Source of the DNA: Shigella phage KNP5
Length of the DNA: 64,000 nt
Sequence record: KX452698
Direction: 5' to 3' (one strand)
In this document: in pieces, positions 1 through 64,000 of the stretch
How positions within the stretch are numbered: the first letter of the stretch is position 1
Layout of the letters: each line of letters begins with the position of its first letter
Translations under genes and position numbers: made by a program
The notes under the pieces: model-generated
What the model was told of the DNA's origin: nothing
The model's input: only the letters and a program-made list of their open reading frames with translations
The model's database searches: none

Positions 1-45
1 TCTACCAATATAGTAGCAAGGGCTAATGAATAGCCCAAGATTTTC

Positions 46-204
46 TTAATCATTAGTAGATAACCACACAAATGTTAAATATGCACACATACCCTGAGCT
101 AAAGCTTGTGAAAACACGCTGCTGGCATCGATACAGATAGTTAAAACACATGCTACTATCCAACAAATAAATGAAATAACTCCTAATAATTTTGCAATAT
201 TCAT
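46..204 (-). CDS. small hydrophobic protein (52 aa, one predicted TM helix)
   Basis: ATG at 204..202 preceded by GAGG; my own translation MNIAKLLGVISFICWIVACVLTICIDASSVFSQALAQGMCAYLTFVWLSTND; below the 60-aa ORF-track cutoff. Confidence 0.4.
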   Translation of the reverse strand: MNIAKLLGVISFICWIVACVLTICIDASSVFSQALAQGMCAYLTFVWLSTND

Positions 205-216
205 ATTTTCCTCACT

Positions 217-232
217 GGCGTCCGAAGACGCC
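217..232 (-). other. intercistronic C(UUCG)G tetraloop hairpin on the mRNA (GGCGUC-UUCG-GACGCC)
   Basis: perfect 6-bp inverted repeat around cgaa (uucg on the transcribed strand) between two minus-strand ORFs. Confidence 0.6.
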
Positions 233-291
233 TTTAGTTTTAAGATTATTACGATAGAACTGCATCACATGTTCGTTATGGAAATTGCTCA

Positions 292-481
292 TTAATATGC
301 CTGCAAAACAAATTTAAAATTATCAGCCAACATACGATTCATTTCTTCAAGTGTTTGATACTCAGAATGATGATTACGGGTAAACGCTAAAGCTAACTGA
401 CCTTTTCCAAATCCCGTCGTCAGAGGTTTCATCTTAGAAGCAGGTAGATAAAATACCGTGTATGGAACATTGTTATTTGCA
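292..481 (-). CDS. 3' end of a CDS whose 5' part lies in the N block; product not recognised
   Basis: open frame ending at TAA 292..294 (...[30 protein letters not shown]); continues into N. Confidence 0.4.
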
Positions 482-3400
482 NNNNNNNNNNNNNNNNNNN
501 NNNNNNNNNNNNNNNNNNNNNNNNNNNNNNNNNNNNNNNNNNNNNNNNNNNNNNNNNNNNNNNNNNNNNNNNNNNNNNNNNNNNNNNNNNNNNNNNNNNN
601 NNNNNNNNNNNNNNNNNNNNNNNNNNNNNNNNNNNNNNNNNNNNNNNNNNNNNNNNNNNNNNNNNNNNNNNNNNNNNNNNNNNNNNNNNNNNNNNNNNNN
701 NNNNNNNNNNNNNNNNNNNNNNNNNNNNNNNNNNNNNNNNNNNNNNNNNNNNNNNNNNNNNNNNNNNNNNNNNNNNNNNNNNNNNNNNNNNNNNNNNNNN
801 NNNNNNNNNNNNNNNNNNNNNNNNNNNNNNNNNNNNNNNNNNNNNNNNNNNNNNNNNNNNNNNNNNNNNNNNNNNNNNNNNNNNNNNNNNNNNNNNNNNN
901 NNNNNNNNNNNNNNNNNNNNNNNNNNNNNNNNNNNNNNNNNNNNNNNNNNNNNNNNNNNNNNNNNNNNNNNNNNNNNNNNNNNNNNNNNNNNNNNNNNNN
1001 NNNNNNNNNNNNNNNNNNNNNNNNNNNNNNNNNNNNNNNNNNNNNNNNNNNNNNNNNNNNNNNNNNNNNNNNNNNNNNNNNNNNNNNNNNNNNNNNNNNN
1101 NNNNNNNNNNNNNNNNNNNNNNNNNNNNNNNNNNNNNNNNNNNNNNNNNNNNNNNNNNNNNNNNNNNNNNNNNNNNNNNNNNNNNNNNNNNNNNNNNNNN
1201 NNNNNNNNNNNNNNNNNNNNNNNNNNNNNNNNNNNNNNNNNNNNNNNNNNNNNNNNNNNNNNNNNNNNNNNNNNNNNNNNNNNNNNNNNNNNNNNNNNNN
1301 NNNNNNNNNNNNNNNNNNNNNNNNNNNNNNNNNNNNNNNNNNNNNNNNNNNNNNNNNNNNNNNNNNNNNNNNNNNNNNNNNNNNNNNNNNNNNNNNNNNN
1401 NNNNNNNNNNNNNNNNNNNNNNNNNNNNNNNNNNNNNNNNNNNNNNNNNNNNNNNNNNNNNNNNNNNNNNNNNNNNNNNNNNNNNNNNNNNNNNNNNNNN
1501 NNNNNNNNNNNNNNNNNNNNNNNNNNNNNNNNNNNNNNNNNNNNNNNNNNNNNNNNNNNNNNNNNNNNNNNNNNNNNNNNNNNNNNNNNNNNNNNNNNNN
1601 NNNNNNNNNNNNNNNNNNNNNNNNNNNNNNNNNNNNNNNNNNNNNNNNNNNNNNNNNNNNNNNNNNNNNNNNNNNNNNNNNNNNNNNNNNNNNNNNNNNN
1701 NNNNNNNNNNNNNNNNNNNNNNNNNNNNNNNNNNNNNNNNNNNNNNNNNNNNNNNNNNNNNNNNNNNNNNNNNNNNNNNNNNNNNNNNNNNNNNNNNNNN
1801 NNNNNNNNNNNNNNNNNNNNNNNNNNNNNNNNNNNNNNNNNNNNNNNNNNNNNNNNNNNNNNNNNNNNNNNNNNNNNNNNNNNNNNNNNNNNNNNNNNNN
1901 NNNNNNNNNNNNNNNNNNNNNNNNNNNNNNNNNNNNNNNNNNNNNNNNNNNNNNNNNNNNNNNNNNNNNNNNNNNNNNNNNNNNNNNNNNNNNNNNNNNN
2001 NNNNNNNNNNNNNNNNNNNNNNNNNNNNNNNNNNNNNNNNNNNNNNNNNNNNNNNNNNNNNNNNNNNNNNNNNNNNNNNNNNNNNNNNNNNNNNNNNNNN
2101 NNNNNNNNNNNNNNNNNNNNNNNNNNNNNNNNNNNNNNNNNNNNNNNNNNNNNNNNNNNNNNNNNNNNNNNNNNNNNNNNNNNNNNNNNNNNNNNNNNNN
2201 NNNNNNNNNNNNNNNNNNNNNNNNNNNNNNNNNNNNNNNNNNNNNNNNNNNNNNNNNNNNNNNNNNNNNNNNNNNNNNNNNNNNNNNNNNNNNNNNNNNN
2301 NNNNNNNNNNNNNNNNNNNNNNNNNNNNNNNNNNNNNNNNNNNNNNNNNNNNNNNNNNNNNNNNNNNNNNNNNNNNNNNNNNNNNNNNNNNNNNNNNNNN
2401 NNNNNNNNNNNNNNNNNNNNNNNNNNNNNNNNNNNNNNNNNNNNNNNNNNNNNNNNNNNNNNNNNNNNNNNNNNNNNNNNNNNNNNNNNNNNNNNNNNNN
2501 NNNNNNNNNNNNNNNNNNNNNNNNNNNNNNNNNNNNNNNNNNNNNNNNNNNNNNNNNNNNNNNNNNNNNNNNNNNNNNNNNNNNNNNNNNNNNNNNNNNN
2601 NNNNNNNNNNNNNNNNNNNNNNNNNNNNNNNNNNNNNNNNNNNNNNNNNNNNNNNNNNNNNNNNNNNNNNNNNNNNNNNNNNNNNNNNNNNNNNNNNNNN
2701 NNNNNNNNNNNNNNNNNNNNNNNNNNNNNNNNNNNNNNNNNNNNNNNNNNNNNNNNNNNNNNNNNNNNNNNNNNNNNNNNNNNNNNNNNNNNNNNNNNNN
2801 NNNNNNNNNNNNNNNNNNNNNNNNNNNNNNNNNNNNNNNNNNNNNNNNNNNNNNNNNNNNNNNNNNNNNNNNNNNNNNNNNNNNNNNNNNNNNNNNNNNN
2901 NNNNNNNNNNNNNNNNNNNNNNNNNNNNNNNNNNNNNNNNNNNNNNNNNNNNNNNNNNNNNNNNNNNNNNNNNNNNNNNNNNNNNNNNNNNNNNNNNNNN
3001 NNNNNNNNNNNNNNNNNNNNNNNNNNNNNNNNNNNNNNNNNNNNNNNNNNNNNNNNNNNNNNNNNNNNNNNNNNNNNNNNNNNNNNNNNNNNNNNNNNNN
3101 NNNNNNNNNNNNNNNNNNNNNNNNNNNNNNNNNNNNNNNNNNNNNNNNNNNNNNNNNNNNNNNNNNNNNNNNNNNNNNNNNNNNNNNNNNNNNNNNNNNN
3201 NNNNNNNNNNNNNNNNNNNNNNNNNNNNNNNNNNNNNNNNNNNNNNNNNNNNNNNNNNNNNNNNNNNNNNNNNNNNNNNNNNNNNNNNNNNNNNNNNNNN
3301 NNNNNNNNNNNNNNNNNNNNNNNNNNNNNNNNNNNNNNNNNNNNNNNNNNNNNNNNNNNNNNNNNNNNNNNNNNNNNNNNNNNNNNNNNNNNNNNNNNNN

Positions 3401-6400
3401 NNNNNNNNNNNNNNNNNNNNNNNNNNNNNNNNNNNNNNNNNNNNNNNNNNNNNNNNNNNNNNNNNNNNNNNNNNNNNNNNNNNNNNNNNNNNNNNNNNNN
3501 NNNNNNNNNNNNNNNNNNNNNNNNNNNNNNNNNNNNNNNNNNNNNNNNNNNNNNNNNNNNNNNNNNNNNNNNNNNNNNNNNNNNNNNNNNNNNNNNNNNN
3601 NNNNNNNNNNNNNNNNNNNNNNNNNNNNNNNNNNNNNNNNNNNNNNNNNNNNNNNNNNNNNNNNNNNNNNNNNNNNNNNNNNNNNNNNNNNNNNNNNNNN
3701 NNNNNNNNNNNNNNNNNNNNNNNNNNNNNNNNNNNNNNNNNNNNNNNNNNNNNNNNNNNNNNNNNNNNNNNNNNNNNNNNNNNNNNNNNNNNNNNNNNNN
3801 NNNNNNNNNNNNNNNNNNNNNNNNNNNNNNNNNNNNNNNNNNNNNNNNNNNNNNNNNNNNNNNNNNNNNNNNNNNNNNNNNNNNNNNNNNNNNNNNNNNN
3901 NNNNNNNNNNNNNNNNNNNNNNNNNNNNNNNNNNNNNNNNNNNNNNNNNNNNNNNNNNNNNNNNNNNNNNNNNNNNNNNNNNNNNNNNNNNNNNNNNNNN
4001 NNNNNNNNNNNNNNNNNNNNNNNNNNNNNNNNNNNNNNNNNNNNNNNNNNNNNNNNNNNNNNNNNNNNNNNNNNNNNNNNNNNNNNNNNNNNNNNNNNNN
4101 NNNNNNNNNNNNNNNNNNNNNNNNNNNNNNNNNNNNNNNNNNNNNNNNNNNNNNNNNNNNNNNNNNNNNNNNNNNNNNNNNNNNNNNNNNNNNNNNNNNN
4201 NNNNNNNNNNNNNNNNNNNNNNNNNNNNNNNNNNNNNNNNNNNNNNNNNNNNNNNNNNNNNNNNNNNNNNNNNNNNNNNNNNNNNNNNNNNNNNNNNNNN
4301 NNNNNNNNNNNNNNNNNNNNNNNNNNNNNNNNNNNNNNNNNNNNNNNNNNNNNNNNNNNNNNNNNNNNNNNNNNNNNNNNNNNNNNNNNNNNNNNNNNNN
4401 NNNNNNNNNNNNNNNNNNNNNNNNNNNNNNNNNNNNNNNNNNNNNNNNNNNNNNNNNNNNNNNNNNNNNNNNNNNNNNNNNNNNNNNNNNNNNNNNNNNN
4501 NNNNNNNNNNNNNNNNNNNNNNNNNNNNNNNNNNNNNNNNNNNNNNNNNNNNNNNNNNNNNNNNNNNNNNNNNNNNNNNNNNNNNNNNNNNNNNNNNNNN
4601 NNNNNNNNNNNNNNNNNNNNNNNNNNNNNNNNNNNNNNNNNNNNNNNNNNNNNNNNNNNNNNNNNNNNNNNNNNNNNNNNNNNNNNNNNNNNNNNNNNNN
4701 NNNNNNNNNNNNNNNNNNNNNNNNNNNNNNNNNNNNNNNNNNNNNNNNNNNNNNNNNNNNNNNNNNNNNNNNNNNNNNNNNNNNNNNNNNNNNNNNNNNN
4801 NNNNNNNNNNNNNNNNNNNNNNNNNNNNNNNNNNNNNNNNNNNNNNNNNNNNNNNNNNNNNNNNNNNNNNNNNNNNNNNNNNNNNNNNNNNNNNNNNNNN
4901 NNNNNNNNNNNNNNNNNNNNNNNNNNNNNNNNNNNNNNNNNNNNNNNNNNNNNNNNNNNNNNNNNNNNNNNNNNNNNNNNNNNNNNNNNNNNNNNNNNNN
5001 NNNNNNNNNNNNNNNNNNNNNNNNNNNNNNNNNNNNNNNNNNNNNNNNNNNNNNNNNNNNNNNNNNNNNNNNNNNNNNNNNNNNNNNNNNNNNNNNNNNN
5101 NNNNNNNNNNNNNNNNNNNNNNNNNNNNNNNNNNNNNNNNNNNNNNNNNNNNNNNNNNNNNNNNNNNNNNNNNNNNNNNNNNNNNNNNNNNNNNNNNNNN
5201 NNNNNNNNNNNNNNNNNNNNNNNNNNNNNNNNNNNNNNNNNNNNNNNNNNNNNNNNNNNNNNNNNNNNNNNNNNNNNNNNNNNNNNNNNNNNNNNNNNNN
5301 NNNNNNNNNNNNNNNNNNNNNNNNNNNNNNNNNNNNNNNNNNNNNNNNNNNNNNNNNNNNNNNNNNNNNNNNNNNNNNNNNNNNNNNNNNNNNNNNNNNN
5401 NNNNNNNNNNNNNNNNNNNNNNNNNNNNNNNNNNNNNNNNNNNNNNNNNNNNNNNNNNNNNNNNNNNNNNNNNNNNNNNNNNNNNNNNNNNNNNNNNNNN
5501 NNNNNNNNNNNNNNNNNNNNNNNNNNNNNNNNNNNNNNNNNNNNNNNNNNNNNNNNNNNNNNNNNNNNNNNNNNNNNNNNNNNNNNNNNNNNNNNNNNNN
5601 NNNNNNNNNNNNNNNNNNNNNNNNNNNNNNNNNNNNNNNNNNNNNNNNNNNNNNNNNNNNNNNNNNNNNNNNNNNNNNNNNNNNNNNNNNNNNNNNNNNN
5701 NNNNNNNNNNNNNNNNNNNNNNNNNNNNNNNNNNNNNNNNNNNNNNNNNNNNNNNNNNNNNNNNNNNNNNNNNNNNNNNNNNNNNNNNNNNNNNNNNNNN
5801 NNNNNNNNNNNNNNNNNNNNNNNNNNNNNNNNNNNNNNNNNNNNNNNNNNNNNNNNNNNNNNNNNNNNNNNNNNNNNNNNNNNNNNNNNNNNNNNNNNNN
5901 NNNNNNNNNNNNNNNNNNNNNNNNNNNNNNNNNNNNNNNNNNNNNNNNNNNNNNNNNNNNNNNNNNNNNNNNNNNNNNNNNNNNNNNNNNNNNNNNNNNN
6001 NNNNNNNNNNNNNNNNNNNNNNNNNNNNNNNNNNNNNNNNNNNNNNNNNNNNNNNNNNNNNNNNNNNNNNNNNNNNNNNNNNNNNNNNNNNNNNNNNNNN
6101 NNNNNNNNNNNNNNNNNNNNNNNNNNNNNNNNNNNNNNNNNNNNNNNNNNNNNNNNNNNNNNNNNNNNNNNNNNNNNNNNNNNNNNNNNNNNNNNNNNNN
6201 NNNNNNNNNNNNNNNNNNNNNNNNNNNNNNNNNNNNNNNNNNNNNNNNNNNNNNNNNNNNNNNNNNNNNNNNNNNNNNNNNNNNNNNNNNNNNNNNNNNN
6301 NNNNNNNNNNNNNNNNNNNNNNNNNNNNNNNNNNNNNNNNNNNNNNNNNNNNNNNNNNNNNNNNNNNNNNNNNNNNNNNNNNNNNNNNNNNNNNNNNNNN

Positions 6401-9400
6401 NNNNNNNNNNNNNNNNNNNNNNNNNNNNNNNNNNNNNNNNNNNNNNNNNNNNNNNNNNNNNNNNNNNNNNNNNNNNNNNNNNNNNNNNNNNNNNNNNNNN
6501 NNNNNNNNNNNNNNNNNNNNNNNNNNNNNNNNNNNNNNNNNNNNNNNNNNNNNNNNNNNNNNNNNNNNNNNNNNNNNNNNNNNNNNNNNNNNNNNNNNNN
6601 NNNNNNNNNNNNNNNNNNNNNNNNNNNNNNNNNNNNNNNNNNNNNNNNNNNNNNNNNNNNNNNNNNNNNNNNNNNNNNNNNNNNNNNNNNNNNNNNNNNN
6701 NNNNNNNNNNNNNNNNNNNNNNNNNNNNNNNNNNNNNNNNNNNNNNNNNNNNNNNNNNNNNNNNNNNNNNNNNNNNNNNNNNNNNNNNNNNNNNNNNNNN
6801 NNNNNNNNNNNNNNNNNNNNNNNNNNNNNNNNNNNNNNNNNNNNNNNNNNNNNNNNNNNNNNNNNNNNNNNNNNNNNNNNNNNNNNNNNNNNNNNNNNNN
6901 NNNNNNNNNNNNNNNNNNNNNNNNNNNNNNNNNNNNNNNNNNNNNNNNNNNNNNNNNNNNNNNNNNNNNNNNNNNNNNNNNNNNNNNNNNNNNNNNNNNN
7001 NNNNNNNNNNNNNNNNNNNNNNNNNNNNNNNNNNNNNNNNNNNNNNNNNNNNNNNNNNNNNNNNNNNNNNNNNNNNNNNNNNNNNNNNNNNNNNNNNNNN
7101 NNNNNNNNNNNNNNNNNNNNNNNNNNNNNNNNNNNNNNNNNNNNNNNNNNNNNNNNNNNNNNNNNNNNNNNNNNNNNNNNNNNNNNNNNNNNNNNNNNNN
7201 NNNNNNNNNNNNNNNNNNNNNNNNNNNNNNNNNNNNNNNNNNNNNNNNNNNNNNNNNNNNNNNNNNNNNNNNNNNNNNNNNNNNNNNNNNNNNNNNNNNN
7301 NNNNNNNNNNNNNNNNNNNNNNNNNNNNNNNNNNNNNNNNNNNNNNNNNNNNNNNNNNNNNNNNNNNNNNNNNNNNNNNNNNNNNNNNNNNNNNNNNNNN
7401 NNNNNNNNNNNNNNNNNNNNNNNNNNNNNNNNNNNNNNNNNNNNNNNNNNNNNNNNNNNNNNNNNNNNNNNNNNNNNNNNNNNNNNNNNNNNNNNNNNNN
7501 NNNNNNNNNNNNNNNNNNNNNNNNNNNNNNNNNNNNNNNNNNNNNNNNNNNNNNNNNNNNNNNNNNNNNNNNNNNNNNNNNNNNNNNNNNNNNNNNNNNN
7601 NNNNNNNNNNNNNNNNNNNNNNNNNNNNNNNNNNNNNNNNNNNNNNNNNNNNNNNNNNNNNNNNNNNNNNNNNNNNNNNNNNNNNNNNNNNNNNNNNNNN
7701 NNNNNNNNNNNNNNNNNNNNNNNNNNNNNNNNNNNNNNNNNNNNNNNNNNNNNNNNNNNNNNNNNNNNNNNNNNNNNNNNNNNNNNNNNNNNNNNNNNNN
7801 NNNNNNNNNNNNNNNNNNNNNNNNNNNNNNNNNNNNNNNNNNNNNNNNNNNNNNNNNNNNNNNNNNNNNNNNNNNNNNNNNNNNNNNNNNNNNNNNNNNN
7901 NNNNNNNNNNNNNNNNNNNNNNNNNNNNNNNNNNNNNNNNNNNNNNNNNNNNNNNNNNNNNNNNNNNNNNNNNNNNNNNNNNNNNNNNNNNNNNNNNNNN
8001 NNNNNNNNNNNNNNNNNNNNNNNNNNNNNNNNNNNNNNNNNNNNNNNNNNNNNNNNNNNNNNNNNNNNNNNNNNNNNNNNNNNNNNNNNNNNNNNNNNNN
8101 NNNNNNNNNNNNNNNNNNNNNNNNNNNNNNNNNNNNNNNNNNNNNNNNNNNNNNNNNNNNNNNNNNNNNNNNNNNNNNNNNNNNNNNNNNNNNNNNNNNN
8201 NNNNNNNNNNNNNNNNNNNNNNNNNNNNNNNNNNNNNNNNNNNNNNNNNNNNNNNNNNNNNNNNNNNNNNNNNNNNNNNNNNNNNNNNNNNNNNNNNNNN
8301 NNNNNNNNNNNNNNNNNNNNNNNNNNNNNNNNNNNNNNNNNNNNNNNNNNNNNNNNNNNNNNNNNNNNNNNNNNNNNNNNNNNNNNNNNNNNNNNNNNNN
8401 NNNNNNNNNNNNNNNNNNNNNNNNNNNNNNNNNNNNNNNNNNNNNNNNNNNNNNNNNNNNNNNNNNNNNNNNNNNNNNNNNNNNNNNNNNNNNNNNNNNN
8501 NNNNNNNNNNNNNNNNNNNNNNNNNNNNNNNNNNNNNNNNNNNNNNNNNNNNNNNNNNNNNNNNNNNNNNNNNNNNNNNNNNNNNNNNNNNNNNNNNNNN
8601 NNNNNNNNNNNNNNNNNNNNNNNNNNNNNNNNNNNNNNNNNNNNNNNNNNNNNNNNNNNNNNNNNNNNNNNNNNNNNNNNNNNNNNNNNNNNNNNNNNNN
8701 NNNNNNNNNNNNNNNNNNNNNNNNNNNNNNNNNNNNNNNNNNNNNNNNNNNNNNNNNNNNNNNNNNNNNNNNNNNNNNNNNNNNNNNNNNNNNNNNNNNN
8801 NNNNNNNNNNNNNNNNNNNNNNNNNNNNNNNNNNNNNNNNNNNNNNNNNNNNNNNNNNNNNNNNNNNNNNNNNNNNNNNNNNNNNNNNNNNNNNNNNNNN
8901 NNNNNNNNNNNNNNNNNNNNNNNNNNNNNNNNNNNNNNNNNNNNNNNNNNNNNNNNNNNNNNNNNNNNNNNNNNNNNNNNNNNNNNNNNNNNNNNNNNNN
9001 NNNNNNNNNNNNNNNNNNNNNNNNNNNNNNNNNNNNNNNNNNNNNNNNNNNNNNNNNNNNNNNNNNNNNNNNNNNNNNNNNNNNNNNNNNNNNNNNNNNN
9101 NNNNNNNNNNNNNNNNNNNNNNNNNNNNNNNNNNNNNNNNNNNNNNNNNNNNNNNNNNNNNNNNNNNNNNNNNNNNNNNNNNNNNNNNNNNNNNNNNNNN
9201 NNNNNNNNNNNNNNNNNNNNNNNNNNNNNNNNNNNNNNNNNNNNNNNNNNNNNNNNNNNNNNNNNNNNNNNNNNNNNNNNNNNNNNNNNNNNNNNNNNNN
9301 NNNNNNNNNNNNNNNNNNNNNNNNNNNNNNNNNNNNNNNNNNNNNNNNNNNNNNNNNNNNNNNNNNNNNNNNNNNNNNNNNNNNNNNNNNNNNNNNNNNN

Positions 9401-12400
9401 NNNNNNNNNNNNNNNNNNNNNNNNNNNNNNNNNNNNNNNNNNNNNNNNNNNNNNNNNNNNNNNNNNNNNNNNNNNNNNNNNNNNNNNNNNNNNNNNNNNN
9501 NNNNNNNNNNNNNNNNNNNNNNNNNNNNNNNNNNNNNNNNNNNNNNNNNNNNNNNNNNNNNNNNNNNNNNNNNNNNNNNNNNNNNNNNNNNNNNNNNNNN
9601 NNNNNNNNNNNNNNNNNNNNNNNNNNNNNNNNNNNNNNNNNNNNNNNNNNNNNNNNNNNNNNNNNNNNNNNNNNNNNNNNNNNNNNNNNNNNNNNNNNNN
9701 NNNNNNNNNNNNNNNNNNNNNNNNNNNNNNNNNNNNNNNNNNNNNNNNNNNNNNNNNNNNNNNNNNNNNNNNNNNNNNNNNNNNNNNNNNNNNNNNNNNN
9801 NNNNNNNNNNNNNNNNNNNNNNNNNNNNNNNNNNNNNNNNNNNNNNNNNNNNNNNNNNNNNNNNNNNNNNNNNNNNNNNNNNNNNNNNNNNNNNNNNNNN
9901 NNNNNNNNNNNNNNNNNNNNNNNNNNNNNNNNNNNNNNNNNNNNNNNNNNNNNNNNNNNNNNNNNNNNNNNNNNNNNNNNNNNNNNNNNNNNNNNNNNNN
10001 NNNNNNNNNNNNNNNNNNNNNNNNNNNNNNNNNNNNNNNNNNNNNNNNNNNNNNNNNNNNNNNNNNNNNNNNNNNNNNNNNNNNNNNNNNNNNNNNNNNN
10101 NNNNNNNNNNNNNNNNNNNNNNNNNNNNNNNNNNNNNNNNNNNNNNNNNNNNNNNNNNNNNNNNNNNNNNNNNNNNNNNNNNNNNNNNNNNNNNNNNNNN
10201 NNNNNNNNNNNNNNNNNNNNNNNNNNNNNNNNNNNNNNNNNNNNNNNNNNNNNNNNNNNNNNNNNNNNNNNNNNNNNNNNNNNNNNNNNNNNNNNNNNNN
10301 NNNNNNNNNNNNNNNNNNNNNNNNNNNNNNNNNNNNNNNNNNNNNNNNNNNNNNNNNNNNNNNNNNNNNNNNNNNNNNNNNNNNNNNNNNNNNNNNNNNN
10401 NNNNNNNNNNNNNNNNNNNNNNNNNNNNNNNNNNNNNNNNNNNNNNNNNNNNNNNNNNNNNNNNNNNNNNNNNNNNNNNNNNNNNNNNNNNNNNNNNNNN
10501 NNNNNNNNNNNNNNNNNNNNNNNNNNNNNNNNNNNNNNNNNNNNNNNNNNNNNNNNNNNNNNNNNNNNNNNNNNNNNNNNNNNNNNNNNNNNNNNNNNNN
10601 NNNNNNNNNNNNNNNNNNNNNNNNNNNNNNNNNNNNNNNNNNNNNNNNNNNNNNNNNNNNNNNNNNNNNNNNNNNNNNNNNNNNNNNNNNNNNNNNNNNN
10701 NNNNNNNNNNNNNNNNNNNNNNNNNNNNNNNNNNNNNNNNNNNNNNNNNNNNNNNNNNNNNNNNNNNNNNNNNNNNNNNNNNNNNNNNNNNNNNNNNNNN
10801 NNNNNNNNNNNNNNNNNNNNNNNNNNNNNNNNNNNNNNNNNNNNNNNNNNNNNNNNNNNNNNNNNNNNNNNNNNNNNNNNNNNNNNNNNNNNNNNNNNNN
10901 NNNNNNNNNNNNNNNNNNNNNNNNNNNNNNNNNNNNNNNNNNNNNNNNNNNNNNNNNNNNNNNNNNNNNNNNNNNNNNNNNNNNNNNNNNNNNNNNNNNN
11001 NNNNNNNNNNNNNNNNNNNNNNNNNNNNNNNNNNNNNNNNNNNNNNNNNNNNNNNNNNNNNNNNNNNNNNNNNNNNNNNNNNNNNNNNNNNNNNNNNNNN
11101 NNNNNNNNNNNNNNNNNNNNNNNNNNNNNNNNNNNNNNNNNNNNNNNNNNNNNNNNNNNNNNNNNNNNNNNNNNNNNNNNNNNNNNNNNNNNNNNNNNNN
11201 NNNNNNNNNNNNNNNNNNNNNNNNNNNNNNNNNNNNNNNNNNNNNNNNNNNNNNNNNNNNNNNNNNNNNNNNNNNNNNNNNNNNNNNNNNNNNNNNNNNN
11301 NNNNNNNNNNNNNNNNNNNNNNNNNNNNNNNNNNNNNNNNNNNNNNNNNNNNNNNNNNNNNNNNNNNNNNNNNNNNNNNNNNNNNNNNNNNNNNNNNNNN
11401 NNNNNNNNNNNNNNNNNNNNNNNNNNNNNNNNNNNNNNNNNNNNNNNNNNNNNNNNNNNNNNNNNNNNNNNNNNNNNNNNNNNNNNNNNNNNNNNNNNNN
11501 NNNNNNNNNNNNNNNNNNNNNNNNNNNNNNNNNNNNNNNNNNNNNNNNNNNNNNNNNNNNNNNNNNNNNNNNNNNNNNNNNNNNNNNNNNNNNNNNNNNN
11601 NNNNNNNNNNNNNNNNNNNNNNNNNNNNNNNNNNNNNNNNNNNNNNNNNNNNNNNNNNNNNNNNNNNNNNNNNNNNNNNNNNNNNNNNNNNNNNNNNNNN
11701 NNNNNNNNNNNNNNNNNNNNNNNNNNNNNNNNNNNNNNNNNNNNNNNNNNNNNNNNNNNNNNNNNNNNNNNNNNNNNNNNNNNNNNNNNNNNNNNNNNNN
11801 NNNNNNNNNNNNNNNNNNNNNNNNNNNNNNNNNNNNNNNNNNNNNNNNNNNNNNNNNNNNNNNNNNNNNNNNNNNNNNNNNNNNNNNNNNNNNNNNNNNN
11901 NNNNNNNNNNNNNNNNNNNNNNNNNNNNNNNNNNNNNNNNNNNNNNNNNNNNNNNNNNNNNNNNNNNNNNNNNNNNNNNNNNNNNNNNNNNNNNNNNNNN
12001 NNNNNNNNNNNNNNNNNNNNNNNNNNNNNNNNNNNNNNNNNNNNNNNNNNNNNNNNNNNNNNNNNNNNNNNNNNNNNNNNNNNNNNNNNNNNNNNNNNNN
12101 NNNNNNNNNNNNNNNNNNNNNNNNNNNNNNNNNNNNNNNNNNNNNNNNNNNNNNNNNNNNNNNNNNNNNNNNNNNNNNNNNNNNNNNNNNNNNNNNNNNN
12201 NNNNNNNNNNNNNNNNNNNNNNNNNNNNNNNNNNNNNNNNNNNNNNNNNNNNNNNNNNNNNNNNNNNNNNNNNNNNNNNNNNNNNNNNNNNNNNNNNNNN
12301 NNNNNNNNNNNNNNNNNNNNNNNNNNNNNNNNNNNNNNNNNNNNNNNNNNNNNNNNNNNNNNNNNNNNNNNNNNNNNNNNNNNNNNNNNNNNNNNNNNNN

Positions 12401-15400
12401 NNNNNNNNNNNNNNNNNNNNNNNNNNNNNNNNNNNNNNNNNNNNNNNNNNNNNNNNNNNNNNNNNNNNNNNNNNNNNNNNNNNNNNNNNNNNNNNNNNNN
12501 NNNNNNNNNNNNNNNNNNNNNNNNNNNNNNNNNNNNNNNNNNNNNNNNNNNNNNNNNNNNNNNNNNNNNNNNNNNNNNNNNNNNNNNNNNNNNNNNNNNN
12601 NNNNNNNNNNNNNNNNNNNNNNNNNNNNNNNNNNNNNNNNNNNNNNNNNNNNNNNNNNNNNNNNNNNNNNNNNNNNNNNNNNNNNNNNNNNNNNNNNNNN
12701 NNNNNNNNNNNNNNNNNNNNNNNNNNNNNNNNNNNNNNNNNNNNNNNNNNNNNNNNNNNNNNNNNNNNNNNNNNNNNNNNNNNNNNNNNNNNNNNNNNNN
12801 NNNNNNNNNNNNNNNNNNNNNNNNNNNNNNNNNNNNNNNNNNNNNNNNNNNNNNNNNNNNNNNNNNNNNNNNNNNNNNNNNNNNNNNNNNNNNNNNNNNN
12901 NNNNNNNNNNNNNNNNNNNNNNNNNNNNNNNNNNNNNNNNNNNNNNNNNNNNNNNNNNNNNNNNNNNNNNNNNNNNNNNNNNNNNNNNNNNNNNNNNNNN
13001 NNNNNNNNNNNNNNNNNNNNNNNNNNNNNNNNNNNNNNNNNNNNNNNNNNNNNNNNNNNNNNNNNNNNNNNNNNNNNNNNNNNNNNNNNNNNNNNNNNNN
13101 NNNNNNNNNNNNNNNNNNNNNNNNNNNNNNNNNNNNNNNNNNNNNNNNNNNNNNNNNNNNNNNNNNNNNNNNNNNNNNNNNNNNNNNNNNNNNNNNNNNN
13201 NNNNNNNNNNNNNNNNNNNNNNNNNNNNNNNNNNNNNNNNNNNNNNNNNNNNNNNNNNNNNNNNNNNNNNNNNNNNNNNNNNNNNNNNNNNNNNNNNNNN
13301 NNNNNNNNNNNNNNNNNNNNNNNNNNNNNNNNNNNNNNNNNNNNNNNNNNNNNNNNNNNNNNNNNNNNNNNNNNNNNNNNNNNNNNNNNNNNNNNNNNNN
13401 NNNNNNNNNNNNNNNNNNNNNNNNNNNNNNNNNNNNNNNNNNNNNNNNNNNNNNNNNNNNNNNNNNNNNNNNNNNNNNNNNNNNNNNNNNNNNNNNNNNN
13501 NNNNNNNNNNNNNNNNNNNNNNNNNNNNNNNNNNNNNNNNNNNNNNNNNNNNNNNNNNNNNNNNNNNNNNNNNNNNNNNNNNNNNNNNNNNNNNNNNNNN
13601 NNNNNNNNNNNNNNNNNNNNNNNNNNNNNNNNNNNNNNNNNNNNNNNNNNNNNNNNNNNNNNNNNNNNNNNNNNNNNNNNNNNNNNNNNNNNNNNNNNNN
13701 NNNNNNNNNNNNNNNNNNNNNNNNNNNNNNNNNNNNNNNNNNNNNNNNNNNNNNNNNNNNNNNNNNNNNNNNNNNNNNNNNNNNNNNNNNNNNNNNNNNN
13801 NNNNNNNNNNNNNNNNNNNNNNNNNNNNNNNNNNNNNNNNNNNNNNNNNNNNNNNNNNNNNNNNNNNNNNNNNNNNNNNNNNNNNNNNNNNNNNNNNNNN
13901 NNNNNNNNNNNNNNNNNNNNNNNNNNNNNNNNNNNNNNNNNNNNNNNNNNNNNNNNNNNNNNNNNNNNNNNNNNNNNNNNNNNNNNNNNNNNNNNNNNNN
14001 NNNNNNNNNNNNNNNNNNNNNNNNNNNNNNNNNNNNNNNNNNNNNNNNNNNNNNNNNNNNNNNNNNNNNNNNNNNNNNNNNNNNNNNNNNNNNNNNNNNN
14101 NNNNNNNNNNNNNNNNNNNNNNNNNNNNNNNNNNNNNNNNNNNNNNNNNNNNNNNNNNNNNNNNNNNNNNNNNNNNNNNNNNNNNNNNNNNNNNNNNNNN
14201 NNNNNNNNNNNNNNNNNNNNNNNNNNNNNNNNNNNNNNNNNNNNNNNNNNNNNNNNNNNNNNNNNNNNNNNNNNNNNNNNNNNNNNNNNNNNNNNNNNNN
14301 NNNNNNNNNNNNNNNNNNNNNNNNNNNNNNNNNNNNNNNNNNNNNNNNNNNNNNNNNNNNNNNNNNNNNNNNNNNNNNNNNNNNNNNNNNNNNNNNNNNN
14401 NNNNNNNNNNNNNNNNNNNNNNNNNNNNNNNNNNNNNNNNNNNNNNNNNNNNNNNNNNNNNNNNNNNNNNNNNNNNNNNNNNNNNNNNNNNNNNNNNNNN
14501 NNNNNNNNNNNNNNNNNNNNNNNNNNNNNNNNNNNNNNNNNNNNNNNNNNNNNNNNNNNNNNNNNNNNNNNNNNNNNNNNNNNNNNNNNNNNNNNNNNNN
14601 NNNNNNNNNNNNNNNNNNNNNNNNNNNNNNNNNNNNNNNNNNNNNNNNNNNNNNNNNNNNNNNNNNNNNNNNNNNNNNNNNNNNNNNNNNNNNNNNNNNN
14701 NNNNNNNNNNNNNNNNNNNNNNNNNNNNNNNNNNNNNNNNNNNNNNNNNNNNNNNNNNNNNNNNNNNNNNNNNNNNNNNNNNNNNNNNNNNNNNNNNNNN
14801 NNNNNNNNNNNNNNNNNNNNNNNNNNNNNNNNNNNNNNNNNNNNNNNNNNNNNNNNNNNNNNNNNNNNNNNNNNNNNNNNNNNNNNNNNNNNNNNNNNNN
14901 NNNNNNNNNNNNNNNNNNNNNNNNNNNNNNNNNNNNNNNNNNNNNNNNNNNNNNNNNNNNNNNNNNNNNNNNNNNNNNNNNNNNNNNNNNNNNNNNNNNN
15001 NNNNNNNNNNNNNNNNNNNNNNNNNNNNNNNNNNNNNNNNNNNNNNNNNNNNNNNNNNNNNNNNNNNNNNNNNNNNNNNNNNNNNNNNNNNNNNNNNNNN
15101 NNNNNNNNNNNNNNNNNNNNNNNNNNNNNNNNNNNNNNNNNNNNNNNNNNNNNNNNNNNNNNNNNNNNNNNNNNNNNNNNNNNNNNNNNNNNNNNNNNNN
15201 NNNNNNNNNNNNNNNNNNNNNNNNNNNNNNNNNNNNNNNNNNNNNNNNNNNNNNNNNNNNNNNNNNNNNNNNNNNNNNNNNNNNNNNNNNNNNNNNNNNN
15301 NNNNNNNNNNNNNNNNNNNNNNNNNNNNNNNNNNNNNNNNNNNNNNNNNNNNNNNNNNNNNNNNNNNNNNNNNNNNNNNNNNNNNNNNNNNNNNNNNNNN

Positions 15401-18400
15401 NNNNNNNNNNNNNNNNNNNNNNNNNNNNNNNNNNNNNNNNNNNNNNNNNNNNNNNNNNNNNNNNNNNNNNNNNNNNNNNNNNNNNNNNNNNNNNNNNNNN
15501 NNNNNNNNNNNNNNNNNNNNNNNNNNNNNNNNNNNNNNNNNNNNNNNNNNNNNNNNNNNNNNNNNNNNNNNNNNNNNNNNNNNNNNNNNNNNNNNNNNNN
15601 NNNNNNNNNNNNNNNNNNNNNNNNNNNNNNNNNNNNNNNNNNNNNNNNNNNNNNNNNNNNNNNNNNNNNNNNNNNNNNNNNNNNNNNNNNNNNNNNNNNN
15701 NNNNNNNNNNNNNNNNNNNNNNNNNNNNNNNNNNNNNNNNNNNNNNNNNNNNNNNNNNNNNNNNNNNNNNNNNNNNNNNNNNNNNNNNNNNNNNNNNNNN
15801 NNNNNNNNNNNNNNNNNNNNNNNNNNNNNNNNNNNNNNNNNNNNNNNNNNNNNNNNNNNNNNNNNNNNNNNNNNNNNNNNNNNNNNNNNNNNNNNNNNNN
15901 NNNNNNNNNNNNNNNNNNNNNNNNNNNNNNNNNNNNNNNNNNNNNNNNNNNNNNNNNNNNNNNNNNNNNNNNNNNNNNNNNNNNNNNNNNNNNNNNNNNN
16001 NNNNNNNNNNNNNNNNNNNNNNNNNNNNNNNNNNNNNNNNNNNNNNNNNNNNNNNNNNNNNNNNNNNNNNNNNNNNNNNNNNNNNNNNNNNNNNNNNNNN
16101 NNNNNNNNNNNNNNNNNNNNNNNNNNNNNNNNNNNNNNNNNNNNNNNNNNNNNNNNNNNNNNNNNNNNNNNNNNNNNNNNNNNNNNNNNNNNNNNNNNNN
16201 NNNNNNNNNNNNNNNNNNNNNNNNNNNNNNNNNNNNNNNNNNNNNNNNNNNNNNNNNNNNNNNNNNNNNNNNNNNNNNNNNNNNNNNNNNNNNNNNNNNN
16301 NNNNNNNNNNNNNNNNNNNNNNNNNNNNNNNNNNNNNNNNNNNNNNNNNNNNNNNNNNNNNNNNNNNNNNNNNNNNNNNNNNNNNNNNNNNNNNNNNNNN
16401 NNNNNNNNNNNNNNNNNNNNNNNNNNNNNNNNNNNNNNNNNNNNNNNNNNNNNNNNNNNNNNNNNNNNNNNNNNNNNNNNNNNNNNNNNNNNNNNNNNNN
16501 NNNNNNNNNNNNNNNNNNNNNNNNNNNNNNNNNNNNNNNNNNNNNNNNNNNNNNNNNNNNNNNNNNNNNNNNNNNNNNNNNNNNNNNNNNNNNNNNNNNN
16601 NNNNNNNNNNNNNNNNNNNNNNNNNNNNNNNNNNNNNNNNNNNNNNNNNNNNNNNNNNNNNNNNNNNNNNNNNNNNNNNNNNNNNNNNNNNNNNNNNNNN
16701 NNNNNNNNNNNNNNNNNNNNNNNNNNNNNNNNNNNNNNNNNNNNNNNNNNNNNNNNNNNNNNNNNNNNNNNNNNNNNNNNNNNNNNNNNNNNNNNNNNNN
16801 NNNNNNNNNNNNNNNNNNNNNNNNNNNNNNNNNNNNNNNNNNNNNNNNNNNNNNNNNNNNNNNNNNNNNNNNNNNNNNNNNNNNNNNNNNNNNNNNNNNN
16901 NNNNNNNNNNNNNNNNNNNNNNNNNNNNNNNNNNNNNNNNNNNNNNNNNNNNNNNNNNNNNNNNNNNNNNNNNNNNNNNNNNNNNNNNNNNNNNNNNNNN
17001 NNNNNNNNNNNNNNNNNNNNNNNNNNNNNNNNNNNNNNNNNNNNNNNNNNNNNNNNNNNNNNNNNNNNNNNNNNNNNNNNNNNNNNNNNNNNNNNNNNNN
17101 NNNNNNNNNNNNNNNNNNNNNNNNNNNNNNNNNNNNNNNNNNNNNNNNNNNNNNNNNNNNNNNNNNNNNNNNNNNNNNNNNNNNNNNNNNNNNNNNNNNN
17201 NNNNNNNNNNNNNNNNNNNNNNNNNNNNNNNNNNNNNNNNNNNNNNNNNNNNNNNNNNNNNNNNNNNNNNNNNNNNNNNNNNNNNNNNNNNNNNNNNNNN
17301 NNNNNNNNNNNNNNNNNNNNNNNNNNNNNNNNNNNNNNNNNNNNNNNNNNNNNNNNNNNNNNNNNNNNNNNNNNNNNNNNNNNNNNNNNNNNNNNNNNNN
17401 NNNNNNNNNNNNNNNNNNNNNNNNNNNNNNNNNNNNNNNNNNNNNNNNNNNNNNNNNNNNNNNNNNNNNNNNNNNNNNNNNNNNNNNNNNNNNNNNNNNN
17501 NNNNNNNNNNNNNNNNNNNNNNNNNNNNNNNNNNNNNNNNNNNNNNNNNNNNNNNNNNNNNNNNNNNNNNNNNNNNNNNNNNNNNNNNNNNNNNNNNNNN
17601 NNNNNNNNNNNNNNNNNNNNNNNNNNNNNNNNNNNNNNNNNNNNNNNNNNNNNNNNNNNNNNNNNNNNNNNNNNNNNNNNNNNNNNNNNNNNNNNNNNNN
17701 NNNNNNNNNNNNNNNNNNNNNNNNNNNNNNNNNNNNNNNNNNNNNNNNNNNNNNNNNNNNNNNNNNNNNNNNNNNNNNNNNNNNNNNNNNNNNNNNNNNN
17801 NNNNNNNNNNNNNNNNNNNNNNNNNNNNNNNNNNNNNNNNNNNNNNNNNNNNNNNNNNNNNNNNNNNNNNNNNNNNNNNNNNNNNNNNNNNNNNNNNNNN
17901 NNNNNNNNNNNNNNNNNNNNNNNNNNNNNNNNNNNNNNNNNNNNNNNNNNNNNNNNNNNNNNNNNNNNNNNNNNNNNNNNNNNNNNNNNNNNNNNNNNNN
18001 NNNNNNNNNNNNNNNNNNNNNNNNNNNNNNNNNNNNNNNNNNNNNNNNNNNNNNNNNNNNNNNNNNNNNNNNNNNNNNNNNNNNNNNNNNNNNNNNNNNN
18101 NNNNNNNNNNNNNNNNNNNNNNNNNNNNNNNNNNNNNNNNNNNNNNNNNNNNNNNNNNNNNNNNNNNNNNNNNNNNNNNNNNNNNNNNNNNNNNNNNNNN
18201 NNNNNNNNNNNNNNNNNNNNNNNNNNNNNNNNNNNNNNNNNNNNNNNNNNNNNNNNNNNNNNNNNNNNNNNNNNNNNNNNNNNNNNNNNNNNNNNNNNNN
18301 NNNNNNNNNNNNNNNNNNNNNNNNNNNNNNNNNNNNNNNNNNNNNNNNNNNNNNNNNNNNNNNNNNNNNNNNNNNNNNNNNNNNNNNNNNNNNNNNNNNN

Positions 18401-21400
18401 NNNNNNNNNNNNNNNNNNNNNNNNNNNNNNNNNNNNNNNNNNNNNNNNNNNNNNNNNNNNNNNNNNNNNNNNNNNNNNNNNNNNNNNNNNNNNNNNNNNN
18501 NNNNNNNNNNNNNNNNNNNNNNNNNNNNNNNNNNNNNNNNNNNNNNNNNNNNNNNNNNNNNNNNNNNNNNNNNNNNNNNNNNNNNNNNNNNNNNNNNNNN
18601 NNNNNNNNNNNNNNNNNNNNNNNNNNNNNNNNNNNNNNNNNNNNNNNNNNNNNNNNNNNNNNNNNNNNNNNNNNNNNNNNNNNNNNNNNNNNNNNNNNNN
18701 NNNNNNNNNNNNNNNNNNNNNNNNNNNNNNNNNNNNNNNNNNNNNNNNNNNNNNNNNNNNNNNNNNNNNNNNNNNNNNNNNNNNNNNNNNNNNNNNNNNN
18801 NNNNNNNNNNNNNNNNNNNNNNNNNNNNNNNNNNNNNNNNNNNNNNNNNNNNNNNNNNNNNNNNNNNNNNNNNNNNNNNNNNNNNNNNNNNNNNNNNNNN
18901 NNNNNNNNNNNNNNNNNNNNNNNNNNNNNNNNNNNNNNNNNNNNNNNNNNNNNNNNNNNNNNNNNNNNNNNNNNNNNNNNNNNNNNNNNNNNNNNNNNNN
19001 NNNNNNNNNNNNNNNNNNNNNNNNNNNNNNNNNNNNNNNNNNNNNNNNNNNNNNNNNNNNNNNNNNNNNNNNNNNNNNNNNNNNNNNNNNNNNNNNNNNN
19101 NNNNNNNNNNNNNNNNNNNNNNNNNNNNNNNNNNNNNNNNNNNNNNNNNNNNNNNNNNNNNNNNNNNNNNNNNNNNNNNNNNNNNNNNNNNNNNNNNNNN
19201 NNNNNNNNNNNNNNNNNNNNNNNNNNNNNNNNNNNNNNNNNNNNNNNNNNNNNNNNNNNNNNNNNNNNNNNNNNNNNNNNNNNNNNNNNNNNNNNNNNNN
19301 NNNNNNNNNNNNNNNNNNNNNNNNNNNNNNNNNNNNNNNNNNNNNNNNNNNNNNNNNNNNNNNNNNNNNNNNNNNNNNNNNNNNNNNNNNNNNNNNNNNN
19401 NNNNNNNNNNNNNNNNNNNNNNNNNNNNNNNNNNNNNNNNNNNNNNNNNNNNNNNNNNNNNNNNNNNNNNNNNNNNNNNNNNNNNNNNNNNNNNNNNNNN
19501 NNNNNNNNNNNNNNNNNNNNNNNNNNNNNNNNNNNNNNNNNNNNNNNNNNNNNNNNNNNNNNNNNNNNNNNNNNNNNNNNNNNNNNNNNNNNNNNNNNNN
19601 NNNNNNNNNNNNNNNNNNNNNNNNNNNNNNNNNNNNNNNNNNNNNNNNNNNNNNNNNNNNNNNNNNNNNNNNNNNNNNNNNNNNNNNNNNNNNNNNNNNN
19701 NNNNNNNNNNNNNNNNNNNNNNNNNNNNNNNNNNNNNNNNNNNNNNNNNNNNNNNNNNNNNNNNNNNNNNNNNNNNNNNNNNNNNNNNNNNNNNNNNNNN
19801 NNNNNNNNNNNNNNNNNNNNNNNNNNNNNNNNNNNNNNNNNNNNNNNNNNNNNNNNNNNNNNNNNNNNNNNNNNNNNNNNNNNNNNNNNNNNNNNNNNNN
19901 NNNNNNNNNNNNNNNNNNNNNNNNNNNNNNNNNNNNNNNNNNNNNNNNNNNNNNNNNNNNNNNNNNNNNNNNNNNNNNNNNNNNNNNNNNNNNNNNNNNN
20001 NNNNNNNNNNNNNNNNNNNNNNNNNNNNNNNNNNNNNNNNNNNNNNNNNNNNNNNNNNNNNNNNNNNNNNNNNNNNNNNNNNNNNNNNNNNNNNNNNNNN
20101 NNNNNNNNNNNNNNNNNNNNNNNNNNNNNNNNNNNNNNNNNNNNNNNNNNNNNNNNNNNNNNNNNNNNNNNNNNNNNNNNNNNNNNNNNNNNNNNNNNNN
20201 NNNNNNNNNNNNNNNNNNNNNNNNNNNNNNNNNNNNNNNNNNNNNNNNNNNNNNNNNNNNNNNNNNNNNNNNNNNNNNNNNNNNNNNNNNNNNNNNNNNN
20301 NNNNNNNNNNNNNNNNNNNNNNNNNNNNNNNNNNNNNNNNNNNNNNNNNNNNNNNNNNNNNNNNNNNNNNNNNNNNNNNNNNNNNNNNNNNNNNNNNNNN
20401 NNNNNNNNNNNNNNNNNNNNNNNNNNNNNNNNNNNNNNNNNNNNNNNNNNNNNNNNNNNNNNNNNNNNNNNNNNNNNNNNNNNNNNNNNNNNNNNNNNNN
20501 NNNNNNNNNNNNNNNNNNNNNNNNNNNNNNNNNNNNNNNNNNNNNNNNNNNNNNNNNNNNNNNNNNNNNNNNNNNNNNNNNNNNNNNNNNNNNNNNNNNN
20601 NNNNNNNNNNNNNNNNNNNNNNNNNNNNNNNNNNNNNNNNNNNNNNNNNNNNNNNNNNNNNNNNNNNNNNNNNNNNNNNNNNNNNNNNNNNNNNNNNNNN
20701 NNNNNNNNNNNNNNNNNNNNNNNNNNNNNNNNNNNNNNNNNNNNNNNNNNNNNNNNNNNNNNNNNNNNNNNNNNNNNNNNNNNNNNNNNNNNNNNNNNNN
20801 NNNNNNNNNNNNNNNNNNNNNNNNNNNNNNNNNNNNNNNNNNNNNNNNNNNNNNNNNNNNNNNNNNNNNNNNNNNNNNNNNNNNNNNNNNNNNNNNNNNN
20901 NNNNNNNNNNNNNNNNNNNNNNNNNNNNNNNNNNNNNNNNNNNNNNNNNNNNNNNNNNNNNNNNNNNNNNNNNNNNNNNNNNNNNNNNNNNNNNNNNNNN
21001 NNNNNNNNNNNNNNNNNNNNNNNNNNNNNNNNNNNNNNNNNNNNNNNNNNNNNNNNNNNNNNNNNNNNNNNNNNNNNNNNNNNNNNNNNNNNNNNNNNNN
21101 NNNNNNNNNNNNNNNNNNNNNNNNNNNNNNNNNNNNNNNNNNNNNNNNNNNNNNNNNNNNNNNNNNNNNNNNNNNNNNNNNNNNNNNNNNNNNNNNNNNN
21201 NNNNNNNNNNNNNNNNNNNNNNNNNNNNNNNNNNNNNNNNNNNNNNNNNNNNNNNNNNNNNNNNNNNNNNNNNNNNNNNNNNNNNNNNNNNNNNNNNNNN
21301 NNNNNNNNNNNNNNNNNNNNNNNNNNNNNNNNNNNNNNNNNNNNNNNNNNNNNNNNNNNNNNNNNNNNNNNNNNNNNNNNNNNNNNNNNNNNNNNNNNNN

Positions 21401-24400
21401 NNNNNNNNNNNNNNNNNNNNNNNNNNNNNNNNNNNNNNNNNNNNNNNNNNNNNNNNNNNNNNNNNNNNNNNNNNNNNNNNNNNNNNNNNNNNNNNNNNNN
21501 NNNNNNNNNNNNNNNNNNNNNNNNNNNNNNNNNNNNNNNNNNNNNNNNNNNNNNNNNNNNNNNNNNNNNNNNNNNNNNNNNNNNNNNNNNNNNNNNNNNN
21601 NNNNNNNNNNNNNNNNNNNNNNNNNNNNNNNNNNNNNNNNNNNNNNNNNNNNNNNNNNNNNNNNNNNNNNNNNNNNNNNNNNNNNNNNNNNNNNNNNNNN
21701 NNNNNNNNNNNNNNNNNNNNNNNNNNNNNNNNNNNNNNNNNNNNNNNNNNNNNNNNNNNNNNNNNNNNNNNNNNNNNNNNNNNNNNNNNNNNNNNNNNNN
21801 NNNNNNNNNNNNNNNNNNNNNNNNNNNNNNNNNNNNNNNNNNNNNNNNNNNNNNNNNNNNNNNNNNNNNNNNNNNNNNNNNNNNNNNNNNNNNNNNNNNN
21901 NNNNNNNNNNNNNNNNNNNNNNNNNNNNNNNNNNNNNNNNNNNNNNNNNNNNNNNNNNNNNNNNNNNNNNNNNNNNNNNNNNNNNNNNNNNNNNNNNNNN
22001 NNNNNNNNNNNNNNNNNNNNNNNNNNNNNNNNNNNNNNNNNNNNNNNNNNNNNNNNNNNNNNNNNNNNNNNNNNNNNNNNNNNNNNNNNNNNNNNNNNNN
22101 NNNNNNNNNNNNNNNNNNNNNNNNNNNNNNNNNNNNNNNNNNNNNNNNNNNNNNNNNNNNNNNNNNNNNNNNNNNNNNNNNNNNNNNNNNNNNNNNNNNN
22201 NNNNNNNNNNNNNNNNNNNNNNNNNNNNNNNNNNNNNNNNNNNNNNNNNNNNNNNNNNNNNNNNNNNNNNNNNNNNNNNNNNNNNNNNNNNNNNNNNNNN
22301 NNNNNNNNNNNNNNNNNNNNNNNNNNNNNNNNNNNNNNNNNNNNNNNNNNNNNNNNNNNNNNNNNNNNNNNNNNNNNNNNNNNNNNNNNNNNNNNNNNNN
22401 NNNNNNNNNNNNNNNNNNNNNNNNNNNNNNNNNNNNNNNNNNNNNNNNNNNNNNNNNNNNNNNNNNNNNNNNNNNNNNNNNNNNNNNNNNNNNNNNNNNN
22501 NNNNNNNNNNNNNNNNNNNNNNNNNNNNNNNNNNNNNNNNNNNNNNNNNNNNNNNNNNNNNNNNNNNNNNNNNNNNNNNNNNNNNNNNNNNNNNNNNNNN
22601 NNNNNNNNNNNNNNNNNNNNNNNNNNNNNNNNNNNNNNNNNNNNNNNNNNNNNNNNNNNNNNNNNNNNNNNNNNNNNNNNNNNNNNNNNNNNNNNNNNNN
22701 NNNNNNNNNNNNNNNNNNNNNNNNNNNNNNNNNNNNNNNNNNNNNNNNNNNNNNNNNNNNNNNNNNNNNNNNNNNNNNNNNNNNNNNNNNNNNNNNNNNN
22801 NNNNNNNNNNNNNNNNNNNNNNNNNNNNNNNNNNNNNNNNNNNNNNNNNNNNNNNNNNNNNNNNNNNNNNNNNNNNNNNNNNNNNNNNNNNNNNNNNNNN
22901 NNNNNNNNNNNNNNNNNNNNNNNNNNNNNNNNNNNNNNNNNNNNNNNNNNNNNNNNNNNNNNNNNNNNNNNNNNNNNNNNNNNNNNNNNNNNNNNNNNNN
23001 NNNNNNNNNNNNNNNNNNNNNNNNNNNNNNNNNNNNNNNNNNNNNNNNNNNNNNNNNNNNNNNNNNNNNNNNNNNNNNNNNNNNNNNNNNNNNNNNNNNN
23101 NNNNNNNNNNNNNNNNNNNNNNNNNNNNNNNNNNNNNNNNNNNNNNNNNNNNNNNNNNNNNNNNNNNNNNNNNNNNNNNNNNNNNNNNNNNNNNNNNNNN
23201 NNNNNNNNNNNNNNNNNNNNNNNNNNNNNNNNNNNNNNNNNNNNNNNNNNNNNNNNNNNNNNNNNNNNNNNNNNNNNNNNNNNNNNNNNNNNNNNNNNNN
23301 NNNNNNNNNNNNNNNNNNNNNNNNNNNNNNNNNNNNNNNNNNNNNNNNNNNNNNNNNNNNNNNNNNNNNNNNNNNNNNNNNNNNNNNNNNNNNNNNNNNN
23401 NNNNNNNNNNNNNNNNNNNNNNNNNNNNNNNNNNNNNNNNNNNNNNNNNNNNNNNNNNNNNNNNNNNNNNNNNNNNNNNNNNNNNNNNNNNNNNNNNNNN
23501 NNNNNNNNNNNNNNNNNNNNNNNNNNNNNNNNNNNNNNNNNNNNNNNNNNNNNNNNNNNNNNNNNNNNNNNNNNNNNNNNNNNNNNNNNNNNNNNNNNNN
23601 NNNNNNNNNNNNNNNNNNNNNNNNNNNNNNNNNNNNNNNNNNNNNNNNNNNNNNNNNNNNNNNNNNNNNNNNNNNNNNNNNNNNNNNNNNNNNNNNNNNN
23701 NNNNNNNNNNNNNNNNNNNNNNNNNNNNNNNNNNNNNNNNNNNNNNNNNNNNNNNNNNNNNNNNNNNNNNNNNNNNNNNNNNNNNNNNNNNNNNNNNNNN
23801 NNNNNNNNNNNNNNNNNNNNNNNNNNNNNNNNNNNNNNNNNNNNNNNNNNNNNNNNNNNNNNNNNNNNNNNNNNNNNNNNNNNNNNNNNNNNNNNNNNNN
23901 NNNNNNNNNNNNNNNNNNNNNNNNNNNNNNNNNNNNNNNNNNNNNNNNNNNNNNNNNNNNNNNNNNNNNNNNNNNNNNNNNNNNNNNNNNNNNNNNNNNN
24001 NNNNNNNNNNNNNNNNNNNNNNNNNNNNNNNNNNNNNNNNNNNNNNNNNNNNNNNNNNNNNNNNNNNNNNNNNNNNNNNNNNNNNNNNNNNNNNNNNNNN
24101 NNNNNNNNNNNNNNNNNNNNNNNNNNNNNNNNNNNNNNNNNNNNNNNNNNNNNNNNNNNNNNNNNNNNNNNNNNNNNNNNNNNNNNNNNNNNNNNNNNNN
24201 NNNNNNNNNNNNNNNNNNNNNNNNNNNNNNNNNNNNNNNNNNNNNNNNNNNNNNNNNNNNNNNNNNNNNNNNNNNNNNNNNNNNNNNNNNNNNNNNNNNN
24301 NNNNNNNNNNNNNNNNNNNNNNNNNNNNNNNNNNNNNNNNNNNNNNNNNNNNNNNNNNNNNNNNNNNNNNNNNNNNNNNNNNNNNNNNNNNNNNNNNNNN

Positions 24401-27400
24401 NNNNNNNNNNNNNNNNNNNNNNNNNNNNNNNNNNNNNNNNNNNNNNNNNNNNNNNNNNNNNNNNNNNNNNNNNNNNNNNNNNNNNNNNNNNNNNNNNNNN
24501 NNNNNNNNNNNNNNNNNNNNNNNNNNNNNNNNNNNNNNNNNNNNNNNNNNNNNNNNNNNNNNNNNNNNNNNNNNNNNNNNNNNNNNNNNNNNNNNNNNNN
24601 NNNNNNNNNNNNNNNNNNNNNNNNNNNNNNNNNNNNNNNNNNNNNNNNNNNNNNNNNNNNNNNNNNNNNNNNNNNNNNNNNNNNNNNNNNNNNNNNNNNN
24701 NNNNNNNNNNNNNNNNNNNNNNNNNNNNNNNNNNNNNNNNNNNNNNNNNNNNNNNNNNNNNNNNNNNNNNNNNNNNNNNNNNNNNNNNNNNNNNNNNNNN
24801 NNNNNNNNNNNNNNNNNNNNNNNNNNNNNNNNNNNNNNNNNNNNNNNNNNNNNNNNNNNNNNNNNNNNNNNNNNNNNNNNNNNNNNNNNNNNNNNNNNNN
24901 NNNNNNNNNNNNNNNNNNNNNNNNNNNNNNNNNNNNNNNNNNNNNNNNNNNNNNNNNNNNNNNNNNNNNNNNNNNNNNNNNNNNNNNNNNNNNNNNNNNN
25001 NNNNNNNNNNNNNNNNNNNNNNNNNNNNNNNNNNNNNNNNNNNNNNNNNNNNNNNNNNNNNNNNNNNNNNNNNNNNNNNNNNNNNNNNNNNNNNNNNNNN
25101 NNNNNNNNNNNNNNNNNNNNNNNNNNNNNNNNNNNNNNNNNNNNNNNNNNNNNNNNNNNNNNNNNNNNNNNNNNNNNNNNNNNNNNNNNNNNNNNNNNNN
25201 NNNNNNNNNNNNNNNNNNNNNNNNNNNNNNNNNNNNNNNNNNNNNNNNNNNNNNNNNNNNNNNNNNNNNNNNNNNNNNNNNNNNNNNNNNNNNNNNNNNN
25301 NNNNNNNNNNNNNNNNNNNNNNNNNNNNNNNNNNNNNNNNNNNNNNNNNNNNNNNNNNNNNNNNNNNNNNNNNNNNNNNNNNNNNNNNNNNNNNNNNNNN
25401 NNNNNNNNNNNNNNNNNNNNNNNNNNNNNNNNNNNNNNNNNNNNNNNNNNNNNNNNNNNNNNNNNNNNNNNNNNNNNNNNNNNNNNNNNNNNNNNNNNNN
25501 NNNNNNNNNNNNNNNNNNNNNNNNNNNNNNNNNNNNNNNNNNNNNNNNNNNNNNNNNNNNNNNNNNNNNNNNNNNNNNNNNNNNNNNNNNNNNNNNNNNN
25601 NNNNNNNNNNNNNNNNNNNNNNNNNNNNNNNNNNNNNNNNNNNNNNNNNNNNNNNNNNNNNNNNNNNNNNNNNNNNNNNNNNNNNNNNNNNNNNNNNNNN
25701 NNNNNNNNNNNNNNNNNNNNNNNNNNNNNNNNNNNNNNNNNNNNNNNNNNNNNNNNNNNNNNNNNNNNNNNNNNNNNNNNNNNNNNNNNNNNNNNNNNNN
25801 NNNNNNNNNNNNNNNNNNNNNNNNNNNNNNNNNNNNNNNNNNNNNNNNNNNNNNNNNNNNNNNNNNNNNNNNNNNNNNNNNNNNNNNNNNNNNNNNNNNN
25901 NNNNNNNNNNNNNNNNNNNNNNNNNNNNNNNNNNNNNNNNNNNNNNNNNNNNNNNNNNNNNNNNNNNNNNNNNNNNNNNNNNNNNNNNNNNNNNNNNNNN
26001 NNNNNNNNNNNNNNNNNNNNNNNNNNNNNNNNNNNNNNNNNNNNNNNNNNNNNNNNNNNNNNNNNNNNNNNNNNNNNNNNNNNNNNNNNNNNNNNNNNNN
26101 NNNNNNNNNNNNNNNNNNNNNNNNNNNNNNNNNNNNNNNNNNNNNNNNNNNNNNNNNNNNNNNNNNNNNNNNNNNNNNNNNNNNNNNNNNNNNNNNNNNN
26201 NNNNNNNNNNNNNNNNNNNNNNNNNNNNNNNNNNNNNNNNNNNNNNNNNNNNNNNNNNNNNNNNNNNNNNNNNNNNNNNNNNNNNNNNNNNNNNNNNNNN
26301 NNNNNNNNNNNNNNNNNNNNNNNNNNNNNNNNNNNNNNNNNNNNNNNNNNNNNNNNNNNNNNNNNNNNNNNNNNNNNNNNNNNNNNNNNNNNNNNNNNNN
26401 NNNNNNNNNNNNNNNNNNNNNNNNNNNNNNNNNNNNNNNNNNNNNNNNNNNNNNNNNNNNNNNNNNNNNNNNNNNNNNNNNNNNNNNNNNNNNNNNNNNN
26501 NNNNNNNNNNNNNNNNNNNNNNNNNNNNNNNNNNNNNNNNNNNNNNNNNNNNNNNNNNNNNNNNNNNNNNNNNNNNNNNNNNNNNNNNNNNNNNNNNNNN
26601 NNNNNNNNNNNNNNNNNNNNNNNNNNNNNNNNNNNNNNNNNNNNNNNNNNNNNNNNNNNNNNNNNNNNNNNNNNNNNNNNNNNNNNNNNNNNNNNNNNNN
26701 NNNNNNNNNNNNNNNNNNNNNNNNNNNNNNNNNNNNNNNNNNNNNNNNNNNNNNNNNNNNNNNNNNNNNNNNNNNNNNNNNNNNNNNNNNNNNNNNNNNN
26801 NNNNNNNNNNNNNNNNNNNNNNNNNNNNNNNNNNNNNNNNNNNNNNNNNNNNNNNNNNNNNNNNNNNNNNNNNNNNNNNNNNNNNNNNNNNNNNNNNNNN
26901 NNNNNNNNNNNNNNNNNNNNNNNNNNNNNNNNNNNNNNNNNNNNNNNNNNNNNNNNNNNNNNNNNNNNNNNNNNNNNNNNNNNNNNNNNNNNNNNNNNNN
27001 NNNNNNNNNNNNNNNNNNNNNNNNNNNNNNNNNNNNNNNNNNNNNNNNNNNNNNNNNNNNNNNNNNNNNNNNNNNNNNNNNNNNNNNNNNNNNNNNNNNN
27101 NNNNNNNNNNNNNNNNNNNNNNNNNNNNNNNNNNNNNNNNNNNNNNNNNNNNNNNNNNNNNNNNNNNNNNNNNNNNNNNNNNNNNNNNNNNNNNNNNNNN
27201 NNNNNNNNNNNNNNNNNNNNNNNNNNNNNNNNNNNNNNNNNNNNNNNNNNNNNNNNNNNNNNNNNNNNNNNNNNNNNNNNNNNNNNNNNNNNNNNNNNNN
27301 NNNNNNNNNNNNNNNNNNNNNNNNNNNNNNNNNNNNNNNNNNNNNNNNNNNNNNNNNNNNNNNNNNNNNNNNNNNNNNNNNNNNNNNNNNNNNNNNNNNN

Positions 27401-27668
27401 NNNNNNNNNNNNNNNNNNNNNNNNNNNNNNNNNNNNNNNNNNNNNNNNNNNNNNNNNNNNNNNNNNNNNNNNNNNNNNNNNNNNNNNNNNNNNNNNNNNN
27501 NNNNNNNNNNNNNNNNNNNNNNNNNNNNNNNNNNNNNNNNNNNNNNNNNNNNNNNNNNNNNNNNNNNNNNNNNNNNNNNNNNNNNNNNNNNNNNNNNNNN
27601 NNNNNNNNNNNNNNNNNNNNNNNNNNNNNNNNNNNNNNNNNNNNNNNNNNNNNNNNNNNNNNNNNNNN
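482..27668. other. masked or unsequenced block (27,187 N)
   Basis: uninterrupted run of n. Confidence 1.
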
Positions 27669-27923
27669 AATACAAGTAGTAAATACTCCAGTAGTGCTTA
27701 TACAGGTATTACCTAATTGAACACCAAGCGTTCCATTAGTATTCATATGAAGATTATCATCAATTTTTGTTGATACTTTACCATTCATGTGAATAACAGT
27801 ATTAGATTCAATCACATTCTGAGTGTCATTTTCAATATCAATAAATGGAACAGCTGTTAATGCAACTAGAACAACTGCTAATGCAACTAAACACGCTGCT
27901 AAACAACCATAAACAATTTTCAT
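27669..27923 (-). CDS. small membrane protein with N-terminal signal anchor; 3' end lost in N block (lies just downstream of gene 43, where T4 has imm/imm.1)
   Basis: ATG 27923..27921 with GGAG SD; MKIVYGCLAACLVALAVVLVALTAV hydrophobic N-terminus; frame runs open into the N block. Confidence 0.5.
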
Positions 27924-27954
27924 TTTATTCTCCAAATCTGTATCAGTTGATAGT

Positions 27955-28005
27955 TGTATAGTACCATGGAAGAACAGAGATGTAAACCGTTTTGTGAAAA
28001 AATTT
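27955..28005 (-). promoter_or_regulatory. T4-type early promoter (-35 GTTTAC, extended -10 TGGTACTATACAACTATC)
   Basis: gtaaac at 27982..27987 and atagta at 27958..27963 on the plus strand; A/T-rich upstream; same 21-nt core repeated at 53606, 55046 and 58935. Confidence 0.65.
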
Positions 28006-28070
28006 TTAATGAATTTACAGGACCTAGAATCATCTATTTTTCCTAAGTATAGATTTATATTACTTGTATG

Positions 28071-28091
28071 AAAAAGGGACCCGGAGGTCCC
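28071..28091 (-). terminator. rho-independent terminator after gene 43 (GGGACCUCCGGGUCCC followed by U5)
   Basis: 6-bp GC stem with tetraloop followed by a T-run on the transcribed strand, directly after the gene 43 stop. Confidence 0.6.
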
Positions 28092-28104
28092 TAGATTTAT
28101 TCTA

Positions 28105-30801
28105 TCAGCCAAACAGGAAGTCTAACGAAGCTTTTTCCTCATAGTCCATACCTGCCGATTCACACATGCCCGCAAGTGGTTTAACAAACGATTTTTGGAA
28201 CAAAGTTGAGTAGTCAATCCAAGACAGTACATCAGAACGAATTTCTTTTGGAAGTTCTGTACCTGACGGCCAAGCAATGCACTTATCACCAAATGGATTT
28301 CCTTCACGTAATGGAAGAACCATTACCTTATTTCCATCCAAAATTGGAGCTACGCCTAAACCGTTAACAGCTCGACGATAAGTTAGTACACCACGAATAT
28401 GGAATGGACATTTAAATCCTGGCCAACCTTTATCATCATATTTCGCTATATCGTTCGCAGTTTTTACTTCAGCAATAACTTTATAGTCAAGTTGACGATA
28501 TTCTTTCTCAAAGTTCTTGTAGTATTCTTGGACAGACTCTTCGCCTTCTTGAAGAATACGACGAATACTTTCTTCGAGAGCTTCTTGTACTGCTTTTGGT
28601 GTTGAACTCTGCTGAGTTTCCATACCCATGATTTTTAAATGCGGTTCAGCAAATCGCTTATCTTCCATATCATAAACGTTCAGAGCATAACGTTTTTTCG
28701 CTTTCCAAAATCCACCGACACCCTTTGAACCAAGCGGAGGGCAAGAAATAGCTTCACGGTCCATATGCATCAGATGCTCGCGGTTATTCATATAATCACA
28801 TAACTCACGATATGCAACATCAATCATAGGTTCCATCTTTTTCTTACCAAACTGATTCATGAATTCAACTAAATCATTTTGTTCTTTAAAGCGATCAAGA
28901 CCTACTTTTTCAATAACTTTATCTACACAAACGTATACCGAATCAGTATCACCTGCTGCGATGAAATCTTCACCATTAGTTCCACACACTTTATTTAGAT
29001 ACTCATTAATTTTACGAGCAATCCACTGAATACCAACTTGACCGAAAATTGTGATAGCAGTAGCATTTCGCAAATCATAGTAACGGAAATGAATATTACC
29101 AAGAGCACCATAAAGACTGTTAATAAGAATTTTACGGTTCAGCTGATTTGTGTTAGCAAGTGTAGCTGCTTTTTCGCATTCTTCGATCAGACTATTAAGT
29201 ACAGATTCAGTATAATTTGATAATTCGTTTAAGAAATCATCATTGAACTTAACATATCGTTCAACTTCTGGTTTAGTTGAGCGAGACCCTGCACCTTTCA
29301 TAATAATCTTTTTAATAGCTTCGGCATTCATTTCTTCAGCGAACATTTTCTTTTTCCAATCTTTACGTTGGAAAAATACTTTAGCGATTTCCTTTGGAAT
29401 GATACCTTCTTGGTGCTTATCATACATCCATCCATTCGGAGAGCAAGAATATTCATCACTTGGCTTAGGAGCTGTTCCTGCGATATATTCATGAATTGGA
29501 TGAACTTTAAACTGTCCACGAATAGTTTCAGGACTAATGTTAACCTGACGAATAATGCTAGGATACAGAGACGTCAAGTCAAAACTCATAATGTATCGAC
29601 GAGCAATCGGTTTAGGTTCAAACACAAATGCACCTGGAAAACTCTGTTTAACGTGCGAACCTTGTTGAGGAATAACCTTATGTTCACCTTTCAGTGAGTT
29701 AAAAATAATAGCATCCCAAGTTTTAATAGGGCTCATTACACCAGAAAAAGGCATTTTAGCGTAATAAGACATACTTAAAACTAGATCGATAAACCCACGA
29801 ATTTTATCAATTGCTTGAACTGATTCTACGTCAATGATGTTATAACTAATGTATCGCTGATGATTAGTCTCACGAAGTTTATTAATAGGACCATCGTACG
29901 GCAATTTACCTTTTTTGGTTTCATGTTGAGCAACTGATTCCAAAGAGAATGATGGCAAATTAGTAAATGCGAATTTCTTGTACAAATCTAAATAATCAAG
30001 AATAGATACGCCATCAATAGAATAAATTTCTTTGCTACCGTACATATTTTGAATTAGTTTAGATTTTACTCGACCGATTGGAGAGAAGCGTTTCATACTA
30101 CGTTCACCGAGAACCATTTTAACACGATTCATGATATACGGAACGTCAAATCCCTCAATATTCCAACCAGTAAAAATAGCAGGTCGTTTCTGTTCCCAGA
30201 GATTAATATATTCCATGAGCATATCACGCTCATTATCGAATGGCATATAAATTACTCGGTCAAGAATTTCTTGAGGAACTTCATCACCACCTTCACAGTC
30301 AAGCTTAGCAGCTAACTTTGCATCCCATTTTGATACTGAACCGTACATTGAATTCAACAAATCAAAGACGTAAAAACGGTCGTCAATTGAATCATAATGA
30401 GTGATAGCATCAATTTCATATTCTGCTTTCATTGGGTCAGGAAATTTATCACCAGTAACCTCAATGTCGCAGTTAGCTACACGAACAAATTTTCGGTCAT
30501 AAACAATTTCTGAACCATATGTATCACTGATATAAGCGAGTTTAAAATCGTTCATACCGAGAGCTTCGAGACCGATGTCTTCCATTCGTTTCATCCAGTC
30601 TCGTGCATCTTTCATTGATGGAAATTTTTGAGGAGCACAATTTTTACCATAAATGTCTTTGTATTTTGACTCTTCCTTACAATGCCTAAACATAGTCGGA
30701 AGATATTCTACTTCACGGGTACGTTCCTTTCCATTTTCATCAATATAACGCTCAACAATATTATTTCCGACTGTTTCGATAGAGATATAAAATTCTTTCA
30801 T
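28105..30801 (-). CDS. 43: DNA polymerase (family B) gp43
   Basis: 898-aa ORF; translation matches T4 gp43 as I remember it, including exonuclease and polymerase motifs (e.g. DTDS). Confidence 0.97.
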   Translation of the reverse strand: MKEFYISIETVGNNIVERYIDENGKERTREVEYLPTMFRHCKEESKYKDIYGKNCAPQKFPSMKDARDWMKRMEDIGLEALGMNDFKLAYISDTYGSEIVYDRKFVRVANCDIEVTGDKFPDPMKAEYEIDAITHYDSIDDRFYVFDLLNSMYGSVSKWDAKLAAKLDCEGGDEVPQEILDRVIYMPFDNERDMLMEYINLWEQKRPAIFTGWNIEGFDVPYIMNRVKMVLGERSMKRFSPIGRVKSKLIQNMYGSKEIYSIDGVSILDYLDLYKKFAFTNLPSFSLESVAQHETKKGKLPYDGPINKLRETNHQRYISYNIIDVESVQAIDKIRGFIDLVLSMSYYAKMPFSGVMSPIKTWDAIIFNSLKGEHKVIPQQGSHVKQSFPGAFVFEPKPIARRYIMSFDLTSLYPSIIRQVNISPETIRGQFKVHPIHEYIAGTAPKPSDEYSCSPNGWMYDKHQEGIIPKEIAKVFFQRKDWKKKMFAEEMNAEAIKKIIMKGAGSRSTKPEVERYVKFNDDFLNELSNYTESVLNSLIEECEKAATLANTNQLNRKILINSLYGALGNIHFRYYDLRNATAITIFGQVGIQWIARKINEYLNKVCGTNGEDFIAAGDTDSVYVCVDKVIEKVGLDRFKEQNDLVEFMNQFGKKKMEPMIDVAYRELCDYMNNREHLMHMDREAISCPPLGSKGVGGFWKAKKRYALNVYDMEDKRFAEPHLKIMGMETQQSSTPKAVQEALEESIRRILQEGEESVQEYYKNFEKEYRQLDYKVIAEVKTANDIAKYDDKGWPGFKCPFHIRGVLTYRRAVNGLGVAPILDGNKVMVLPLREGNPFGDKCIAWPSGTELPKEIRSDVLSWIDYSTLFQKSFVKPLAGMCESAGMDYEEKASLDFLFG

Positions 30802-30819
30802 AGATATTCCTTAGTTTAT

Positions 30820-30837
30820 AGCCCGAGTTATTAGGCT
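30820..30837 (-). promoter_or_regulatory. gene 43 translational operator hairpin (5-bp stem, 8-nt loop) upstream of the 43 start
   Basis: mRNA sequence AGCCUAAUAACUCGGGCU immediately 5' of the SD and AUG of gene 43; corresponds to the gp43 autoregulatory operator described for T4. Confidence 0.6.
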
Positions 30838-30862
30838 CTTGATATATTATACTCCAAATAAG

Positions 30863-30876
30863 GGGCCGAAGCCCCT
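30863..30876 (-). other. C(UUCG)G tetraloop hairpin between regA and 43
   Basis: GGGGC-UUCG-GCCCC on the transcribed strand. Confidence 0.6.
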
Positions 30877-30879
30877 TGC

Positions 30880-31248
30880 TTAATTACCAATCGTATATTT
30901 AGGAACGAGTTTCCATTCATGTTTTTGTTTAAAAGAAATAACTCGGAAATTATTGGTTAAATCTTTCATAAAAGTTCTTTGACCAGGAACGATTTCAATC
31001 AGTCCCCAATCTTCTAACAGCCACGCAATCGAATCACGACGAACTTCATCTTCTTCTGTCATTTCAACCTGACGGCCATCCATACGAAGCATTTCTTTAA
31101 AATGAACGATATAGTATAGTCCTTTTTTCTGAAGAATATGACAGGACTGATACAGAACTTTATCTTTATTATTAGCAATTCCCATACGAGTCAAGGTTTC
31201 TTTTACTTTCAGAAAATCTTCAGGTTTTTTAAGAGTAATTTCAATCAT
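30880..31248 (-). CDS. regA: translational repressor RegA
   Basis: 122-aa ORF MIEITLKKPEDFLKVKETL...; size and sequence as T4 RegA; conserved position between 62 and 43. Confidence 0.93.
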   Translation of the reverse strand: MIEITLKKPEDFLKVKETLTRMGIANNKDKVLYQSCHILQKKGLYYIVHFKEMLRMDGRQVEMTEEDEVRRDSIAWLLEDWGLIEIVPGQRTFMKDLTNNFRVISFKQKHEWKLVPKYTIGN

Positions 31249-31249
31249 T

Positions 31250-31813
31250 TTACCATTCCAATGCTAGTTTTTTGAGTTGTTTCTGTTCTTTTACATTCTT
31301 AGTCACTTCTTTCAAAAAATCATCCGTGACTAAACCTTTTAGTTCTTTTAATACTAAAGGAAGTTTTCCATTTTTAGCAAGAATTGATTTATAGTTAATT
31401 GCATCATTTGTATTAACTTGATACCGCTTAGCAAGTAACTTAATAATCAATACTTCAGTAGAATCTTCAACCAGTTTTGCCCATTTACCATATCTTTTAC
31501 CACGAGGAACAGCAGCCATCAGATAATTAAAATGGGCTTCATCGCTTAAACCTGATCCAATTAAATTCATAGCATATACAGCTGGCATGCATTCAGGAAA
31601 TTGTGATAATGCATTCTCAACCATGTATTTTGAATAATCTTTTTGAGCAATAGAGCATTTAGTTTTATTATTAATAGCTCCAATTATTTCAAAAAATTCA
31701 TTTTCAGCTTTTTCCTTAAAAGAATCAGCAGCAGATTGGACAGCTGTCCAATCTTTTGAATACCAAGCAACTTGATGCTCGTTTAATTGAATATCATCTT
31801 CAAATAAGCTCAT
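31250..31813 (-). CDS. 62: clamp loader small subunit gp62
   Basis: 187-aa ORF; position and size as T4 gp62; stop/start tightly packed with 44 and regA. Confidence 0.9.
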
Positions 31814-31814
31814 A

Positions 31815-32774
31815 TCACTTCCACTGCATTTCGCATGCTAATTGAATGAAAAGATATGCTAAATGTAATTCAGTATTAGCCGCAATTCCATGATACTGGT
31901 TATTTTCACCAACAATTTCATACATACGAATAATACTTTGTGGAGTTACGCGTGTATAGATTTCTTCGGCAAGTTTACCTACGAACCACGAATAATCAGC
32001 TGCATATTTTGGTGCTAAAGCTCTGAGCTGTTTAACATCTTTATTTTTGAGAGACTCAAGAACATCATCAATAGCACCACGATCGTTAGTAACCAGTGAT
32101 AAAATACCAGCATCCAAAACACCTTTAGATGAATAACTATCGAGCTCACCAATAGTTTTACGAAAATCAGGAAAATTCTTTTTAACCAAAGCTGCTACAA
32201 CTTTCATATCAGCTATAGCAATTCCTTCATGCTTGCAGATTTCAGTCAATCGACGAATCATCTGCTTCATCATTTCAATTTTATCTTCATCGGTCGGTTG
32301 ACCGAATGTAATAACTCGGCAGCGTGACTGAAGCGGTTTAATAATACCATCAATATTGTTAGCAGTAATAATAATACTACAGTTTGAACTATAAGCTTCC
32401 ATAAAGGAACGAAGATGTCGCTGAGACTCTGCTAACCCTGAACGGTCAAATTCATCAATAACGATTACTTTTTGACGACCATCAAATGAAGCTGCACTAG
32501 CAAAATTAGTCAAAGGACCACGAACGAAATCAATTTTACAATCTGATCCATTCACAAACATCATATCAGCATTTACATCATGACACAATGCTTTTGCTAC
32601 AGTTGTTTTACCTGTTCCTGGAGAAGGAGAATGAAGAATAATATGTGGAATTTTACCTTTACTTGTAATAGATTTAAAGGTTTCTTTATCAAAGGCGGGA
32701 AGAATACATTCATCGATAGTAGATGGACGATATTTCTGTTCAAGAATGTGTTCTTTTTCATTTACAGTAATCAT
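31815..32774 (-). CDS. 44: clamp loader ATPase subunit gp44
   Basis: 319 aa from ATG 32774 (GAGGAAA SD); the ORF-track start at 32789 is a TTG; Walker A GTGKTT and DEAD-like box present. Confidence 0.93.
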
Positions 32775-32807
32775 AATTTCCTCATTCAAGTTTTAGTGTA
32801 AATTTAA

Positions 32808-32819
32808 GGGCCGAAGCCC
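32808..32819 (-). other. C(UUCG)G tetraloop hairpin between 45 and 44
   Basis: GGGC-UUCG-GCCC on the transcribed strand. Confidence 0.6.
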
Positions 32820-32823
32820 TTTA

Positions 32824-33510
32824 TTAAAAGTCGTGGGTAGAATCAGCTTCAAGAGCTACTACATAATTCGCGTGTTCACCTTCAAATTTAGCAGCACCCT
32901 GTTTACCTTTTGCCCAGAGCAGAAGTTTATAATTTCCTGGTTGCATTTTCATATTTGCCATATTGATAATGAAATTAAATGTATTTTCACCATCATAATC
33001 ACCAAGAGTCAAAGAATATTTAACGCGAGTCAAAGCAGAATCTTCTACTTTATTAAAACCATTAATTACGATTTTACCTTCTTTTACTGTGATAGCAATT
33101 GTATCAATCTGCAGACCACGAGATACACGCAATAGCTGTTGAAGGTCTTCAGCTTTAATTTCGGTAACAACAGATGCTACCGGGAATGGAATTGGTTTAT
33201 TAGGAGCAACTACTGTACTCGGATCGGCTGCTGGCCAAAAAATCGTTGAACGGGCATCAGCAATTTTAATATTTCCATCTTCTGACTGGGAAATTTCTGC
33301 ATCGTCATTAACTAGAGACAGAATACCGAGAAAACCGTTCAAATCGTAAATTGCTACATCAAAATCAATGGTGTCGGAAATATTTGCTTCCGCATAAGTT
33401 GTACCATTAACTGCGCGAGTCATAATAAATTGACCGGATTTAAGCATAATACCAGAGTTAATAGTAGCGAAATTTTTAAGCAGAGCAGTAGTATCTTTAG
33501 ACAGTTTCAT
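32824..33510 (-). CDS. 45: sliding clamp gp45
   Basis: 228-aa ORF MKLSKDTTALLKNFATINSGIMLKSGQFIM...; size and sequence as T4 gp45. Confidence 0.95.
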   Translation of the reverse strand: MKLSKDTTALLKNFATINSGIMLKSGQFIMTRAVNGTTYAEANISDTIDFDVAIYDLNGFLGILSLVNDDAEISQSEDGNIKIADARSTIFWPAADPSTVVAPNKPIPFPVASVVTEIKAEDLQQLLRVSRGLQIDTIAITVKEGKIVINGFNKVEDSALTRVKYSLTLGDYDGENTFNFIINMANMKMQPGNYKLLLWAKGKQGAAKFEGEHANYVVALEADSTHDF

Positions 33511-33534
33511 GTAATTTCCTTCAATTCAAATGAG

Positions 33535-33570
33535 ATTTAATTTTATAACTAATTTAATAAAGCAATTAAC
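33535..33570 (-). promoter_or_regulatory. MotA-dependent middle promoter upstream of gene 45
   Basis: TTGCTTTA (MotA box) on the minus strand, about 12 nt upstream of TAAAAT, then SD AAGGA and the gene 45 ATG. Confidence 0.5.
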
Positions 33571-33955
33571 GATTAAAATCAGCAGCAATTGTTTCTGCAA
33601 CAATTTGAGCAGCAACAATTAGACGTTCATCTGCATTACCGCAATAATCATCTTCAAGGCGTTCACCACATGAAGTCATAATAAATTTGGCACCAGCGTT
33701 TAGAGATTCTGCCGTATGTTTGCGCATTAGTTCAATCCATTTATCACTCACTTCACGATCGATAGCTTCATAATACGCATGACGAGCAGGTGCAGATTTA
33801 ATTTTGCTCTGAATAACTTCCATCGCGTTATCAGAAAGAGACAAAACCCATGCTCGACGAATTTTATTTTGGTTTTGCGGATTTGATTCAGAACGCACGT
33901 GTTTTGGCTGAATATCTTTTACATCAACAGTATAATTCACAGTAATTTTAGTCAT
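33566..33955 (-). CDS. rpbA: RNA polymerase-binding protein RpbA
   Basis: 129-aa ORF at the T4 rpbA position between 45 and 46. Confidence 0.8.
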
Positions 33956-33964
33956 AATACACCT

Positions 33965-34153
33965 TTAGTCATAATAATCAGTAACAGTCCAAGCTTCATT
34001 CCTGTTGGACATTATTTTCGTATATTCTGATTTAAATGCATTCTTAAGCATAGATTCAGTAACTATATGCTCTTCATTAGAAAAATTATTTCTCAGAATA
34101 TATCGTTTTATTTCAGGAATAGTTAATAGATGCTGTCCAGTTGAATATTCCAT
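33965..34153 (-). CDS. hypothetical protein (T4 45.2 position)
   Basis: 62-aa ORF, ATG start, conserved position. Confidence 0.6.
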   Translation of the reverse strand: MEYSTGQHLLTIPEIKRYILRNNFSNEEHIVTESMLKNAFKSEYTKIMSNRNEAWTVTDYYD

Positions 34154-34208
34154 GTTTTTCCTCCATAGAGATTATACTCTAATAAATTAAAGCATAATCT
34201 CTTATAAA

Positions 34209-35891
34209 TTAAACCATTACAGTAAATCGACCAACTTTCTTCATTTGAAGATGCTGACCATATTCTTGCGGGTCATGGTCTTTATGCGAAATTATAAAAA
34301 CATTAGTATTTTTCATTGAATTTATAATATTAGCTACACCTTTAATACCTTCGGCATCAAATGACCCATCAAACACTTCATCGAGTATTAATGTACTAAT
34401 ACTAACACCAGATACAATAGAAGCAATATCACGCCAAGTAAATAAAAGAGCAATATCAATTCGTGCTTTTTCACCTTCACTAAATGAAGCATAACTAAAA
34501 TCTTCACGACCGCGGGATTTAATTGTCTCATTAAATTCTTCATCTAATGTAAACACATAATCCGCTTCCATTATTTTAAGATAATGGTTAATCTGCTTAT
34601 TAAATAATGGAATGTACTTTTTAATGATAGCACCTTTAATACCAGAATCTTTTAGCATATCAGTCAAAATTCCTCTATGGTATTTTTCCATTACTAAATT
34701 AGTTTTTGTCTTAACAATTTTATCAAGTTCTTCTTGAAGCAGTGCTATTTCATCAGCATGGTCAATAAACTCGGATGATGCTTTTTCTATAGCTGCTTTA
34801 ACTTTTTTAGCTTTATCTACCGTCGTGATTAGAGATTGCTTTTTATTGCGAATATCATTCGCCAACGTCTGCTGGGTTTTAATATTATCTCGGTATTCAT
34901 CAACGAGAACTTTTAAATTATCACGATGTGTTGAAAGCTGTTCAAACGAATGCGTGCATTCAGAAACTTTATCTTTAATTTTAGAAACAACTTTATCACC
35001 GGAACTTAATTGCGACAAACAGGTTGGACATAATCCACCTTCGTGATACATATTAATGACTTTATTATACGAGTCAATTTTTGATTTAATTAAAAATGCT
35101 TCTTGACCGATTTTATTAAATGCATCAGTCGGGTCTTCATCCAAAACAATATTAACTAGTCTTTCATTAGCTTCTTCTATTTCCGATTTTAGCGTTCTAG
35201 CTTCTTTTGCCAAATCATCATACATATTCTGTAGACGAGTAAGGTTGTCACCAGTTAATTTTTTCTGGCGTTCAACGTTATCATTATATATTTTAATTTG
35301 TTGGATAATACTATCTTTTTTAACATCAAGCACTTGGTTTTGTGAATTTAATTCACGTATTAGTGCTTTATTAAGCTTATCCATTTCAGCTAATGTTCCT
35401 ACCTCGAGCAGGTCTTCCACAAGCTTTCTTCGTGCAGGGGTCGACAAACCCATGAAAGGGGTATACCCTGCTGTACCAAGGACAACAATCTGCTTGAAAC
35501 TGGCATATGACATTCCGATAAGCTGTTCAAATTCTGCTTGGAAATCTTTACTGCTGGCAGATTCATTAAGACGTGTACCGTTAACGGTGATTTCGAAAAC
35601 ATTCGGTTTTTGTCCTCTTTTGATATAGTACTTTTTCTCATCATATTCCATCCACAGTTCAACTAAAAGTTCTTTCTTATTCGTGCTGTTTATTAATTGA
35701 CCTTTCTTTACATCACGGAATGGCTTGCCAAAAAGCCCAAACGTGATGGCTTCTAACATAGTAGACTTACCACCACCATTTCGGCCAGTAATAAGAGTTT
35801 TTTGAACCTTATCTAGTTGAATGTCAATAGGATTTCCACCTACTGACATTATATTTTGATACCTAACTCGGTTTAGTTTAAAATTCTTCAC
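34209..35891 (-). CDS. 46: recombination endonuclease subunit gp46 (Rad50/SbcC-like ATPase)
   Basis: 560-aa ORF; GTG start at 35891 with AAAGGA SD; Walker A GRNGGGKST; long coiled-coil middle; Cx2C zinc hook; C-terminal ABC signature region. Confidence 0.93.
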   Translation of the reverse strand: MKNFKLNRVRYQNIMSVGGNPIDIQLDKVQKTLITGRNGGGKSTMLEAITFGLFGKPFRDVKKGQLINSTNKKELLVELWMEYDEKKYYIKRGQKPNVFEITVNGTRLNESASSKDFQAEFEQLIGMSYASFKQIVVLGTAGYTPFMGLSTPARRKLVEDLLEVGTLAEMDKLNKALIRELNSQNQVLDVKKDSIIQQIKIYNDNVERQKKLTGDNLTRLQNMYDDLAKEARTLKSEIEEANERLVNIVLDEDPTDAFNKIGQEAFLIKSKIDSYNKVINMYHEGGLCPTCLSQLSSGDKVVSKIKDKVSECTHSFEQLSTHRDNLKVLVDEYRDNIKTQQTLANDIRNKKQSLITTVDKAKKVKAAIEKASSEFIDHADEIALLQEELDKIVKTKTNLVMEKYHRGILTDMLKDSGIKGAIIKKYIPLFNKQINHYLKIMEADYVFTLDEEFNETIKSRGREDFSYASFSEGEKARIDIALLFTWRDIASIVSGVSISTLILDEVFDGSFDAEGIKGVANIINSMKNTNVFIISHKDHDPQEYGQHLQMKKVGRFTVMV

Positions 35892-36103
35892 AAAAGGTTC
35901 CTTTTAATGTATCTTTTAGACCATTCTATCATATCATCATAATCTAAAAAGTATTCATCAAATTCAGCCATGCAAACAACACCTTGTGCTGCTTTTGATG
36001 TGATATAAATTATTCCAACATATCTAGAATCTTCTTCGGTGTAATCAATATTTGCTACGAATTCATCGTTAATGTCAAATGTCGAAAACTTCACAGTATG
36101 CAT
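35888..36103 (-). CDS. hypothetical protein (T4 46.1 position)
   Basis: ATG 36103 with AAGGA SD (MHTVKFSTFDINDEF...); the longer ORF-track start overlaps the upstream gene. Confidence 0.5.
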   Translation of the reverse strand: MHTVKFSTFDINDEFVANIDYTEEDSRYVGIIYITSKAAQGVVCMAEFDEYFLDYDDMIEWSKRYIKRNLL

Positions 36104-36338
36104 CCTTAATACAAGATACAGCCATATCTTGTAATGATTTAGGTGTGTCATTATCTAAAATGTTGAAGTTAAAAGATACAGCCCAGTCAGTGCAGACCGT
36201 AACCTTTTTAATACAATTATCTTCAACCTCTAGCGGTTCAAACCAATATTCAATAATTTCTTTATGCCCAATATCATCTTTTACTTCGCATTCAAAATGC
36301 TGACTCATCATAACATTTTTAAATTCATCAAAAGTCAT
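36075..36338 (-). CDS. hypothetical protein (T4 46.2 position)
   Basis: 87-aa ORF; ATGA overlap with the gene 47 stop. Confidence 0.55.
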   Translation of the reverse strand: MTFDEFKNVMMSQHFECEVKDDIGHKEIIEYWFEPLEVEDNCIKKVTVCTDWAVSFNFNILDNDTPKSLQDMAVSCIKDAYCEVFDI

Positions 36339-37354
36339 TGTGTTGCCTCTACATATAGCTGATTTGCATATTGAATAAGTGCTTCGCGGTCAGAATCAGT
36401 GATGTCTGGAATTGCATTAATGTATTCTTCCATCAACGTCTGAAGAGATTGAACTTCAACTTCTTCACTATCATCTGACTCGACAGAGTTATCAATCTTT
36501 GACACAACTCGTAATGAATGCACAACTTTTTCTAGTTCAGATTCAAACTTCGTTAGATTTTTGTCTACTTCAGTTACTATAACACGTACTGATAGATTTG
36601 TAAAATCTTTATAGTCAATTTTTCCCTTAAATGGATATTGAATTCGACGATGCCAGGTGGTGTTGTTTGGAATAAATTCCATTCGTTCTGTTTCTGTATC
36701 AAACATCCAGAACCCGCGAGGGTCATTCTCGTCACCTGCAGTTAGTGTCCATGGTGTCCCAATATATCTGACGTTAGCAGCCTCAGAGATAGTATGGAAG
36801 TGACCAGACCACACCTCTTTATAAGTCTTAAGGAAATCAGGTTCAAGACCGTGAGATTTCATTCCTTTATAAAAATAAAATCCATTCAGTTCCCAGTGAC
36901 CAACACAAAAAGAAGCAGATGAAGTTTTGATGTGTTCAAGAATTTCACCAGTATTTTCTTCACACATCCAAGGAATTAAATCAATCAAACATCCGTCAAA
37001 ATCTACTGTAGTAGGCTTATCATATACTTTAACATTAGGATATTTAGCCAAAAGCTCAGTAGAAGCATTTGGATGCATTACATTTTTGTAGTGGAGATCA
37101 TGATTTCCTACAACAGTATGTAGGGTAATACCAGCATCATCAAGCATTTGAACTATTTCACGGGCAAACTCCATAGTTTTATGCGTGATTGCTTTTCGCA
37201 CATCAAAAATATCACCATATTGAATCCATACAGTAATTCCATTTTTCTTAGAATATTCTATCGCTTGCTTAATTCCATCAATTTGAATACCGCGAATCCA
37301 CTCATCATCAGCTTTAACGCCTAAATGCCAATCACCCAAGTTTAGTATTTTCAT
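36335..37354 (-). CDS. 47: recombination endonuclease subunit gp47 (Mre11/SbcD-like phosphoesterase)
   Basis: 339-aa ORF; calcineurin-like phosphoesterase motifs (DWHLG, GDIFD, GNHD, GHWH). Confidence 0.93.
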   Translation of the reverse strand: MKILNLGDWHLGVKADDEWIRGIQIDGIKQAIEYSKKNGITVWIQYGDIFDVRKAITHKTMEFAREIVQMLDDAGITLHTVVGNHDLHYKNVMHPNASTELLAKYPNVKVYDKPTTVDFDGCLIDLIPWMCEENTGEILEHIKTSSASFCVGHWELNGFYFYKGMKSHGLEPDFLKTYKEVWSGHFHTISEAANVRYIGTPWTLTAGDENDPRGFWMFDTETERMEFIPNNTTWHRRIQYPFKGKIDYKDFTNLSVRVIVTEVDKNLTKFESELEKVVHSLRVVSKIDNSVESDDSEEVEVQSLQTLMEEYINAIPDITDSDREALIQYANQLYVEATQ

Positions 37355-37831
37355 GGTGTCTTTTCCATCCTAATTTAGCTGCTTTTGAAACCAGTTCTTT
37401 AATTTTTCCTTTTGTCCATTCAGGACCAGGAGGTTCATGACATAACATTTGCTTAACTCCGTTATTATACCATTTTTTACCTTTATTATGTGATGAAGCT
37501 TTAAATTTATTTGACCTTCCTTTTACATAACCTTTTGGAATATAAGGCAAAAAGGNNNNNNNNNNNNNNNNNNNNNNNNNNNNNNNNNNNNNNNNNNNNN
37601 NNNNNNNNNNNNNNNNNNNNNNNNNNNNNNNNNNNNNNNNNNNNNNNNNNNNNNTGAATCAAATAAGTGAGGATTATCTGAAAGCTCTTTATTATAAATT
37701 TTCTTATACTTTTTAGATAAAACTGAACCATGATATCCAGCTAAATGCCTATCTAAAGACGTAGATCCAATATAAAAAGGAGGAAGTTTATCTCCACTAT
37801 ATATTGTTAAATAAGTTATATATTTTTTCAT
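37332..37831 (-). mobile_element. putative freestanding GIY-YIG-like homing endonuclease gene, interrupted by the 99-nt N gap
   Basis: N-terminal piece (37655..37831) MKKYITYLTIYSGDKLPPFYIGSTSLDRHLAGYHGS has a YIGS...R...H pattern; C-terminal piece (37332..37550) has KGKKWYNNG...PGPEWTKG as in seg-type endonuclease DNA-binding tails; the pieces are in different frames across the gap. Confidence 0.45.
37556..37654. other. N gap (99 nt)
   Basis: run of n. Confidence 1.
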
Positions 37832-37968
37832 ATATCAAGAACCGTCATTGAAATGCAAAATAAAATTATTGAAATAAATCCATCTGGAGTGCTAAAGAAC
37901 CCAATCCAACATGCTCTAGTGAATAGATAAAACGCGAGAAAAAGTATCACATATCCAAGAAATATCAT
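37828..37968 (-). CDS. small hydrophobic protein (46 aa)
   Basis: my own translation MIFLGYVILFLAFYLFTRACWIGFFSTPDGFISIILFCISMTVLDI; its TGA overlaps the ATG of the next ORF (ATGA). Confidence 0.4.
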   Translation of the reverse strand: MIFLGYVILFLAFYLFTRACWIGFFSTPDGFISIILFCISMTVLDI

Positions 37969-37994
37969 TATATCAAACTCCGTATAAAGCTAAA

Positions 37995-38006
37995 GGGCCG
38001 AAGCCC
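37995..38006 (-). other. C(UUCG)G tetraloop hairpin at the 3' end of a-gt
   Basis: GGGC-UUCG-GCCC on the transcribed strand. Confidence 0.6.
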
Positions 38007-38007
38007 T

Positions 38008-39210
38008 TTATTTTGTAATAATGTCAAACTGTTCTTTAAAGCAGAAGCTTGAATCTTGATGCTGATACAAAAATTCATAAGCTTTTTCGCGTTCACGGTC
38101 ATAAAGAGCTCGGTCAGATGACAGTTCTTTAATACGTTCAAATGTTGATTCCATGTCATTTTCATCAAACCAAACGATACCGCTATCATGTGAAATTAAC
38201 GGAGTATTATCAACACGGAATTTTAAATTTTCGCCAGTAGATTTCCAAAATACCGGAATTGTTCCGCACGCACCAAGCTCGAGATGAGTATATTCTAAAG
38301 AACGTTGTAGATATTTTTTGTCCAACTTACTCAACTGATAACCAAATCCGGATTTACTCATGCGTTCAAGCATTTCGCTATTTACATAACGGTCGAGAAT
38401 TTGCGTTGGCAAATTAGGAGCAATTTTAATTTGGTCTACTTGATGAAGACGATAATACTCGTATGGAATTCCTTTTTCTTTAATAGGAATGAACGCTGGA
38501 GAACGTTCCAGACCTTCCATAATAGTACTTAGTCCAGCAGGTTTAAGATGTTTTTCGTGAAAATCAAACATCTGATAAAAGCCTTTCCATGTAGTCGTAC
38601 GACCGATCCAACGGTTGACATTCATATTAATTTCAGAAACATCTTTCCAGTAGGTTGATCGAACCTTCGCAATATCCATAGGAGGCTGAAAGTTGTATAC
38701 GGTCGGTGCTTCTTCAATATCATCAAACAGAGAAACTATTTCTGGATACCATTCTTTCATCAAAACTTTATTAAAATCACCATTATCAGAATGGCTAAAA
38801 ATAACATCAGCACGACGAACAGTTTCTTCTAATCCCAAATTTCGACGTAAAGAAAGAGAAGAATGGTCATGTTGATAAACTACAACACGAACCGAAGGTT
38901 TAATGTTATCAATAATTTTTTTATAGTTATTAATAGTGTCTTCTTCTACTGAAGTAGCAGGAACTGAATTGATAATTAGAATATCACAATCATTTACCAG
39001 CTTAAGTGTTTTATCGTATTCTTTTGCCAATAAAACCGGAATTGAAAATGATTTATAATCATGCGCACAATTACGGGTAAATGATTTATCTTTAGCATAA
39101 ACCAAAGTTACTTCATGACCATTTTTAATAAACCAATCACGCTGCTCGAGAGAAAATTTAGTTACGCCGCAACCTTCAAGACCTCGAGCCATAAAAATAC
39201 ATACTTTCAT
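38008..39210 (-). CDS. agt: DNA alpha-glucosyltransferase
   Basis: 400-aa ORF MKVCIFMARGLEGCGVTKFSLEQRDWF...; size and position as T4 a-gt. Confidence 0.9.
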   Translation of the reverse strand: MKVCIFMARGLEGCGVTKFSLEQRDWFIKNGHEVTLVYAKDKSFTRNCAHDYKSFSIPVLLAKEYDKTLKLVNDCDILIINSVPATSVEEDTINNYKKIIDNIKPSVRVVVYQHDHSSLSLRRNLGLEETVRRADVIFSHSDNGDFNKVLMKEWYPEIVSLFDDIEEAPTVYNFQPPMDIAKVRSTYWKDVSEINMNVNRWIGRTTTWKGFYQMFDFHEKHLKPAGLSTIMEGLERSPAFIPIKEKGIPYEYYRLHQVDQIKIAPNLPTQILDRYVNSEMLERMSKSGFGYQLSKLDKKYLQRSLEYTHLELGACGTIPVFWKSTGENLKFRVDNTPLISHDSGIVWFDENDMESTFERIKELSSDRALYDREREKAYEFLYQHQDSSFCFKEQFDIITK

Positions 39211-39229
39211 TTAATATCCTCATTGTTTT

Positions 39230-39262
39230 GGTTTATTTTACCAAAAATTTATAAAGCAATAT
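39230..39262 (-). promoter_or_regulatory. MotA-box middle promoter upstream of a-gt
   Basis: TTGCTTTA then about 11 nt then TAAAAT on the minus strand, followed by SD GAGGA and the a-gt ATG. Confidence 0.45.
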
Positions 39263-39263
39263 A

Positions 39264-39277
39264 GGAGCCGAAGCTCC
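39264..39277 (-). other. tetraloop hairpin (GGAGC-UUCG-GCUCC)
   Basis: inverted repeat around cgaa. Confidence 0.55.
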
Positions 39278-39450
39278 TATCCGCATAATACACCGTACAG
39301 AGGCTCATTAGAGCTTCTAAATTTTATACGCTTATATGTTATAGTTCCTTCTGCTTTAGCTTTATCATGAGACTCTTTAAAGCGTCTCATCATTTCTACT
39401 TTAGAGGAACGAATTTTATTATAATCTATTTCAGAAGTCTGGGTGTTCAT
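39277..39450 (-). CDS. hypothetical small protein (57 aa)
   Basis: my own translation MNTQTSEIDYNKIRSSKVEMMRRFKESHDK...; weak SD. Confidence 0.35.
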   Translation of the reverse strand: MNTQTSEIDYNKIRSSKVEMMRRFKESHDKAKAEGTITYKRIKFRSSNEPLYGVLCG

Positions 39451-39453
39451 CTT

Positions 39454-39660
39454 TCACAGTTGCCACCATTTTTTGACTTGATAGGAATCAACCCACACTT
39501 TCATATTAGGGTCTGCTCTTACAATAGGAGGATTAACTTCTTTAATTGAACTATCATGGTATTCTTTTTCAGAAATTTTCACACAAAGATGACCGTTCAA
39601 AGATTCAGTAAATCCTGCATTAATTTTAAGACGCTTGAATTTTACGTGTGTAAGCATCAA
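39454..39660 (-). CDS. hypothetical protein (68 aa)
   Basis: ORF in the a-gt to 55 interval. Confidence 0.5.
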   Translation of the reverse strand: MMLTHVKFKRLKINAGFTESLNGHLCVKISEKEYHDSSIKEVNPPIVRADPNMKVWVDSYQVKKWWQL

Positions 39661-39943
39661 TCATATCCTCAATCTGCGATCTAGTAGTCTTCCAAAGAAT
39701 ACTAATGAGTTCATCGTTATATGGCTGTTTTAGAATATCCCGACTTTTCTTGATAGCATATTCGTATTGAGCAAAATTATTGTTTTCAGCTGCAATCTGA
39801 GCGTGCTTATAAAGACGGTTCAGTTCGCGTTTGTTTTTAGACAATAACTTATTTGCTTTTCTTTCTGCTTCAAGACGGTTCTTTTCTTCAATAGAAGAAA
39901 TAAGCTTTTCCACTTCATCATTAATTTCGGGTTTATCAGTCAT
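39626..39943 (-). CDS. hypothetical protein (105 aa)
   Basis: ORF with ATG start; helical, charged. Confidence 0.55.
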   Translation of the reverse strand: MTDKPEINDEVEKLISSIEEKNRLEAERKANKLLSKNKRELNRLYKHAQIAAENNNFAQYEYAIKKSRDILKQPYNDELISILWKTTRSQIEDMIDAYTRKIQAS

Positions 39944-39944
39944 A

Positions 39945-40163
39945 TTATTTCTCTAATATAAAATAAAAATCATCATCTGTTAAATGATACCGATAGTTTA
40001 ATTCTACACCATTAGATTTAAAAGCGGTATCATACGGATTTTCTGGATCAATATCAATGTCAAGAGCTAAAACTTCCCTGAGATACATTTTAAGTAAATA
40101 GGGAATAGCTTCAACTTCAGGTATTTCTTCCAAGAATCCGGAGAGGTTAATCGTTAGCCTCAT
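39945..40163 (-). CDS. hypothetical protein (72 aa)
   Basis: ORF overlapping the 3' end of gene 55 by 17 nt. Confidence 0.5.
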
Positions 40164-40704
40164 ATAAAAAATCCAAACTAGGAGAATCGTCTACAACACT
40201 TTTCTTTTCAGCCCCCGGTGTTCTATAGGTTGATTCTTCGTAATGCGTCATTTTATCGTAGATGTCTTGAATAAAAGTTTCATCTACTAACGCAACCATA
40301 TCGTCGTCACGACTGTCATAGACATTGTGAACGAAGTAACTGTATTTCTTTGCAACTTCCTTACGTTCTTTTTTAATACGTTGGACGAATGCATTAAAAC
40401 AAGCTTGAGTTATATATGCATGTGGGTTTTTATATTTCGTTTCATCAAAATTATGAAGCCCCTTAATAGAAGCTTCTATACCATCTGCAATCATTTCTTG
40501 TTTCCAGGATTGGGTGTATCCTGAAAAGTTGAAACGTTTAGATAAGCCTTCTGCAATAAGCATAATGGCCAATCCGATAGTATCATTCTGACGAACTACT
40601 TTATTTGGGTCTTTATTATTTGCTAATTCTGTTTTCCAATCAATAATAGCTTGTAAAAGCTCTTTATTGTTTACGTAATTATATTTAGGCTTAGTTTCTG
40701 ACAT
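40147..40704 (-). CDS. 55: late-transcription sigma factor gp55
   Basis: 185 aa from ATG 40704 (SD AAGAGGTGA); [24 protein letters not shown]... as T4 gp55. Confidence 0.93.
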
Positions 40705-40737
40705 TTTCACCTCTTAGCTCAATTCATAGATCTATTA

Positions 40738-40772
40738 TATCATAATATTTGAAGATCTATCTTAAAGCATAG
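40738..40772 (-). promoter_or_regulatory. possible MotA-box middle promoter upstream of gene 55
   Basis: ATGCTTTA followed by TATTAT on the minus strand; spacing not ideal. Confidence 0.3.
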
Positions 40773-40782
40773 AGGGTATCAG

Positions 40783-41052
40783 TTATCTAAGTAAGCAGTA
40801 TGCTTGGAATACTTTCTCCATCATCTTTTTAAATTCATGAATATCTATGTAATGACTAGTTAAATCAGCCTGATATAAAAAGTCTAAAAACTTTTCATGC
40901 GTGCTAACATATTCGCTTTCATTTAATTCAGAAACATGACTTTCCCAATATCCAACACCAGTCTTATTTGGGAAAAATGAAATTTTCATGTATTGGTCAA
41001 CATAGAAAATTCCATAATTTTCAATAGTAATAGAAATATTAATAAATTTCAT
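40783..41052 (-). CDS. hypothetical protein (89 aa)
   Basis: ORF. Confidence 0.5.
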   Translation of the reverse strand: MKFINISITIENYGIFYVDQYMKISFFPNKTGVGYWESHVSELNESEYVSTHEKFLDFLYQADLTSHYIDIHEFKKMMEKVFQAYCLLR

Positions 41053-41270
41053 ACATTCATCAACTTAGCCGCTTCAAGAGCTGCATCTAGTGAATCAAAC
41101 TGGTCAACATATTCAATCAATTCGCCATAATTAGCGTATAACCACCATTGGCTAAATTCATACTCAAGGATGAATCCATTTCCTTCAATTTGAGTTAAAC
41201 CAATGCCATTTGTATTTACTTCATATCCGGCAAGACGCAAATCGTTAATAAGAGCTTCGTTCATATTCAT
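41049..41270 (-). CDS. hypothetical protein (73 aa)
   Basis: ORF, ATGA overlap with neighbour. Confidence 0.5.
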   Translation of the reverse strand: MNMNEALINDLRLAGYEVNTNGIGLTQIEGNGFILEYEFSQWWLYANYGELIEYVDQFDSLDAALEAAKLMNV

Positions 41271-41593
41271 ACCTTAGCAATTTTCAGGTCAGCAAATTTT
41301 TTCTTGCGTTGATTTTTCATACGACGAATAGTTTTATCGGAAATTTCATGCTTTTGATAAGCTTTAGATTCTACACCAAAAGCTTTAACATCAAATTCTG
41401 ACAAGATATATTGAACCAACAATTCACGGACAGTATTGCGTCCAATCTTCTGATCGTTCTGTTTCATCGTCTGATGAAGCTCTTTTTCCCATTTATCCAA
41501 AATTTGAGGAGTTACAATATCGCCTTTTTCTAGCAAAGAAACCACTTTATCATATGCGTAAGAATTGATGGCGTTTTTAATTTGAATAGTCAT
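41267..41593 (-). CDS. hypothetical protein (108 aa)
   Basis: ORF. Confidence 0.55.
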   Translation of the reverse strand: MTIQIKNAINSYAYDKVVSLLEKGDIVTPQILDKWEKELHQTMKQNDQKIGRNTVRELLVQYILSEFDVKAFGVESKAYQKHEISDKTIRRMKNQRKKKFADLKIAKV

Positions 41594-41633
41594 ACATTAT
41601 CCTCAATTGCGTTAAAATTTTATTATCCAAAAA

Positions 41634-41645
41634 GGGCCGAAGCCC
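41634..41645 (-). other. C(UUCG)G tetraloop hairpin
   Basis: GGGC-UUCG-GCCC on the transcribed strand. Confidence 0.6.
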
Positions 41646-41846
41646 TTAGCTAAACTGTTTGGCGCCCTTCCAGCCTTCGTACATCATTGCGGCTGATATT
41701 AATATTGCTCCTGAGCAACTTGAATATTTGTGATTCCAAAACCAATTTAGAAAAACTTCGTCATCAATACCCTGGGCTATCATATTTTCAAAGAACTGAC
41801 GACGAGCTTCAGCAATTCGTTGTGATAATTTAGATTCAGGATTCAT
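41646..41846 (-). CDS. hypothetical protein (66 aa)
   Basis: ORF. Confidence 0.5.
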   Translation of the reverse strand: MNPESKLSQRIAEARRQFFENMIAQGIDDEVFLNWFWNHKYSSCSGAILISAAMMYEGWKGAKQFS

Positions 41847-41978
41847 TTAAATTTTCCAGTTACCATTTTCATCAATAAATTTAATCCAGTCATTTACTGA
41901 CCACTTGGTCGTATCGCCTTTTGGAGCAACATTTAAAGTGTATAATCCTTGTTTAAAAAGCATGCGTTTGATATTCAT
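41847..41978 (-). CDS. hypothetical small protein (43 aa)
   Basis: ATG 41978 with GAGGA SD; the longer ORF-track version overlaps the upstream gene. Confidence 0.4.
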   Translation of the reverse strand: MNIKRMLFKQGLYTLNVAPKGDTTKWSVNDWIKFIDENGNWKI

Positions 41979-41985
41979 ATTTTCC

Positions 41986-42279
41986 TCAGCTGTAACGATA
42001 GCACTCGTTTGATTTACGCTTAGCAACTCGTTGAGAAGTATTATAATCAAAATCATCGTCAATGTAAACTGATTTTTTCAACTTTCTTACTTCACCACGT
42101 AATTGGCGATTTAGCTCATCTTTAACTTCTGAATCGATGCCTTTCATTCTACGCCATTTATCAGAGCGAAAAATGTTTTCGACCATATCTTTATGACTTA
42201 CACCATCAGGAGCTTTACGCTTTCCGAAATAGTCATAATCACGTACTTTCAAGTCTTTACGACGATACGTTTTACCCAT
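41986..42279 (-). CDS. hypothetical basic protein (97 aa)
   Basis: ATG 42279 with AAGGA SD; Lys/Arg-rich. Confidence 0.5.
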   Translation of the reverse strand: MGKTYRRKDLKVRDYDYFGKRKAPDGVSHKDMVENIFRSDKWRRMKGIDSEVKDELNRQLRGEVRKLKKSVYIDDDFDYNTSQRVAKRKSNECYRYS

Positions 42280-42454
42280 GGAGTTTAATTTCCTTAGCAA
42301 CTGAACTAAATACAGCACGGTCACAAATCATCTGTTTATGTAACTTGAGTATAAGATAATAAACTTCAAAACCGTTTACATAAGTAACACGAACAACATT
42401 ACCATTAATAAAATAATATTGTCCCTTTTTAATTTCTTTATCAACCACAACCAT
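42272..42454 (-). CDS. hypothetical protein (60 aa)
   Basis: ATG 42454 with GAGGA SD, directly downstream of an early promoter. Confidence 0.5.
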   Translation of the reverse strand: MVVVDKEIKKGQYYFINGNVVRVTYVNGFEVYYLILKLHKQMICDRAVFSSVAKEIKLHG

Positions 42455-42482
42455 ATCAAATCCTCAAAGGCAATTCATGTGT

Positions 42483-42530
42483 TAATAATACCACAGTTTG
42501 AACTTCTTGTAAACAACTTTGTGAAAATTA
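42483..42530 (-). promoter_or_regulatory. T4-type early promoter (GTTTAC, 17 nt, TATTAT)
   Basis: gtaaac at 42509..42514 and ataata at 42485..42490 on the plus strand. Confidence 0.55.
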
Positions 42531-42596
42531 TTTTAGGGAATGATAAGAAGGGAACGATAGCTTAGAATGGTAATATACAGAATGTGAGAAAGAAAG

Positions 42597-42609
42597 GCCC
42601 AGAGGGCCC
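42597..42609 (-). terminator. terminator-like hairpin after the nrdH-like gene
   Basis: GGCCC-UCU-GGGCC followed by a U-rich tract on the transcribed strand. Confidence 0.45.
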
Positions 42610-42612
42610 GTC

Positions 42613-42936
42613 TTAGTCTTCTATGATATCTCTATCATATCCAAGTGAAATGAGAGTTTCTTTGAAGTGTTTAATGTTCTTTTGTCTAGAATCATTAATG
42701 AAAATGACTGGATAACGAATGTTAAGAGATGTAAATCCAGCGCGTTTAGCAAGAGATACAATCAGTGGACGATCATACTCGATCTTACCATTATTTGTAA
42801 GAACTTTATAGAAAGTAAAAGGAGCATTGAGCTCCTTTAGAAGTTTTGTAACTGATTGACATCCAGGACAACGACCAACTTCATCTGGAATTCCATAGAC
42901 TTCAATCTTATTCTTTAAGTTCGAGTTTTGTTCCAC
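42613..42936 (-). CDS. nrdH: glutaredoxin/NrdH-like redoxin (CPGC active site)
   Basis: KIEVYGIPDEVGRCPGCQSV...; likely GTG start at 42936 with AAGGA SD; the 150-aa ORF-track version overlaps the upstream gene. Confidence 0.55.
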   Translation of the reverse strand: MEQNSNLKNKIEVYGIPDEVGRCPGCQSVTKLLKELNAPFTFYKVLTNNGKIEYDRPLIVSLAKRAGFTSLNIRYPVIFINDSRQKNIKHFKETLISLGYDRDIIED

Positions 42937-43219
42937 GAGAAATAATTCCTTGATAAGCCCAATATGGCGGGTTAACAGAATCATCGCCAGAATTTTCTTC
43001 AGGAAAATAAACCTGGATAACAAATCCAGATTCATCAAAGGTAAAATAAACCGTAGGTAATTCACCTAACAATTCAGCACGATTATTAATTTCTTCGAGT
43101 TCTCGTTCACGTCCGGCCCAAAAACTAGGATTTAGACTACATTCATAGAAATAATAGTCATTACCGAACATATCAAAACCATTCCAACTCTCTACCACAT
43201 ACCGCTCAAAACTAATCAT
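42908..43219 (-). CDS. hypothetical protein (103 aa)
   Basis: ORF. Confidence 0.5.
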   Translation of the reverse strand: MISFERYVVESWNGFDMFGNDYYFYECSLNPSFWAGRERELEEINNRAELLGELPTVYFTFDESGFVIQVYFPEENSGDDSVNPPYWAYQGIISRGTKLELKE

Positions 43220-43221
43220 AA

Positions 43222-43437
43222 TTAAGCCTTTTTATCAAGAACAGCATTCAGTTTGTTAGTAATTTTATCCAGACGCTCATTGAACTCGCTAGAAGACAGT
43301 CCTTTTTCTGGAGAAATCAAACTAATCACGAAAAATATAGCAATAAAAGGAATAAGGAAAATAGCTCCAACTGCCATAAACAGAAAGAATGTTACGGTTG
43401 TAAGAAAATCAGCTAAACCTTTACGAAATTTATACAT
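43222..43437 (-). CDS. small membrane protein (71 aa)
   Basis: hydrophobic segment FLTTVTFFLFMAVGAIFLIPFIAIFFVISLI. Confidence 0.5.
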   Translation of the reverse strand: MYKFRKGLADFLTTVTFFLFMAVGAIFLIPFIAIFFVISLISPEKGLSSSEFNERLDKITNKLNAVLDKKA

Positions 43438-43552
43438 ATTTTACCCTTAATTGATTAACCAAGCATTGATAAGCACTAAACTATATTGTGAATAAAATTC
43501 TGGACCAAAATGAAAAATCATATCATTTATAGTGTCCATGATATAATTCAAT

Positions 43553-44023
43553 TTAATCATGTTTCCACACCCCATCAGTATTTGACCAAAGTCGCTGATT
43601 ATCTGATCCTCGCCACAGCTTTTTGGTCGGAAGATTTTTCTCATACTTCCCATCAATAATAACATCAACATATTTAAGCATTTCTAGTTGTTTAATATCT
43701 TCAAACTTATATCCTGTCCACAACCAAATGCTTTTATTTGGATAAAGATTTTTTACTGTTTGAACAATGCAATGAACAGCATCTCGGTTATCAGGATAGA
43801 GAGGGTCTCCTCCAGTTATAGTTAATCCTTCTATATAATCATTATTCAAACATTCAATTAATTGTTCTAGTGTTTCACCAGTGAATGGAACGCCATTTCT
43901 AGCATTCCATGTTGATTTATTATAACACCCTTCGCATTTATGCAAACACCCCGTAACGAAAAGAACGACCCTGCATCCAGGGCCATTCACAAAATCGCAA
44001 GGATAAAATCTATCATAATTCAT
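43553..44023 (-). CDS. nrdG: anaerobic ribonucleotide reductase activating protein NrdG (radical SAM)
   Basis: 156-aa ORF; CLHKCEGC radical-SAM cysteine motif; ATGA overlap with nrdD. Confidence 0.9.
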   Translation of the reverse strand: MNYDRFYPCDFVNGPGCRVVLFVTGCLHKCEGCYNKSTWNARNGVPFTGETLEQLIECLNNDYIEGLTITGGDPLYPDNRDAVHCIVQTVKNLYPNKSIWLWTGYKFEDIKQLEMLKYVDVIIDGKYEKNLPTKKLWRGSDNQRLWSNTDGVWKHD

Positions 44024-45837
44024 TGGTGTTTAACCCTATGCATGATTTCTTTATTTTTGCCGAGATTAAATCCGCGTTCATTCGGATTTCCCAAATAACC
44101 ACAAGTTCTTCTTATTGTGTTCATCTTTTTAGGATCAGTTTCTCCACAAATAGAACAAACAAATCCGTTTTCAGTAGGAGTCATTTCATGTGTACTTCCG
44201 CATGTAAAACACTTATCTACTGGCATATTAACGCCAAAATAATCTAAATGCTGTGCAGCATAATCCCATACAGCCTCAAGACCTTTTAGGTTATTTTTCA
44301 TATCAGGAAGTTCAACATAAGAAATGTGACCACCTGTCGCAATGAAATGATATGGTGCTTCACGAGAAATCTTTTCAAATGGAGTGATATTTTCTTCTAC
44401 TGAAACATGGAAACTATTAGTGTACCAGCCTTTATCAGTAACATCCTTTACACTTCCATATTTTTCAGTATCAAGTTTACAGAAGCGATAGCACAGGTTT
44501 TCAGCGGGAGTGGAATACAAGCTAAAAGCAAAACCAGTTCTTTCAGTCCACTGCTTAAGACGAGCATTCATTCTAGTTAAAATTTCCTGTCCAATATCAC
44601 GACCGATAAGAATATTCAATTCGTGAATACCAATGTATCCTAGGGACACTGAACTTCTACCGTTTTTAAATAACTCAATTATGTCGTCATCAGGTTTAAG
44701 ACGAACCCCGAATGCACCTTCTTGGTAAAGAATAGGAGCAACAGTCGCTTTAACTCCTTTTAAGGAACTAATTCTACACATCAAAGCTTCAAAACACAAA
44801 TCCATTCGTTCATTGAACAATTCGGCAAATTTCTGTTCATTGAATTGTGTTCCAATTTAAGAATCTAACGCAATGCGAGGAAGATTCAGTGTTACAACAC
44901 CAAGATTATTACGTCCATCAAGAATTTCATTACCAGTCGAATCTTTCCATACGCTTAAGAAACTGCGGCAACCCATTGGAGAAACAGGAATAGATGAACC
45001 GGTGATAGCTTTATTATTCTTAACTGAAATAATATCAGGATACATTCTTTTGCTTGCACACTCTAGAGCAAGCTGCTTAATATCATAGTTCGGATCGTCT
45101 TTATAAAGATTAACACCTTCTTCAACGAACATAACAAGCTTAGGGAAAATAGGAGTTATCCCATCGCGACCAAGGCCTTTAATACGATTTTTCAGAATTG
45201 CTTTCTGAATCATTCGTTCAGTCCAGTCAGTTCCCGTACCAAATGTAATTGTTACAAAAGGCGTTTGTCCGTTTGAACTAAAGAGAGTATTTACTTCATA
45301 TTCATAAGCTTGGAATGCATCGTATACGTCTTTTTCTGTTTTAGATTGGGCATAATTCAACGCATCAGCGATTTGCCATTTTTCTGCATCCTCAATATGT
45401 TTTGCATAGGTGCGTTTAACATAAGGAGAAAGTACTTTATCTACATTAGCAAAAGTCGTTCCGCCGTACTGATGTGAAGCAACCTGTGCGGTAATTTGTG
45501 CCATAATTGCAGTAGCAACACCGATTGATTTAGGAGTTTCAATCTGTGCATTACCGAGCTTAAATCCGTTCTCAAGCATTCCTTTTAAATCTACTAAACA
45601 GCAATTAGTAAATGGAAGAGCAGGGGAATAATCAATATCATGGAAATGAATAATTCCGCTTTCATGCGCTTTCATAATAAAAGACGGGACCATATTTTTG
45701 GCAATGTGTTTAGACACAATACCAGCCATAAGGTCCCGTTGAGTTGGAAAAACACGAGAATCTTTATTAGCATTCTCGTTCAAAAGGTCTTTATTAGTTT
45801 TATGAATCAATCCTTCAATTTCTTTTTCAATTGTCAT
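44020..45837 (-). CDS. nrdD: anaerobic ribonucleoside-triphosphate reductase NrdD (class III), single 605-codon frame containing an in-frame TAA at 44857..44859; no intron
   Basis: ORF segments 44860..45837 (326 aa) and 44020..44820 (266 aa) are in the same frame, separated by one TAA and 12 sense codons; C-terminus has the CxxC...CxxC zinc site and the glycyl-radical motif RRTCGYLG. Confidence 0.85.
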
Positions 45838-46307
45838 TTTAAACTCTTTCTAAGCTGCTTCTTAAATGAAGCTATTAATTGTGTTTTAGTGTCAGATTCA
45901 TTATATTCAAATCCTCTTTGAAGCATCTCAGCCATCATTTCCTCTTTTCCTAAACGAGAAAATTCCTTTGATTTATCTCCAACGAAGTTAGGGTGAATAT
46001 TATTTTGGGTGTAATCGGATTTTAAATAAGTAAGTAAATTTTCCAACCATTCAAGATAATCAACACCTTGTCCCTTTAAGCCAGAACGATTAAATTTGTG
46101 CTTCATTTGACCTTCCGCAGCGTTGCAGAGATTACAGAGCAATCCACGCACCTTTCCTGCTTTTGGTCCATTTAATTCATGGTCATGGTCGAGGTGATTA
46201 GCTTGAACATCAGGATTTAGTTCTCGTTGGCAAATTAAGCATTTACCGTTTTGCGCATTATAAAATTTTTGTTTTTCTTCTTTGTATAATTTGCCAGTCA
46301 ATAACAT
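45834..46307 (-). CDS. 49: endonuclease VII (Holliday junction resolvase) gp49
   Basis: 157-aa ORF with Cys-rich zinc site (CLICQ...CNLCN) and H-N-H-like core; size as T4 gp49. Confidence 0.9.
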   Translation of the reverse strand: MLLTGKLYKEEKQKFYNAQNGKCLICQRELNPDVQANHLDHDHELNGPKAGKVRGLLCNLCNAAEGQMKHKFNRSGLKGQGVDYLEWLENLLTYLKSDYTQNNIHPNFVGDKSKEFSRLGKEEMMAEMLQRGFEYNESDTKTQLIASFKKQLRKSLK

Positions 46308-46314
46308 AATAAAA

Positions 46315-46339
46315 ACCCTTACCTTGAATAGATAAGGGT
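46315..46339 (-). promoter_or_regulatory. hairpin sequestering the gene 49 SD, with a late-promoter-like AATAAATA just upstream
   Basis: mRNA ACCCUUA-(11 nt loop)-UAAGGGU; the SD (AAGGG) lies in the 3' arm 8 nt before the AUG. Confidence 0.5.
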
Positions 46340-46350
46340 ATTTATTATTT

Positions 46351-46527
46351 TCAAGTATTGTAAAACATTCGATGCAATCGCTTATATTGCCGAATCATCT
46401 TTTTAGTAGGTCGAACATAAGTTCCTACACAAGTGGTCATATTAGAGTCGGTAGGACTTCCTTTAATAAAAAGTTTCCAAACCTTACCACCATTTAACTT
46501 TTCAGTATAAATTAATTCGGTTTTCAT
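46351..46527 (-). CDS. hypothetical small protein (58 aa)
   Basis: my own translation MKTELIYTEKLNGGKVWKLFIKGSPTDSNMTTCVGTYVRPTKKMIRQYKRLHRMFYNT; TAATG overlap with the upstream gene. Confidence 0.4.
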   Translation of the reverse strand: MKTELIYTEKLNGGKVWKLFIKGSPTDSNMTTCVGTYVRPTKKMIRQYKRLHRMFYNT

Positions 46528-46973
46528 TAAAACGCTCGGTCAGAAAAAGAATTTTGAGTTTCAAGCCATTCAATATATTCTGCCGCAGCTTGCATTAAAT
46601 TTCCTTCATAACCATCGTTATTTTCTTGTGCAGCTAATTTAGCTAATGCGTATGAAATACGTTCACCTTGAAAAGCGGCTTCAGGCTTCCGAATAACTTG
46701 ACTAGTTCGTTCTACAACTTCTTCAATTTCGCCATTTTCTACTGATTCAGTATTCCACAAGCACCAATACGTAATTGGCTTATCGTAAATGTTAATAATC
46801 TTTCCATCAGAAAGTTCAATTTCAATAATTCCAGTATCAGGTTCTATATCATCTTCGCATTCTTTTGTAAGTTCACGAACTTTAAAGACAGTACCTGCAC
46901 TAAGTTCCGGCCAGTAATTACACAACCCTTTATCAGCACGATTAATTCTAAACCACTTATCTACTGTAATCAT
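46527..46973 (-). CDS. hypothetical protein (148 aa); at the position where T4 carries pin
   Basis: ATG 46973 with GGAG SD (the ORF-track start is TTG). Confidence 0.5.
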   Translation of the reverse strand: MITVDKWFRINRADKGLCNYWPELSAGTVFKVRELTKECEDDIEPDTGIIEIELSDGKIINIYDKPITYWCLWNTESVENGEIEEVVERTSQVIRKPEAAFQGERISYALAKLAAQENNDGYEGNLMQAAAEYIEWLETQNSFSDRAF

Positions 46974-47096
46974 GTCCCATCTCCATATCAATTATGTCAT
47001 TTATCGTTAGTTCATTATATACTGTTTCTTCATCAGTGTAAACCGGTTCTTCCGGCTCTGGCTCTACAGTTTCCCATCTAGCCGCCCACCAAGGTT

Positions 47097-47417
47097 TTAT
47101 AGCGTAATCCATTCTCGTACTGTCTGAGTTACTACGCGTTCACGAGGCTCGACTAGTTCAACAGTCGGAACTGCATAATACCAGTCAGAATGGTAAGAAC
47201 CTGAGCGAGTTTCATTTACGGAAACATGTACATTGTGTTTTGGACTAAAATAAACACACTGACGATATTGGCATTTACCATCTTGCACCCAGTCTTCTAT
47301 TTCGATAGGTTTAAGATAATCTGAAAAATCGAAATCATAATTTTCTGAAAATGCATCATGGTCTTCGATGATTTCGCTCAGAACTGCATCAACATCTAAT
47401 TTATTTTCAATATTCAT
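47097..47417 (-). CDS. hypothetical protein (106 aa)
   Basis: ORF. Confidence 0.55.
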   Translation of the reverse strand: MNIENKLDVDAVLSEIIEDHDAFSENYDFDFSDYLKPIEIEDWVQDGKCQYRQCVYFSPKHNVHVSVNETRSGSYHSDWYYAVPTVELVEPRERVVTQTVREWITL

Positions 47418-47427
47418 TTTTCACCAA

Positions 47428-47598
47428 TTAATTTCGCAATTTATTAAGTTCTTCATAATCAATCCAGGATTCTAATCCTGATGGCAAATCAGATTCAATT
47501 TCCCAAAGAAGCTCTTCAATTTTCTGAAGACGATCTAATTCTTCAGCTGGAATAGTAACCATCGACGGAGTTCTTGATACACTAATATCGTAAATCAT
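47428..47598 (-). CDS. hypothetical small protein (56 aa)
   Basis: internal ATG 47598 chosen to avoid overlap with the upstream gene. Confidence 0.4.
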   Translation of the reverse strand: MIYDISVSRTPSMVTIPAEELDRLQKIEELLWEIESDLPSGLESWIDYEELNKLRN

Positions 47599-47600
47599 AT

Positions 47601-47816
47601 TTACCCCAATTTGACCATACAATCGCCATATTTCCATTTAGAAATAGACTTTTCACCATTAGAATAATAAACTTCGAGTTTAGCACGGTTATTTTTAATT
47701 TGAATAACCTTGGCTGTCATCAAAGTTCCATATCCATAATAAACTGCAACCTCATCACCTACATATACCGCGCTTCCGCGATAGTCATGGATATAATCAG
47801 TTCCTTCGAGCATCAT
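47601..47816 (-). CDS. hypothetical protein (71 aa)
   Basis: ORF, ATGA overlap with the nrdC stop. Confidence 0.5.
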   Translation of the reverse strand: MMLEGTDYIHDYRGSAVYVGDEVAVYYGYGTLMTAKVIQIKNNRAKLEVYYSNGEKSISKWKYGDCMVKLG

Positions 47817-48076
47817 TTAAAGTATTCCCGCAATTGGTCAAATCCGCCAATATGACTTCCATCAGGAGCAAATACCTGAGGCATCGTCAAACCAATTTGA
47901 GTATCACGACCTAGTTTCGTCAGAAGCTCAGCGATTTTCTCATCATCAAAAACACCTTTTTCCGGCATAATATTGATAAATTCAAACGGCTGTTTCTTAA
48001 CAGTCAAAAGACGTTTTGCATTATCGCAATACACACATTTGTGGATGTTGCTATCATAACCATATACTTTAAACAT
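47813..48076 (-). CDS. nrdC: thioredoxin/glutaredoxin NrdC
   Basis: 87-aa ORF MFKVYGYDSNIHKCVYCDNAKRLL... with CVYC active site; as T4 thioredoxin. Confidence 0.93.
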   Translation of the reverse strand: MFKVYGYDSNIHKCVYCDNAKRLLTVKKQPFEFINIMPEKGVFDDEKIAELLTKLGRDTQIGLTMPQVFAPDGSHIGGFDQLREYFK

Positions 48077-48077
48077 A

Positions 48078-48320
48078 TTATTCCTTAATTCCTAGTACTT
48101 GTTTAAAAGTCTCGTCGTAATCAAGACTTTGGCCCGTTTGTTCTTTATGTTTGTATATAATATCACTTACTTCTGATAGCATATTTTTATATGAACGAGT
48201 TAAAGCAGATTTAAGCACGCTGTATCTATCAGGAAATTTACCATGTTCATTATAATACGCTATTGCTAATTCACGGACTGCCTTTTCAGCAGTCTTCATA
48301 TATTCTTTACGCTTGGCCAT
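48078..48320 (-). CDS. hypothetical protein (80 aa)
   Basis: ORF. Confidence 0.55.
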
Positions 48321-48624
48321 TTTCTTCTCGGTTAAATCGGTGTTTGCAATGACGGCATTTATAACGAAGAATACTAGTCTGCCAATGAATTAATTGAACC
48401 TGTTCAGTACCGCATTCAGGGCAATTAGGAACGTTTTTAGAAGCCCTTTCGCGACGTTCAACCATAGCCATAATAGCATCCCAGGCTGGAGGTTTAAAAT
48501 CTAAATCATCACAACCATGAATCTTTCCACGCATTTCCAGATCGTCTTCTTCACCAGCCATAATAATTTTAATTAGACTTGAATTACTTGAAGCTGCAAT
48601 GTCTTCTAATAGACGCTTTTTCAT
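48307..48624 (-). CDS. hypothetical protein with C-terminal zinc-ribbon (CPECG...CRHCKH)
   Basis: 105-aa ORF; two Cx2C pairs about 20 aa apart. Confidence 0.55.
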
Positions 48625-49550
48625 TTCAATACCTCAATGGCATTACGTAAACCATTTGCTTTTGCATTAAGAGCTTTTAACAATTTGGTGTGTTCGGCAA
48701 TCTGGGCTTCAACTTCAATCAAGCGAGCATTGAGATATTCACGTTCTTCGCTCAAGTTATCAGCCTTTTCTACTTTAGGTTCTTTTACGTTTGGCTTATA
48801 TGTATTAGGGTTCTTCAGTTTAATTAGAATACGTGAACTGTATAACATTGAACCATTATCTTCGGTTTCGTCATACATTTCTACTACGTCCATGATTTTT
48901 AACATCATGCGGAGTTTATAAGACAACGAACGAATAGTTTTGTTGTGCTTATTAATTTCTCTAGAGTTCATGGTGCCGAGATTACGTGAGTAATAATAAG
49001 GAACCTGGATATTAATTAACACTGATGAACCACCTGGCTTGTGTGTTACTTCATCAGCAATAACCCAATCCTTAACATGAACTGTATTTGTACGGTCATC
49101 GCCTGCGGTAAATAGTTTGCGAGCATGCTTAAAAAGCATATTCACTTGGGCATTGAATTGACAAGCAAATTTATCAGCAAATTTAGTTTCAGGAATGGTA
49201 GATAACCAATCAGCCAAATGGGTCTTTTTAACATCGTTAACAATAGTAAATTCAACCAAATCGGTTATAGATGTCGTAGATTTAATGAAGCTCGGCTTCA
49301 TAAAGTTTTTAATGTTATCGCGAGCTACAGTAGAAGATAACATACGAGAACGTTTAAACCATTCAAGCAAATTGCCTAACGAATGAGAATAAGCGTTTTG
49401 AGTATCTTTACAGATATGATTTTCCTGGCCAACATATTGAAGGAAATCACGAAGAATATTATTGATTACTGCTCTGTGTCCGATCTGATAATTACGGTGT
49501 TTAGTAATAAGACTGTCAAAATAATCAATATAATGTTTACGAGTTTTCAT
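48621..49550 (-). CDS. hypothetical protein, member 1 of a tandem paralog family with C-terminal coiled coil
   Basis: 309-aa ORF; C-terminal heptad-like segment; shared motif ...KIMDVV... Confidence 0.6.
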   Translation of the reverse strand: MKTRKHYIDYFDSLITKHRNYQIGHRAVINNILRDFLQYVGQENHICKDTQNAYSHSLGNLLEWFKRSRMLSSTVARDNIKNFMKPSFIKSTTSITDLVEFTIVNDVKKTHLADWLSTIPETKFADKFACQFNAQVNMLFKHARKLFTAGDDRTNTVHVKDWVIADEVTHKPGGSSVLINIQVPYYYSRNLGTMNSREINKHNKTIRSLSYKLRMMLKIMDVVEMYDETEDNGSMLYSSRILIKLKNPNTYKPNVKEPKVEKADNLSEEREYLNARLIEVEAQIAEHTKLLKALNAKANGLRNAIEVLK

Positions 49551-49602
49551 GTTCTTCTCACTTGGTTAATGATTTATACTCCGAGCCATCCTTGGCTTTA
49601 AA

Positions 49603-50604
49603 TTACTTAATTAACTGTAAAGCTTGTTCAAGACGATCCAGGCGATTAACAGATTCTTCCCAAATCCTTTTAGCCTGCTCATATTCTTTCTGTGCTTTAT
49701 TAGAAATTTCTAGAACTTCTTTATAAGCTTTTTCTAATGCAATAACTTCTGGACGAATTTCTACCGGTTCAGGTGAATCATCAAGATTATCCATTAGTTC
49801 CTCAAGGGTAGTTTCTTCTTTAGGAGTATTCACAATTTCTTCACATTTTTGTTGGTAAATTTCTTTATCAGTCGGTGAGTACGCACATTTCACTTCACGA
49901 AGGCTAATTATAATTTTATATCCTTCCCAACCACACATATTTTTGAAAGGATATGTATGAATACTTTTTACAGTTTCCATACAGCCCAAAGCCGCCTCTA
50001 ATTGATAAGTTATAGTGCTAGCAATTGAGAAAAATTTATTAATATTCTTTTGGTTAGCGTTTGGTGTAAAAAATCCATAATTCACAAAAATAGCTACTTT
50101 ATTTTTATCAAGCTCATTTTCTTTTACGATAATCATATCAGAAGCCAAAGGATGAATTTGACGATAATCGCCATAACATAATTTAGAAGCTGATTTTAGA
50201 ATTTGTCCTTTGAAAAGTCTGAAATTACTAATCCAACGACGAGTAAAAATATTCTCAGGATCTTCTTTATTATTAAGATGATAAGAATTAACATCACCGA
50301 ACCAATTATATCCTACTACATCTTTAGTTCGTTTAATTTCTTTCCCAAATTTACTAAGAATATCTCTGTTGACTAAGTATGAAAGAAGACGAGAACCTTT
50401 AAAGGTTTCCTTAATGTCATCTTTATATGTACGACTAGAAATTTCACAAACTTCATAAATAAATTTGTCGGAAGAAACAATACTTGCACTAGTATTATTG
50501 ATCCATTGATTGATAATAGAAATCACACTATTCTGACTAGACATAGGTTTAACTTTATCATCAATAACGCTATTGAACGATTTGATATATTCGTTACGAG
50601 TCAT
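49603..50604 (-). CDS. hypothetical protein, member 2 of the tandem paralog family
   Basis: ATG 50604 with GGAG SD (333 aa); C-terminal coiled coil. Confidence 0.6.
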   Translation of the reverse strand: MTRNEYIKSFNSVIDDKVKPMSSQNSVISIINQWINNTSASIVSSDKFIYEVCEISSRTYKDDIKETFKGSRLLSYLVNRDILSKFGKEIKRTKDVVGYNWFGDVNSYHLNNKEDPENIFTRRWISNFRLFKGQILKSASKLCYGDYRQIHPLASDMIIVKENELDKNKVAIFVNYGFFTPNANQKNINKFFSIASTITYQLEAALGCMETVKSIHTYPFKNMCGWEGYKIIISLREVKCAYSPTDKEIYQQKCEEIVNTPKEETTLEELMDNLDDSPEPVEIRPEVIALEKAYKEVLEISNKAQKEYEQAKRIWEESVNRLDRLEQALQLIK

Positions 50605-50661
50605 ATTAATCTCCTCAGTAGAAAGTAAGAACATTATACCACATCCTTGTGGCAAAGTAAA

Positions 50662-51684
50662 CTAGTTTAGTGCATTTAGTGCATTGTTCAGTTTAGAACG
50701 TTGCTTTGTCAGATTTTGAACCCTTGACTGAGCTTGTTCTAACACCTTTTCAGCTTCTAGCACTTCATTGGTCGCTTTAACGAGTTCATCATCTACTGCC
50801 TTAAGAGACTTCTCAATCGCATCGGCGTGCCATTTTTCTACAGGTTTAAAATTTGAATTTTCAGTAGGAAGAAAACTCACTTTATTAAGTTTACATGCAT
50901 CTATATTGCTTGAGCTATACATCCAAAATTTAGGATCGTTTGATGAGTAATTGGATAAATTTAAGATATCTTGCACTTCCTGCTTTTTCTCTTGCGGGAC
51001 TTCGTCCTTTCTCAAAAAATCGTATTTAAATGAAACGAACATATCAAGTTCATACGTTGTTGTGTCTAATTTAAATCGCTCAAAACGAGGTAAAATCTTA
51101 GACTGAACAGCGGCAACAACATCCATATACTTAAATGCTTCTGTCAATTGCGATTTAAGGCATTCGCAAATTGAAAGAGAATTTTTTGTGTTAGGTTTAA
51201 AGCTAATTCGCGCAGTTCTGTTATTTTCTTTTAATGGTCTTACTTCCATCTGAAGAGTATAACCATCAAATTTCAGGTTCTTTAAGTTAATGTCAGAACC
51301 TTTTAATCGACTAGCCGTCGACAAAATTTGCTTTAATTGTTTACGGAACAGAGCAATAAATCTCCATTCAATACGATAATGATTTGGATTGAAAAATCCA
51401 GATGATAAATCGACCTTACTTTGACCAACGCCTTGAACAAATAGAGGATTTTTATAATCAATAGTTTTACAGAAATTGGTGAGTTGCTCACGAGCCGTCA
51501 TTTGTGTAATATACCCCGCTTTACTAAAATTACTCACCCATTCACTGCTATTTAGATATTTAAAGTGATGAATAGCACGATTAACTTTATCAGGGTCTAA
51601 ATTATTTTCGCACAAAAATGTCATAACATTACGAGTATCGCTGGCAGTACGAACCATATCTTCAATTTGAGAACGAGTTTTCAT
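50662..51684 (-). CDS. hypothetical protein, member 3 of the tandem paralog family
   Basis: 340-aa ORF starting MKTR like member 1; motif ...FKYMDVV...; C-terminal coiled coil. Confidence 0.6.
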   Translation of the reverse strand: MKTRSQIEDMVRTASDTRNVMTFLCENNLDPDKVNRAIHHFKYLNSSEWVSNFSKAGYITQMTAREQLTNFCKTIDYKNPLFVQGVGQSKVDLSSGFFNPNHYRIEWRFIALFRKQLKQILSTASRLKGSDINLKNLKFDGYTLQMEVRPLKENNRTARISFKPNTKNSLSICECLKSQLTEAFKYMDVVAAVQSKILPRFERFKLDTTTYELDMFVSFKYDFLRKDEVPQEKKQEVQDILNLSNYSSNDPKFWMYSSSNIDACKLNKVSFLPTENSNFKPVEKWHADAIEKSLKAVDDELVKATNEVLEAEKVLEQAQSRVQNLTKQRSKLNNALNALN

Positions 51685-51692
51685 GGTATTCC

Positions 51693-52583
51693 TTAAGATT
51701 TAAGTAAATCGACAATTTTAATTAACTTTTCACGCTCAGATTTAGCTTTACTACTCAATCCAGATAGTCTGAAAATTTCATCATCATATTGTTGAATAGA
51801 AATATTCAGCTCTTCAATCTGTTTATTAAAATAATCAATTTGTTCAGAATGTTTTTCGTTACTATGAACTTGTACAGGTTTTGTAGGCAATTTAGTTGAA
51901 CTGGATTCATCCGGGCGATAAATTAAAATACAACTTGAACCAATAGGGCATTTTGCACCAGATGAATATTCTAATGTTTCAGCTTCTTTTAAAACTTCAA
52001 AAGCTAAACAGAGATGATGACCCATATTGACATAATCTGTAGAGTGAGCTCTGATATAATAATCATCGCCACGAGTACTAAATTTAAAGCATTTAAGGTC
52101 TTCTGTATTATTGGTCTTAAAAATCATTTGTTTATCTAGACCTTTAGCTAATCGAGCGCCTAATGCTAATAATCGTCGTTGATTTTCCCACAAATCCGCA
52201 ATCATTTGATCGAATGATAATTTTGGCATTAGTCGACCATAAAGGTCATATCCTTTATTATAATTACGAAGGATTTCACTCGCGTTAATACGAGACAATG
52301 CTCCAATTTTATTAAGGGCTTTCATAATGCGATTAGATAAACTCATTCCAGACCCGTTTGTTCGCTGCAAATGTTTTTCTAATCCAAATCCAATATCAAC
52401 TTTAAACTTATCTAAAATTTCTGCATGAACATCTCTGTCAATAACATTTAAATCCAAAGTTGGGTTAAATCTATGAAAAAATTTATCTGGCTCTGCACTG
52501 CGAAATACAGTCCATTCATTCATCATTTTTTTATTAACTAAAGATTTAATTACTGCATTGACATTATTAATTACTACTGACAT
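51693..52583 (-). CDS. hypothetical protein, member 4 of the tandem paralog family
   Basis: ATG 52583 with GAGGAAA SD (296 aa); C-terminal coiled coil. Confidence 0.55.
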   Translation of the reverse strand: MSVVINNVNAVIKSLVNKKMMNEWTVFRSAEPDKFFHRFNPTLDLNVIDRDVHAEILDKFKVDIGFGLEKHLQRTNGSGMSLSNRIMKALNKIGALSRINASEILRNYNKGYDLYGRLMPKLSFDQMIADLWENQRRLLALGARLAKGLDKQMIFKTNNTEDLKCFKFSTRGDDYYIRAHSTDYVNMGHHLCLAFEVLKEAETLEYSSGAKCPIGSSCILIYRPDESSSTKLPTKPVQVHSNEKHSEQIDYFNKQIEELNISIQQYDDEIFRLSGLSSKAKSEREKLIKIVDLLKS

Positions 52584-52590
52584 ATTTTCC

Positions 52591-52998
52591 TCACTCAATT
52601 TCAATTTTACTAAATATACAGAATAAGATGGAACAGACTATATAAGCACCACACACAGATTGAACTAATACCATTCCAAAGAACCAAACAATATTATCAA
52701 ACAATGTCTGTTTTACGTCGAAAGGACGTAAACTTACAGTAATATTATCACCTTTTTCTATTGAAGAATACATCTCTGGGGAAATATATTCACTAAATCT
52801 ATAGCCGTCTTTAAGTTCATATACTGCAATAAACGATAAACTAGACCCTTTTCCTTGTGTTCCTGTAATGGTATTAACTACAGTAACATCATAATCTTTA
52901 TAATGCATATAATCATTAATTGCGTAATAACCATATGCAACTACTACACATAAACAACATATCAATAAATTCAATCTTTTAATTATCAACTGTTTCAT
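52591..52998 (-). CDS. membrane protein (135 aa, N- and C-terminal TM helices)
   Basis: hydrophobic segments LLICCLCVVVAYGYYAI and IVWFFGMVLVQSVCGAYIVCSILFCIF. Confidence 0.55.
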   Translation of the reverse strand: MKQLIIKRLNLLICCLCVVVAYGYYAINDYMHYKDYDVTVVNTITGTQGKGSSLSFIAVYELKDGYRFSEYISPEMYSSIEKGDNITVSLRPFDVKQTLFDNIVWFFGMVLVQSVCGAYIVCSILFCIFSKIEIE

Positions 52999-53053
52999 AA
53001 TAATCTCAATTAAAAGGGCTTAGAACCATTATACCATCCTTGGTATAAAGCGG

Positions 53054-53581
53054 TTATGCGAGTACCGTCTTTAACCGTTCTTCAAACTTCCGAAGAGTAT
53101 TTTGGCGTTCAGCTCTTTGCTTTTTGTAAGTTTCAATACGCTCTGAAATGAGAGAGTATCGTTCATTTACTGATTCTTTCATAAAATCAGGAATTTCACG
53201 AGAAGCTTTAATCTCGTCAAATTTATCAATAACAGCTTGCTCTTCAGCAATTAAGTTATCATACATTAAAATATCTTTCTTGATGAACTCAATATCTTCT
53301 TGAGTTACACGAGATAATTTAGATGCTTTATCCTTTTTGTACTGTTCGTTAGTATCACGAGACCAGTGTAATGTACGATTTTTATTCGTATTCTTGTAAA
53401 TTTCTACAATACCGATCTCATCGATAATAACGATCCAATTCCAACGGGATTTGTAAATTTGTCCTCCATCAACAGTGATTTCACCTCCGATTGAGATGTC
53501 ATTAAAGAACTTGCTTTGTGCCTCAGATTTAAATTTACCATCGTTGTAATTTACCAAGTTGAAAATATCTTTAGCGTTCAT
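53054..53581 (-). CDS. hypothetical protein (175 aa)
   Basis: ORF directly downstream of an early promoter and GGAGG SD. Confidence 0.6.
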   Translation of the reverse strand: MNAKDIFNLVNYNDGKFKSEAQSKFFNDISIGGEITVDGGQIYKSRWNWIVIIDEIGIVEIYKNTNKNRTLHWSRDTNEQYKKDKASKLSRVTQEDIEFIKKDILMYDNLIAEEQAVIDKFDEIKASREIPDFMKESVNERYSLISERIETYKKQRAERQNTLRKFEERLKTVLA

Positions 53582-53605
53582 TTTGTGTTCCTCCGTAGTT
53601 GATAG

Positions 53606-53650
53606 TTGTATAGTACCACAGAGGAACAGTCTTGTAAACCACTAAAAGAA
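53606..53650 (-). promoter_or_regulatory. T4-type early promoter
   Basis: gtaaac at 53634..53639, atagta at 53609..53614; shared 21-nt core GTTGATAGTTGTATAGTACCA on the plus strand. Confidence 0.65.
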
Positions 53651-53944
53651 ACTTCTTTCACAATTTTTTCCACTGAACCATGCACTTACCGCTTTCTTGG
53701 TCTCAGGAGCAGTGTTATCCATAAACCATTCAAAGGCAGCCTTTTTGTGATTCTGGAGGGCTTCTCGGGCTTTAATCTGCTCACGGTCTATTAACACTAA
53801 CATATGAGCCTTTCTTGTCACCATGGGCTTCTTATGATTTTTTGAATACTCCCAATCATTTGTCCATCGCATCGTTGTTGCGAACTGAAATACTGCTTCT
53901 TTAATTTTAGTTTCGTAAATTTCACGAGCCTTTGAGTATAACAT
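53642..53944 (-). CDS. hypothetical protein (about 100 aa)
   Basis: ATG 53944 is 5 nt after GGAGG; the ORF-track start at 53956 lacks an SD. Confidence 0.5.
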   Translation of the reverse strand: MLYSKAREIYETKIKEAVFQFATTMRWTNDWEYSKNHKKPMVTRKAHMLVLIDREQIKAREALQNHKKAAFEWFMDNTAPETKKAVSAWFSGKNCERSFF

Positions 53945-54045
53945 CACTACCTCCATTCACCAGTTTAATTCTAGTCATCTTTTTAATGGCAGTCCATATA
54001 ATCTATTTCTGAACTGCCTTTTTGTCATAGAAGTCCTCTTATGAA

Positions 54046-55014
54046 TTATTTCAGAAGAGTAACCTCAGCAATTTCTTCCCAACCGTTTTTGTCGGTCATA
54101 ATAAAGTCAGCAAGATAAAGAGCAGTACGCAGTGAAACATTGCGTAAACGATTAACATTAACTTTCATCCATGATAATGCTTTATAAGTTTCTTCATCAG
54201 AAAGACCGCGCTTTTGCATCATGTCAGTTGAAAGAATAACATCTTCAACCCTGACCATAATTTCTTCATTAGTGTGAACACCCAAATCCAAATAAACCGA
54301 GCGGGACACTAATGCTTGTAAATGTGGAGCAAGTTTAGTACCACGGTCTAATTCGCGGTCAATGTCAACGTTTGTGATAAAAACAATCGTTCCTTTAAAT
54401 TCAAACTCACGCTCAATGCCTTTTTCTTCTAAGTAAGAAGACGCAGTGCTCCAGCAGACTTTACGGGTCTCTCCAGTGTCCAGAGCGGCTTTTAGAAGAT
54501 TAAGAATGTCCATATCAGAGAAAACATCTACATCATCAATCAAAAGGACAGAATTCTCTTCACGATTATTCCAAAGCTGCTCATAAAGACCAATACCAGA
54601 GATTTTACCATTAATGCTTTTATATTCAATGTATCCAATATCATTTGCTTTATTTAAAGCTTTATCTAAAGAATACGTTTTACCAATACCTGCTGCGCCA
54701 GAGATAATCAATGAACGAATATTTCCATTAATAATACCATTCGTCATCATTCCCATAACATTAAATCTTTTATTAATGCGGGTTTTCATATCTTCATATG
54801 ATTCTTTAACTTCTTCAACTTTTACACCATCATATGAAATATCTGATTTGTAAACCCAAACACCGCGACGTTTACCGTCAATTTCAACAAAAACTTTACC
54901 ATCTCCTTGTGCATCTACCGGAGCATTATCTGGGAACCATTCGCCTAAGAGCTCAAAAGTTCCAGAGATTTCTTTACCGAAGTAGATACCCTTATTGATA
55001 GTTACAGTTTTCAT
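54046..55014 (-). CDS. AAA+/P-loop ATPase-like protein
   Basis: Walker A GAAGIGKT, Walker B VLLIDDVD, sensor-like FITN; ATG 55014 after GGAG; own early promoter. Confidence 0.7.
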   Translation of the reverse strand: MKTVTINKGIYFGKEISGTFELLGEWFPDNAPVDAQGDGKVFVEIDGKRRGVWVYKSDISYDGVKVEEVKESYEDMKTRINKRFNVMGMMTNGIINGNIRSLIISGAAGIGKTYSLDKALNKANDIGYIEYKSINGKISGIGLYEQLWNNREENSVLLIDDVDVFSDMDILNLLKAALDTGETRKVCWSTASSYLEEKGIEREFEFKGTIVFITNVDIDRELDRGTKLAPHLQALVSRSVYLDLGVHTNEEIMVRVEDVILSTDMMQKRGLSDEETYKALSWMKVNVNRLRNVSLRTALYLADFIMTDKNGWEEIAEVTLLK

Positions 55015-55045
55015 TTTATTCTCCAAATCCGTATCAGTTGATAGT

Positions 55046-55095
55046 TGTATAGTACCATAAAGCTTTATGCTTGTAAACCGTTTTGTGAAAAAATT
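55046..55095 (-). promoter_or_regulatory. T4-type early promoter
   Basis: gtaaac at 55073..55078, atagta at 55049..55054; A-rich upstream tract. Confidence 0.65.
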
Positions 55096-55102
55096 TTGAA
55101 AT

Positions 55103-55126
55103 AAAAAAGGGAGCCCGAAGGCTCCC
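55103..55126 (-). terminator. rho-independent terminator (GGGAGCCUUCGGGCUCCC followed by U6)
   Basis: 7-bp GC-rich stem with UUCG loop then a T-run, directly after the stop of the upstream gene. Confidence 0.7.
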
Positions 55127-55128
55127 TA

Positions 55129-56142
55129 TCATTTATAATAACTTCGGTGGTTTTCAAGATAAACCCTCTCAAGGAAGTCATCCCAGAAACCCATGTCTAC
55201 TTTTTGCTGCATACCGTTCTTAGAAGCTTCAATGGATGCTGCTTCTACTTGATCGACCACATCTTCCAAAAACTCTTGAACAGTTTTAAATGGATGTTTA
55301 CCCAACTTCACGTCGAGAATAAATGGAGCGTCTTGAAGTGGATAGACTAAGTCACCAGTTTTGTAAATTTCCAATAGTTGGAGTCCACCACGGCAAGCAT
55401 GACTCAGAGCTTTCCAGTCAATGCCCTCATTCGCTTCAGCCTTACGAGCACGTTCGCCGTATTCAGCATCAAGTTTATTCAAAGACTGCTTAAGCTCAAT
55501 AAGAGAAAGCGTTGTTTGATATTTACGACCCAACACAGTGTAGAACGTTTGTGGACCTGTTTTCTCATGATTATGGAATACCCATTCACAGAATTCGTTC
55601 TCTGGAAGACGATGCTTAATATCTTCAACTTTAGTTCGACGCTGCTTAATGGAACCGTCTTCTTGGTAATCAACCCATTGCTCAGGGATTTGATTAACTA
55701 CTTTCAACACATCACGTAATGCGGCCAAACGAGAACCCTTAACACCGTATTTAGAAGCTTGCTTGCGAACATATCCTAAGTAGGATTTCATGTTGGTCGT
55801 ATAAAAACGAGAACGGTTGTCTTGAATAAACTTCCATACATCAGGCAAATCAGATTTAACTACTAGTTCCGGTGGAGTGTGGAGCATATCCAATGCTACA
55901 GTTTCACCATCTGCTGCTAATTTAAAGAAATACTTAAGACTGTATAGTTCATGGTCAATATCATCTTTAGTGTTTTTAGATGATGTGTTGTTAGTGTTTT
56001 TACTCATATGCTCTTTAACATTTCCAATAAGAATATCGCGAGCAGGAGGAACAAAGATTTCTTTAAAATCTACATCAGATTCTGGAGTAGAAGTTCCATA
56101 AAGATGACTACCAAAATAGCTTTTCATTACTGTTTTCATCAT
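55129..56142 (-). CDS. nucleotidyltransferase-fold (pol-beta superfamily) protein
   Basis: N-terminal GS-x10-DVD motif (YFGSHLYGTSTPESDVDFKEIFV) and a downstream hDh (VALDMLH); 337 aa; last gene before the terminator. Confidence 0.6.
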   Translation of the reverse strand: MMKTVMKSYFGSHLYGTSTPESDVDFKEIFVPPARDILIGNVKEHMSKNTNNTSSKNTKDDIDHELYSLKYFFKLAADGETVALDMLHTPPELVVKSDLPDVWKFIQDNRSRFYTTNMKSYLGYVRKQASKYGVKGSRLAALRDVLKVVNQIPEQWVDYQEDGSIKQRRTKVEDIKHRLPENEFCEWVFHNHEKTGPQTFYTVLGRKYQTTLSLIELKQSLNKLDAEYGERARKAEANEGIDWKALSHACRGGLQLLEIYKTGDLVYPLQDAPFILDVKLGKHPFKTVQEFLEDVVDQVEAASIEASKNGMQQKVDMGFWDDFLERVYLENHRSYYK

Positions 56143-56600
56143 TCAGCCTTATATTCAATAACAGGACATACTTTAGCTTTACGCGCTTTTAAAAATTCGA
56201 CGATAATAGATTTCTTGGGTTGAATAGGAGGTAAACCTTTATACGCCCTATCAATATTTTCTACATGTAAAGCATAATCCTTTTTCCATTTATAATCTTT
56301 ATATTTTTCATGCAGTTGTGCAGGAATAACAAATGAACCAATAATAAGTAAAACAAGCAAAATGGCAAGTATAAATGCTGATGGAATAAGAGTCCATAAA
56401 CTACCAAAAATAAGCCATTTCTGCATGATTTCTGCACAGATAATAGTTAGACCTGCGAGTATAGTACATCCGAAAAAAGAAACGAAAAATGTAGGGATAA
56501 CAATAGACCAAAAGTATGCACACAGTGTCTTAGGTCGTTTCCATTCATCATTAAACAGTTTGAATAATTTATAGTGCCAAGAGTTTTCATTAATAATCAT
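56139..56600 (-). CDS. membrane protein (153 aa, two predicted TM helices)
   Basis: hydrophobic segments FWSIVIPTFFVSFFGCTILAGLTIICA and LIPSAFILAILLVLLIIGSFVI; ATGA overlap with the NTase-fold gene. Confidence 0.6.
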   Translation of the reverse strand: MIINENSWHYKLFKLFNDEWKRPKTLCAYFWSIVIPTFFVSFFGCTILAGLTIICAEIMQKWLIFGSLWTLIPSAFILAILLVLLIIGSFVIPAQLHEKYKDYKWKKDYALHVENIDRAYKGLPPIQPKKSIIVEFLKARKAKVCPVIEYKAE

Positions 56601-56602
56601 AA

Positions 56603-57124
56603 TTATCCTTTCATTGAAGGTGTAACAGTTGTTAAATACTTAATCATAGCTTCAGCTTCTGATTTTGATAATGAAATTTCTCCATTGTTTTGACGAATAG
56701 AAATAAAATCCGGATGACGGTCACCACCAGCTTTTAAAACACACATATAAGTATCAGTTTCATCTTCAATATCTGAAATAATTGAAGCAGTTCCGCATGA
56801 ATGTGGTTTTTGATAAATCAATGCAGCTTTTCTTCCACCGTTTGACTGTTCATAAACTTTTAACACATCAAACAAATCGCTTCTTTTATCAATAGCTAAG
56901 ATGTTGTTTTCATCTTCAATGTTAAATCCTTCGGATACTTCATAAAGTGTCACCCATAAATCACCTATATCGATAGTAGCATTTCCTTTTCCACGACTTT
57001 CAAGAATGTGACAAATTTTCTTAATTTCATCATAACTCATTTTAATAATATCATCTCCTTGACTAAGGAAGATGTCATTTTTAAATTCAACACGAATTAA
57101 ACCACTTTCACTTGAAATAAACAT
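56603..57124 (-). CDS. hypothetical protein, paralog B (173 aa)
   Basis: shares C-terminal motif KYLTTVTPSM with the upstream gene (KTYLDSVIPTM). Confidence 0.6.
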   Translation of the reverse strand: MFISSESGLIRVEFKNDIFLSQGDDIIKMSYDEIKKICHILESRGKGNATIDIGDLWVTLYEVSEGFNIEDENNILAIDKRSDLFDVLKVYEQSNGGRKAALIYQKPHSCGTASIISDIEDETDTYMCVLKAGGDRHPDFISIRQNNGEISLSKSEAEAMIKYLTTVTPSMKG

Positions 57125-57130
57125 ATTTCC

Positions 57131-57664
57131 TCACTTTGAAATCATAGTTGGAATGACAGAATCAAGATAAGTCTTTAGCGCAATAGCTTCGTCTTTGGTA
57201 AATGTGACAATATGCGATCGAAAATCGTCAATTTGACGAATAGTTAAGACATCTCCATCTTCATAGCATTTTGACACATTTAAAACAGTTTCATCATTCT
57301 GATTACAAGCGTTAGTAATAATAGCATTGCAATTTTTAAACCATTTTAAACTATGTTTTCTTTCATTAGAATAATAAAAATATTTAATCTTATCTATAAA
57401 ACTGTCCCAATAAATAACTGATAGGCATATTGACTCGCTTTCAATATTAAATCCTGGGCATGAAGAATAAAAATGAATTTTATGCTCATCATTAATGCTT
57501 ACTATTTTATCAGTATAAGGATATTCAATTTGGGTTAAATGAATGATTTCACTGGGCGTAAAATATAGCATATCGTCTTCTTGCGTCAAACGATACATAT
57601 TATTTACTTTTTCTATAGCCAATTCGCCAAAAAGTGGACTAACTTCTAATACTAATCGTTTCAT
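57131..57664 (-). CDS. hypothetical protein, paralog A (177 aa)
   Basis: ATG 57664 with AAGGA SD; paralog of 56603..57124. Confidence 0.55.
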   Translation of the reverse strand: MKRLVLEVSPLFGELAIEKVNNMYRLTQEDDMLYFTPSEIIHLTQIEYPYTDKIVSINDEHKIHFYSSCPGFNIESESICLSVIYWDSFIDKIKYFYYSNERKHSLKWFKNCNAIITNACNQNDETVLNVSKCYEDGDVLTIRQIDDFRSHIVTFTKDEAIALKTYLDSVIPTMISK

Positions 57665-57665
57665 A

Positions 57666-57944
57666 TTAATCCTTTTTACTGACATAAATTTGTTCTAAAA
57701 TTTTAGAGTATTCCTTTGTATCAGATTTACGTACAATCGATACACTATAAGGCATACTATCAGTGTCTTTTATAAAGCGTTCCAAATGACACTCTAACAA
57801 AATTTCTGGATTATAAATCGTGTACATCAAATTACCTGTTGCTCCACGATATTGACAGATTTCTACTGATTGAGCGTCATTCCACAATTTTGTTAAGACT
57901 AAATCACCTACTTCTAATTTCGGAAAGCTCACATTATTCACCAA
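57666..57944 (-). CDS. hypothetical protein (about 90 aa; non-ATG start)
   Basis: no in-frame ATG near the 5' end; GTG/TTG start candidates; start uncertain. Confidence 0.4.
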   Translation of the reverse strand: MVNNVSFPKLEVGDLVLTKLWNDAQSVEICQYRGATGNLMYTIYNPEILLECHLERFIKDTDSMPYSVSIVRKSDTKEYSKILEQIYVSKKD

Positions 57945-58122
57945 TTAAAGTTTCAATTAATTCTCTTAACTTAAAAGCTTGTTCACTTGTCATTACATAC
58001 TCCTTTGAATAATATCAATAATATTGTTCACCAGATTATAAGTAAACATTGGGTAATTATATTGAATCATCGCATACACAACAAACAAAACTTTCATTCT
58101 CTTCTCCTTGGCAGTTGACAAG

Positions 58123-58160
58123 ATTACTATATCATAACCTTGCCAACTTGTAAACCATTA
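58123..58160 (-). promoter_or_regulatory. T4-type early promoter (GTTTAC, 18 nt, TATAGT)
   Basis: gtaaac at 58150..58155 and actata at 58126..58131 on the plus strand, followed by AGGAG and short ORFs. Confidence 0.5.
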
Positions 58161-58331
58161 AATGACGTTTTCAATAAAATTCTGAAGCTTTGTGTGAGCA
58201 TCAACCATAATTTTCATTTCTTCCTTTGCGAAAGCTGTACCTCTTTCCCGAGAAGAATACTCATAGTCAGAAACTGCATTAGCGTATTCTTCAATTAGCT
58301 TCATTAAAAACATCTGCTTTTCAGTTTTCAT
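58158..58331 (-). CDS. hypothetical small protein (57 aa)
   Basis: my own translation MKTEKQMFLMKLIEEYANAVSDYEYSSRERGTAFAKEEMKIMVDAHTKLQNFIENVI. Confidence 0.4.
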   Translation of the reverse strand: MKTEKQMFLMKLIEEYANAVSDYEYSSRERGTAFAKEEMKIMVDAHTKLQNFIENVI

Positions 58332-58515
58332 TATTCCACCTAATCATTTCAAGATATTGAACTAACTTAGCTTTGGATTTATCCAAATCCTTTTTAGCTG
58401 CTTCTATACCATCGTATGAATATCCTTCACAATGCTCAACTGCCAATTGATATGAATCTATTTCAACATCACGTGCTAATTTAATGATTTTTTCAAACTG
58501 TTCACGTGTTAGCAT
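58321..58515 (-). CDS. hypothetical small acidic protein (64 aa)
   Basis: ORF. Confidence 0.5.
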   Translation of the reverse strand: MLTREQFEKIIKLARDVEIDSYQLAVEHCEGYSYDGIEAAKKDLDKSKAKLVQYLEMIRWNNEN

Positions 58516-58517
58516 AC

Positions 58518-58721
58518 TTAAACTCTCGTATTGTGATCGATAATTTCATCAAGAAACATATCTAAAGCTTCTACAGCATTATCAACTTTAGCTTCAAATT
58601 TTTCAATACCTTTATTTGCAATGCCTGACGAAAACCAAGCAAAGTCACTAAGTTCCTCATCTGCTTTGCGAATTAAAGCTACCAATTCTTTAATTTTATC
58701 TGCTTGTTCAATGCTAATCAT
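58518..58721 (-). CDS. hypothetical small protein (67 aa)
   Basis: ATG 58721 sharing one nt with the upstream stop (TAATG). Confidence 0.5.
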   Translation of the reverse strand: MISIEQADKIKELVALIRKADEELSDFAWFSSGIANKGIEKFEAKVDNAVEALDMFLDEIIDHNTRV

Positions 58722-58909
58722 TATTCCACCACATATGAAAGAGAGAATATTGCACACGCCATGTGAGTTGCAGCTTCATCACACATATCATAACGTTTCT
58801 TAAGAAGTTCTACAAGTTCTTCACTAGTAACTTCATCCATGTCGACGAAAAAATCACCATTAATGATGACGTAGATATTTCCTTCTTGATTGAGTGCTTC
58901 AATTTTCAT
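58721..58909 (-). CDS. hypothetical small protein (62 aa)
   Basis: ATG 58909 preceded by AGGAG and an early promoter. Confidence 0.5.
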
Positions 58910-58934
58910 GATGTTCTCCTCTTTATCCGATAGT

Positions 58935-58980
58935 TGTATAGTATCACAGCTCAAATGGAAAGTAAACCGGTAAAATGAAA
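58935..58980 (-). promoter_or_regulatory. T4-type early promoter
   Basis: gtaaac at 58962..58967, atagta at 58938..58943. Confidence 0.6.
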
Positions 58981-59001
58981 AAAGTCTCCCGAAGGAGACT
59001 A
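58980..59001 (-). terminator. rho-independent terminator (AGUCUCCUUCGGGAGACU followed by U6)
   Basis: stem-loop with UUCG loop followed by a T-run, directly after the 59005 stop. Confidence 0.7.
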
Positions 59002-59004
59002 ATG

Positions 59005-59391
59005 TTATTCGAGGGAAAGAAGATATTTACTCTGGTAAAACATCCCAGTAATATCATCTATCGTGCTTTGAATGGCTGGAGGCATTTCTTTATAAATGCT
59101 GTTAGATTGGTCTAGTATGCGATCAATCATTTTAATTGTGTCGGTAGGAAGTTTACTGGCATCTGGAATAGAAGGCGTGTATTTTCTACCAGAATACCCC
59201 AAATATTGCTCACCAAATTTATCAATCAAATCTGGCAACTCAGAGAAAATAAAATCGTATGCTTTGTGTCTAGCATAACTTTTAGTTTCAAAATGTGCAG
59301 AATGAAAATAAGCTTGTGCAGCCATTAATAAACCTAAGTATTCATCTGCCTTTGAAGGTTTTCCACTTTGTGAAAAGTCGCTGAATTTCAT
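59005..59391 (-). CDS. hypothetical protein (128 aa; position of T4 rI.-1)
   Basis: ORF with ATGA overlap to rI. Confidence 0.6.
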
Positions 59392-59681
59392 TCAGTCTCC
59401 AATTTAATGTTCATAATTCTAGCGTATGATTGTGCCATCTCCGCGCCTCGCTCTATACATTCAAAATCGGAAGAGCACGGGTCATTTTTATAAGTCGTTC
59501 GCATAAAACTATAGAACTGTTCAGATGATTCTACGCTTTTATTTTCAAAAAGCATATAAACATGTCTAATACCAGATTCCATAAATTTATCAAAATGAGG
59601 ATCGACATTCGCTTCAATCGGTGGAGATAAAGCAAACGCTAATCCTAGCATGGCAAATAGTGCCGTTGCTTTTAAGGCCAT
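59388..59681 (-). CDS. rI: lysis inhibition regulator rI (periplasmic, signal-anchor)
   Basis: 97-aa ORF MALKATALFAMLGLAFALSPPIEA...; size and sequence as T4 rI. Confidence 0.85.
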   Translation of the reverse strand: MALKATALFAMLGLAFALSPPIEANVDPHFDKFMESGIRHVYMLFENKSVESSEQFYSFMRTTYKNDPCSSDFECIERGAEMAQSYARIMNIKLETE

Positions 59682-59693
59682 AAAGGCCTCCTA

Positions 59694-59906
59694 TCATTTT
59701 TGTCCTGTATTTACTTTATGCCGATGCACGGCCTTAACTTTATCAAGGTATTTTTCAAAATTTCGCAATCTAGTATAGTCTGCCGGAGATTGGTTGAGTG
59801 ATACTTCTCGACGCAAAGCTGAAATGATATTTCCAACTTCCCTACGAATTTCATCTAATTGAAGAACAGTAAGATTGCGAAGTTGCTTTTCAGTTAATTG
59901 TAGCAT
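59694..59906 (-). CDS. hypothetical protein (70 aa)
   Basis: ORF downstream of a late-promoter motif and AGGGG SD. Confidence 0.55.
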
Positions 59907-59932
59907 ATATACCCCTTTAGTTAGATAAACCT

Positions 59933-59940
59933 ATTTATAA
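59933..59940 (-). promoter_or_regulatory. T4 late promoter core TATAAATA
   Basis: exact TATAAATA on the minus strand, about 25 nt upstream of the ATG at 59906. Confidence 0.5.
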
Positions 59941-59948
59941 CTTTTGCA

Positions 59949-60530
59949 CTAACCGAGCTTTTTAGTTAATTCATTCCACTGTTTTCTACACAAAGAAACA
60001 TAAATTTCATCACCAATACAGATTTGATTACCTTCTTTAACTGGTGTTCCATCTTCCATTAATCGAGCTGTCATAATAGCTTTTTTACCACAATGACAAA
60101 CTGCTTTTAGTTCAATAAGTTTATCTGCAATCGCCAAAAGTTCTTTAGAACCTTCAAATAATTTTCCAGCGAAATCAGTCCTTAGACCATAAGCCATAAC
60201 AGGAACATTATATGTATCAACAATTCGGCTTAATTGATGCACCTGTTCAGTTTTTAAAAACTGGGCTTCATCTACAAATACACAATGAATATCTTTTTGT
60301 GCTTCTGCCCATTTATAGAACTCAAAAATATCCATATCATCCGTAATAATATTCGCTTCCTGTTTAATTCCAATGCGAGAAACGACTTCACAGACAGAAT
60401 CGCGAGTATCAATAGCAGGCTTAAGAACTAATACACCCATTCCGCGTTCTTTATAATTGTGTGCAGCAGTCAAAAGAGAAGCAGATTTTCCAGCATTCAT
60501 TGCTGCATAAGTAAAAATTAAACTCGCCAT
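59949..60530 (-). CDS. tk: thymidine kinase
   Basis: 193-aa ORF; P-loop AAMNAGKS; Cx2C...Cx2C zinc site; as T4 Tk. Confidence 0.93.
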   Translation of the reverse strand: MASLIFTYAAMNAGKSASLLTAAHNYKERGMGVLVLKPAIDTRDSVCEVVSRIGIKQEANIITDDMDIFEFYKWAEAQKDIHCVFVDEAQFLKTEQVHQLSRIVDTYNVPVMAYGLRTDFAGKLFEGSKELLAIADKLIELKAVCHCGKKAIMTARLMEDGTPVKEGNQICIGDEIYVSLCRKQWNELTKKLG

Positions 60531-60531
60531 C

Positions 60532-60720
60532 TTAGTCCTTAGTTAAATTTTCTAAATATGTTTCTAAATCATTTTCAGCTTTATCGATAGATTTTACTAA
60601 TTCGTAGTATGTTTCAGCATCTCCATAATCAGAAGATATTTCAAAAGACAAATCTTGTTCTAAACTAATAATTTCACCAACTAAAAATAATATTTCGTTC
60701 TTTTGTTCGCGAGTAATCAT
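60532..60720 (-). CDS. hypothetical small acidic protein (62 aa)
   Basis: ORF; paralogous to the next ORF (shared TREQKNEILFL / SKEQKDRLFSL N-termini). Confidence 0.55.
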   Translation of the reverse strand: MITREQKNEILFLVGEIISLEQDLSFEISSDYGDAETYYELVKSIDKAENDLETYLENLTKD

Positions 60721-60902
60721 AAGGAATTTATATAATTAATAAGTTCTTGTTCTTTATCGTCGAAATCTTTACACAGTTCTTCGTATTCATCGGTATTAAA
60801 AGGACCGCATTCATCACAAACTTTTTCCAATTCGCTATTTTTATCCATAACTTCGTGAATAAGAGAAAATAGTCTGTCTTTTTGTTCTTTGCTTAGGCTC
60901 AT
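60717..60902 (-). CDS. hypothetical small acidic protein (61 aa)
   Basis: ORF; ATGA overlap. Confidence 0.55.
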   Translation of the reverse strand: MSLSKEQKDRLFSLIHEVMDKNSELEKVCDECGPFNTDEYEELCKDFDDKEQELINYINSL

Positions 60903-61072
60903 ATATTAATTTCCAAAAGTTTTAAAATAATTCGCTTTTGCTTAAATATTTCCATAGTTAAATGATCAGTATCTTTTTGACCGATTCCAATGGCAAAACC
61001 TTTATTAACAGCGAGTTCAATTAAATTATCAAGTTCACGTAACACTTCATATTGTAGCTCAGAACTATTCAT
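60899..61072 (-). CDS. hypothetical small protein (57 aa)
   Basis: my own translation MNSSELQYEVLRELDNLIELAVNKGFAIGIGQKDTDHLTMEIFKQKRIILKLLEINI. Confidence 0.4.
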   Translation of the reverse strand: MNSSELQYEVLRELDNLIELAVNKGFAIGIGQKDTDHLTMEIFKQKRIILKLLEINI

Positions 61073-61275
61073 TTCGGTTTACCTTCTTTAACGAAATCAG
61101 GATAAGGATAAAATCCCGAATAAAATCCTTCACCTTTATGATTGATGCATCCTTTATTAGAACAATAGCACCAATAATCGAAATCACAAGCCATTTCATC
61201 ATTACATAAAGCAAAAACAACTGGCCATTCACACTTTTCGCAGTGTGCATTTTTAAGAATACTAGTTTGGCTCAT
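61069..61275 (-). CDS. small Cys-rich protein (68 aa, 8 Cys; probable zinc-binding)
   Basis: ATG 61275 (ATGA overlap); CEKCEW, CYCS and other Cys clusters. Confidence 0.5.
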   Translation of the reverse strand: MSQTSILKNAHCEKCEWPVVFALCNDEMACDFDYWCYCSNKGCINHKGEGFYSGFYPYPDFVKEGKPK

Positions 61276-61484
61276 AACCATGTAACCTTTAAGCAATATT
61301 CTTCTACGTGCTGTTTACGACCTTTCTTATCAATAAAGGTATATTCAACGAATGTTCCAATATAGTCTTTATTTACATCATGTGGACTATTAATTGGGCA
61401 TTTAGTACGGCAAATGCGTTCCCATTGACGAATAATTTCCACTCTGTTTTTAGGATCAAACGGATGCGGGTAATGTACTTTCAT
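61272..61484 (-). CDS. hypothetical protein (70 aa)
   Basis: ORF; overlaps the 3' end of the macro-domain gene by 29 nt. Confidence 0.45.
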   Translation of the reverse strand: MKVHYPHPFDPKNRVEIIRQWERICRTKCPINSPHDVNKDYIGTFVEYTFIDKKGRKQHVEEYCLKVTWL

Positions 61485-61935
61485 AATCCACCACTATTAA
61501 ATCAATATCAGGAGTAAACATGTCGATTAATTTAGAAACCTTGTCCCAATCACCACCAGCAATACCGCAACCTATGCGTGGAATGTAAATTACTGGTTTA
61601 AACAAAAGGGTTTCTGCCTGTAGATTTAATTCTATCATGCAGTTTACTAAAGCACCATAATCAAGATTAGGACCCGGTTCGTATTGCGTATACAAATTAT
61701 AGCATATACCAAATCCCGTAGGACTATGTTTAAAAACAATAGACATATCGCCTAATTTATCACGAGAACCGTACTCGGTAGTGGTTTTATCTATTTCTAA
61801 AATTTTGGGATAGGCTCTTGCTAATTGACCTGCTACGCCAGAGCCCATTGTGTGGAAGCAATTGCACCCGTGCGCAATAATATTACCTTGAAGAAATAGG
61901 GCGACAATATCGCCCTTGATATATTTTACAATCAT
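61456..61935 (-). CDS. macro-domain protein (ADP-ribose-binding / ADP-ribosyl-hydrolase fold)
   Basis: 159-aa ORF; KGDIV...IAHGCNCFHTMGSGVAGQLA and IYIPRIGCGIAGGDWDKV resemble the two glycine-rich macro-domain motifs. Confidence 0.65.
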   Translation of the reverse strand: MIVKYIKGDIVALFLQGNIIAHGCNCFHTMGSGVAGQLARAYPKILEIDKTTTEYGSRDKLGDMSIVFKHSPTGFGICYNLYTQYEPGPNLDYGALVNCMIELNLQAETLLFKPVIYIPRIGCGIAGGDWDKVSKLIDMFTPDIDLIVVDYESTLPASV

Positions 61936-62279
61936 CTAGTACTCAATCCTCGATTATAAGAATCTACCAAACGGTCAACCATTGAATGACAAGCGGCTTT
62001 ATCTTTCTCCTCCGCAACTGAACATTCTAAGGTATTCCATTTTTTAGCATATCGTTTTAACAATGTATCATTTTTGTATCTGCTTGATTTATCTCTTTCT
62101 CCGTCTTTATATGCATATATTAATTTCTGTGCAAATTCAGCTTGGCATGCTTTATTTTTCCCGCAATAATCCGCGGCAGTACGATTTACATACTCTCTAA
62201 TTTCAGTATATGATGTATCTGCTGATGCAGAAGCAGAAAATGAAATTAATCCTATACATAAAACCAAAATTTTAGTCAT
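61932..62279 (-). CDS. secreted or periplasmic small Cys-containing protein (115 aa, signal peptide)
   Basis: MTKILVLCIGLISFSASASA signal peptide; 4 Cys in the mature part. Confidence 0.6.
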   Translation of the reverse strand: MTKILVLCIGLISFSASASADTSYTEIREYVNRTAADYCGKNKACQAEFAQKLIYAYKDGERDKSSRYKNDTLLKRYAKKWNTLECSVAEEKDKAACHSMVDRLVDSYNRGLSTR

Positions 62280-62817
62280 TTACTATTTCCAAAAGTTTAT
62301 TATTTTTAAGGTAATTAGCCTTTTCTAGGACTTCAGAAGCATATTTAGAACCTGCTTTAACATTCCATCCCGAATTATAAGAGGATATTGCTTTTCTTAT
62401 ATCGCCCTTATGTATATTTAACCAATAAGAAAGTTCAATGTACGCCCAGGAAGCTGAATTGGACCGTTTATTCAACATTCTTTTTATTTCAGCATCGGTC
62501 ATATTATAACCAAGTTCCTTAACTCTTGCTCGCATAGTTGGCAAATAATTTTGGAACATTCCATAGGCATGATGCTTTGGTTTAGATTTTAAATTAACTC
62601 CGGCAGAGCTTTCTTGCCACAAAATAGCAGCCATTATATGACCCAATCCGCTCTTGTGGATATTTTTGTGTGTTTTATATTTTCCATCCTTAGAAAATTG
62701 TTCCCCGAATTGATATGCGTAACGCATGTTATCGAGTTGGACATTACTGAAAGTATGCTCGGAGCTATGCGCCATCATTGAAATGGCCAATAGACCAGCG
62801 AGTAGTGCTTTTCTCAT
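62272..62817 (-). CDS. secreted lytic transglycosylase-like protein (SLT domain)
   Basis: signal peptide MRKALLAGLLAISMMAHS; SLT motifs ILWQESS, YGMFQ, SYNSG. Confidence 0.65.
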   Translation of the reverse strand: MRKALLAGLLAISMMAHSSEHTFSNVQLDNMRYAYQFGEQFSKDGKYKTHKNIHKSGLGHIMAAILWQESSAGVNLKSKPKHHAYGMFQNYLPTMRARVKELGYNMTDAEIKRMLNKRSNSASWAYIELSYWLNIHKGDIRKAISSYNSGWNVKAGSKYASEVLEKANYLKNNKLLEIVND

Positions 62818-62824
62818 GCTTACC

Positions 62825-63286
62825 TCATTGAGTTTTAATTACTGCTTTAGAAGCCTTTCCTGGTAAACGACGACTGTTGATAATTGCCATCCTGCATTGA
62901 AGCGACGGGTCTTTGAACTTCGCATTAGGTTTACAAACTGTAAATCCAAGCCAAAGATTTCCATCTGTGATTTCTAAACGTCCAGGACGGTATTCAACCC
63001 CATCAATAAAATCCTCGTCAATATCAGGACGCGGAGGCATACTCAGGAATTCATTAACTTCTAAAACATGGTCTTTTATTTTGTGGAATAATTCAAAAAC
63101 ATATGTCTCATCAATCTCTCGTTGAATTGCACGATCAAGAAGATGCTGAGAATATTTTAGATGAAACGATGAGACCCCTGCTGCTTTTGATGCCTCACGA
63201 ATCTCATTGTTAATTTGACGAAACTCCGACTCAAAGTGACGACGAAGCTTATTTCGACGGATAAAAACTTCTGTGTTGATAGTCAT
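62825..63286 (-). CDS. regB: endoribonuclease RegB
   Basis: 153-aa ORF MTINTEVFIRRNKLRRHFESEF...; size and sequence as T4 RegB. Confidence 0.88.
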   Translation of the reverse strand: MTINTEVFIRRNKLRRHFESEFRQINNEIREASKAAGVSSFHLKYSQHLLDRAIQREIDETYVFELFHKIKDHVLEVNEFLSMPPRPDIDEDFIDGVEYRPGRLEITDGNLWLGFTVCKPNAKFKDPSLQCRMAIINSRRLPGKASKAVIKTQ

Positions 63287-63345
63287 GTTATTCTCCTCTT
63301 AACTGATAGAGAAATTATACCACAGTCAAGAGGAAAAGTAAACAG

Positions 63346-63624
63346 TTATTCTTTAAATCTAATCAATTTATTCATAGACTTTGTAACTTCTGCACGAACC
63401 TCATGTAGGTTTTTAAGCTGTTCAAGACGCTGCTCATAGTAAGCAATTTCATCTTCTTCTAGACAGTCCTGTGAATCTTCTTTAAGATAACGCGCATAGT
63501 CCTGGAAAGCTTTACGGACTACTTCCTGGAAGTCATCAAGACTTTGAATTTTCTTAGGAGCAACAGATACACGACGAGGGGCAGTATAATACTCATAACC
63601 AAACCCTGCGCTTAATTGAGCCAT
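63346..63624 (-). CDS. hypothetical small acidic protein (93 aa; T4 vs.3/vs.4 position)
   Basis: ATG 63624 overlapping the upstream TAA; [20 protein letters not shown]... Confidence 0.55.
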
Positions 63625-63890
63625 TAATATTTTTCCTCTGGTTGGAACACAGCACGACAAGCCCACATACTGGCTTCTTTGAGTTTCGTTTTAGCAATAG
63701 TTAACTGATCGAGGCTTTCAGCATAATTCTTCGCGAATTCACAGTCTTCACAATTATCCAGTGCTTCCCAGAATTCATCGTATAAAGCGTCAAAGATAAG
63801 TCCTAAACGAACTTCAGCATCTTTGATAGCATTCACTTTACCGATTTTCTCTTCAGTATGTGGCTTATAACCTTTAATATCTTCAATCAT
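63624..63890 (-). CDS. hypothetical small acidic protein (88 aa; T4 vs.3/vs.4 position)
   Basis: ATG 63890 with GAGGAAG SD; [20 protein letters not shown]... Confidence 0.55.
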
Positions 63891-64000
63891 ATTTGACTTC
63901 CTCACCAGTACATAAATCATATTCAACTAAACGAATAGGTTCATGAATGCCATATCCTTGAACAGAAATTTCTGTCGTAGGATAAATTCCATCAATATCA
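63883..64000 (-). CDS. 3' end of a CDS continuing beyond the window
   Basis: open frame ending at TGA 63883..63885, ATGA-type overlap with the next gene. Confidence 0.4.
   Translation of the reverse strand, partial: DIDGIYPTTEISVQGYGIHEPIRLVEYDLCTGEEVKYD

Follow-up and report, generated by a model that had tools for sequence, protein, structure and literature searches.

SegG and SegF of phage T4 cut the neighbouring gene of a phage that lacks the corresponding seg gene, which results in localized marker exclusion. Their loci lie at genes 32/59 and 56/69, respectively, and SegE is encoded next to uvsW. I-TevI, the intron-encoded enzyme of T4 td, carries a conserved Arg27, a Zn finger and a helix-turn-helix domain. 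The region between genes 47.1 and 47 is empty in T4: the gene order is a-gt, 47.1, 47, the stop codon of 47.1 overlaps the start of gene 47 and the published table of T4 homing endonucleases has no entry at 47.1/47 (PMC2988022).

Here, we analysed a 64,000-nt stretch of phage DNA (the window) in which this position is occupied. Our main reading, to which we assign a probability of about 0.8, is a freestanding T4 Seg-type (GIY-YIG) homing endonuclease gene (seg) that was precisely inserted between 47.1 and 47 and only looks split because of an undersized assembly gap. The gene is an ordinary, already sequenced representative of a familiar class; T4 has no gene at this position, and the suspicion of the initial annotation that this is a point of difference from T4 was well founded. 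A literature search retrieved no paper naming or testing this gene and no cleavage or homing assay of its protein.

Organization of the locus and the assembly gap

Over bases 36300-39300, the window matches Escherichia phage KNP1 (KX452694.1) at 100% identity; this record is a draft without annotation, flagged UNVERIFIED and assigned to Tequatrovirus pss1. A further ~590 T4-like records match the same bases. Gene 47 (36335..37354, minus strand, ATG at 37354), which encodes an SbcD/Mre11-like recombination nuclease subunit, lies immediately downstream of seg. On the other side lies gene 47.1 (37828..37968, minus strand), encoding a 46-aa predicted membrane protein 100% identical to T4 gp47.1. 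The ATG of the endonuclease gene (37831-37829) overlaps the stop codon of 47.1 (ATGA), and its own stop codon (37334-37332) falls 23 nt inside gene 47, in agreement with the overlap first reported. The initial annotation had, however, placed the ORF at 37332-37968, between gene 47 and a-gt. Its lower end and its contact with gene 47 stand, whereas positions 37828-37968 belong to 47.1, which separates seg from a-gt, and the upper end moves to the ATG at 37831. A match to an unrelated conserved T4 ORF, an outcome that the annotation had allowed for, concerns only this 47.1 part of the interval and leaves the endonuclease gene unaffected. The upstream end of the 47.1-seg-47 unit is marked by a G+C-rich hairpin between a-gt and 47.1 (AAAGGGCTTCGGCCCTTT, 37991..38010), found by a hairpin scan. 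A promoter annotated in the Lutter record (NC_054924.1) just downstream of the hairpin and upstream of 47.1 is equivalent to window positions 37967-37992.

In another part of the window, positions 482-27668 form a 27,187-base N run that KX452694.1 does not have; within positions 1-24000, that record holds only one 10-N run. Window position 27669 maps to position 16244 of that record, and the N-filled part seems to be masked or to derive from a differently arranged copy.

The endonuclease gene is represented by two minus-strand pieces separated by 99 N (37556..37654). The 5' piece (37655..37831, residues 1-59) begins MKKYITYLTIYSGDKLPPFYIGSTSLDRHLAGYHGS (59 aa), and the whole translation of 37831-37655 is MKKYITYLTIYSGDKLPPFYIGSTSLDRHLAGYHGSVLSKKYKKIYNKELSDNPHLFDS. 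It contains a GIY-like YITY, YIG, R28 and GY-GS, is identical at 59/59 residues to the 207-aa CDS of Shigella phage vB_SsoM_113 and alone matches phrog_10820 in PHROGs (E=7e-28). The 3' piece (37332..37555, 73 aa, residues 135-207 plus the stop codon) reads ...KGKKWYNNGVKQMLCHEPPGPEWTKGKIKELV... and ends in KLG; positions 37553-37335 translate as FLPYIPKGYVKGRSNKFKASSHNKGKKWYNNGVKQMLCHEPPGPEWTKGKIKELVSKAAKLGWKRHHENTKLG, directly followed by the stop codon. It comprises two IP-G-x-KG(R) / W-NNG tail modules and a terminal helix, shares 72/73 residues with relatives and matches phrog_10820 with E=1e-19. At 37534-37536, in the IP-E-GY-KGR tail motif, the window has AAA (Lys) where all compared relatives have GAA (Glu); as the edge of the gap lies only 20 nt away, the Lys may be a low-coverage base-call error.

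The N run, correctly recognized from the outset as breaking the ORF, is also present in GenBank KX452694.1 (26131-26229), so it is not a product of window masking. At the same position, Lutter (NC_054924.1) and vB_SsoM_113 (LR746311.1) have 223 nt, which yield a single 624-nt CDS of 207 aa, and the surrounding stretch spans 3125 bases in close relatives versus 3001 in KNP1. The N run is therefore too short by 124 nt and stands for ~223 nt, or residues 60-134, among them R68, the catalytic E75, N92 and a NUMOD3-like GQNHPLYGSHN stretch.

The mismatch between 99 N and 223 nt, the two pieces being out of frame as written, the UNVERIFIED flag of the record and the Glu-to-Lys change 20 nt from the gap edge would also suit a gene that is truly disrupted in KNP1, by a deletion or rearrangement of ~124 nt or more, with the N run reflecting a genuine structural difference. 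We consider this improbable: the number of N in a draft does not, as a rule, reflect the real size of a gap, the sequence on either side can be aligned to relatives as far as the N run without any trace of rearrangement and with a single mismatch, 20 nt from the 3' edge of the run, and the gene is intact in every reliable relative. Judged from these alignments, the split of the endonuclease gene looks like an undersized draft assembly gap.

Family assignment of the joined protein

Profile searches with the joined 207-aa protein returned GIY-YIG as the only Pfam match (E=3e-4), at 21.4 bits and thus below the 22.6-bit gathering cut-off; the two window pieces on their own had no Pfam GIY-YIG match. 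NCBIfam gave one weak match, which was spurious. Against PHROGs, the joined protein matched phrog_10820 (E=1e-94), which carries the label 'HNH endonuclease', and phrog_314 (E=5e-18), which is labelled 'homing endonuclease'. A large protein database yielded 170 homologs, 60 of which were aligned and scanned with Pfam; NUMOD3 was found in 31/60 and GIY-YIG in 18/60 (E<=0.01). NUMOD3 was not detected by Pfam in the 207-aa protein itself, and no NUMOD-type C-terminal DNA-binding module was identified there. Of the two profiles that the initial annotation had proposed for the joined protein, GIY-YIG was thus recovered beneath its cut-off and NUMOD3 in about half of the homologs only.

Y33, S39, L56, F57, A71, E75 and N92 are invariant among the 60 homologs, and Y7, Y20, I21, G22, S23, T24, G35 and R68 are conserved in at least 90% of them. 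The GIY/YIG hairpin motifs, Y4-I5-T6-Y7 and F19-Y20-I21-G22, can be read in the window itself (37831-37655); Glu75 and Asn92 are hidden by its gap and were deduced from relatives whose DNA is at least 98% identical. When the protein was aligned with SegA-G and I-TevI, YIG (Y20, G22) was in register and the GIY-like residue was one position off. E75 and N92 align with the Glu and Asn columns of the Seg proteins, N92 corresponding to I-TevI N90 and E75 lying one position from I-TevI E75. The protein has R28 and the homologs mostly have K27, so that, of the Arg, Glu and Asn on which the initial annotation had made the catalytic assignment depend, Glu and Asn are present in the relatives and the counterpart of I-TevI Arg27 is not family-conserved. 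T4 SegA-G likewise lack an Arg in the I-TevI R27 alignment column.

Because PDB sequence searches with the protein and with the 60-sequence profile returned no meaningful match, a fold comparison was needed. The predicted structure has the GIY-YIG alpha/beta fold and best matches the I-TevI catalytic domain, and Foldseek matches among viral models (BFVD) were Seg-like, GIY-YIG and NUMOD homing endonucleases. Searched against T4 proteins, the family profile retrieved SegE (3.5e-12), SegG (5.4e-9), SegC (4.3e-7) and SegD (1.5e-5), then SegB and SegA, with E-values that refer to a 12-sequence database. Collectively, the conserved YIG, E75 and N92 and these profile matches bear out the original proposal of a GIY-YIG, seg-type endonuclease, and the joined protein is a predicted Seg-type GIY-YIG nuclease. 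Its domain plan consists of a GIY-YIG catalytic domain (~1-95), a short NUMOD3-like linker and a tail that, like those of SegE and SegB, has two W-NNG / P-G-W-KG(R) modules and a helix. By tblastn, the catalytic domain was also found at other loci, joined to different tails.

RefSeq (e.g. NC_054924.1 YP_010071805.1) and PHROG 10820 instead place the endonuclease in the HNH type, a reading for which database labels are the sole support. HNH-family Pfam models produced zero matches to the protein, even at E<=10, and zero among the 60 homologs, and both the fold and the motifs are GIY-YIG; an HNH identity was accordingly ruled out as having next to no probability. As no HNH model matches the protein or its homologs, the 'HNH endonuclease' of RefSeq and PHROGs is a misnomer. 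The mislabel is widely propagated for this protein family.

Precise insertion and distribution among phages

The Seg-type gene is inserted precisely. In the alignment, T4 reads ...GATATATGAAAATTTTAAATTTAGGTGATTGG, whereas seg-carrying phages read ...GATATATGAAAAAATAT, then seg, then ...CACCATGAAAATACTAAACTTGGGTGATTGG. It follows from these junctions that seg took over the start context of gene 47 (ATGA) and that gene 47 restarts within the 3' end of seg. On the other side of a-gt, the window (39211-39276, between a-gt and the a-gt.2 homolog) lacks mobB, an HNH gene that is the nearest homing endonuclease gene of T4 and that the initial annotation had not mentioned; a-gt is directly followed by homologs of a-gt.2, a-gt.3, a-gt.4 and a-gt.5. 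With mobB absent and seg present, KNP1 and T4 differ by two endonuclease presence/absence polymorphisms that flank a-gt.

The 47 to a-gt interval was compared across T-even genomes, as initially suggested, by searching the GenBank phage set with 74-nt diagnostic junction queries. The seg/47 junction occurred in 67 records and the empty T4-type junction in 462, T2 among the latter. Carriage amounts to ~67 of roughly 500 Tequatrovirus records, or ~13% of close relatives, and tblastn likewise located a copy at least 90% identical in 67 records. Among 28 gene-47 loci in IMG/VR, seg was present in 0/6 Tequatrovirus loci, where 47.1 abuts 47. Beyond the close relatives, intact homologs lie directly upstream of gene 47 in phages of other genera, namely Salmonella phage SEA1 (80% identity, the same 23-nt overlap) and a QL01-like phage (61% identity, 14-nt overlap). 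This patchy distribution is the pattern expected of a mobile freestanding endonuclease.

In Klebsiella phage KPV15 (NC_055715.1 40010-42005), a frameshift interrupts the seg homolog, and gene 47 is likewise broken, with a 39-aa N-terminal ORF separated from the remainder. With gene 47 frameshifted too, sequencing errors in this record are a more probable explanation than decay of seg.

Synonymous codons at the start of gene 47

Codons 3-6 of gene 47 (37337..37348, minus strand), a candidate immunity mark or co-converted tract, read ATA CTA AAC TTG in the window and ATT TTA AAT TTA in T4, with four synonymous differences at 37346, 37345, 37340 and 37337. In a comparison of three seg-carrying and seven seg-less Tequatroviruses over ~2.8 kb, differences fixed between the two groups were confined to these four sites, a 26-nt patch in a-gt and one further site; next to the insert, the four codon sites are the only fixed differences over 2.8 kb. 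The variant codons are present in 66/67 seg-carrying records and ~9 of ~430 seg-less ones, RB14 being intermediate and 422 seg-less records having the T4-form codons; these counts were taken over records that are not phylogenetically independent, and the association could be simple linkage to a donor haplotype. The lone seg-carrying record with T4-type codons, ERS-1, was discounted as an exception: it is flagged UNVERIFIED_ORG, has frameshifts throughout seg and a-gt and is probably low-quality sequence.

The overlapping seg frame does not depend on the codon changes, as it would stay open with the T4 codons and terminate at the same TGA. In the QL01 group, the seg-carrying phage is ~24% divergent from its seg-less sisters over the first 90 nt of gene 47, versus 9-11% overall. 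On sequence grounds, the codon cluster fits either target-site immunity or a co-converted flank.

Several seg-less phages combine the variant codons with a clean T4-like junction (SHFML-26, UGKSEcP1/2, PBM-1, Ec_YwIITB1, EPIMAM01, BCPEco_001 and BCPSen_003); in at least two of these, a-gt has the seg-type patch as well. These phages are candidates for clean losses of seg or for pre-existing resistant alleles.

The a-gt patch itself (38170-38205, in the 3' part of the gene) contains 5-6 differences from T4 in 26 nt, with two amino-acid changes (T to I and I to V). It occurs in 153 records, including the seg-less PP01, RB18 and Kha5h, and in ~136 Tequatrovirus records at >=95% identity, both with and without seg. 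Its presence in many seg-less phages led us to reject it as a seg-specific alternative target. The patch could equally hold the target, though it is common in seg-less phages, and it looks like a recombination haplotype block.

Proposed homing cycle

The gene is precisely inserted, occurs sporadically, has been kept intact in different genera and is associated with a closely spaced group of synonymous changes in the adjacent gene. The cleavage, homing and expression steps that follow are inferred by analogy with SegB, SegE, SegF and SegG (PMC2330249, PMC2988022). During mixed infection, the enzyme would cleave both strands of the seg-less allele, within the 5' end of gene 47 or close to it, and repair by recombination with the seg-carrying genome would transfer seg together with flanking markers to the recipient. 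The four synonymous changes in gene 47 codons 3-6 would shield the seg-carrying genome itself, and expression would proceed by read-through and translational coupling in a 47.1-seg-47-46 transcription unit. In phages that lack seg, gene 47 would probably be the target.

A more detailed version of this scheme can be put forward only tentatively, and we regard it as possible but doubtful. The enzyme may recognise the first codons of gene 47, whose Mre11-like product is thought to process the breaks that drive homing; the four changes may immunise the carrier; and the insertion may have rewired initiation, so that seg obtained an ATGA coupling to 47.1 and gene 47 became coupled to seg. If so, the seg-less phages with immune codons would represent natural resistant alleles or clean losses, and the locus would offer a compact natural system for target-site immunity and for the gain-and-loss cycle of a freestanding endonuclease.

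Alternatively, seg could be a decaying or inactive remnant, or could have been domesticated, for example as the translation-initiation context of gene 47, with no cutting or homing at all. The lack of conservation of the canonical Arg and the sub-threshold Pfam score are in line with such a remnant, as are the ~9 records that have a clean empty site and 'immune' codons, which fit a cycle of gains and losses where selection on a copy ceases after its fixation. We nevertheless judge it unlikely: ~66 records hold a full-length ORF with protein identity of at least 95%, orthologs at 60-80% identity are intact in other genera, and E75, N92 and YIG are conserved. An Arg is also absent from the corresponding alignment column of T4 SegA-G, several of which are active enzymes (Table 1, PMC2988022).

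Comparison with the Seg endonucleases of T4

With a mobile Seg-type endonuclease as the preferred reading, the T-even phages gain a further sporadic homing endonuclease, and existing concepts are left unchallenged. Its value is mainly for annotation: a Seg-like gene stands at a locus that is empty in T4, the 'HNH' label should become GIY-YIG and the break in KNP1 is a gap written ~124 nt too short. The four synonymous sites in gene 47 provide a testable candidate immunity mark, for which seg-less phages with and without them are natural controls.

As for I-TevI, neither a conserved counterpart of its Arg27 nor its Zn finger or helix-turn-helix domain was detected in the 47.1/47 protein by Pfam and alignment, and sequence searches of the PDB did not retrieve it. 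The best T4 match is SegE (blastp, 28% over 193 aa). Like the 47.1/47 protein, SegE has YIG, GY-GS, Glu and Asn, a tail of the form W-NNG...IP-G(F/W)-KGR and a length of ~205 aa, and it is freestanding between conserved genes; it differs in its locus and shares only ~28% identity. The N- and C-terminal motifs quoted in the initial annotation are real, and the tail motif, (K)W-NNG...P-G-W-KG(R), is common to SegE and SegB. SegG has a related catalytic domain (blastp, 27% over 109 aa, E=4e-5), whereas the C-terminal regions of both SegG and SegF are unlike that of the 47.1/47 protein. The localized marker exclusion known from SegG and SegF is, in turn, the behaviour that we propose for the 47.1/47 protein.

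Follow-up and report, generated by a model that had tools for sequence, protein, structure and literature searches.

A probable nonsense mutation, private to one phage lineage, in an otherwise ordinary T4-type nrdD

The nrdD gene of the window (the whole 64,000-nucleotide stretch of DNA that was analysed) is, as far as its sequence can tell, a gene for the large subunit of a class III anaerobic ribonucleoside-triphosphate reductase by descent, and as written it would be a null allele or pseudogene. By descent it is an ordinary T4-type intron-less nrdD of a kind that is already known, and a single nonsense codon is its sole departure. Our preferred reading, to which we assign a probability of about 0.82, is that this TAA at codon 327 is a real, recent and lineage-private point mutation (TAT to TAA, Y327*) in the nrdD of phage KNP1 or of its stock, and that it is a simple loss-of-function allele.

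Translation of the locus on the minus strand of the window gave 606 codons with exactly two stops, the TAA at codon 327 and the terminal TGA (44022..44020), for an intron-less gene of 1818 nt (605 codons plus the TGA; Table 1). The two ORF pieces share one frame and run over 44857..45837 (326 aa plus the TAA) and 44020..44856 (codons 328–605 plus the stop), with a mechanical ORF call giving the downstream piece as 44020..44820 (266 aa, starting from a TTG). When the tyrosine at codon 327 is restored, residues 1–605 of the protein align to residues 1–605 of the T4 NrdD chain 1H78_A (1396 bits). T4 NrdD (the sunY product; PDB 1H78/1H79/1H7A/1H7B/1HK8) has the same 605 codons, is co-linear with the window gene and is ~98% identical to its product at the amino-acid level. 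The Pfam family NRDD (PF13597) is divided across both pieces, covering profile positions 1–292 in one and 296–562 in the other, and Gly_radical (PF01228) falls in the second piece (E = 4.4e-26). Cys79, Cys290, Asn311 and the four zinc cysteines each stand at their T4 position, and the RRTCGYLG motif, which is also shared with T4, occupies residues 576–583, with Gly580 as the glycyl-radical glycine. The first-pass annotation had described two same-frame pieces that together span 605 codons, a glycyl-radical glycine at position 580 within RRTCGYLG, and the TAA as the only interruption. The translation and the end-to-end alignment to 1H78_A bear out the first of these, the position of the motif agrees with the second, and the finding of one internal stop on translation settles the third. 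In an enzyme made as a single polypeptide, Cys290 and Gly580 would be encoded in one uninterrupted frame; here they are not, owing to the TAA at codon 327.

Table 1 Features of the nrdD locus, in coordinates of the window.
Feature	Position	Strand	Evidence or remark
nrdG (radical-SAM activase)	43553..44023	minus	Pfam Fer4_12 and Radical_SAM; intact in comparison with ECP2301
nrdD	44020..45837	minus	Alignment to T4 NrdD 1H78_A; Pfam NRDD over both pieces
nrdD codons 328–605, now expected to be untranslated or poorly translated	44023..44856	minus	Pfam NRDD and Gly_radical
Glycyl-radical Gly580	44100..44098	minus	Downstream of the stop
Zinc-site cysteines 543/546/561/564	44211..44146	minus	Downstream of the stop
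First in-frame start-like codons after the stop: TTG340 (44820..44818) and ATG345 (44805..44803)	44803..44820	minus	
Codon 327 TAA (ochre), ancestral TAT (Tyr)	44857..44859	minus	Codons of relatives; 41-mer searches
nrdD codons 1–326, the only product expected	44860..45837	minus	Same 326-aa product on KX452694.1 and SRR3547481_2
Asn311	44907..44905	minus	Upstream of the stop
Thiyl-radical Cys290	44970..44968	minus	Upstream of the stop
Empty equivalent of the T4 nrdD group I intron (I-TevII) site	45299..45300	minus	After CDS nt ~538
Cys79	45603..45601	minus	Upstream of the stop
Gene 49 (endonuclease VII), upstream neighbour	45834..46307	minus	Stop overlaps the nrdD ATG (ATGA)

In T4 and in the window alike, nrdD lies between gene 49 and nrdG, and in the window the ATG of nrdG overlaps the TGA of nrdD (ATGA). 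The window differs from T4 in having TAA for TAT at codon 327 and in lacking the group I intron with I-TevII, as well as mobC. The annotation of T4 joins two nrdD exons around I-TevII and places mobC between nrdD and nrdG (PMC2988022). Alignment of T4 (NC_000866) to the window places the T4 insert, which is 1033 nt long and carries I-TevII, after CDS nt ~538 (codon ~180). Both the T4-type nrdD intron and mobC are absent from the window, where the CDS runs co-linear with that of T4 after splicing; the earlier statement that this gene, unlike that of T4, holds no intron-sized insert was therefore correct. The absence of intron and mobC is common to most pSs-1-type Tequatrovirus phages. We also considered whether the stop is a trace left by the T4 nrdD intron or by the I-TevII homing site, and rejected this: the site is at nt ~538 and the stop at nt 979–981, and because the two are ~440 nt apart the stop is unrelated to the T4 intron.

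Among relatives, the pSs-1-like Tequatrovirus phages (pSs-1, ECP2301, sb3, IME339 and vB_SsoM_113) have the same gene order, the same overlaps and the same 1818-nt nrdD without intron or mobC, at 97–98% nucleotide identity to the window. In these phages nrdD is annotated as one intact CDS with TAT at codon 327, whereas the window has TAA. T4 also has TAT (Tyr) at this position, and the gene is uninterrupted in each of the six. As every relative examined has TAT, a single T-to-A change on the coding strand, at the last base of the codon (plus-strand position 44857), accounts for the allele. The first-pass annotation had proposed aligning intron-less T-even nrdD genes to learn which sense codon is expected here, and had named relatives that also carry a stop here, with a characterised split protein, as a finding that would speak against it. 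The alignment gave TAT (Tyr) throughout, and the stop was found in none of the GenBank relatives (n=6); none of the 20 T4-like nrdD loci from IMG/VR had an internal stop.

For a broader search, a 41-mer centred on base 44857 was compared by megablast with 50,697 phage records. As megablast requires a 28-base exact word, such a 41-mer matches only records that share its central base. The TAA version matched one record of the 50,697, KX452694.1, and the TAT version matched 201 (53 of them identical across all 41 bases). A TAA 21-mer was not found in IMG/VR or in the genome collection. Its lone metagenome match, WNFL01380654.1, was set aside as a chance match with no similarity to the window. A literature search on KNP1, KX452694 or SRR3547481 found nothing relevant.

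Compared with the six relatives, nrdD has 13 private base changes including the stop, and the other 12 comprise 10 synonymous and 2 conservative changes (V411I and K422R). Of the private changes downstream of the stop, where the sequence is still fully conserved, 5 are synonymous and 2 conservative. The gene differs from that of ECP2301 by 34 synonymous and 4 non-synonymous changes. Considering that the downstream half is intact and conserved, and that the remaining private changes are synonymous or conservative, the mutation is taken to be recent. That nrdD is intact in every other sampled relative suggests purifying selection, and fits an allele that is young and probably culture-associated or transient.

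Over nrdD, the window matches KX452694.1 ("UNVERIFIED: Escherichia phage KNP1 genomic sequence") at 100% identity; this record is an unannotated gapped draft from India that is classified as Tequatrovirus pss1 and contains 13 runs of N. The window has N runs of its own, of 27,187 bases (482..27668) and 99 bases (37556..37654). The two differ by 42 substitutions, and the window has sequence at two of the gaps in KX452694.1; the 42 differences imply consensus errors in at least one version. Considering these signs of draft quality, and that the change is private to one sequencing project, the phage might truly have TAT, with the A at codon 327 a systematic read error or a low-coverage miscall repeated in all assemblies. 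We judge this unlikely, though not so unlikely as to be dismissed. The disagreements between the two versions cluster at N gaps, with many of the substitutions directly adjoining gaps of KX452694.1, and no gap lies within 4 kb of the stop. In addition, a substitution within TCTTATATT would be atypical for a homopolymer-type error.

Further evidence comes from an exact-sequence look-up of the 326-residue product, which found it on two contigs, KX452694.1 and the Logan contig SRR3547481_2. The latter (8,623 bp) was assembled de novo from the public run SRR3547481 and is 100.000% identical to positions 43322..51944 of the window. It agrees with the window at the sites in this interval that differ in KX452694.1, and over a segment that is N in that record, and the stop is well inside it, with about 1.5 kb of contig on one side and 7 kb on the other. 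For a protein specific to the window, this contig was likewise the sole other carrier. As this contig carries the stop, the stop is on the dominant k-mer path of the reads and is not an artefact of editing, scaffolding or reference filling. The A is thus present in three versions (the window, KX452694.1 and the de novo contig), which argues against a miscall. From accession chronology, one library very probably gave rise to both the Logan contig and the GenBank record, which would then be independent as assemblies and not as sequencing experiments. Considering this very probable shared source, a systematic read-level error therefore keeps a small but appreciable probability.

The rest of the sequence was also examined for similar damage. 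Among the ~68 other ECP2301 genes mapped onto the window's 36 kb of real sequence there was no point stop or frameshift, contrary to what an error-prone consensus would produce. Some ECP2301 genes were not cleanly mapped, for example nrdH, an ORF near 48235..48603 and one gene cut by the end of the window; these reflect mosaicism or truncation and no point disruption. For KX452694.1, a nucleotide-level ORF comparison with phage LF73P3 at first gave 16 'broken' ORFs. The idea of a generally error-ridden assembly was rejected after a protein-level recheck, which left nrdD alone among the 16. The other flagged ORFs owed their apparent breaks to alignment indels that compensate one another in divergent mosaic regions, to N gaps, to the ends of the record or, for the one other in-frame stop (a TGA), to an obviously spurious ORF on the antisense strand. 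With N gaps, the ends of the record and mosaic regions set aside, nrdD is the sole genuine point-disrupted ORF in KX452694.1. The UNVERIFIED status of this record is no ground to call the stop an assembly error. Of the explanations put forward by the first-pass annotation, a genuine ochre allele is the one we favour, as the de novo contig with the same stop counts against a base-call error.

If the stop is real, the locus could in principle still yield an enzyme in two pieces, with translation restarting at TTG340 or ATG345 and the fragments 1–326 and ~345–605 assembling non-covalently into an active reductase. Such arrangements have parallels: a free glycyl-radical protein, GrcA, rescues damaged pyruvate formate-lyase, and several phages have split RNR genes. 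These include nrdA-a/nrdA-b of Aeh1 with mobE and nrdJ-a/-b of phiYS40, 12 nt apart, both of them functional, as well as the nrdD fragments of phiAS4 (PMC3653736). As in those cases, the window has a reductase large-subunit gene as two consecutive reading frames. The position of the break is also a favourable one. Within Tequatrovirus Tyr327 does not vary, but more distant T4-like phages differ in the segment that follows LPRIALD, and the homologue 9D3X has a 4-residue gap at this point. Residue 327 thus belongs to a variable surface loop, and loops of this kind would be expected to tolerate a break best.

Nevertheless, we consider a two-piece enzyme very improbable. The known split RNRs have an inserted endonuclease gene or a spacer and their own start signals, whereas the window has a stop codon only, with no mobile element, intergenic signals or restart signal. 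No Shine-Dalgarno-like sequence was found before the in-frame starts within 120 nt past the stop, out-of-frame starts precede the in-frame ones, and a restart at codon 340 or 345 would delete 13–18 residues. (Prodigal-type gene calls begin the downstream piece at ATG345, giving 261 aa.) Also unlike the known cases, the split is not conserved in relatives, and as it is found in one phage only (KNP1/SRR3547481), selection has not maintained it. None of the defining features of known functional split reductases is apparent in this nrdD.

The other way to an active product would be recoding, in which the UAA is read through, by means of an ochre suppressor of phage or host or a programmed signal, to give full-length NrdD, perhaps at a regulated low level. 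The 278 codons downstream are perfectly preserved and in frame, which fits recoding, but a recent mutation explains this preservation equally well. UAA followed by A is not the strongest termination context in E. coli, and suppressor mutations can arise in T4 tRNA genes under laboratory conditions. However, there are no tRNA genes in the window, and the KNP1 cluster of 10 tRNAs (Arg-tct, Asn-gtt, Tyr-gta, Met-cat, Thr-tgt, Ser-tga, Pro-tgg, Gly-tcc, Leu-taa and Gln-ttg) contains no stop-reading anticodon (tta, cta or tca), so that neither offers a suppressor. Habitual suppression would show as in-frame stops in other genes, of which there are none, and no relative has a stop at codon 327. The 41-nt context is otherwise identical to that of the 53 TAT records, and the private changes that flank the stop most closely fall at CDS nt 390 and 1231, leaving none within ~250 nt of it; because of this spacing, no local signal has co-evolved with the stop. 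Codon 327 appears to have none of the defining features of programmed recoding, and we give this explanation very little credence. More generally, that low-level reinitiation at TTG340/ATG345 or readthrough at UAA-A would produce an active two-piece enzyme, or a scarce full-length one, seems to us highly doubtful. If it were true, this nrdD would encode a class III reductase that occurs in nature in split or leaky form.

Under the preferred reading of a loss-of-function mutation, translation would end after residue 326. The product would retain the barrel's N-terminal half, including Cys79, Cys290 and Asn311, and would lack the C-terminal half, losing the zinc site (Cys543/546/561/564) and Gly580. 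In T4 NrdD, Gly580 and the zinc site form the C-terminal domain (PMC4493059), and in class III chemistry the Gly580 radical generates the thiyl radical on Cys290 (T4 NrdD structures; PMC4493059). As no thiyl radical can form without the Gly580 radical, the fragment should be unable to reduce ribonucleotides. The downstream gene may suffer as well. Judging from the arrangement of the two genes, nrdG is probably translationally coupled to nrdD and hence affected by the premature stop upstream. As ~830 nt of untranslated mRNA would precede nrdG, expression of the activase is probably reduced, through lost translational coupling and possibly through transcriptional polarity too. In T4 nonsense mutants, a truncated polypeptide is expected and polarity is possible on the next overlapping gene. 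Like laboratory amber and ochre mutants of T4, the nrdD of the window has a one-base stop in an otherwise intact gene. Unlike them, it comes from the draft genome of an environmental isolate, in a gene that is non-essential aerobically and with no known selection on a suppressor host.

Such an allele would be tolerated in aerated laboratory culture, as dNTPs would be available from the aerobic NrdAB, from breakdown of host DNA and possibly from the host NrdDG. Most likely, the mutation arose or drifted up in laboratory culture, or it is a deleterious variant of short duration. General knowledge of T4 and inference are the basis for taking nrdD as dispensable, for the polarity on nrdG and for an origin in the laboratory.

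For annotation, the two reading frames are best merged into one entry, an nrdD pseudogene or nonsense allele (Y327*), instead of standing as two genes or as a split enzyme. The finding carries little biological weight, being one more case in which a point mutation has disabled an accessory metabolic gene of a phage, and the knockout is probably due to relaxed selection on nrdD in aerated culture. With this allele, KNP1 would be a ready-made natural null mutant with which to gauge how far a gut coliphage needs an anaerobic reductase of its own.

Real sequence makes up approximately 36.7 kb of the 64-kb window, and the remainder consists of two N runs (Table). The second of these has a counterpart in KX452694.1 (an unverified, gapped and unannotated draft record of Escherichia phage KNP1), which carries a 99-N gap at the same place. 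The source of the window is a draft that was scaffolded or masked. Between 27683 and 61783, the window and KX452694.1 differ at 42 sites, which include four clusters, and many of these sites adjoin N gaps of KX452694.1; 86 N and 49 N in that record are real bases in the window (regions 48892..49029 and 61721..61790). Within 43322..51944, the window agrees 100% with a de novo contig assembled from a public run (Logan contig SRR3547481_2), so of the two sequences it seems to follow the reads more closely there.

Table. Coordinates of the features discussed (window positions unless stated)
Feature	Position	Strand	Remarks
N run	482..27668		27,187 bases
N run	37556..37654		99 bases
Clusters of window/KX452694.1 differences	48789..49082, 58248..58533, 60607..60657, 61569..61783		
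nrdH	42613..42936		
Inserted ORF	42908..43219	minus	103 aa
nrdD/nrdG overlap	44020..44023		ATGA
Gene 49/nrdD overlap	45834..45837		ATGA
ORF between pin and gene 49	46351..46527	minus	58 aa; Pfam DUF7279 (precomputed calls)
ORF after mobD	57666..57944	minus	92 aa
KNP1 tRNA cluster	KX452694.1 60863..61693 (locus L012 8864..9694)		10 tRNA genes; outside window

Relative to ECP2301, pSs-1 and T4, a mosaic insert of approximately 300 nt lies between gene 55.8 and nrdH (42910..43236); at least 418 Tequatrovirus records carry this segment too. Its ORF had no Pfam match. When the insert is present, nrdH lacks an ATG, and its start is probably the GTG at 42936 (107-aa product), from which it overlaps the end of the inserted ORF. 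The ORF between pin and gene 49 is another small mosaic gene; it was found in the relatives pSs-1 (gp91), sb3 and vB_SsoM_113 and is missing from ECP2301 and T4. Mosaic differences from ECP2301 also occur at two further minus-strand regions. First, 57666..58157 holds approximately 300 extra nt after mobD, bearing the 92-aa ORF. Second, 60532..60902, downstream of tk, contains a pair of small ORFs with acidic products of 62 and 61 aa, and the ECP2301 ORF at their place is without a match in the window.

The KNP1 tRNA cluster encodes Arg, Asn, Tyr, Met/Ile-cat, Thr, Ser, Pro, Gly, Leu and Gln tRNAs, with no suppressor tRNA among the 10. T4 has eight tRNA genes, and against that count the cluster has two more (Tyr and Asn).

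In T4, mobC separates nrdD from nrdG, whereas in the window these two genes overlap directly. Since both junctions overlap by ATGA, translation of gene 49, nrdD and nrdG appears to be coupled in this arrangement, which lacks the nrdD intron and mobC of T4.

Follow-up and report, generated by a model that had tools for sequence, protein, structure and literature searches.

The closest described system is NrdC.5 of phage T4, whose expression allows a T4 deletion mutant to plate again on cells with the ECOR17 sirtuin Dsr1, a defence that depletes NAD (Srikant, Guegler and Laub, eLife 2022; PMC9391042). In that work, NrdC.5 expressed alone was sufficient against Dsr1, the evidence being that of genetic complementation (PMC9391042). 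The sensor of Dsr1 has been described, in a preprint, to recognise the phage major capsid protein (PMC12803255). No binding or biochemical study of NrdC.5, and none that tells direct from indirect action, was found in the literature searched. Two proteins encoded in the neighbourhood of the nrdC.3 to nrdC.6 array have also been reported to counteract defence systems: Gp49.2, an inhibitor of OLD, and NrdC.1, an inhibitor of Septu.

Here, we have analysed this array in a stretch of 64,000 nucleotides of Shigella phage KNP5 (KX452698), hereafter the window.

The array and its genes

The window shows 95-99.8% DNA identity to Tequatroviruses, and its gene order matches that of T4 gene for gene; by both measures it is a Tequatrovirus (T4-like) genome. 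An earlier note, made from the letters of the window, had described four consecutive ORFs inside the nrdC-rI region, and both statements are borne out: the four genes all lie on the minus strand, with the lengths given in Table 1 after trimming of two starts, and synteny with T4 places them in that region. The mechanical ORF start of nrdC.4 (TTG 50655) was ruled out in favour of ATG 50604, which is preceded by a GAGGAG ribosome-binding site and opens an N-terminus, MTRNEYI, that is kept in distant homologues. The mechanical start of nrdC.6 (TTG 52604) was likewise ruled out by the ribosome-binding site of ATG 52583, a GAGGA which overlaps the stop of nrdC.7. The promoter-like site located before nrdC.4 is a candidate by consensus match only (10/12 in the consensus scan, with an extended -10).

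The NrdC.5 of the window and that of T4 are 93% identical over 340/340 residues and equal in length, and, in the window as in T4, the gene has nrdC.4 on one side and nrdC.6 on the other. Most of the 25 of 340 positions that differ fall in the N-terminal region or the linker, and because of these differences the protein may not be active against every Dsr1 allele. NrdC.5 matches PF23882 with 394.5 bits (cut-off 30) along residues 1-340, a match which in the Pfam scan is absent from NrdC.3, NrdC.4 and NrdC.6. The assignment of NrdC.3 and NrdC.4 to PF26897 relies on their match to phrog_1435 and on the family annotation of NrdC.4 homologues; a hybrid protein with an NrdC.3 part (P0056) also carries this annotation. 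PF26899, for its part, is present on all the NrdC.6 homologues (105/105).

Table 1. Coordinates of the array, its predicted elements and the neighbouring orthologues in the window.
Feature	Position	Strand	Details
Pin orthologue	46527-46991	same as array	
49.2 orthologue	47097-47417	same as array	
nrdC.1 orthologue	48078-48320	same as array	
T4 nrdC.3 orthologue	48621..49550	-	309 aa; phrog_1435, E 2.1e-116; PF26897 Phage_T4_Y04OP
T4 nrdC.4 orthologue	49603..50604	-	333 aa; phrog_1435, E 3.5e-163; PF26897
T4 nrdC.5 orthologue	50662..51684	-	340 aa; DUF7235 PF23882, E 4.9e-118; phrog_2351
T4 nrdC.6 orthologue	51693..52583	-	296 aa; phrog_2257, E 1.6e-149; PF26899 Phage_T4_Y05B
Core motif 1	NrdC.3 49089..49169 (FACQFNAQVNMLFKHARKLFTAGDDRT); NrdC.4 50158-50235; NrdC.5 51283-51366; NrdC.6 52125-52205	-	collinear HH blocks
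Core motif 2	NrdC.3 48873..48926 (LSYKLRMMLKIMDVVEMY); NrdC.4 49960-50013; NrdC.5 51106-51159; NrdC.6 51972-52025	-	HH alignments
Predicted C-terminal heptad/coiled-coil helix, NrdC.3	48624..48755	-	aa 266-309; heptad segment 259-309
Predicted C-terminal long helix, NrdC.4	49606..49752	-	aa 285-333; AF2 helix 285-332; heptad segment 287-317
Predicted C-terminal long helix/coiled coil, NrdC.5	50665..50832	-	aa 285-340; AF2 helix 284-339; heptad score 0.90
Predicted C-terminal helical tail, NrdC.6	51696..51851	-	aa 245-296; weak heptad signal; aligns with NrdC.4 tail (global HH)
Sigma-70 / T4-early-type promoter-like site	50633..50661	-	directly upstream of nrdC.4; TTTACT, 17 nt, TG-TATAAT

Relationships among the four proteins

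In the databases, the four proteins are distributed over three separate families, with NrdC.3 and NrdC.4 already placed in the same one. The similarity between these two is evident by BLASTP (E 3.8e-9 over 228 aa, coiled coil excluded) and by comparison of NrdC.3 with the NrdC.4 family profile (HH 97%), and both fall within phrog_1435. When diversified profiles are used, NrdC.3/4 can be aligned to NrdC.5 both locally (HH 95%, E 3.6e-8, residues 62-217 against 47-195) and globally (HH 97.8%, E 5.5e-12), with a score above 40 of 40 block-shuffled nulls (z = 7.2).

The AF2 models point in the same direction. The model of NrdC.4 has a pLDDT of 83.6, that of NrdC.5 has a confident core (pLDDT about 70-90 over residues 60-230), and the order of elements is identical in the two: helices at the N-terminus, then three strands and a pair of helices, a hairpin followed by a long helix, a second hairpin, a linker, and a terminal helix. 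In BFVD, both models have top structural neighbours in common, from Cronus, PM2, fHe-Yen9-01 and CBH8 (E 1e-4 to 1e-7), with low Foldseek TM-scores (0.2-0.5) for models that are multi-domain and whose terminal helix is freely oriented. Sequence profiles and predicted structures together firmly indicate that nrdC.3, nrdC.4, and nrdC.5 are paralogs of one family.

The position of nrdC.6 is less straightforward. This protein is held as a separate family by Pfam and PHROGs, its family-against-family HH probabilities (0.2-22%) are below conventional significance, its heptad score is no higher than that of shuffles, it does not begin with MKTR or MTR, and its motif 2 is without the M[DE]VV portion. 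These features would be expected of an unrelated neighbour that happens to be of similar size, to end in a helical tail and to contain some motif-like strings, in which case the array would consist of three copies plus one. This explanation is nevertheless considered unlikely in view of several lines of evidence. The NrdC.4 model matches NrdC.6 of phage JS10 in Foldseek along the full length (E 2.7e-5, probability 1.0, 347 aligned columns). The HH signal of NrdC.6 climbs when profiles are merged and diversified, reaching 51-68% against a merged NrdC.3/4/5 profile and 66-79% upon addition of a bridge sequence (E 2e-6 to 1.6e-4). By sequence, the comparison of NrdC.3/4 with NrdC.6 is marginal (z = 3.4), and 0 of 40 block-shuffled nulls score as high. 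The NrdC.3/4-NrdC.6, NrdC.5-NrdC.6 and NrdC.3/4-NrdC.5 comparisons agree in their alignment register, which is transitive, and sub-threshold HMM matches between NrdC.6 and the other families run both ways. Moreover, the protein g087 of Yersinia phage phiR1-RT, with its tail trimmed, bridges the NrdC.3 family (E 7.7e-5) and the NrdC.6 family (E 0.002-0.008) in the region of motif 1, and phage Manna carries a natural in-frame NrdC.6::NrdC.4 hybrid.

On this evidence, nrdC.6 is quite probably a distant paralog within the superfamily of nrdC.3-nrdC.5. The four paralogous genes proposed in the earlier note are thus retained as three related by BLASTP, HH and AF2, for which pairwise and profile alignments reveal clear similarity, and a fourth that is marginal by sequence alone and probable with the support of Foldseek and of merged-profile HH comparison. 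In the present analysis, PF26897 and PF23882 are joined firmly, and PF26899 probably, as one superfamily that reaches other Straboviridae genera.

A common architecture can be proposed for the four proteins. They would begin with a helical N-terminal domain that is variable between paralogs and phages, followed by an alpha/beta core predicted to comprise three strands, the motif-1 helix pair, a hairpin, the long motif-2 helix, and a second hairpin. A poorly conserved linker would then lead to a C-terminal helix of ~50 residues with heptad character. In the AF2 models, motif 1 falls in a helix pair (residues 119-142 in NrdC.4 and 105-127 in NrdC.5), and motif 2 lies within the long core helix (residues 185-208 and 169-185, respectively). 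Motif 2 is the one that had been written earlier as L..A[FL]..M[DE]VV, a pattern which literally fits NrdC.5 alone (LTEAFKYMDVV), the corresponding segments being LRMMLKIMDVV in NrdC.3, LEAALGCMETV in NrdC.4, and only LCLAFEVLKEA in NrdC.6. A relaxed pattern, L..[AM][FL]..M[DE][VT]V, defined after inspecting the sequences, has three occurrences in the ORFs of at least 60 aa of the window, at equivalent positions of NrdC.3, NrdC.4 and NrdC.5 (0/200 shuffles). The two MKTR starts previously pointed out are those of NrdC.3 and NrdC.5, and NrdC.4 begins with MTR.

Regarding the C-terminal coiled coils that had been attributed to all four proteins, a home-made, crude heptad score was used together with the helices of monomer AF2 models. 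A long terminal helix is predicted in NrdC.4 and NrdC.5, and the heptad score stands above shuffles in NrdC.5 (reached by 0/200) and NrdC.3 (2/200), is weaker in NrdC.4 (8/200) and is not significant in NrdC.6 (50/200). The coiled coils are putative, and the heptad signal of the last member of the array is weak. In the protein P0230, the tail module of NrdC.5 occurs together with an N-terminal domain that is unrelated.

Distribution, turnover and selection

In these searches, the family was found in T4-like (Straboviridae) phages only, and a genome has between one and four copies. With tblastn, nrdC.3 was detected in at least 652 of the listed phage records, nrdC.4 and nrdC.5 in at least 552 each, and nrdC.6 in at least 740. 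Three of the genes (nrdC.4, nrdC.5, and nrdC.6) are already separate in Gaprivervirus, no DNA similarity was found between the four copies besides a 12-nt start motif, and protein identity between them is 13-26%. The duplications are therefore ancient, the copies are old and highly diverged, and the tandem expansion is not a recent one.

Deep allelic classes exist, among Tequatroviruses in the case of nrdC.3 (61% against T2 and 62% against T4), and in phiE142-type phages in that of nrdC.6 (32%). Natural deletions, frameshifts or split genes, and in-frame inter-paralog hybrids of the NrdC.6::NrdC.4 and NrdC.5::NrdC.3 kinds also occur in the array. Phages can do without the array on laboratory hosts, and its turnover, through the replacement of alleles, deletions, frameshifts, and the formation of hybrids, follows from this. 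It is this turnover, rather than gene-wide positive selection, that is seen in its evolution. The gene-wide dN/dS of the four genes is 0.06-0.30, compared with 0.00-0.10 for most flanking genes. Gene-wide selection is thus relaxed purifying, with values 3-10 times those of the flanking genes, and not positive. The diversifying selection suggested earlier finds no support in these gene-wide values or in the ancient duplications.

Functional readings and known systems

A function in anti-defence or host range, already put forward in the earlier note, is supported by the activity of the 93%-identical T4 NrdC.5 against Dsr1, together with the inhibitors encoded by the flanking 49.2 (OLD) and nrdC.1 (Septu). 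No enzymatic domain was detected in the four proteins with Pfam, NCBIfam or PADLOC, and the PDB yielded no significant match for the family, either by fold or by sequence. We favour, as a reasonably likely reading, that nrdC.3-nrdC.6 are ancient paralogs encoding non-enzymatic early proteins which block host immune proteins, in an array that is turning over. The members of the family would be made early in infection and would block their targets by stoichiometric binding, with the C-terminal helix mediating dimerisation or oligomerisation, and hence avidity, and with the N-terminal and core surfaces providing target specificity. By the time the late capsid-protein trigger is made, Dsr1 would already be occupied by NrdC.5, and NrdC.3, NrdC.4, and NrdC.6 may be directed to other defence proteins or to variants of the same sensor. 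As one copy is known to disarm Dsr1, the other three genes make good candidates for immune-evasion factors yet to be discovered.

A bolder form of this proposal, to which we assign a low probability, would regard the array as a modular anti-sensor toolkit with a shared core, a dimerising tail, and interchangeable specificity surfaces, each paralog blocking a different immune receptor of the host. Candidate targets would be proteins with the capsid-sensing TPR sensor common to Dsr1, Avs7, and other effector fusions, and the modules could be re-assorted via in-frame hybrids like those mentioned above. If true, this would be the first family of paralogous inhibitors to be matched with a sensor domain that bacterial proteins have in common.

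Alternatively, NrdC.5 could relieve Dsr1 indirectly, for instance if it masked the phage trigger or delayed it, or if it changed host physiology or NAD-related processes, and its paralogs could be general host-takeover or regulatory factors. The published evidence on NrdC.5, consisting only of genetic complementation, is compatible with such a role, and the conserved basic residues of motif 1 could bind nucleic acid or a phage protein instead of Dsr1. In addition, the N-terminus of NrdC.3 bears a weak resemblance to the SAM-like domain with which tyrosine recombinases begin, and the Foldseek matches of the NrdC.5 model include weak ones (E 0.007-0.08) to tail-completion and tail-terminator proteins. 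However, every one of these similarities outside the family is below significance, NrdC.5 rescues by itself the infection of Dsr1-carrying cells, and the array has genes for validated OLD and Septu inhibitors around it. Furthermore, its genes can be dispensed with on standard hosts and are often deleted in nature, which fits host-specific accessory factors. An indirect action is consequently regarded as rather improbable. Far less plausible still is a small-molecule-binding role for the alpha/beta core, as a module of H-NOX, V4R or Bet3 type, which would turn the proteins into sponges or sensors for a metabolite or an immune signal: the best PDB folds for the NrdC.4 model are indeed TRAPP Bet3 (6aq3) and H-NOX (1xbn, 3nvu), but these matches are below significance (E 0.04-0.1, probability 0.4-0.6, TM 0.15-0.3) and serve only as a lead, no ligand-binding motif was identified in the family, and the trigger of Dsr1 is the capsid protein, small-molecule signalling by Dsr1 not having been reported to our knowledge.

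The blocking of host immune proteins by direct binding, which is the reading we prefer, can be compared with several known systems. NrdC.3 and NrdC.4 are homologous to T4 NrdC.5 along their full length (HH 95-98%), and NrdC.6 probably is too, whereas the three share about 13-25% identity with it. DSAD1, from the Bacillus phage SPbeta, is a protein inhibitor of the sirtuin DSR2 which binds the DSR2 sensor region. The logic proposed to be shared with NrdC.5 is that of a protein from the phage disarming a SIR2-type NADase, an enzyme which detects a late structural protein through its C-terminal sensor. The targets differ (DSR2 versus Dsr1) and the likeness is one of functional analogy only; among the 50 BFVD matches listed per model, about a third of which are unnamed, and among the listed sequence matches, none is annotated as DSAD1. 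Finally, although Gp49.2 (anti-OLD), NrdC.1 (anti-Septu), and the Lon inhibitor Pin are unrelated small proteins (about 80-160 aa) without a coiled-coil tail, and are not paralogs of the four, they share with the array the same hyperplastic endoVII-nrdC-rI early block, the same strand, a non-essential character, and an effect on host range.

Gene content of the nrdC.3-nrdC.6 locus

The four tandem ORFs lie in a T4-like (Tequatrovirus) genome, and the 5-kb stretch around them is matched by 686 phage records, with Shigella phage Sfk20 (98.2%) and Escherichia phage KNP1 (99.8%) at the top. The minus strand carries every gene of this stretch. The plus-strand ORFs were treated as non-coding because they are short, overlap minus-strand genes and lack homologues, and none is convincing as a gene; an Rfam search of the region returned no RNA family. 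As the earlier note had described, the four ORFs are consecutive; the mechanical ORF starts of B and D are too long and had to be trimmed. The start of B is the ATG at 50604, preceded by a GAGGAG ribosome-binding site, and the resulting N-terminus, MTRNEYI, is kept in homologues at 40-50% identity; that of D is the ATG at 52583, after a GAGGA ribosome-binding site that overlaps the stop of nrdC.7. Immediately upstream of B there is a promoter-like site of the T4 early type (TTTACT, 17 nt, TG-TATAAT). In many Tequatrovirus records of GenBank, the orthologues of nrdC.2 through nrdC.11 are often labelled "thioredoxin", a mislabelling that has apparently spread from the neighbouring nrdC gene and that was rejected for the four proteins, in which Pfam shows no thioredoxin domain.

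Features of the locus and of its variants in related phages. Positions refer to the window unless a contig of a relative (L005 to L029) is named; ORFs A to D are named by synteny with the annotated T4 record; dN/dS of A to D and of the conserved genes is pairwise, window against T4 and four other Tequatroviruses
Feature	Position (strand)	Length	Motif 1	Motif 2	dN/dS
A, nrdC.3	48621-49550 (-)	309 aa	FNAQVNMLFKHARKLFTAGDDR	LRMMLKIMDVV	0.12-0.30
B, nrdC.4	49603-50604 (-)	333 aa	NFRLFKGQILKSASKLCYGDYR	LEAALGCMETV	0.23-0.27
C, nrdC.5	50662-51684 (-)	340 aa	LFRKQLKQILSTASRLKGSD	LTEAFKYMDVV	0.14-0.22
D, nrdC.6	51693-52583 (-)	296 aa	LWENQRRLLALGARLAKGLDKQ	LCLAFEVLKEA	0.06-0.17
A, residues 30-86	49293-49461 (-)				
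A/C start repeat	49539-49557 and 51673-51691	19 nt			
pin orthologue	46527-46991 (-)				
gp49.2 orthologue	47097-47417 (-)				
nrdC.1 orthologue	48078-48320 (-)				
nrdC.2 orthologue	48307-48624 (-)	105 aa			up to 0.47
nrdC.8	53054-53581 (-)	175 aa			
nrdC.10	54046-55026 (-)				<=0.1
Terminator-like hairpin	55108-55127				
nrdC.11	55129-56142 (-)				<=0.1
endoVII, nrdC, nrdC.8, nrdC.9, nrdC.10, nrdC.11					0.00-0.10
Split nrdC.4, phage G8	L005 9054-10086				
Manna_094, NrdC.6::NrdC.4	L027 2715-3752				
P0056, NrdC.5::NrdC.3	L028 4001-4900; L029 2362-3261				
Nicotinamide phosphoribosyltransferase gene, phage 92A1	L025 4290-5699				

Several flanking genes show features of their own. The nrdC.2 orthologue, which overlaps nrdC.3 by 4 nt, is unusually divergent among Tequatroviruses (71-89% identity), and its product holds a C-terminal zinc ribbon (CPEC...CRHC) with weak matches to Zn_ribbon families of Pfam. 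NrdC.8 ends in a charged helical tail and gives weak, sub-threshold matches to the NrdC.6 profile (E 0.14-0.3), which establish no kinship with the four proteins; according to one paper, the nrdC.8 product is down-regulated in DRT1-expressing cells. Both nrdC.10 and nrdC.11 are highly conserved, and the hairpin between them consists of a perfect 8-bp GC-rich stem followed by a T-run. NrdC.11 is an RlaP-type nucleotidyltransferase (PF10127) present in 1516 phage records across Straboviridae.

Relatedness of the four proteins

The evidence indicates that nrdC.3, nrdC.4 and nrdC.5, and probably also nrdC.6, form one superfamily of defined architecture. At the sequence level, A and B are clearly related: they align by BLASTP over 228 residues without the tail (E 3.8e-9, 26% identity), reach an HH probability of 97%, and fall together in phrog_1435 and Pfam PF26897 ("Phage_T4_Y04OP"). 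C is placed in Pfam DUF7235 and phrog_2351 and has no BLAST match to A or B. As long as the profiles were shallow, the HH probability was 16% for B against C and less than 3% for D, and the profiles had to be diversified before such comparisons became informative. The relatives of NrdC.5 obtained by word-indexed protein search were all at least 77% identical to it, and an exhaustive HMMER search against 1.84 billion representatives yielded 13 matches, so the family is genuinely narrow; three of the 13 were useful divergent full-length homologues, and further relatives of C came by tblastn from Gaprivervirus and phiE142-type phages. Once divergent relatives had been added, the joint profile of the A and B families (AB) aligned with C at 95% probability locally (E 3.6e-8) and at 97.8% globally (E 5.5e-12), the local alignment spanning residues 62-217 of B and 47-195 of C, that is, the core and not the tail. 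An earlier AB-C comparison had scored 47.4, against 17.6 ± 4.2 (maximum 32.7) for 40 block-shuffled nulls. The possibility raised in the earlier note that the similarity might not go beyond compositional bias is thus contradicted for A, B and C, as both the A-B BLASTP and the AB-C HH matches are significant outside the tail.

The AF2 models of B (pLDDT 83.6) and C (67.9 overall, with a core of about 70-90) show an identical order of elements. The N-terminal helices are followed by three strands, then by a helix pair, a hairpin and a long helix; after a second hairpin comes a linker, which in C is disordered over residues 230-280, and the chain closes with one long terminal helix. In Foldseek searches of BFVD, both models retrieve a common set of uncharacterised proteins (about 300-375 aa) from other T4-like phages, among them those of Erwinia phage Cronus, Pectobacterium PM2, Yersinia fHe-Yen9-01 and Serratia CBH8 (E 1e-4 to 1e-7).

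Five landmarks are collinear in all four proteins: a helix of the type (S)R.LS...A...L..F, motif 1, motif 2, a [KE]P[VI] element and the terminal helix. Motif 2 corresponds to the L..A[FL]..M[DE]VV signature of the earlier note, whose exact form was overstated; a relaxed form, set post hoc after the sequences had been inspected, is confined to A, B and C when all window ORFs of at least 60 aa are considered, and appears in none of 200 shuffles. The observation that two of the proteins begin with MKTR holds for A and C, which share an identical 12-nt start, ATGAAAACTCGT, within a 19-nt repeat of 89% identity; comparison of the four copies at the DNA level revealed no similarity beyond this repeat.

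The membership of D (phrog_2257, Pfam PF26899) is less direct. Family against family, its HH probabilities with the others are 0.2-22%, and its heptad score is not above shuffles; the C-terminal coiled coil attributed to all four proteins was overstated for D. That D is unrelated to the other three is a reading that we consider unlikely in view of the remaining comparisons. The AB-D HH score beats 40 of 40 block-shuffled nulls (z = 3.4), and the merged A+B+C profile matches D at 51% locally (E 1.6e-4) and 68% globally (E 6e-6), rising to 66-79% when a bridging sequence is included. A signal that rises with profile diversity is usual for true remote homology. The AB-D, C-D and AB-C comparisons agree in their alignment register, and the model of B retrieves the BFVD model of the JS10 "nrdC.6" protein (Foldseek E 2.7e-5, probability 1.0, 347 aligned columns). 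In addition, g087 of Yersinia phage phiR1-RT (292 aa), with its tail trimmed, matches two families in the motif-1 region: that of A with E 7.7e-5 and that of D with E 0.002-0.008. An untrimmed jackhmmer search from g087 joined the A/B and D families, a merger that was not accepted because of the coiled-coil tails; with 60 C-terminal residues trimmed and tighter inclusion, matches to both families appeared only in the first iteration. With six Yersinia phage records, the g087 family is too narrow for a bridging profile. Taken together, D probably belongs to the same superfamily as A, B and C.

The observation of four related ORFs is therefore largely real, with paralogy well supported for A, B and C and probable for D. 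All four genes were already known as T4 ORFs, and NrdC.5 as a counter-defence factor. What is new is the evidence for a superfamily that Pfam and PHROGs split into three families of unknown function, whose merger is supported, together with a catalogue of natural hybrids and deletions. The result as a whole will not surprise a T4 specialist.

Age, turnover and natural variants

Sparse DNA similarity and the existence of separate copies in other T4-like groups indicate that the duplications are old. Gaprivervirus VR26 and the other contigs that the D-family profile retrieved have genes resembling nrdC.4, nrdC.5 and nrdC.6 without nrdC.3, and nrdC.3 alone looks like a Tequatrovirus-level addition. 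The phiE142-type phages have an nrdC.3 allele at 78% identity, along with strongly diverged genes resembling nrdC.5 and nrdC.6 (32% identity for the nrdC.6-like gene). Yersinia phage phiR1-RT and Klebsiella phage KEN39 (HH 87% with the AB family) each have a single member, and the BFVD matches listed widen the family to phages of Acinetobacter, Aeromonas and other hosts, with two matches of consecutive accession numbers in Acj61. The stretch examined in Citrobacter phage Margaery holds no candidate of comparable size.

The comparison of copy number and divergence across phages suggested in the earlier note revealed losses, splits, hybrids and deep allele classes. The tblastn matches listed comprise 652 phage records for A, 740 for D and 552 each for B and C; those for A fall into discrete allele classes, with 255 records at 95-99% identity, a further 101 at 90-95% and another 291 at 60-80%, and with 62% identity to the T4 allele and 61% to that of T2. 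Inside the genus, the most variable parts are around residues 20-60 and 180-280; the core and tail are nearly invariant. The diversifying selection proposed earlier is not borne out: with gene-wide dN/dS of 0.06-0.30, the pattern is one of relaxed purifying selection and recombinational turnover, and diversifying selection is not demonstrated.

Phage ACG-C40 has lost nrdC.3 to nrdC.5, of which short nrdC.5 and nrdC.3 remnants persist. In phage G8, nrdC.4 is broken into two ORFs (193 and 158 aa), G8 and T2 are represented in BFVD by short NrdC.4-like fragments (158 and 155 aa, respectively), and the T2-like record SV76 matches nrdC.4 in two pieces, all of which points to pseudogenisation of nrdC.4 in some Tequatroviruses. 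Salmonella phage Manna, which lacks nrdC.5 and most of nrdC.4, encodes an in-frame hybrid (Manna_094) of NrdC.6 residues 1 to ~270 and NrdC.4 residues ~256 to 333, joined at a (D/E)EI common to both proteins. A second hybrid, P0056, comes from metagenomic T4-like phages (one of 167 kb) in which nrdC.4 is deleted, and combines NrdC.5 residues 146-272 with NrdC.3 residues 129-309, the junction lying near FN..VN; the 115-aa ORF upstream of it is presumably an NrdC.5 N-terminal remnant. In Shigella phage Sf25, NrdC.6 (P0120, 378 aa) carries an internal duplication of residues 177-259. Finally, in the 173-aa protein P0230 a near-identical copy of the NrdC.5 C-terminal coiled coil follows an unrelated N-terminal domain, suggesting that this tail is a portable module. 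These hybrids and deletion variants could be used as ready-made domain-swap experiments.

Counter-defence role and proposed mechanism

To our knowledge, few phage factors act against SIR2-type NAD-depleting defence, NrdC.5 being among them. Its T4 version, 93% identical to ORF C, has been shown to neutralise the defence mediated by Dsr1, a SIR2-type system of the strain ECOR17. An evolved T4 deletion mutant no longer plated on ECOR17 and regained plating when dsr1 was removed, plasmid-borne dsr1 shielded MG1655 from this mutant, and expression of T4 nrdC.5 alone restored its infection (Srikant, Guegler and Laub, eLife 2022, PMC9391042). The same authors term nrdC.5 an early gene (PMC9391042), and the literature search on the mechanism of NrdC.5 or on NrdC.3, NrdC.4 and NrdC.6 yielded nothing beyond this work. 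The anti-defence role guessed in the earlier note thus stands for one copy and is plausible for the other three. More recently, it has been reported that the TPR sensor of Dsr1 is common to Avs7 and other effector fusions, and that a phage major capsid protein triggers this sensor (2026 preprint, PMC12803255).

It is hypothesised that NrdC.3-NrdC.6 are produced early, as suggested by the early-gene designation of nrdC.5 and the early-type promoter-like site upstream of nrdC.4, and that they bind an immune protein stoichiometrically, ahead of its late trigger. The terminal helix would mediate oligomerisation, the variable N-terminal and linker surfaces would set target specificity, and the paralogs may be aimed at other defence proteins or other sensor variants. 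An indirect or non-immune action is unlikely. Pfam, NCBIfam and PADLOC reveal no enzymatic or otherwise informative domain in the four proteins (the last two without any match above cut-offs), and PDB searches by sequence and by fold reveal no significant relative; the best fold matches, Bet3 and H-NOX (E 0.04-0.1), are leads only, and a core that binds a small molecule is very improbable. Matches to designed helical repeats in the PDB were dismissed as helical low-complexity artefacts. The N-terminal helical region of A bears a weak likeness to the SAM-like domain at the N-terminus of tyrosine recombinases, with E 8e-4 for an NCBIfam XerD-type model and E 0.09 for Phage_int_SAM_1 of Pfam, both far under curated cut-offs.

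A short way downstream, and in the same orientation as the four genes, lie the orthologues of Pin (by position and product), T4 gp49.2 (97% identity) and T4 NrdC.1 (97.5%). Pin is a Lon inhibitor. Gp49.2 inhibits OLD (PMC13096335) and NrdC.1 inhibits Septu (HIDEN-SEQ preprint). The endoVII-nrdC-rI block behaves as an anti-defence island, a picture to which the present result adds and which bears on host-range prediction for therapeutic T4-like phages. In Serratia phage 92A1, the equivalent nrdC-nrdC.11 region encodes a nicotinamide phosphoribosyltransferase, which may be a different answer to NAD-depleting defences in the same hyperplastic locus.

The analysis shows the NrdC.5 family to be multi-copy, restricted to T4-like phages, with a defined domain plan and a fold without a solved relative. 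This result offers a handle on the action of NrdC.5 and makes nrdC.3, nrdC.4 and nrdC.6 immediate, testable candidate counter-defence genes in the best-studied phage. DSAD1, which blocks DSR2 and shows no homology among the matches listed, is a functional analogue of the action proposed for NrdC.5.

Follow-up and report, generated by a model that had tools for sequence, protein, structure and literature searches.

A divergent allele of the T4 anti-DarT gene tk.4 (adfM) in Shigella phage KNP5, with a glutamine opposite the catalytic lysine of DarG

The open reading frame (ORF) at 61456..61935, on the minus strand of a 64,000-nucleotide stretch of Shigella phage KNP5 DNA (KX452698; hereafter, the window), is a divergent allele of the T4 gene tk.4, recently renamed adfM, and encodes an ALC1-like macrodomain protein. 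Its fold, residues, orthology and synteny are established by the present analysis. We consider it likely that the product is an early-expressed hydrolase, which would remove the thymidine-linked ADP-ribose made by DarT2 on single-stranded phage DNA and so restore replication. The reading as a counter-defense eraser has already been published for the T4 orthologue. What may be an addition to the literature, as far as the available part of the T4 study extends, is an invariant glutamine in the place of the DarG lysine; we regard this Gln-type active site, like the divergence of the allele, as a modest addition.

The window derives from a Tequatrovirus (T4-like phage): hundreds of genomes of this genus match its regB–tk.3 region at 98–99.6% identity, with Escherichia phage KNP1 as the best match (99.6%). 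Escherichia phage Paracelsus (MZ501096), which carries the same allele, matches the region at 98%. Runs of N at 482..27668 (27,187 bases) and 37556..37654 (99 bases) make about 43% of the sequence unreadable and gave rise to spurious ~9000-aa "ORFs" in the ORF lists. A tblastn search of the window for modA, modB and 61.2/adfA returned no match, but, by colinearity with T4, the expected location of these and other genes is the longer N run, and the result is therefore no evidence of their absence. The adfN gene (30.3) lies beyond the part of the T4 genome that is covered by the window.

The genes of the region are ordered regB, vs.1, vs, tk.4 and tk.3 on the minus strand, with tk further down (Table 1). 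Upstream, vs adjoins tk.4, and the TGA stop codon of vs overlaps the ATG of tk.4 in a shared ATGA (61932..61935), which suggests that translation of tk.4 may be coupled to that of vs. At its 3′ end, tk.4 shares 29 nt (61456..61484) with the beginning of tk.3, compared to 4 nt in T4, because the window allele has a four-residue C-terminal extension (…LPASV) that is absent from T4 Tk.4. A sigma-70-like promoter match upstream of regB may mark the start of an early regB–vs.1–vs–tk.4 transcript; however, it is weak evidence, since promoter-like sites in the region are, in the same consensus scan, no more numerous overall than in shuffled sequence. We also considered a perfect, GC-rich, 8-bp inverted repeat inside the 5′ end of tk.4, where it spans the codons for KGDIVALF. 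As a true internal terminator it was rejected, given that its T-tract is poor and that it falls in a conserved coding stretch, and it probably arose by chance, although RNA structure at this site could still influence the translation of tk.4. In T4, vs was the most strongly depleted gene in minimal medium in a transposon screen termed HIDEN-SEQ (bioRxiv 10.1101/2025.11.20.689424, November 2025; a preprint). Taken together with the tk.4 phenotype described below, the regB–vs–tk.4 block thus has two adjoining conditionally essential genes. Relative to T4, a 367-bp insertion (60904..61270) is located between tk.2 and tk.3 and has two small minus-strand ORFs, both of which are labelled as hypothetical proteins in phage ECp13.

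Table 1. Features of the tk–regB region of the window, in order of position
Feature	Position	Strand	Description
tk	59949..60530		ORF aligned to T4 tk
Small ORF in tk.2/tk.3 insertion, 57 aa	60899..61072	minus	No Pfam match
Small ORF in tk.2/tk.3 insertion, 75 aa	61069..61296	minus	Pfam PF23895 "Phage zinc binding domain", E 4e-29
tk.3	61272..61484	minus	Directly downstream of tk.4; DUF7202, Pfam PF23832, E 4e-37
Divergent-allele cassette vs T4	about 61430..61890		37–78% DNA identity in 60-nt windows (MAFFT alignment)
tk.4/adfM orthologue	61456..61935	minus	ATG-to-stop ORF, 159 aa, single macrodomain
Loop 2, second Gly-rich, diphosphate-binding motif	61552..61584	minus	IPRIGCGIAGG (translation)
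NLYTQ motif	61684..61698	minus	Q84 codon at 61684..61686
Loop 1, first Gly-rich motif	61819..61878	minus	IAHGCNCFHTMGSGVAGQLA (translation); includes H22-G23-C24-N25-C26
N25 codon	61861..61863	minus	Aligns with DarG N22
Inverted repeat	61898..61916	terminator-like on both strands	AGGGCGAT ATT GTCGCCCT
vs (valyl-tRNA synthetase modifier)	61932..62279	minus	ORF, T4 annotation; DNA 98–100% identical to T4
vs.1	62272..62817	minus	SLT domain
regB	62825..63286	minus	Pfam REGB_T4, E 1.4e-68
Promoter match upstream of regB	63314..63342	minus	Sigma-70-like, TTTACT-17-TATAAT + TG (consensus scan)

In a preliminary description of this DNA, the ORF had been called a macro-domain protein of the tk to regB interval with two glycine-rich motifs, and no strand was given. 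The ORF, its placement and both motifs in its translation were found as described, and the macro-domain call is borne out by Pfam, PHROG and PDB sequence matches, as well as by a high-confidence structural model. The Pfam Macro profile (PF01661) is matched over positions 2–117 of 118 with an E-value of 1.3e-7 (32 bits; cut-off, 22), and PHROG 335 with an E-value of 1.2e-71. The AlphaFold2 model (pLDDT 94.6, pTM 0.89) has the three-layer α/β/α macro fold. Sequence matches of the protein in the PDB are BT1257, Poa1p, SCO6735, DarG and TARG1; when a profile of 52 homologues was compared with solved structures, the top three were BT1257 (1.5e-19), TARG1 (3.5e-17) and SCO6735 (2.2e-15), followed by Poa1p (1.4e-14) and the DarG proteins of M. 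tuberculosis (6.9e-12) and T. aquaticus (7.6e-10).

By structure and sequence, the tk.4 product is an ALC1-like macrodomain (the class of TARG1, DarG, SCO6735 and Poa1p), nearer to these proteins than to the MacroD, viral or PARG classes. The structure prediction and comparison with MacroD/YmdB that had been proposed as a check therefore found the macro fold, but in a different class: the macro fold and the ADP-ribose-binding loops are common to MacroD, YmdB and the phage protein, whereas the sequence score falls short of the MacroD/YmdB family level. Membership of the DarG family was also rejected. DarG is the sole defense-related profile that matches (PADLOC, 5.2e-7; NCBIfam NF048014, 1.5e-6), but NF048014 scores 27.7 bits, far short of its cut-off of 250, and the match is confined to the macro part of the model (positions 2–142 of 338). 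The 159-aa phage protein lacks both the Lys80 (here a glutamine) and the C-terminal DarT-binding domain of the DarG antitoxins (T. aquaticus and M. tuberculosis; DarTG2), and its gene is flanked by vs and tk.3 rather than by a toxin gene. The catalytic Lys84/Asp125 dyad of human TARG1 (OARD1), for which the substrate is Glu/Asp-linked ADP-ribose, is absent from the phage protein, which has Q84 and A126 at the aligned positions.

All of the 120 homologues that we compared as cluster representatives are single-domain proteins of 90–199 aa. Only housekeeping genes, and no DarT gene, are found near the bacterial homologue from Pelagimonas. Together with the Gln-type active site described below, this context and the single-domain homologues would be explained no less well by recruitment of a stand-alone macrodomain than by capture of a DarG antitoxin.

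The window gene aligns with T4 tk.4 over its full length and occupies the same position between vs and tk.3, which makes it the positional orthologue. The protein is 58% identical to T4 Tk.4 (E 1e-70), without gaps, over residues 1–155 of both; the T4 gene (NC_000866) encodes 155 aa and is labelled "phosphatase; contains A1pp phosphatase motif". The two proteins have the HGCNC, NLYTQ and PRIG-G motifs in common, and the 42% of residues that differ lie mostly past residue 47, with residues 1–47 being nearly identical. This pattern is mirrored in the DNA, where identity to T4 is 95–100% in the flanks (regB, vs.1, vs and most of tk.3), drops to 37–70% inside tk.4 and returns to 77–92% over the first ~140 nt of the gene. 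In the phage collection, about 311 records carry a protein at least 90% identical to that of the window, making this the commonest allele among sequenced phages; for the T4 version, the count at this threshold is 224, with a further 159 records at 80–90% identity. Other alleles are intermediate (73–82% identity to the window protein), and the genus has at least three tk.4 allele groups. With respect to loop 2, it is T4 that has the unusual version (IGAGIGKGNW), whereas IGCGIAGGDW of the window allele is the family consensus.

A MAFFT alignment with both DarG macrodomains places Q84 opposite the catalytic K80 of DarG (FPTK) and N25 opposite DarG N22. Similarly, in the profile alignment, Q84 is opposite K84 of TARG1 (LITK) and the glutamine of BT1257 (MIGQ), and A126 is opposite D125 of TARG1. 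The same position is occupied by Gln85 in SCO6735. Q84 is invariant in all 120 homologues, which extend down to 39% identity, as are N80, Y82 and W130. H22, G23, N25 and C26 are kept in 118 (the other two have gaps), and G122 and G124 in 119 (one gap) as well as in all macrodomains compared. Hence, the conserved Asn and Gly-rich loop residues, the absence of which would have spoken against a macro domain, are present. As judged from these aligned residues, the T-even AdfM is of a Gln type, as opposed to the Lys-type DarG and the Lys-type AdfM of phage PhiKZ.

SCO6735 of Streptomyces coelicolor and BT1257 of Bacteroides are stand-alone ALC1-like macrodomains with ~25–29% identity to the phage family, and the phage protein shares with them the glutamine at the DarG/TARG1 lysine position, together with the stabilizing loop 1 Asn. 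SCO6735 outpaces both DarG and TARG1 in cleaving thymidine-linked ADP-ribose off DNA, and it relieves the toxicity of DarT; its Q85A variant is inactive, N27S is nearly inactive, and a water positioned by the protein backbone was proposed for catalysis (PMC9411070). In the same study, efficient processing of DNA was tied to a longer, lysine-bearing "mobile loop". This loop, with its DNA-binding lysines, is 5–6 residues longer in SCO6735 and BT1257 (in BT1257, six residues are inserted after the Gln when it is aligned with the phage profile), but the extension is missing from the phage family, in which the loop is of TARG1/DarG length.

Support for the idea that this gene counters DarTG2 comes from T4. 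When a T4 transposon library was propagated on a DarTG2 host, tk.4 was the lone significant hit in HIDEN-SEQ, and a clean tk.4 knockout was sensitive to DarTG2, for which the gene was renamed adfM (anti-DarT factor macrodomain) (bioRxiv 10.1101/2025.11.20.689424). The authors noted the structural similarity of T4 Tk.4 to M. tuberculosis DarG and proposed, from homology, that ADP-ribose is removed enzymatically from DNA; in the available part of the preprint, M. tuberculosis DarG is the only comparison and catalytic residues are not discussed. Of the two roles envisaged for the window ORF in the preliminary description, that of a counter-defense eraser is supported, given that the ORF is the orthologue of a gene that T4 needs on DarTG2 hosts. 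A second phage protein, gp104 of the chimallivirus PhiKZ, was independently named AdfM. It removes thymidine-linked ADP-ribose in vitro and counters DarTG2, with N23 and K78 being catalytic (PMC13309987). Like Tk.4, it is a single phage macrodomain directed against DarTG2, but it is imported into the phage nucleus and is of the DarG-like Lys type, which suggests that the PhiKZ and T-even proteins were recruited independently. AdfN (T4 30.3, a NADAR protein) and AdfA (61.2) are functional analogues, being anti-DarT factors of T-even phages, but their folds are unrelated to that of the tk.4 product and their specificity is for DarT1 and its guanine-linked ADP-ribose, without effect on DarTG2 (PMC11825919). 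We found no report in the literature of a phage with the window-type allele being challenged with DarTG2; the BASEL/Tevenvirinae data that we found concern DarTG1 only.

Based on these parallels, tk.4 would be expressed from the early regB–vs–tk.4 gene block, and the macrodomain would bind the ADP-ribose placed by host DarT2 of the DarTG2 system on thymidine in single-stranded phage DNA and hydrolyze the ribose–base bond, leaving replicable DNA. Catalysis would probably follow the SCO6735 scheme, in which Q84, held by N25, positions the distal ribose for attack by a backbone-activated water, unlike in DarG and TARG1, which depend on a lysine. By analogy, we infer that such a Gln/water mechanism operates in T-even Tk.4 proteins, and that any of them, including the window allele at 58% identity to the tested T4 protein, would remove thymidine-linked ADP-ribose. 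Three points count against this reading: loop 2 of the window allele is unlike that of the T4 protein, the longer, Lys-bearing mobile loop of SCO6735 is missing, and the nearest structural relatives include TARG1 and yeast Poa1p, a phosphatase of ADP-ribose-1″-phosphate (Appr-1″-p). Since the closest relatives also act on other substrates, the substrate is unreadable from the fold alone.

The same relatives raise the question of a broader or different eraser, acting mainly on RNA, phosphate-end or protein Glu/Asp-linked ADP-ribose left by a host defense or toxin, besides, or instead of, thymidine-linked ADP-ribose on DNA. TARG1 and Poa1p are structurally as near as DarG, the reported substrates of SCO6735 include protein as well as DNA (PMC9411070), and the sharp bounds of the divergent cassette, along with the several allele groups, could be taken to mean that allele replacement marks a change of specificity. 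However, mosaic alleles are common in T-even accessory genes and need not imply a new specificity, the catalytic constellation is invariant across the alleles, and DarTG2 is the only condition under which T4 tk.4 is reported to score in the available part of the preprint (bioRxiv 10.1101/2025.11.20.689424). We therefore think a broader or different eraser unlikely.

A metabolic role, in which the tk.4 product would clear small ADP-ribose metabolites as an ADP-ribose-1″-phosphate phosphatase or O-acetyl-ADP-ribose deacetylase, seems very improbable to us, even though T4 tk.4 bears a phosphatase label. That label is an old annotation drawn from a motif rather than from an assay, and T4 tRNA repair is not known to yield Appr-1″-p. 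Furthermore, the phenotype of the T4 knockout is specific to DarTG2, as far as the available part of the preprint describes it (bioRxiv 10.1101/2025.11.20.689424).

The first of the two roles in the preliminary description, a regulator of phage-driven modification, would have the protein erase the marks of Alt, ModA and ModB from host proteins or RNA. T4-type phages do have these three ADP-ribosyltransferases, and the T4 annotation includes both modA and modB. However, Alt, ModA and ModB modify arginine, a modification that is reversed by ARH-family hydrolases and not by ALC1-like macrodomains, and nothing in the sequence points to such a role. The available part of the T4 preprint likewise reports no tk.4 phenotype that is independent of DarTG2 (bioRxiv 10.1101/2025.11.20.689424), and we give this role hardly any credence. 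Equally hard to credit is a non-catalytic binder or sponge for ADP-ribose-derived immune signals, or a direct blocker of DarT2, as the Asn and Gln needed by SCO6735 are kept (apart from two gaps at the Asn) and the domain with which DarG binds DarT is missing.

We tentatively raise a further idea, which we hold to be possible but rather doubtful: that the T-even AdfM is no captured DarG antitoxin but a separate, Gln-type lineage with water-mediated catalysis, drawn from stand-alone bacterial SCO6735/BT1257-like "genome-protector" macrodomains, and that its allele replacement reflects selection for substrate range or for escape from host countermeasures. If so, the window-type allele would guard against other ADP-ribosylating defenses than does that of T4.

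DarTG systems halt phages by ADP-ribosylation of DNA, and T-even phages stack AdfA, AdfN and AdfM. The identity of the ORF as adfM would explain an expected insensitivity of such phages to DarTG2, and bears on the choice or engineering of therapeutic T4-like phages.

A distant homologue of the T4 macrodomain (30% identity) was also seen in a Microbacterium phage, under a feature annotated as "ADP-ribosyltransferase", and may represent either a macro–ART fusion or an adjacent writer/eraser pair.

Follow-up and report, generated by a model that had tools for sequence, protein, structure and literature searches.

At the end of the 64,000-nucleotide stretch of Shigella phage KNP5 DNA that we analysed (KX452698; hereafter the window), two small genes, vs.4 and vs.3, follow one another on the minus strand and are transcribed towards regB, which comes immediately after them (Table 1). 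The coordinates given in the original prediction are exact; it had described the two open reading frames as encoding small acidic proteins of 88 and 93 amino acids. The larger figure counts codons including the stop, and the protein itself has 92 residues; the acidic character is strong for the 88-aa Vs.4 (calculated pI 4.66, net charge -7.4) and mild for the 92-aa Vs.3 (pI 5.49, net charge -2.4). A GAGG(A) Shine-Dalgarno sequence lies ahead of each ATG start, and extended ORFs of 100 aa (TTG start) and 106 aa (GTG start) were rejected in favour of the ATG forms, which match T4 Vs.4 and Vs.3 end to end. These are real genes rather than chance ORFs, since the shorter product has the very sequence of a protein whose crystal structure is solved, and the surrounding 1.2 kb (62800..64000) recurs at 95% identity or more in 495 phage records. 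These records belong almost exclusively to Tequatrovirus phages of Escherichia, Shigella or Yersinia; in Escherichia phage KNP1 the stretch is 100% identical.

Table 1. Features at and around the vs.4/vs.3 locus in window coordinates.
Feature	Coordinates	Strand	Remarks
vs.5 variant, 3' end	63883..64000	minus	Runs off the window; translation ...DIDGIYPTTEISVQGYGIHEPIRLVEYDLCTGEEVK matches a 73-aa ORF of phage ECp13
vs.4/acb2, 88 aa	63624..63890	minus	ATG...TAA; product ends ...FQPEEKY
TAATG junction	63622..63626	minus	vs.4 stop 63626..63624, vs.3 start 63624..63622; one shared base
vs.3/tadIV-1, 92 aa, long form	63346..63624	minus	ATG...TAA; product ends ...LIRFKE
Promoter-like site	63314..63342	minus	TTTACT-17-TGgTATAAT (extended -10); consensus match at 10/12 positions
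regB, endoribonuclease	62825..63286	minus	Pfam PF10715 REGB_T4, 230 bits; positional anchor of the original prediction
tk.4 homologue, 159 aa	61456..61935	minus	Macro domain PF01661, 32 bits
Small ORFs	within 60899..61484	minus	57 aa, no family; 75 aa, Phage_zn_bind PF23895, 100.8 bits; 70 aa, DUF7202 PF23832, 126.7 bits

The arrangement of the locus is that of T4. In the T4 reference genome (NC_000866), tk, tk.1-tk.4, vs, vs.1, regB, vs.3, vs.4 and the genes from vs.5 onward lie on one strand, with a gap of 59 nt between regB and vs.3 and an overlap of 1 nt between vs.3 and vs.4 at record base 63078. In the window, vs, vs.1 (which has a Pfam SLT match), regB, vs.3 and vs.4 likewise occupy a single strand in the same order and with the same spacing (59-nt gap, 1-nt overlap). 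The two ORFs had been assigned to vs.3 and vs.4 by position, on the supposition that the T4 gene order holds here; it does, and sequence identity to the T4 proteins bears out the assignment. The stop and start codons of the pair share one base in a TAATG junction, GAAAAATATTAATGGCTCAAT on the minus strand (i.e. ...AAA TAT TAATG GCT...), and the T4 genes overlap in the same manner. We infer that this overlap couples the translation of vs.4 and vs.3.

Upstream of the pair, the window departs from T4. The stop of a variant vs.5 and the vs.4 start share 8 nt (ATGATTGA), whereas vs.5 and vs.4 of T4 are separated by a 36-nt gap. The full-length gene of this variant, at L003:4584-4805, encodes a 73-aa protein whose first 18 residues are 89% identical to the 58-aa T4 Vs.5 and whose remainder is unrelated to it; a Pfam scan of the 73-aa protein returned no match. 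At some distance on the other side, the region between tk.2 and tk.4 holds three small ORFs where T4 has tk.3 alone. The neighbouring tk.4 is annotated as an 'A1pp phosphatase' in T4, and the presence of a macro-domain protein near two ADP-ribose/nucleotide-signal sponges might bear on counter-defence.

On the minus strand, 62700..64000 contains a single promoter-like match. It falls within the 59 nt that separate vs.3 from regB and, being downstream of both sponge genes, delimits the vs.3/vs.4 unit on that side. This consensus match would fit the early promoter of regB. The adjoining Shine-Dalgarno region of regB (63287..63302, minus strand) contains GGAG, the cleavage motif of RegB. Between vs.4 and base 64000 we found no promoter-like site on the minus strand, and Chen et al. 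used the vs.8 promoter to drive these genes (PMC13243611); the promoter that serves vs.4 and vs.3 therefore presumably lies past the end of the window. An Rfam scan of both strands of 62000..64000 returned no RNA element, its sole match, sR14, being at chance level (14.5 bits; gathering score 38). Plus-strand ORFs, and the plus-strand sites here that resemble promoters or terminators, were set aside, as they occur at the frequency expected from shuffles.

The identity of the 88-aa protein is established by comparison with T4 Vs.4, to which it is identical at 88 of 88 positions, as it is to chain A of the crystallised protein (PDB 7UQ2; 88/88, E 1.9e-57). The original prediction had singled out vs.4 as the anti-CBASS sponge Acb2 of T4 and had proposed a direct alignment as its check; with 100% identity, no protein-level difference separates the two, and genomic position, start, stop and overlap with vs.3 are also the same. 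Consistent with this, the protein scores 71.4 bits against the Pfam family PF24729, Acb2_Tad1_hairpin (gathering score 27), and matches PHROG 717 (E 2.3e-32), from which Jenson et al. drew their Vs.4 homologues (PMC10097602). The residues listed in that study for the cyclic-dinucleotide pocket (Y8, F82, H11, K23, R79 and S74) and for the hexamer interface (L29, F33, A66, A73 and A77) are all kept, as are those named in PMC10312549. Conserved Tyr and Lys nucleotide-binding residues, which the prediction had proposed as a check, are in place as Y8 and K23, aligned with Y11 and K26 of PaMx33 Acb2. Relatives of Vs.4 were found by tblastn in 1230 records, with Klebsiella, Enterobacter and Erwinia phages among them, and one of these records is already labelled 'Acb2-like anti-CBASS protein'. 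As judged by its sequence, the 88-aa ORF is Acb2, predicted to act as a cyclic-dinucleotide sponge that blunts CBASS.

Published work on the T4 protein provides the biochemistry. The Kd of Vs.4 for 3',3'-cGAMP is ~30 nM, and its hexamer accommodates three cGAMP molecules. Each ligand is held by stacking of Y8 and F82 on its bases and by polar contacts from Y8, H11, K23 and R79. The residues L29, A66, A73 and A77 are required for the hexamer, and a vs.4 knockout of T4 shows ~50-fold greater CBASS sensitivity in Cap2-mutant cells (PMC10097602). Huiting et al. 2023 (cited in PMC10312549) likewise deals with T4 Vs.4/Acb2. The T4 protein takes cyclic dinucleotides but not cA3 as ligands (PMC10312549). 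It also binds 2',3'-c-di-AMP, and it is both required and sufficient to set off Panoptes (PMC12657218). In the window protein, each of the three pockets of the hexamer would lie between two monomers and take up one 3',3'-cGAMP or other cyclic dinucleotide, which would thereby be kept from CBASS effectors such as CapV, and this same binding would be the activity sensed by the Panoptes system. The Acb2 of PaMx33 (p26; PDB 8H2J, 8IXZ) belongs to the same family and fold class, with weak similarity to the window protein (E 0.03), but also accommodates cyclic trinucleotides in a second pocket, which T4-type Acb2 does not; a D61R mutant of the T4-type protein showed no gain of cyclic-trinucleotide binding (PMC10312549).

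For the 92-aa protein, the original prediction was right about position and overlooked that Vs.3 itself has a known sponge function. T4 Vs.3 is TadIV-1, a sponge for N7-cADPR directed against type IV Thoeris (Chen et al., Nat Commun 2026; PMC13243611). In that study, vs.3 was the gene that let T6/T4 hybrid phages escape type IV Thoeris, its deletion sensitised T4, plasmid-borne vs.3 restored infection, and the protein was necessary and sufficient to block the system. TadIV-1 binds N7-cADPR with a KD of ~216 nM and frees it intact upon denaturation or proteolysis, with no detectable binding in vitro of 3'-cADPR (the type I Thoeris signal) or of the tested Yersinia CBASS signal (PMC13243611). 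The window protein aligns with T4 Vs.3 from residue 1 and is identical at 89 of 92 positions (97%), with the same length and the same place between regB and vs.4. It also matches the UPEC07 TadIV-1 structure (PDB 9WIW, E 5.9e-38) and PHROG 2037 (E 6e-40), a family listed as of 'unknown function'. A Pfam scan of Vs.3 found no family, and we take its one sub-threshold match, to Tex_N (19 bits, cut-off 32), as noise; the weak PDB matches (E ~0.06-0.07), a designed helical repeat and parvalbumin, were set aside as reflecting helical and acidic composition. Relatives were found by tblastn in 651 phage records, with 80% or more of the query covered in 611 of them.

The length of the protein bears directly on its function. 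The UPEC07 homologue is a dimer of two-helix protomers with a disordered stretch of 32 N-terminal residues, the removal of which abolishes activity; natural homologues of ~70 aa are inactive, and every long homologue tested, including that of T2, is active (PMC13243611). By the criterion of that study (>80 aa, with an N-terminal flexible loop), the window protein falls in the long group, though the loop of the UPEC07 protein is 9 residues longer. The weakest tblastn matches cover residues 25-92 only and represent the short form, in more distant phages. In T4, R17, R18 and K24 are required for N7-cADPR binding, and the ligand pocket is a model backed by mutagenesis rather than a ligand-bound structure (PMC13243611). 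All three of these mutationally implicated residues are kept in the window protein. By analogy, Vs.3 would form a homodimer of two-helix protomers in which the flexible N-terminal loop, carrying R17, R18 and K24, binds N7-cADPR together with helix alpha-1 of the partner; capture of this signal, which the type IV Thoeris TIR protein produces, would leave the caspase-like effector without activation.

The differences from T4 Vs.3 are limited to N38K, T64E and S81T. E64 is the residue found in the active UPEC07 protein in the 9WIW alignment, and position 81 corresponds to UPEC07 A90, part of an alternative predicted pocket (PMC13243611). One might suppose that these three substitutions render the allele ineffective against type IV Thoeris or shift its ligand specificity, or that low expression, as has been proposed for T2, has the same outcome. 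Ligand switching between homologues is known in sponge families, and T2 is sensitive to type IV Thoeris despite a functional TadIV-1 (PMC13243611), 95.7% identical to the window protein, so that presence of the gene is no guarantee of the phenotype. However, every residue implicated by mutation is kept, the change at position 64 is shared with an active protein, and the long forms tested were all active, including far more divergent ones (PMC13243611). The identical 92-aa sequence also occurs in other phages, e.g. F13076 and DCP2, which is consistent with a maintained allele. We regard loss or redirection of function as quite improbable; the three substitutions most probably leave it unchanged, and we consider that the 92-aa ORF encodes a working TadIV-1, although a small but real step separates resemblance to the tested protein from proof of activity in this phage.

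That the 92-aa protein might instead be an endoribonuclease or an accessory factor of RegB, as the molecule name of 9WIW ('Endoribonuclease'), labels of 'putative endoribonuclease' under the match in phages Phaginator and Kelasse, and the location of vs.3 directly upstream of regB could suggest, is scarcely credible, given that the publication of the 9WIW structure presents a two-helix dimer lacking any recognisable domain, which binds N7-cADPR and releases it intact, and reports no nuclease activity (PMC13243611), and that no nuclease family is among the Pfam matches of Vs.3. Most likely, the label was carried over from the annotation of the adjacent regB. In GenBank records OL615012 and MW749001, these labels appear as extra annotations under the Vs.3 match.

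We therefore read the region as a pair of neighbouring genes, from a T4-like (Tequatrovirus) phage, for the immune-signal sponges Acb2 and TadIV-1, with a probability of roughly 0.93. Identity or near-identity to the T4 proteins, the functional residues and the gene order come from the present analysis, and the biochemical mechanisms from the literature. Both small helical proteins would sequester, rather than degrade, nucleotide second messengers of bacterial abortive-infection systems, and the two unrelated proteins would divide the labour, Vs.4 taking cyclic dinucleotides of CBASS and Vs.3 taking N7-cADPR of type IV Thoeris. Tad1, Tad2, Acb4, sequestin and lockin are likewise small homo-oligomers that sequester an immune second messenger uncleaved. 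Their families are unrelated to Vs.3 and Vs.4, except for the hairpin domain common to Acb2 and Tad1 (PF24729), and TadIV-1 has been reported as structurally distinct from other sponges in its flexible-loop pocket and narrow specificity (PMC13243611). Both proteins and their mechanisms are already known from T4, and nothing at the locus departs from published T4 biology; local oddities are limited to the three conservative substitutions in Vs.3 and the variant vs.5.

A broader and rather doubtful proposal is that the side-by-side sponge genes, with their TAATG overlap, form a co-expressed 'sponge cassette', that the vs.5 variant with its replaced C-terminus and vs.6 to vs.8 might encode further, undescribed counter-defence proteins, and that the locus might be a T-even hot spot for the exchange of anti-defence genes.

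Both vs.3 and vs.4 are common and conserved among related phages, and hundreds of related records, in which both genes are mostly annotated as 'hypothetical protein', could be re-annotated as acb2 and tadIV-1. A phage that carries the two genes is predicted to be resistant to cyclic-dinucleotide CBASS and to type IV Thoeris, and, through its Acb2, is also a predicted target of Panoptes-type decoy systems that sense this protein.
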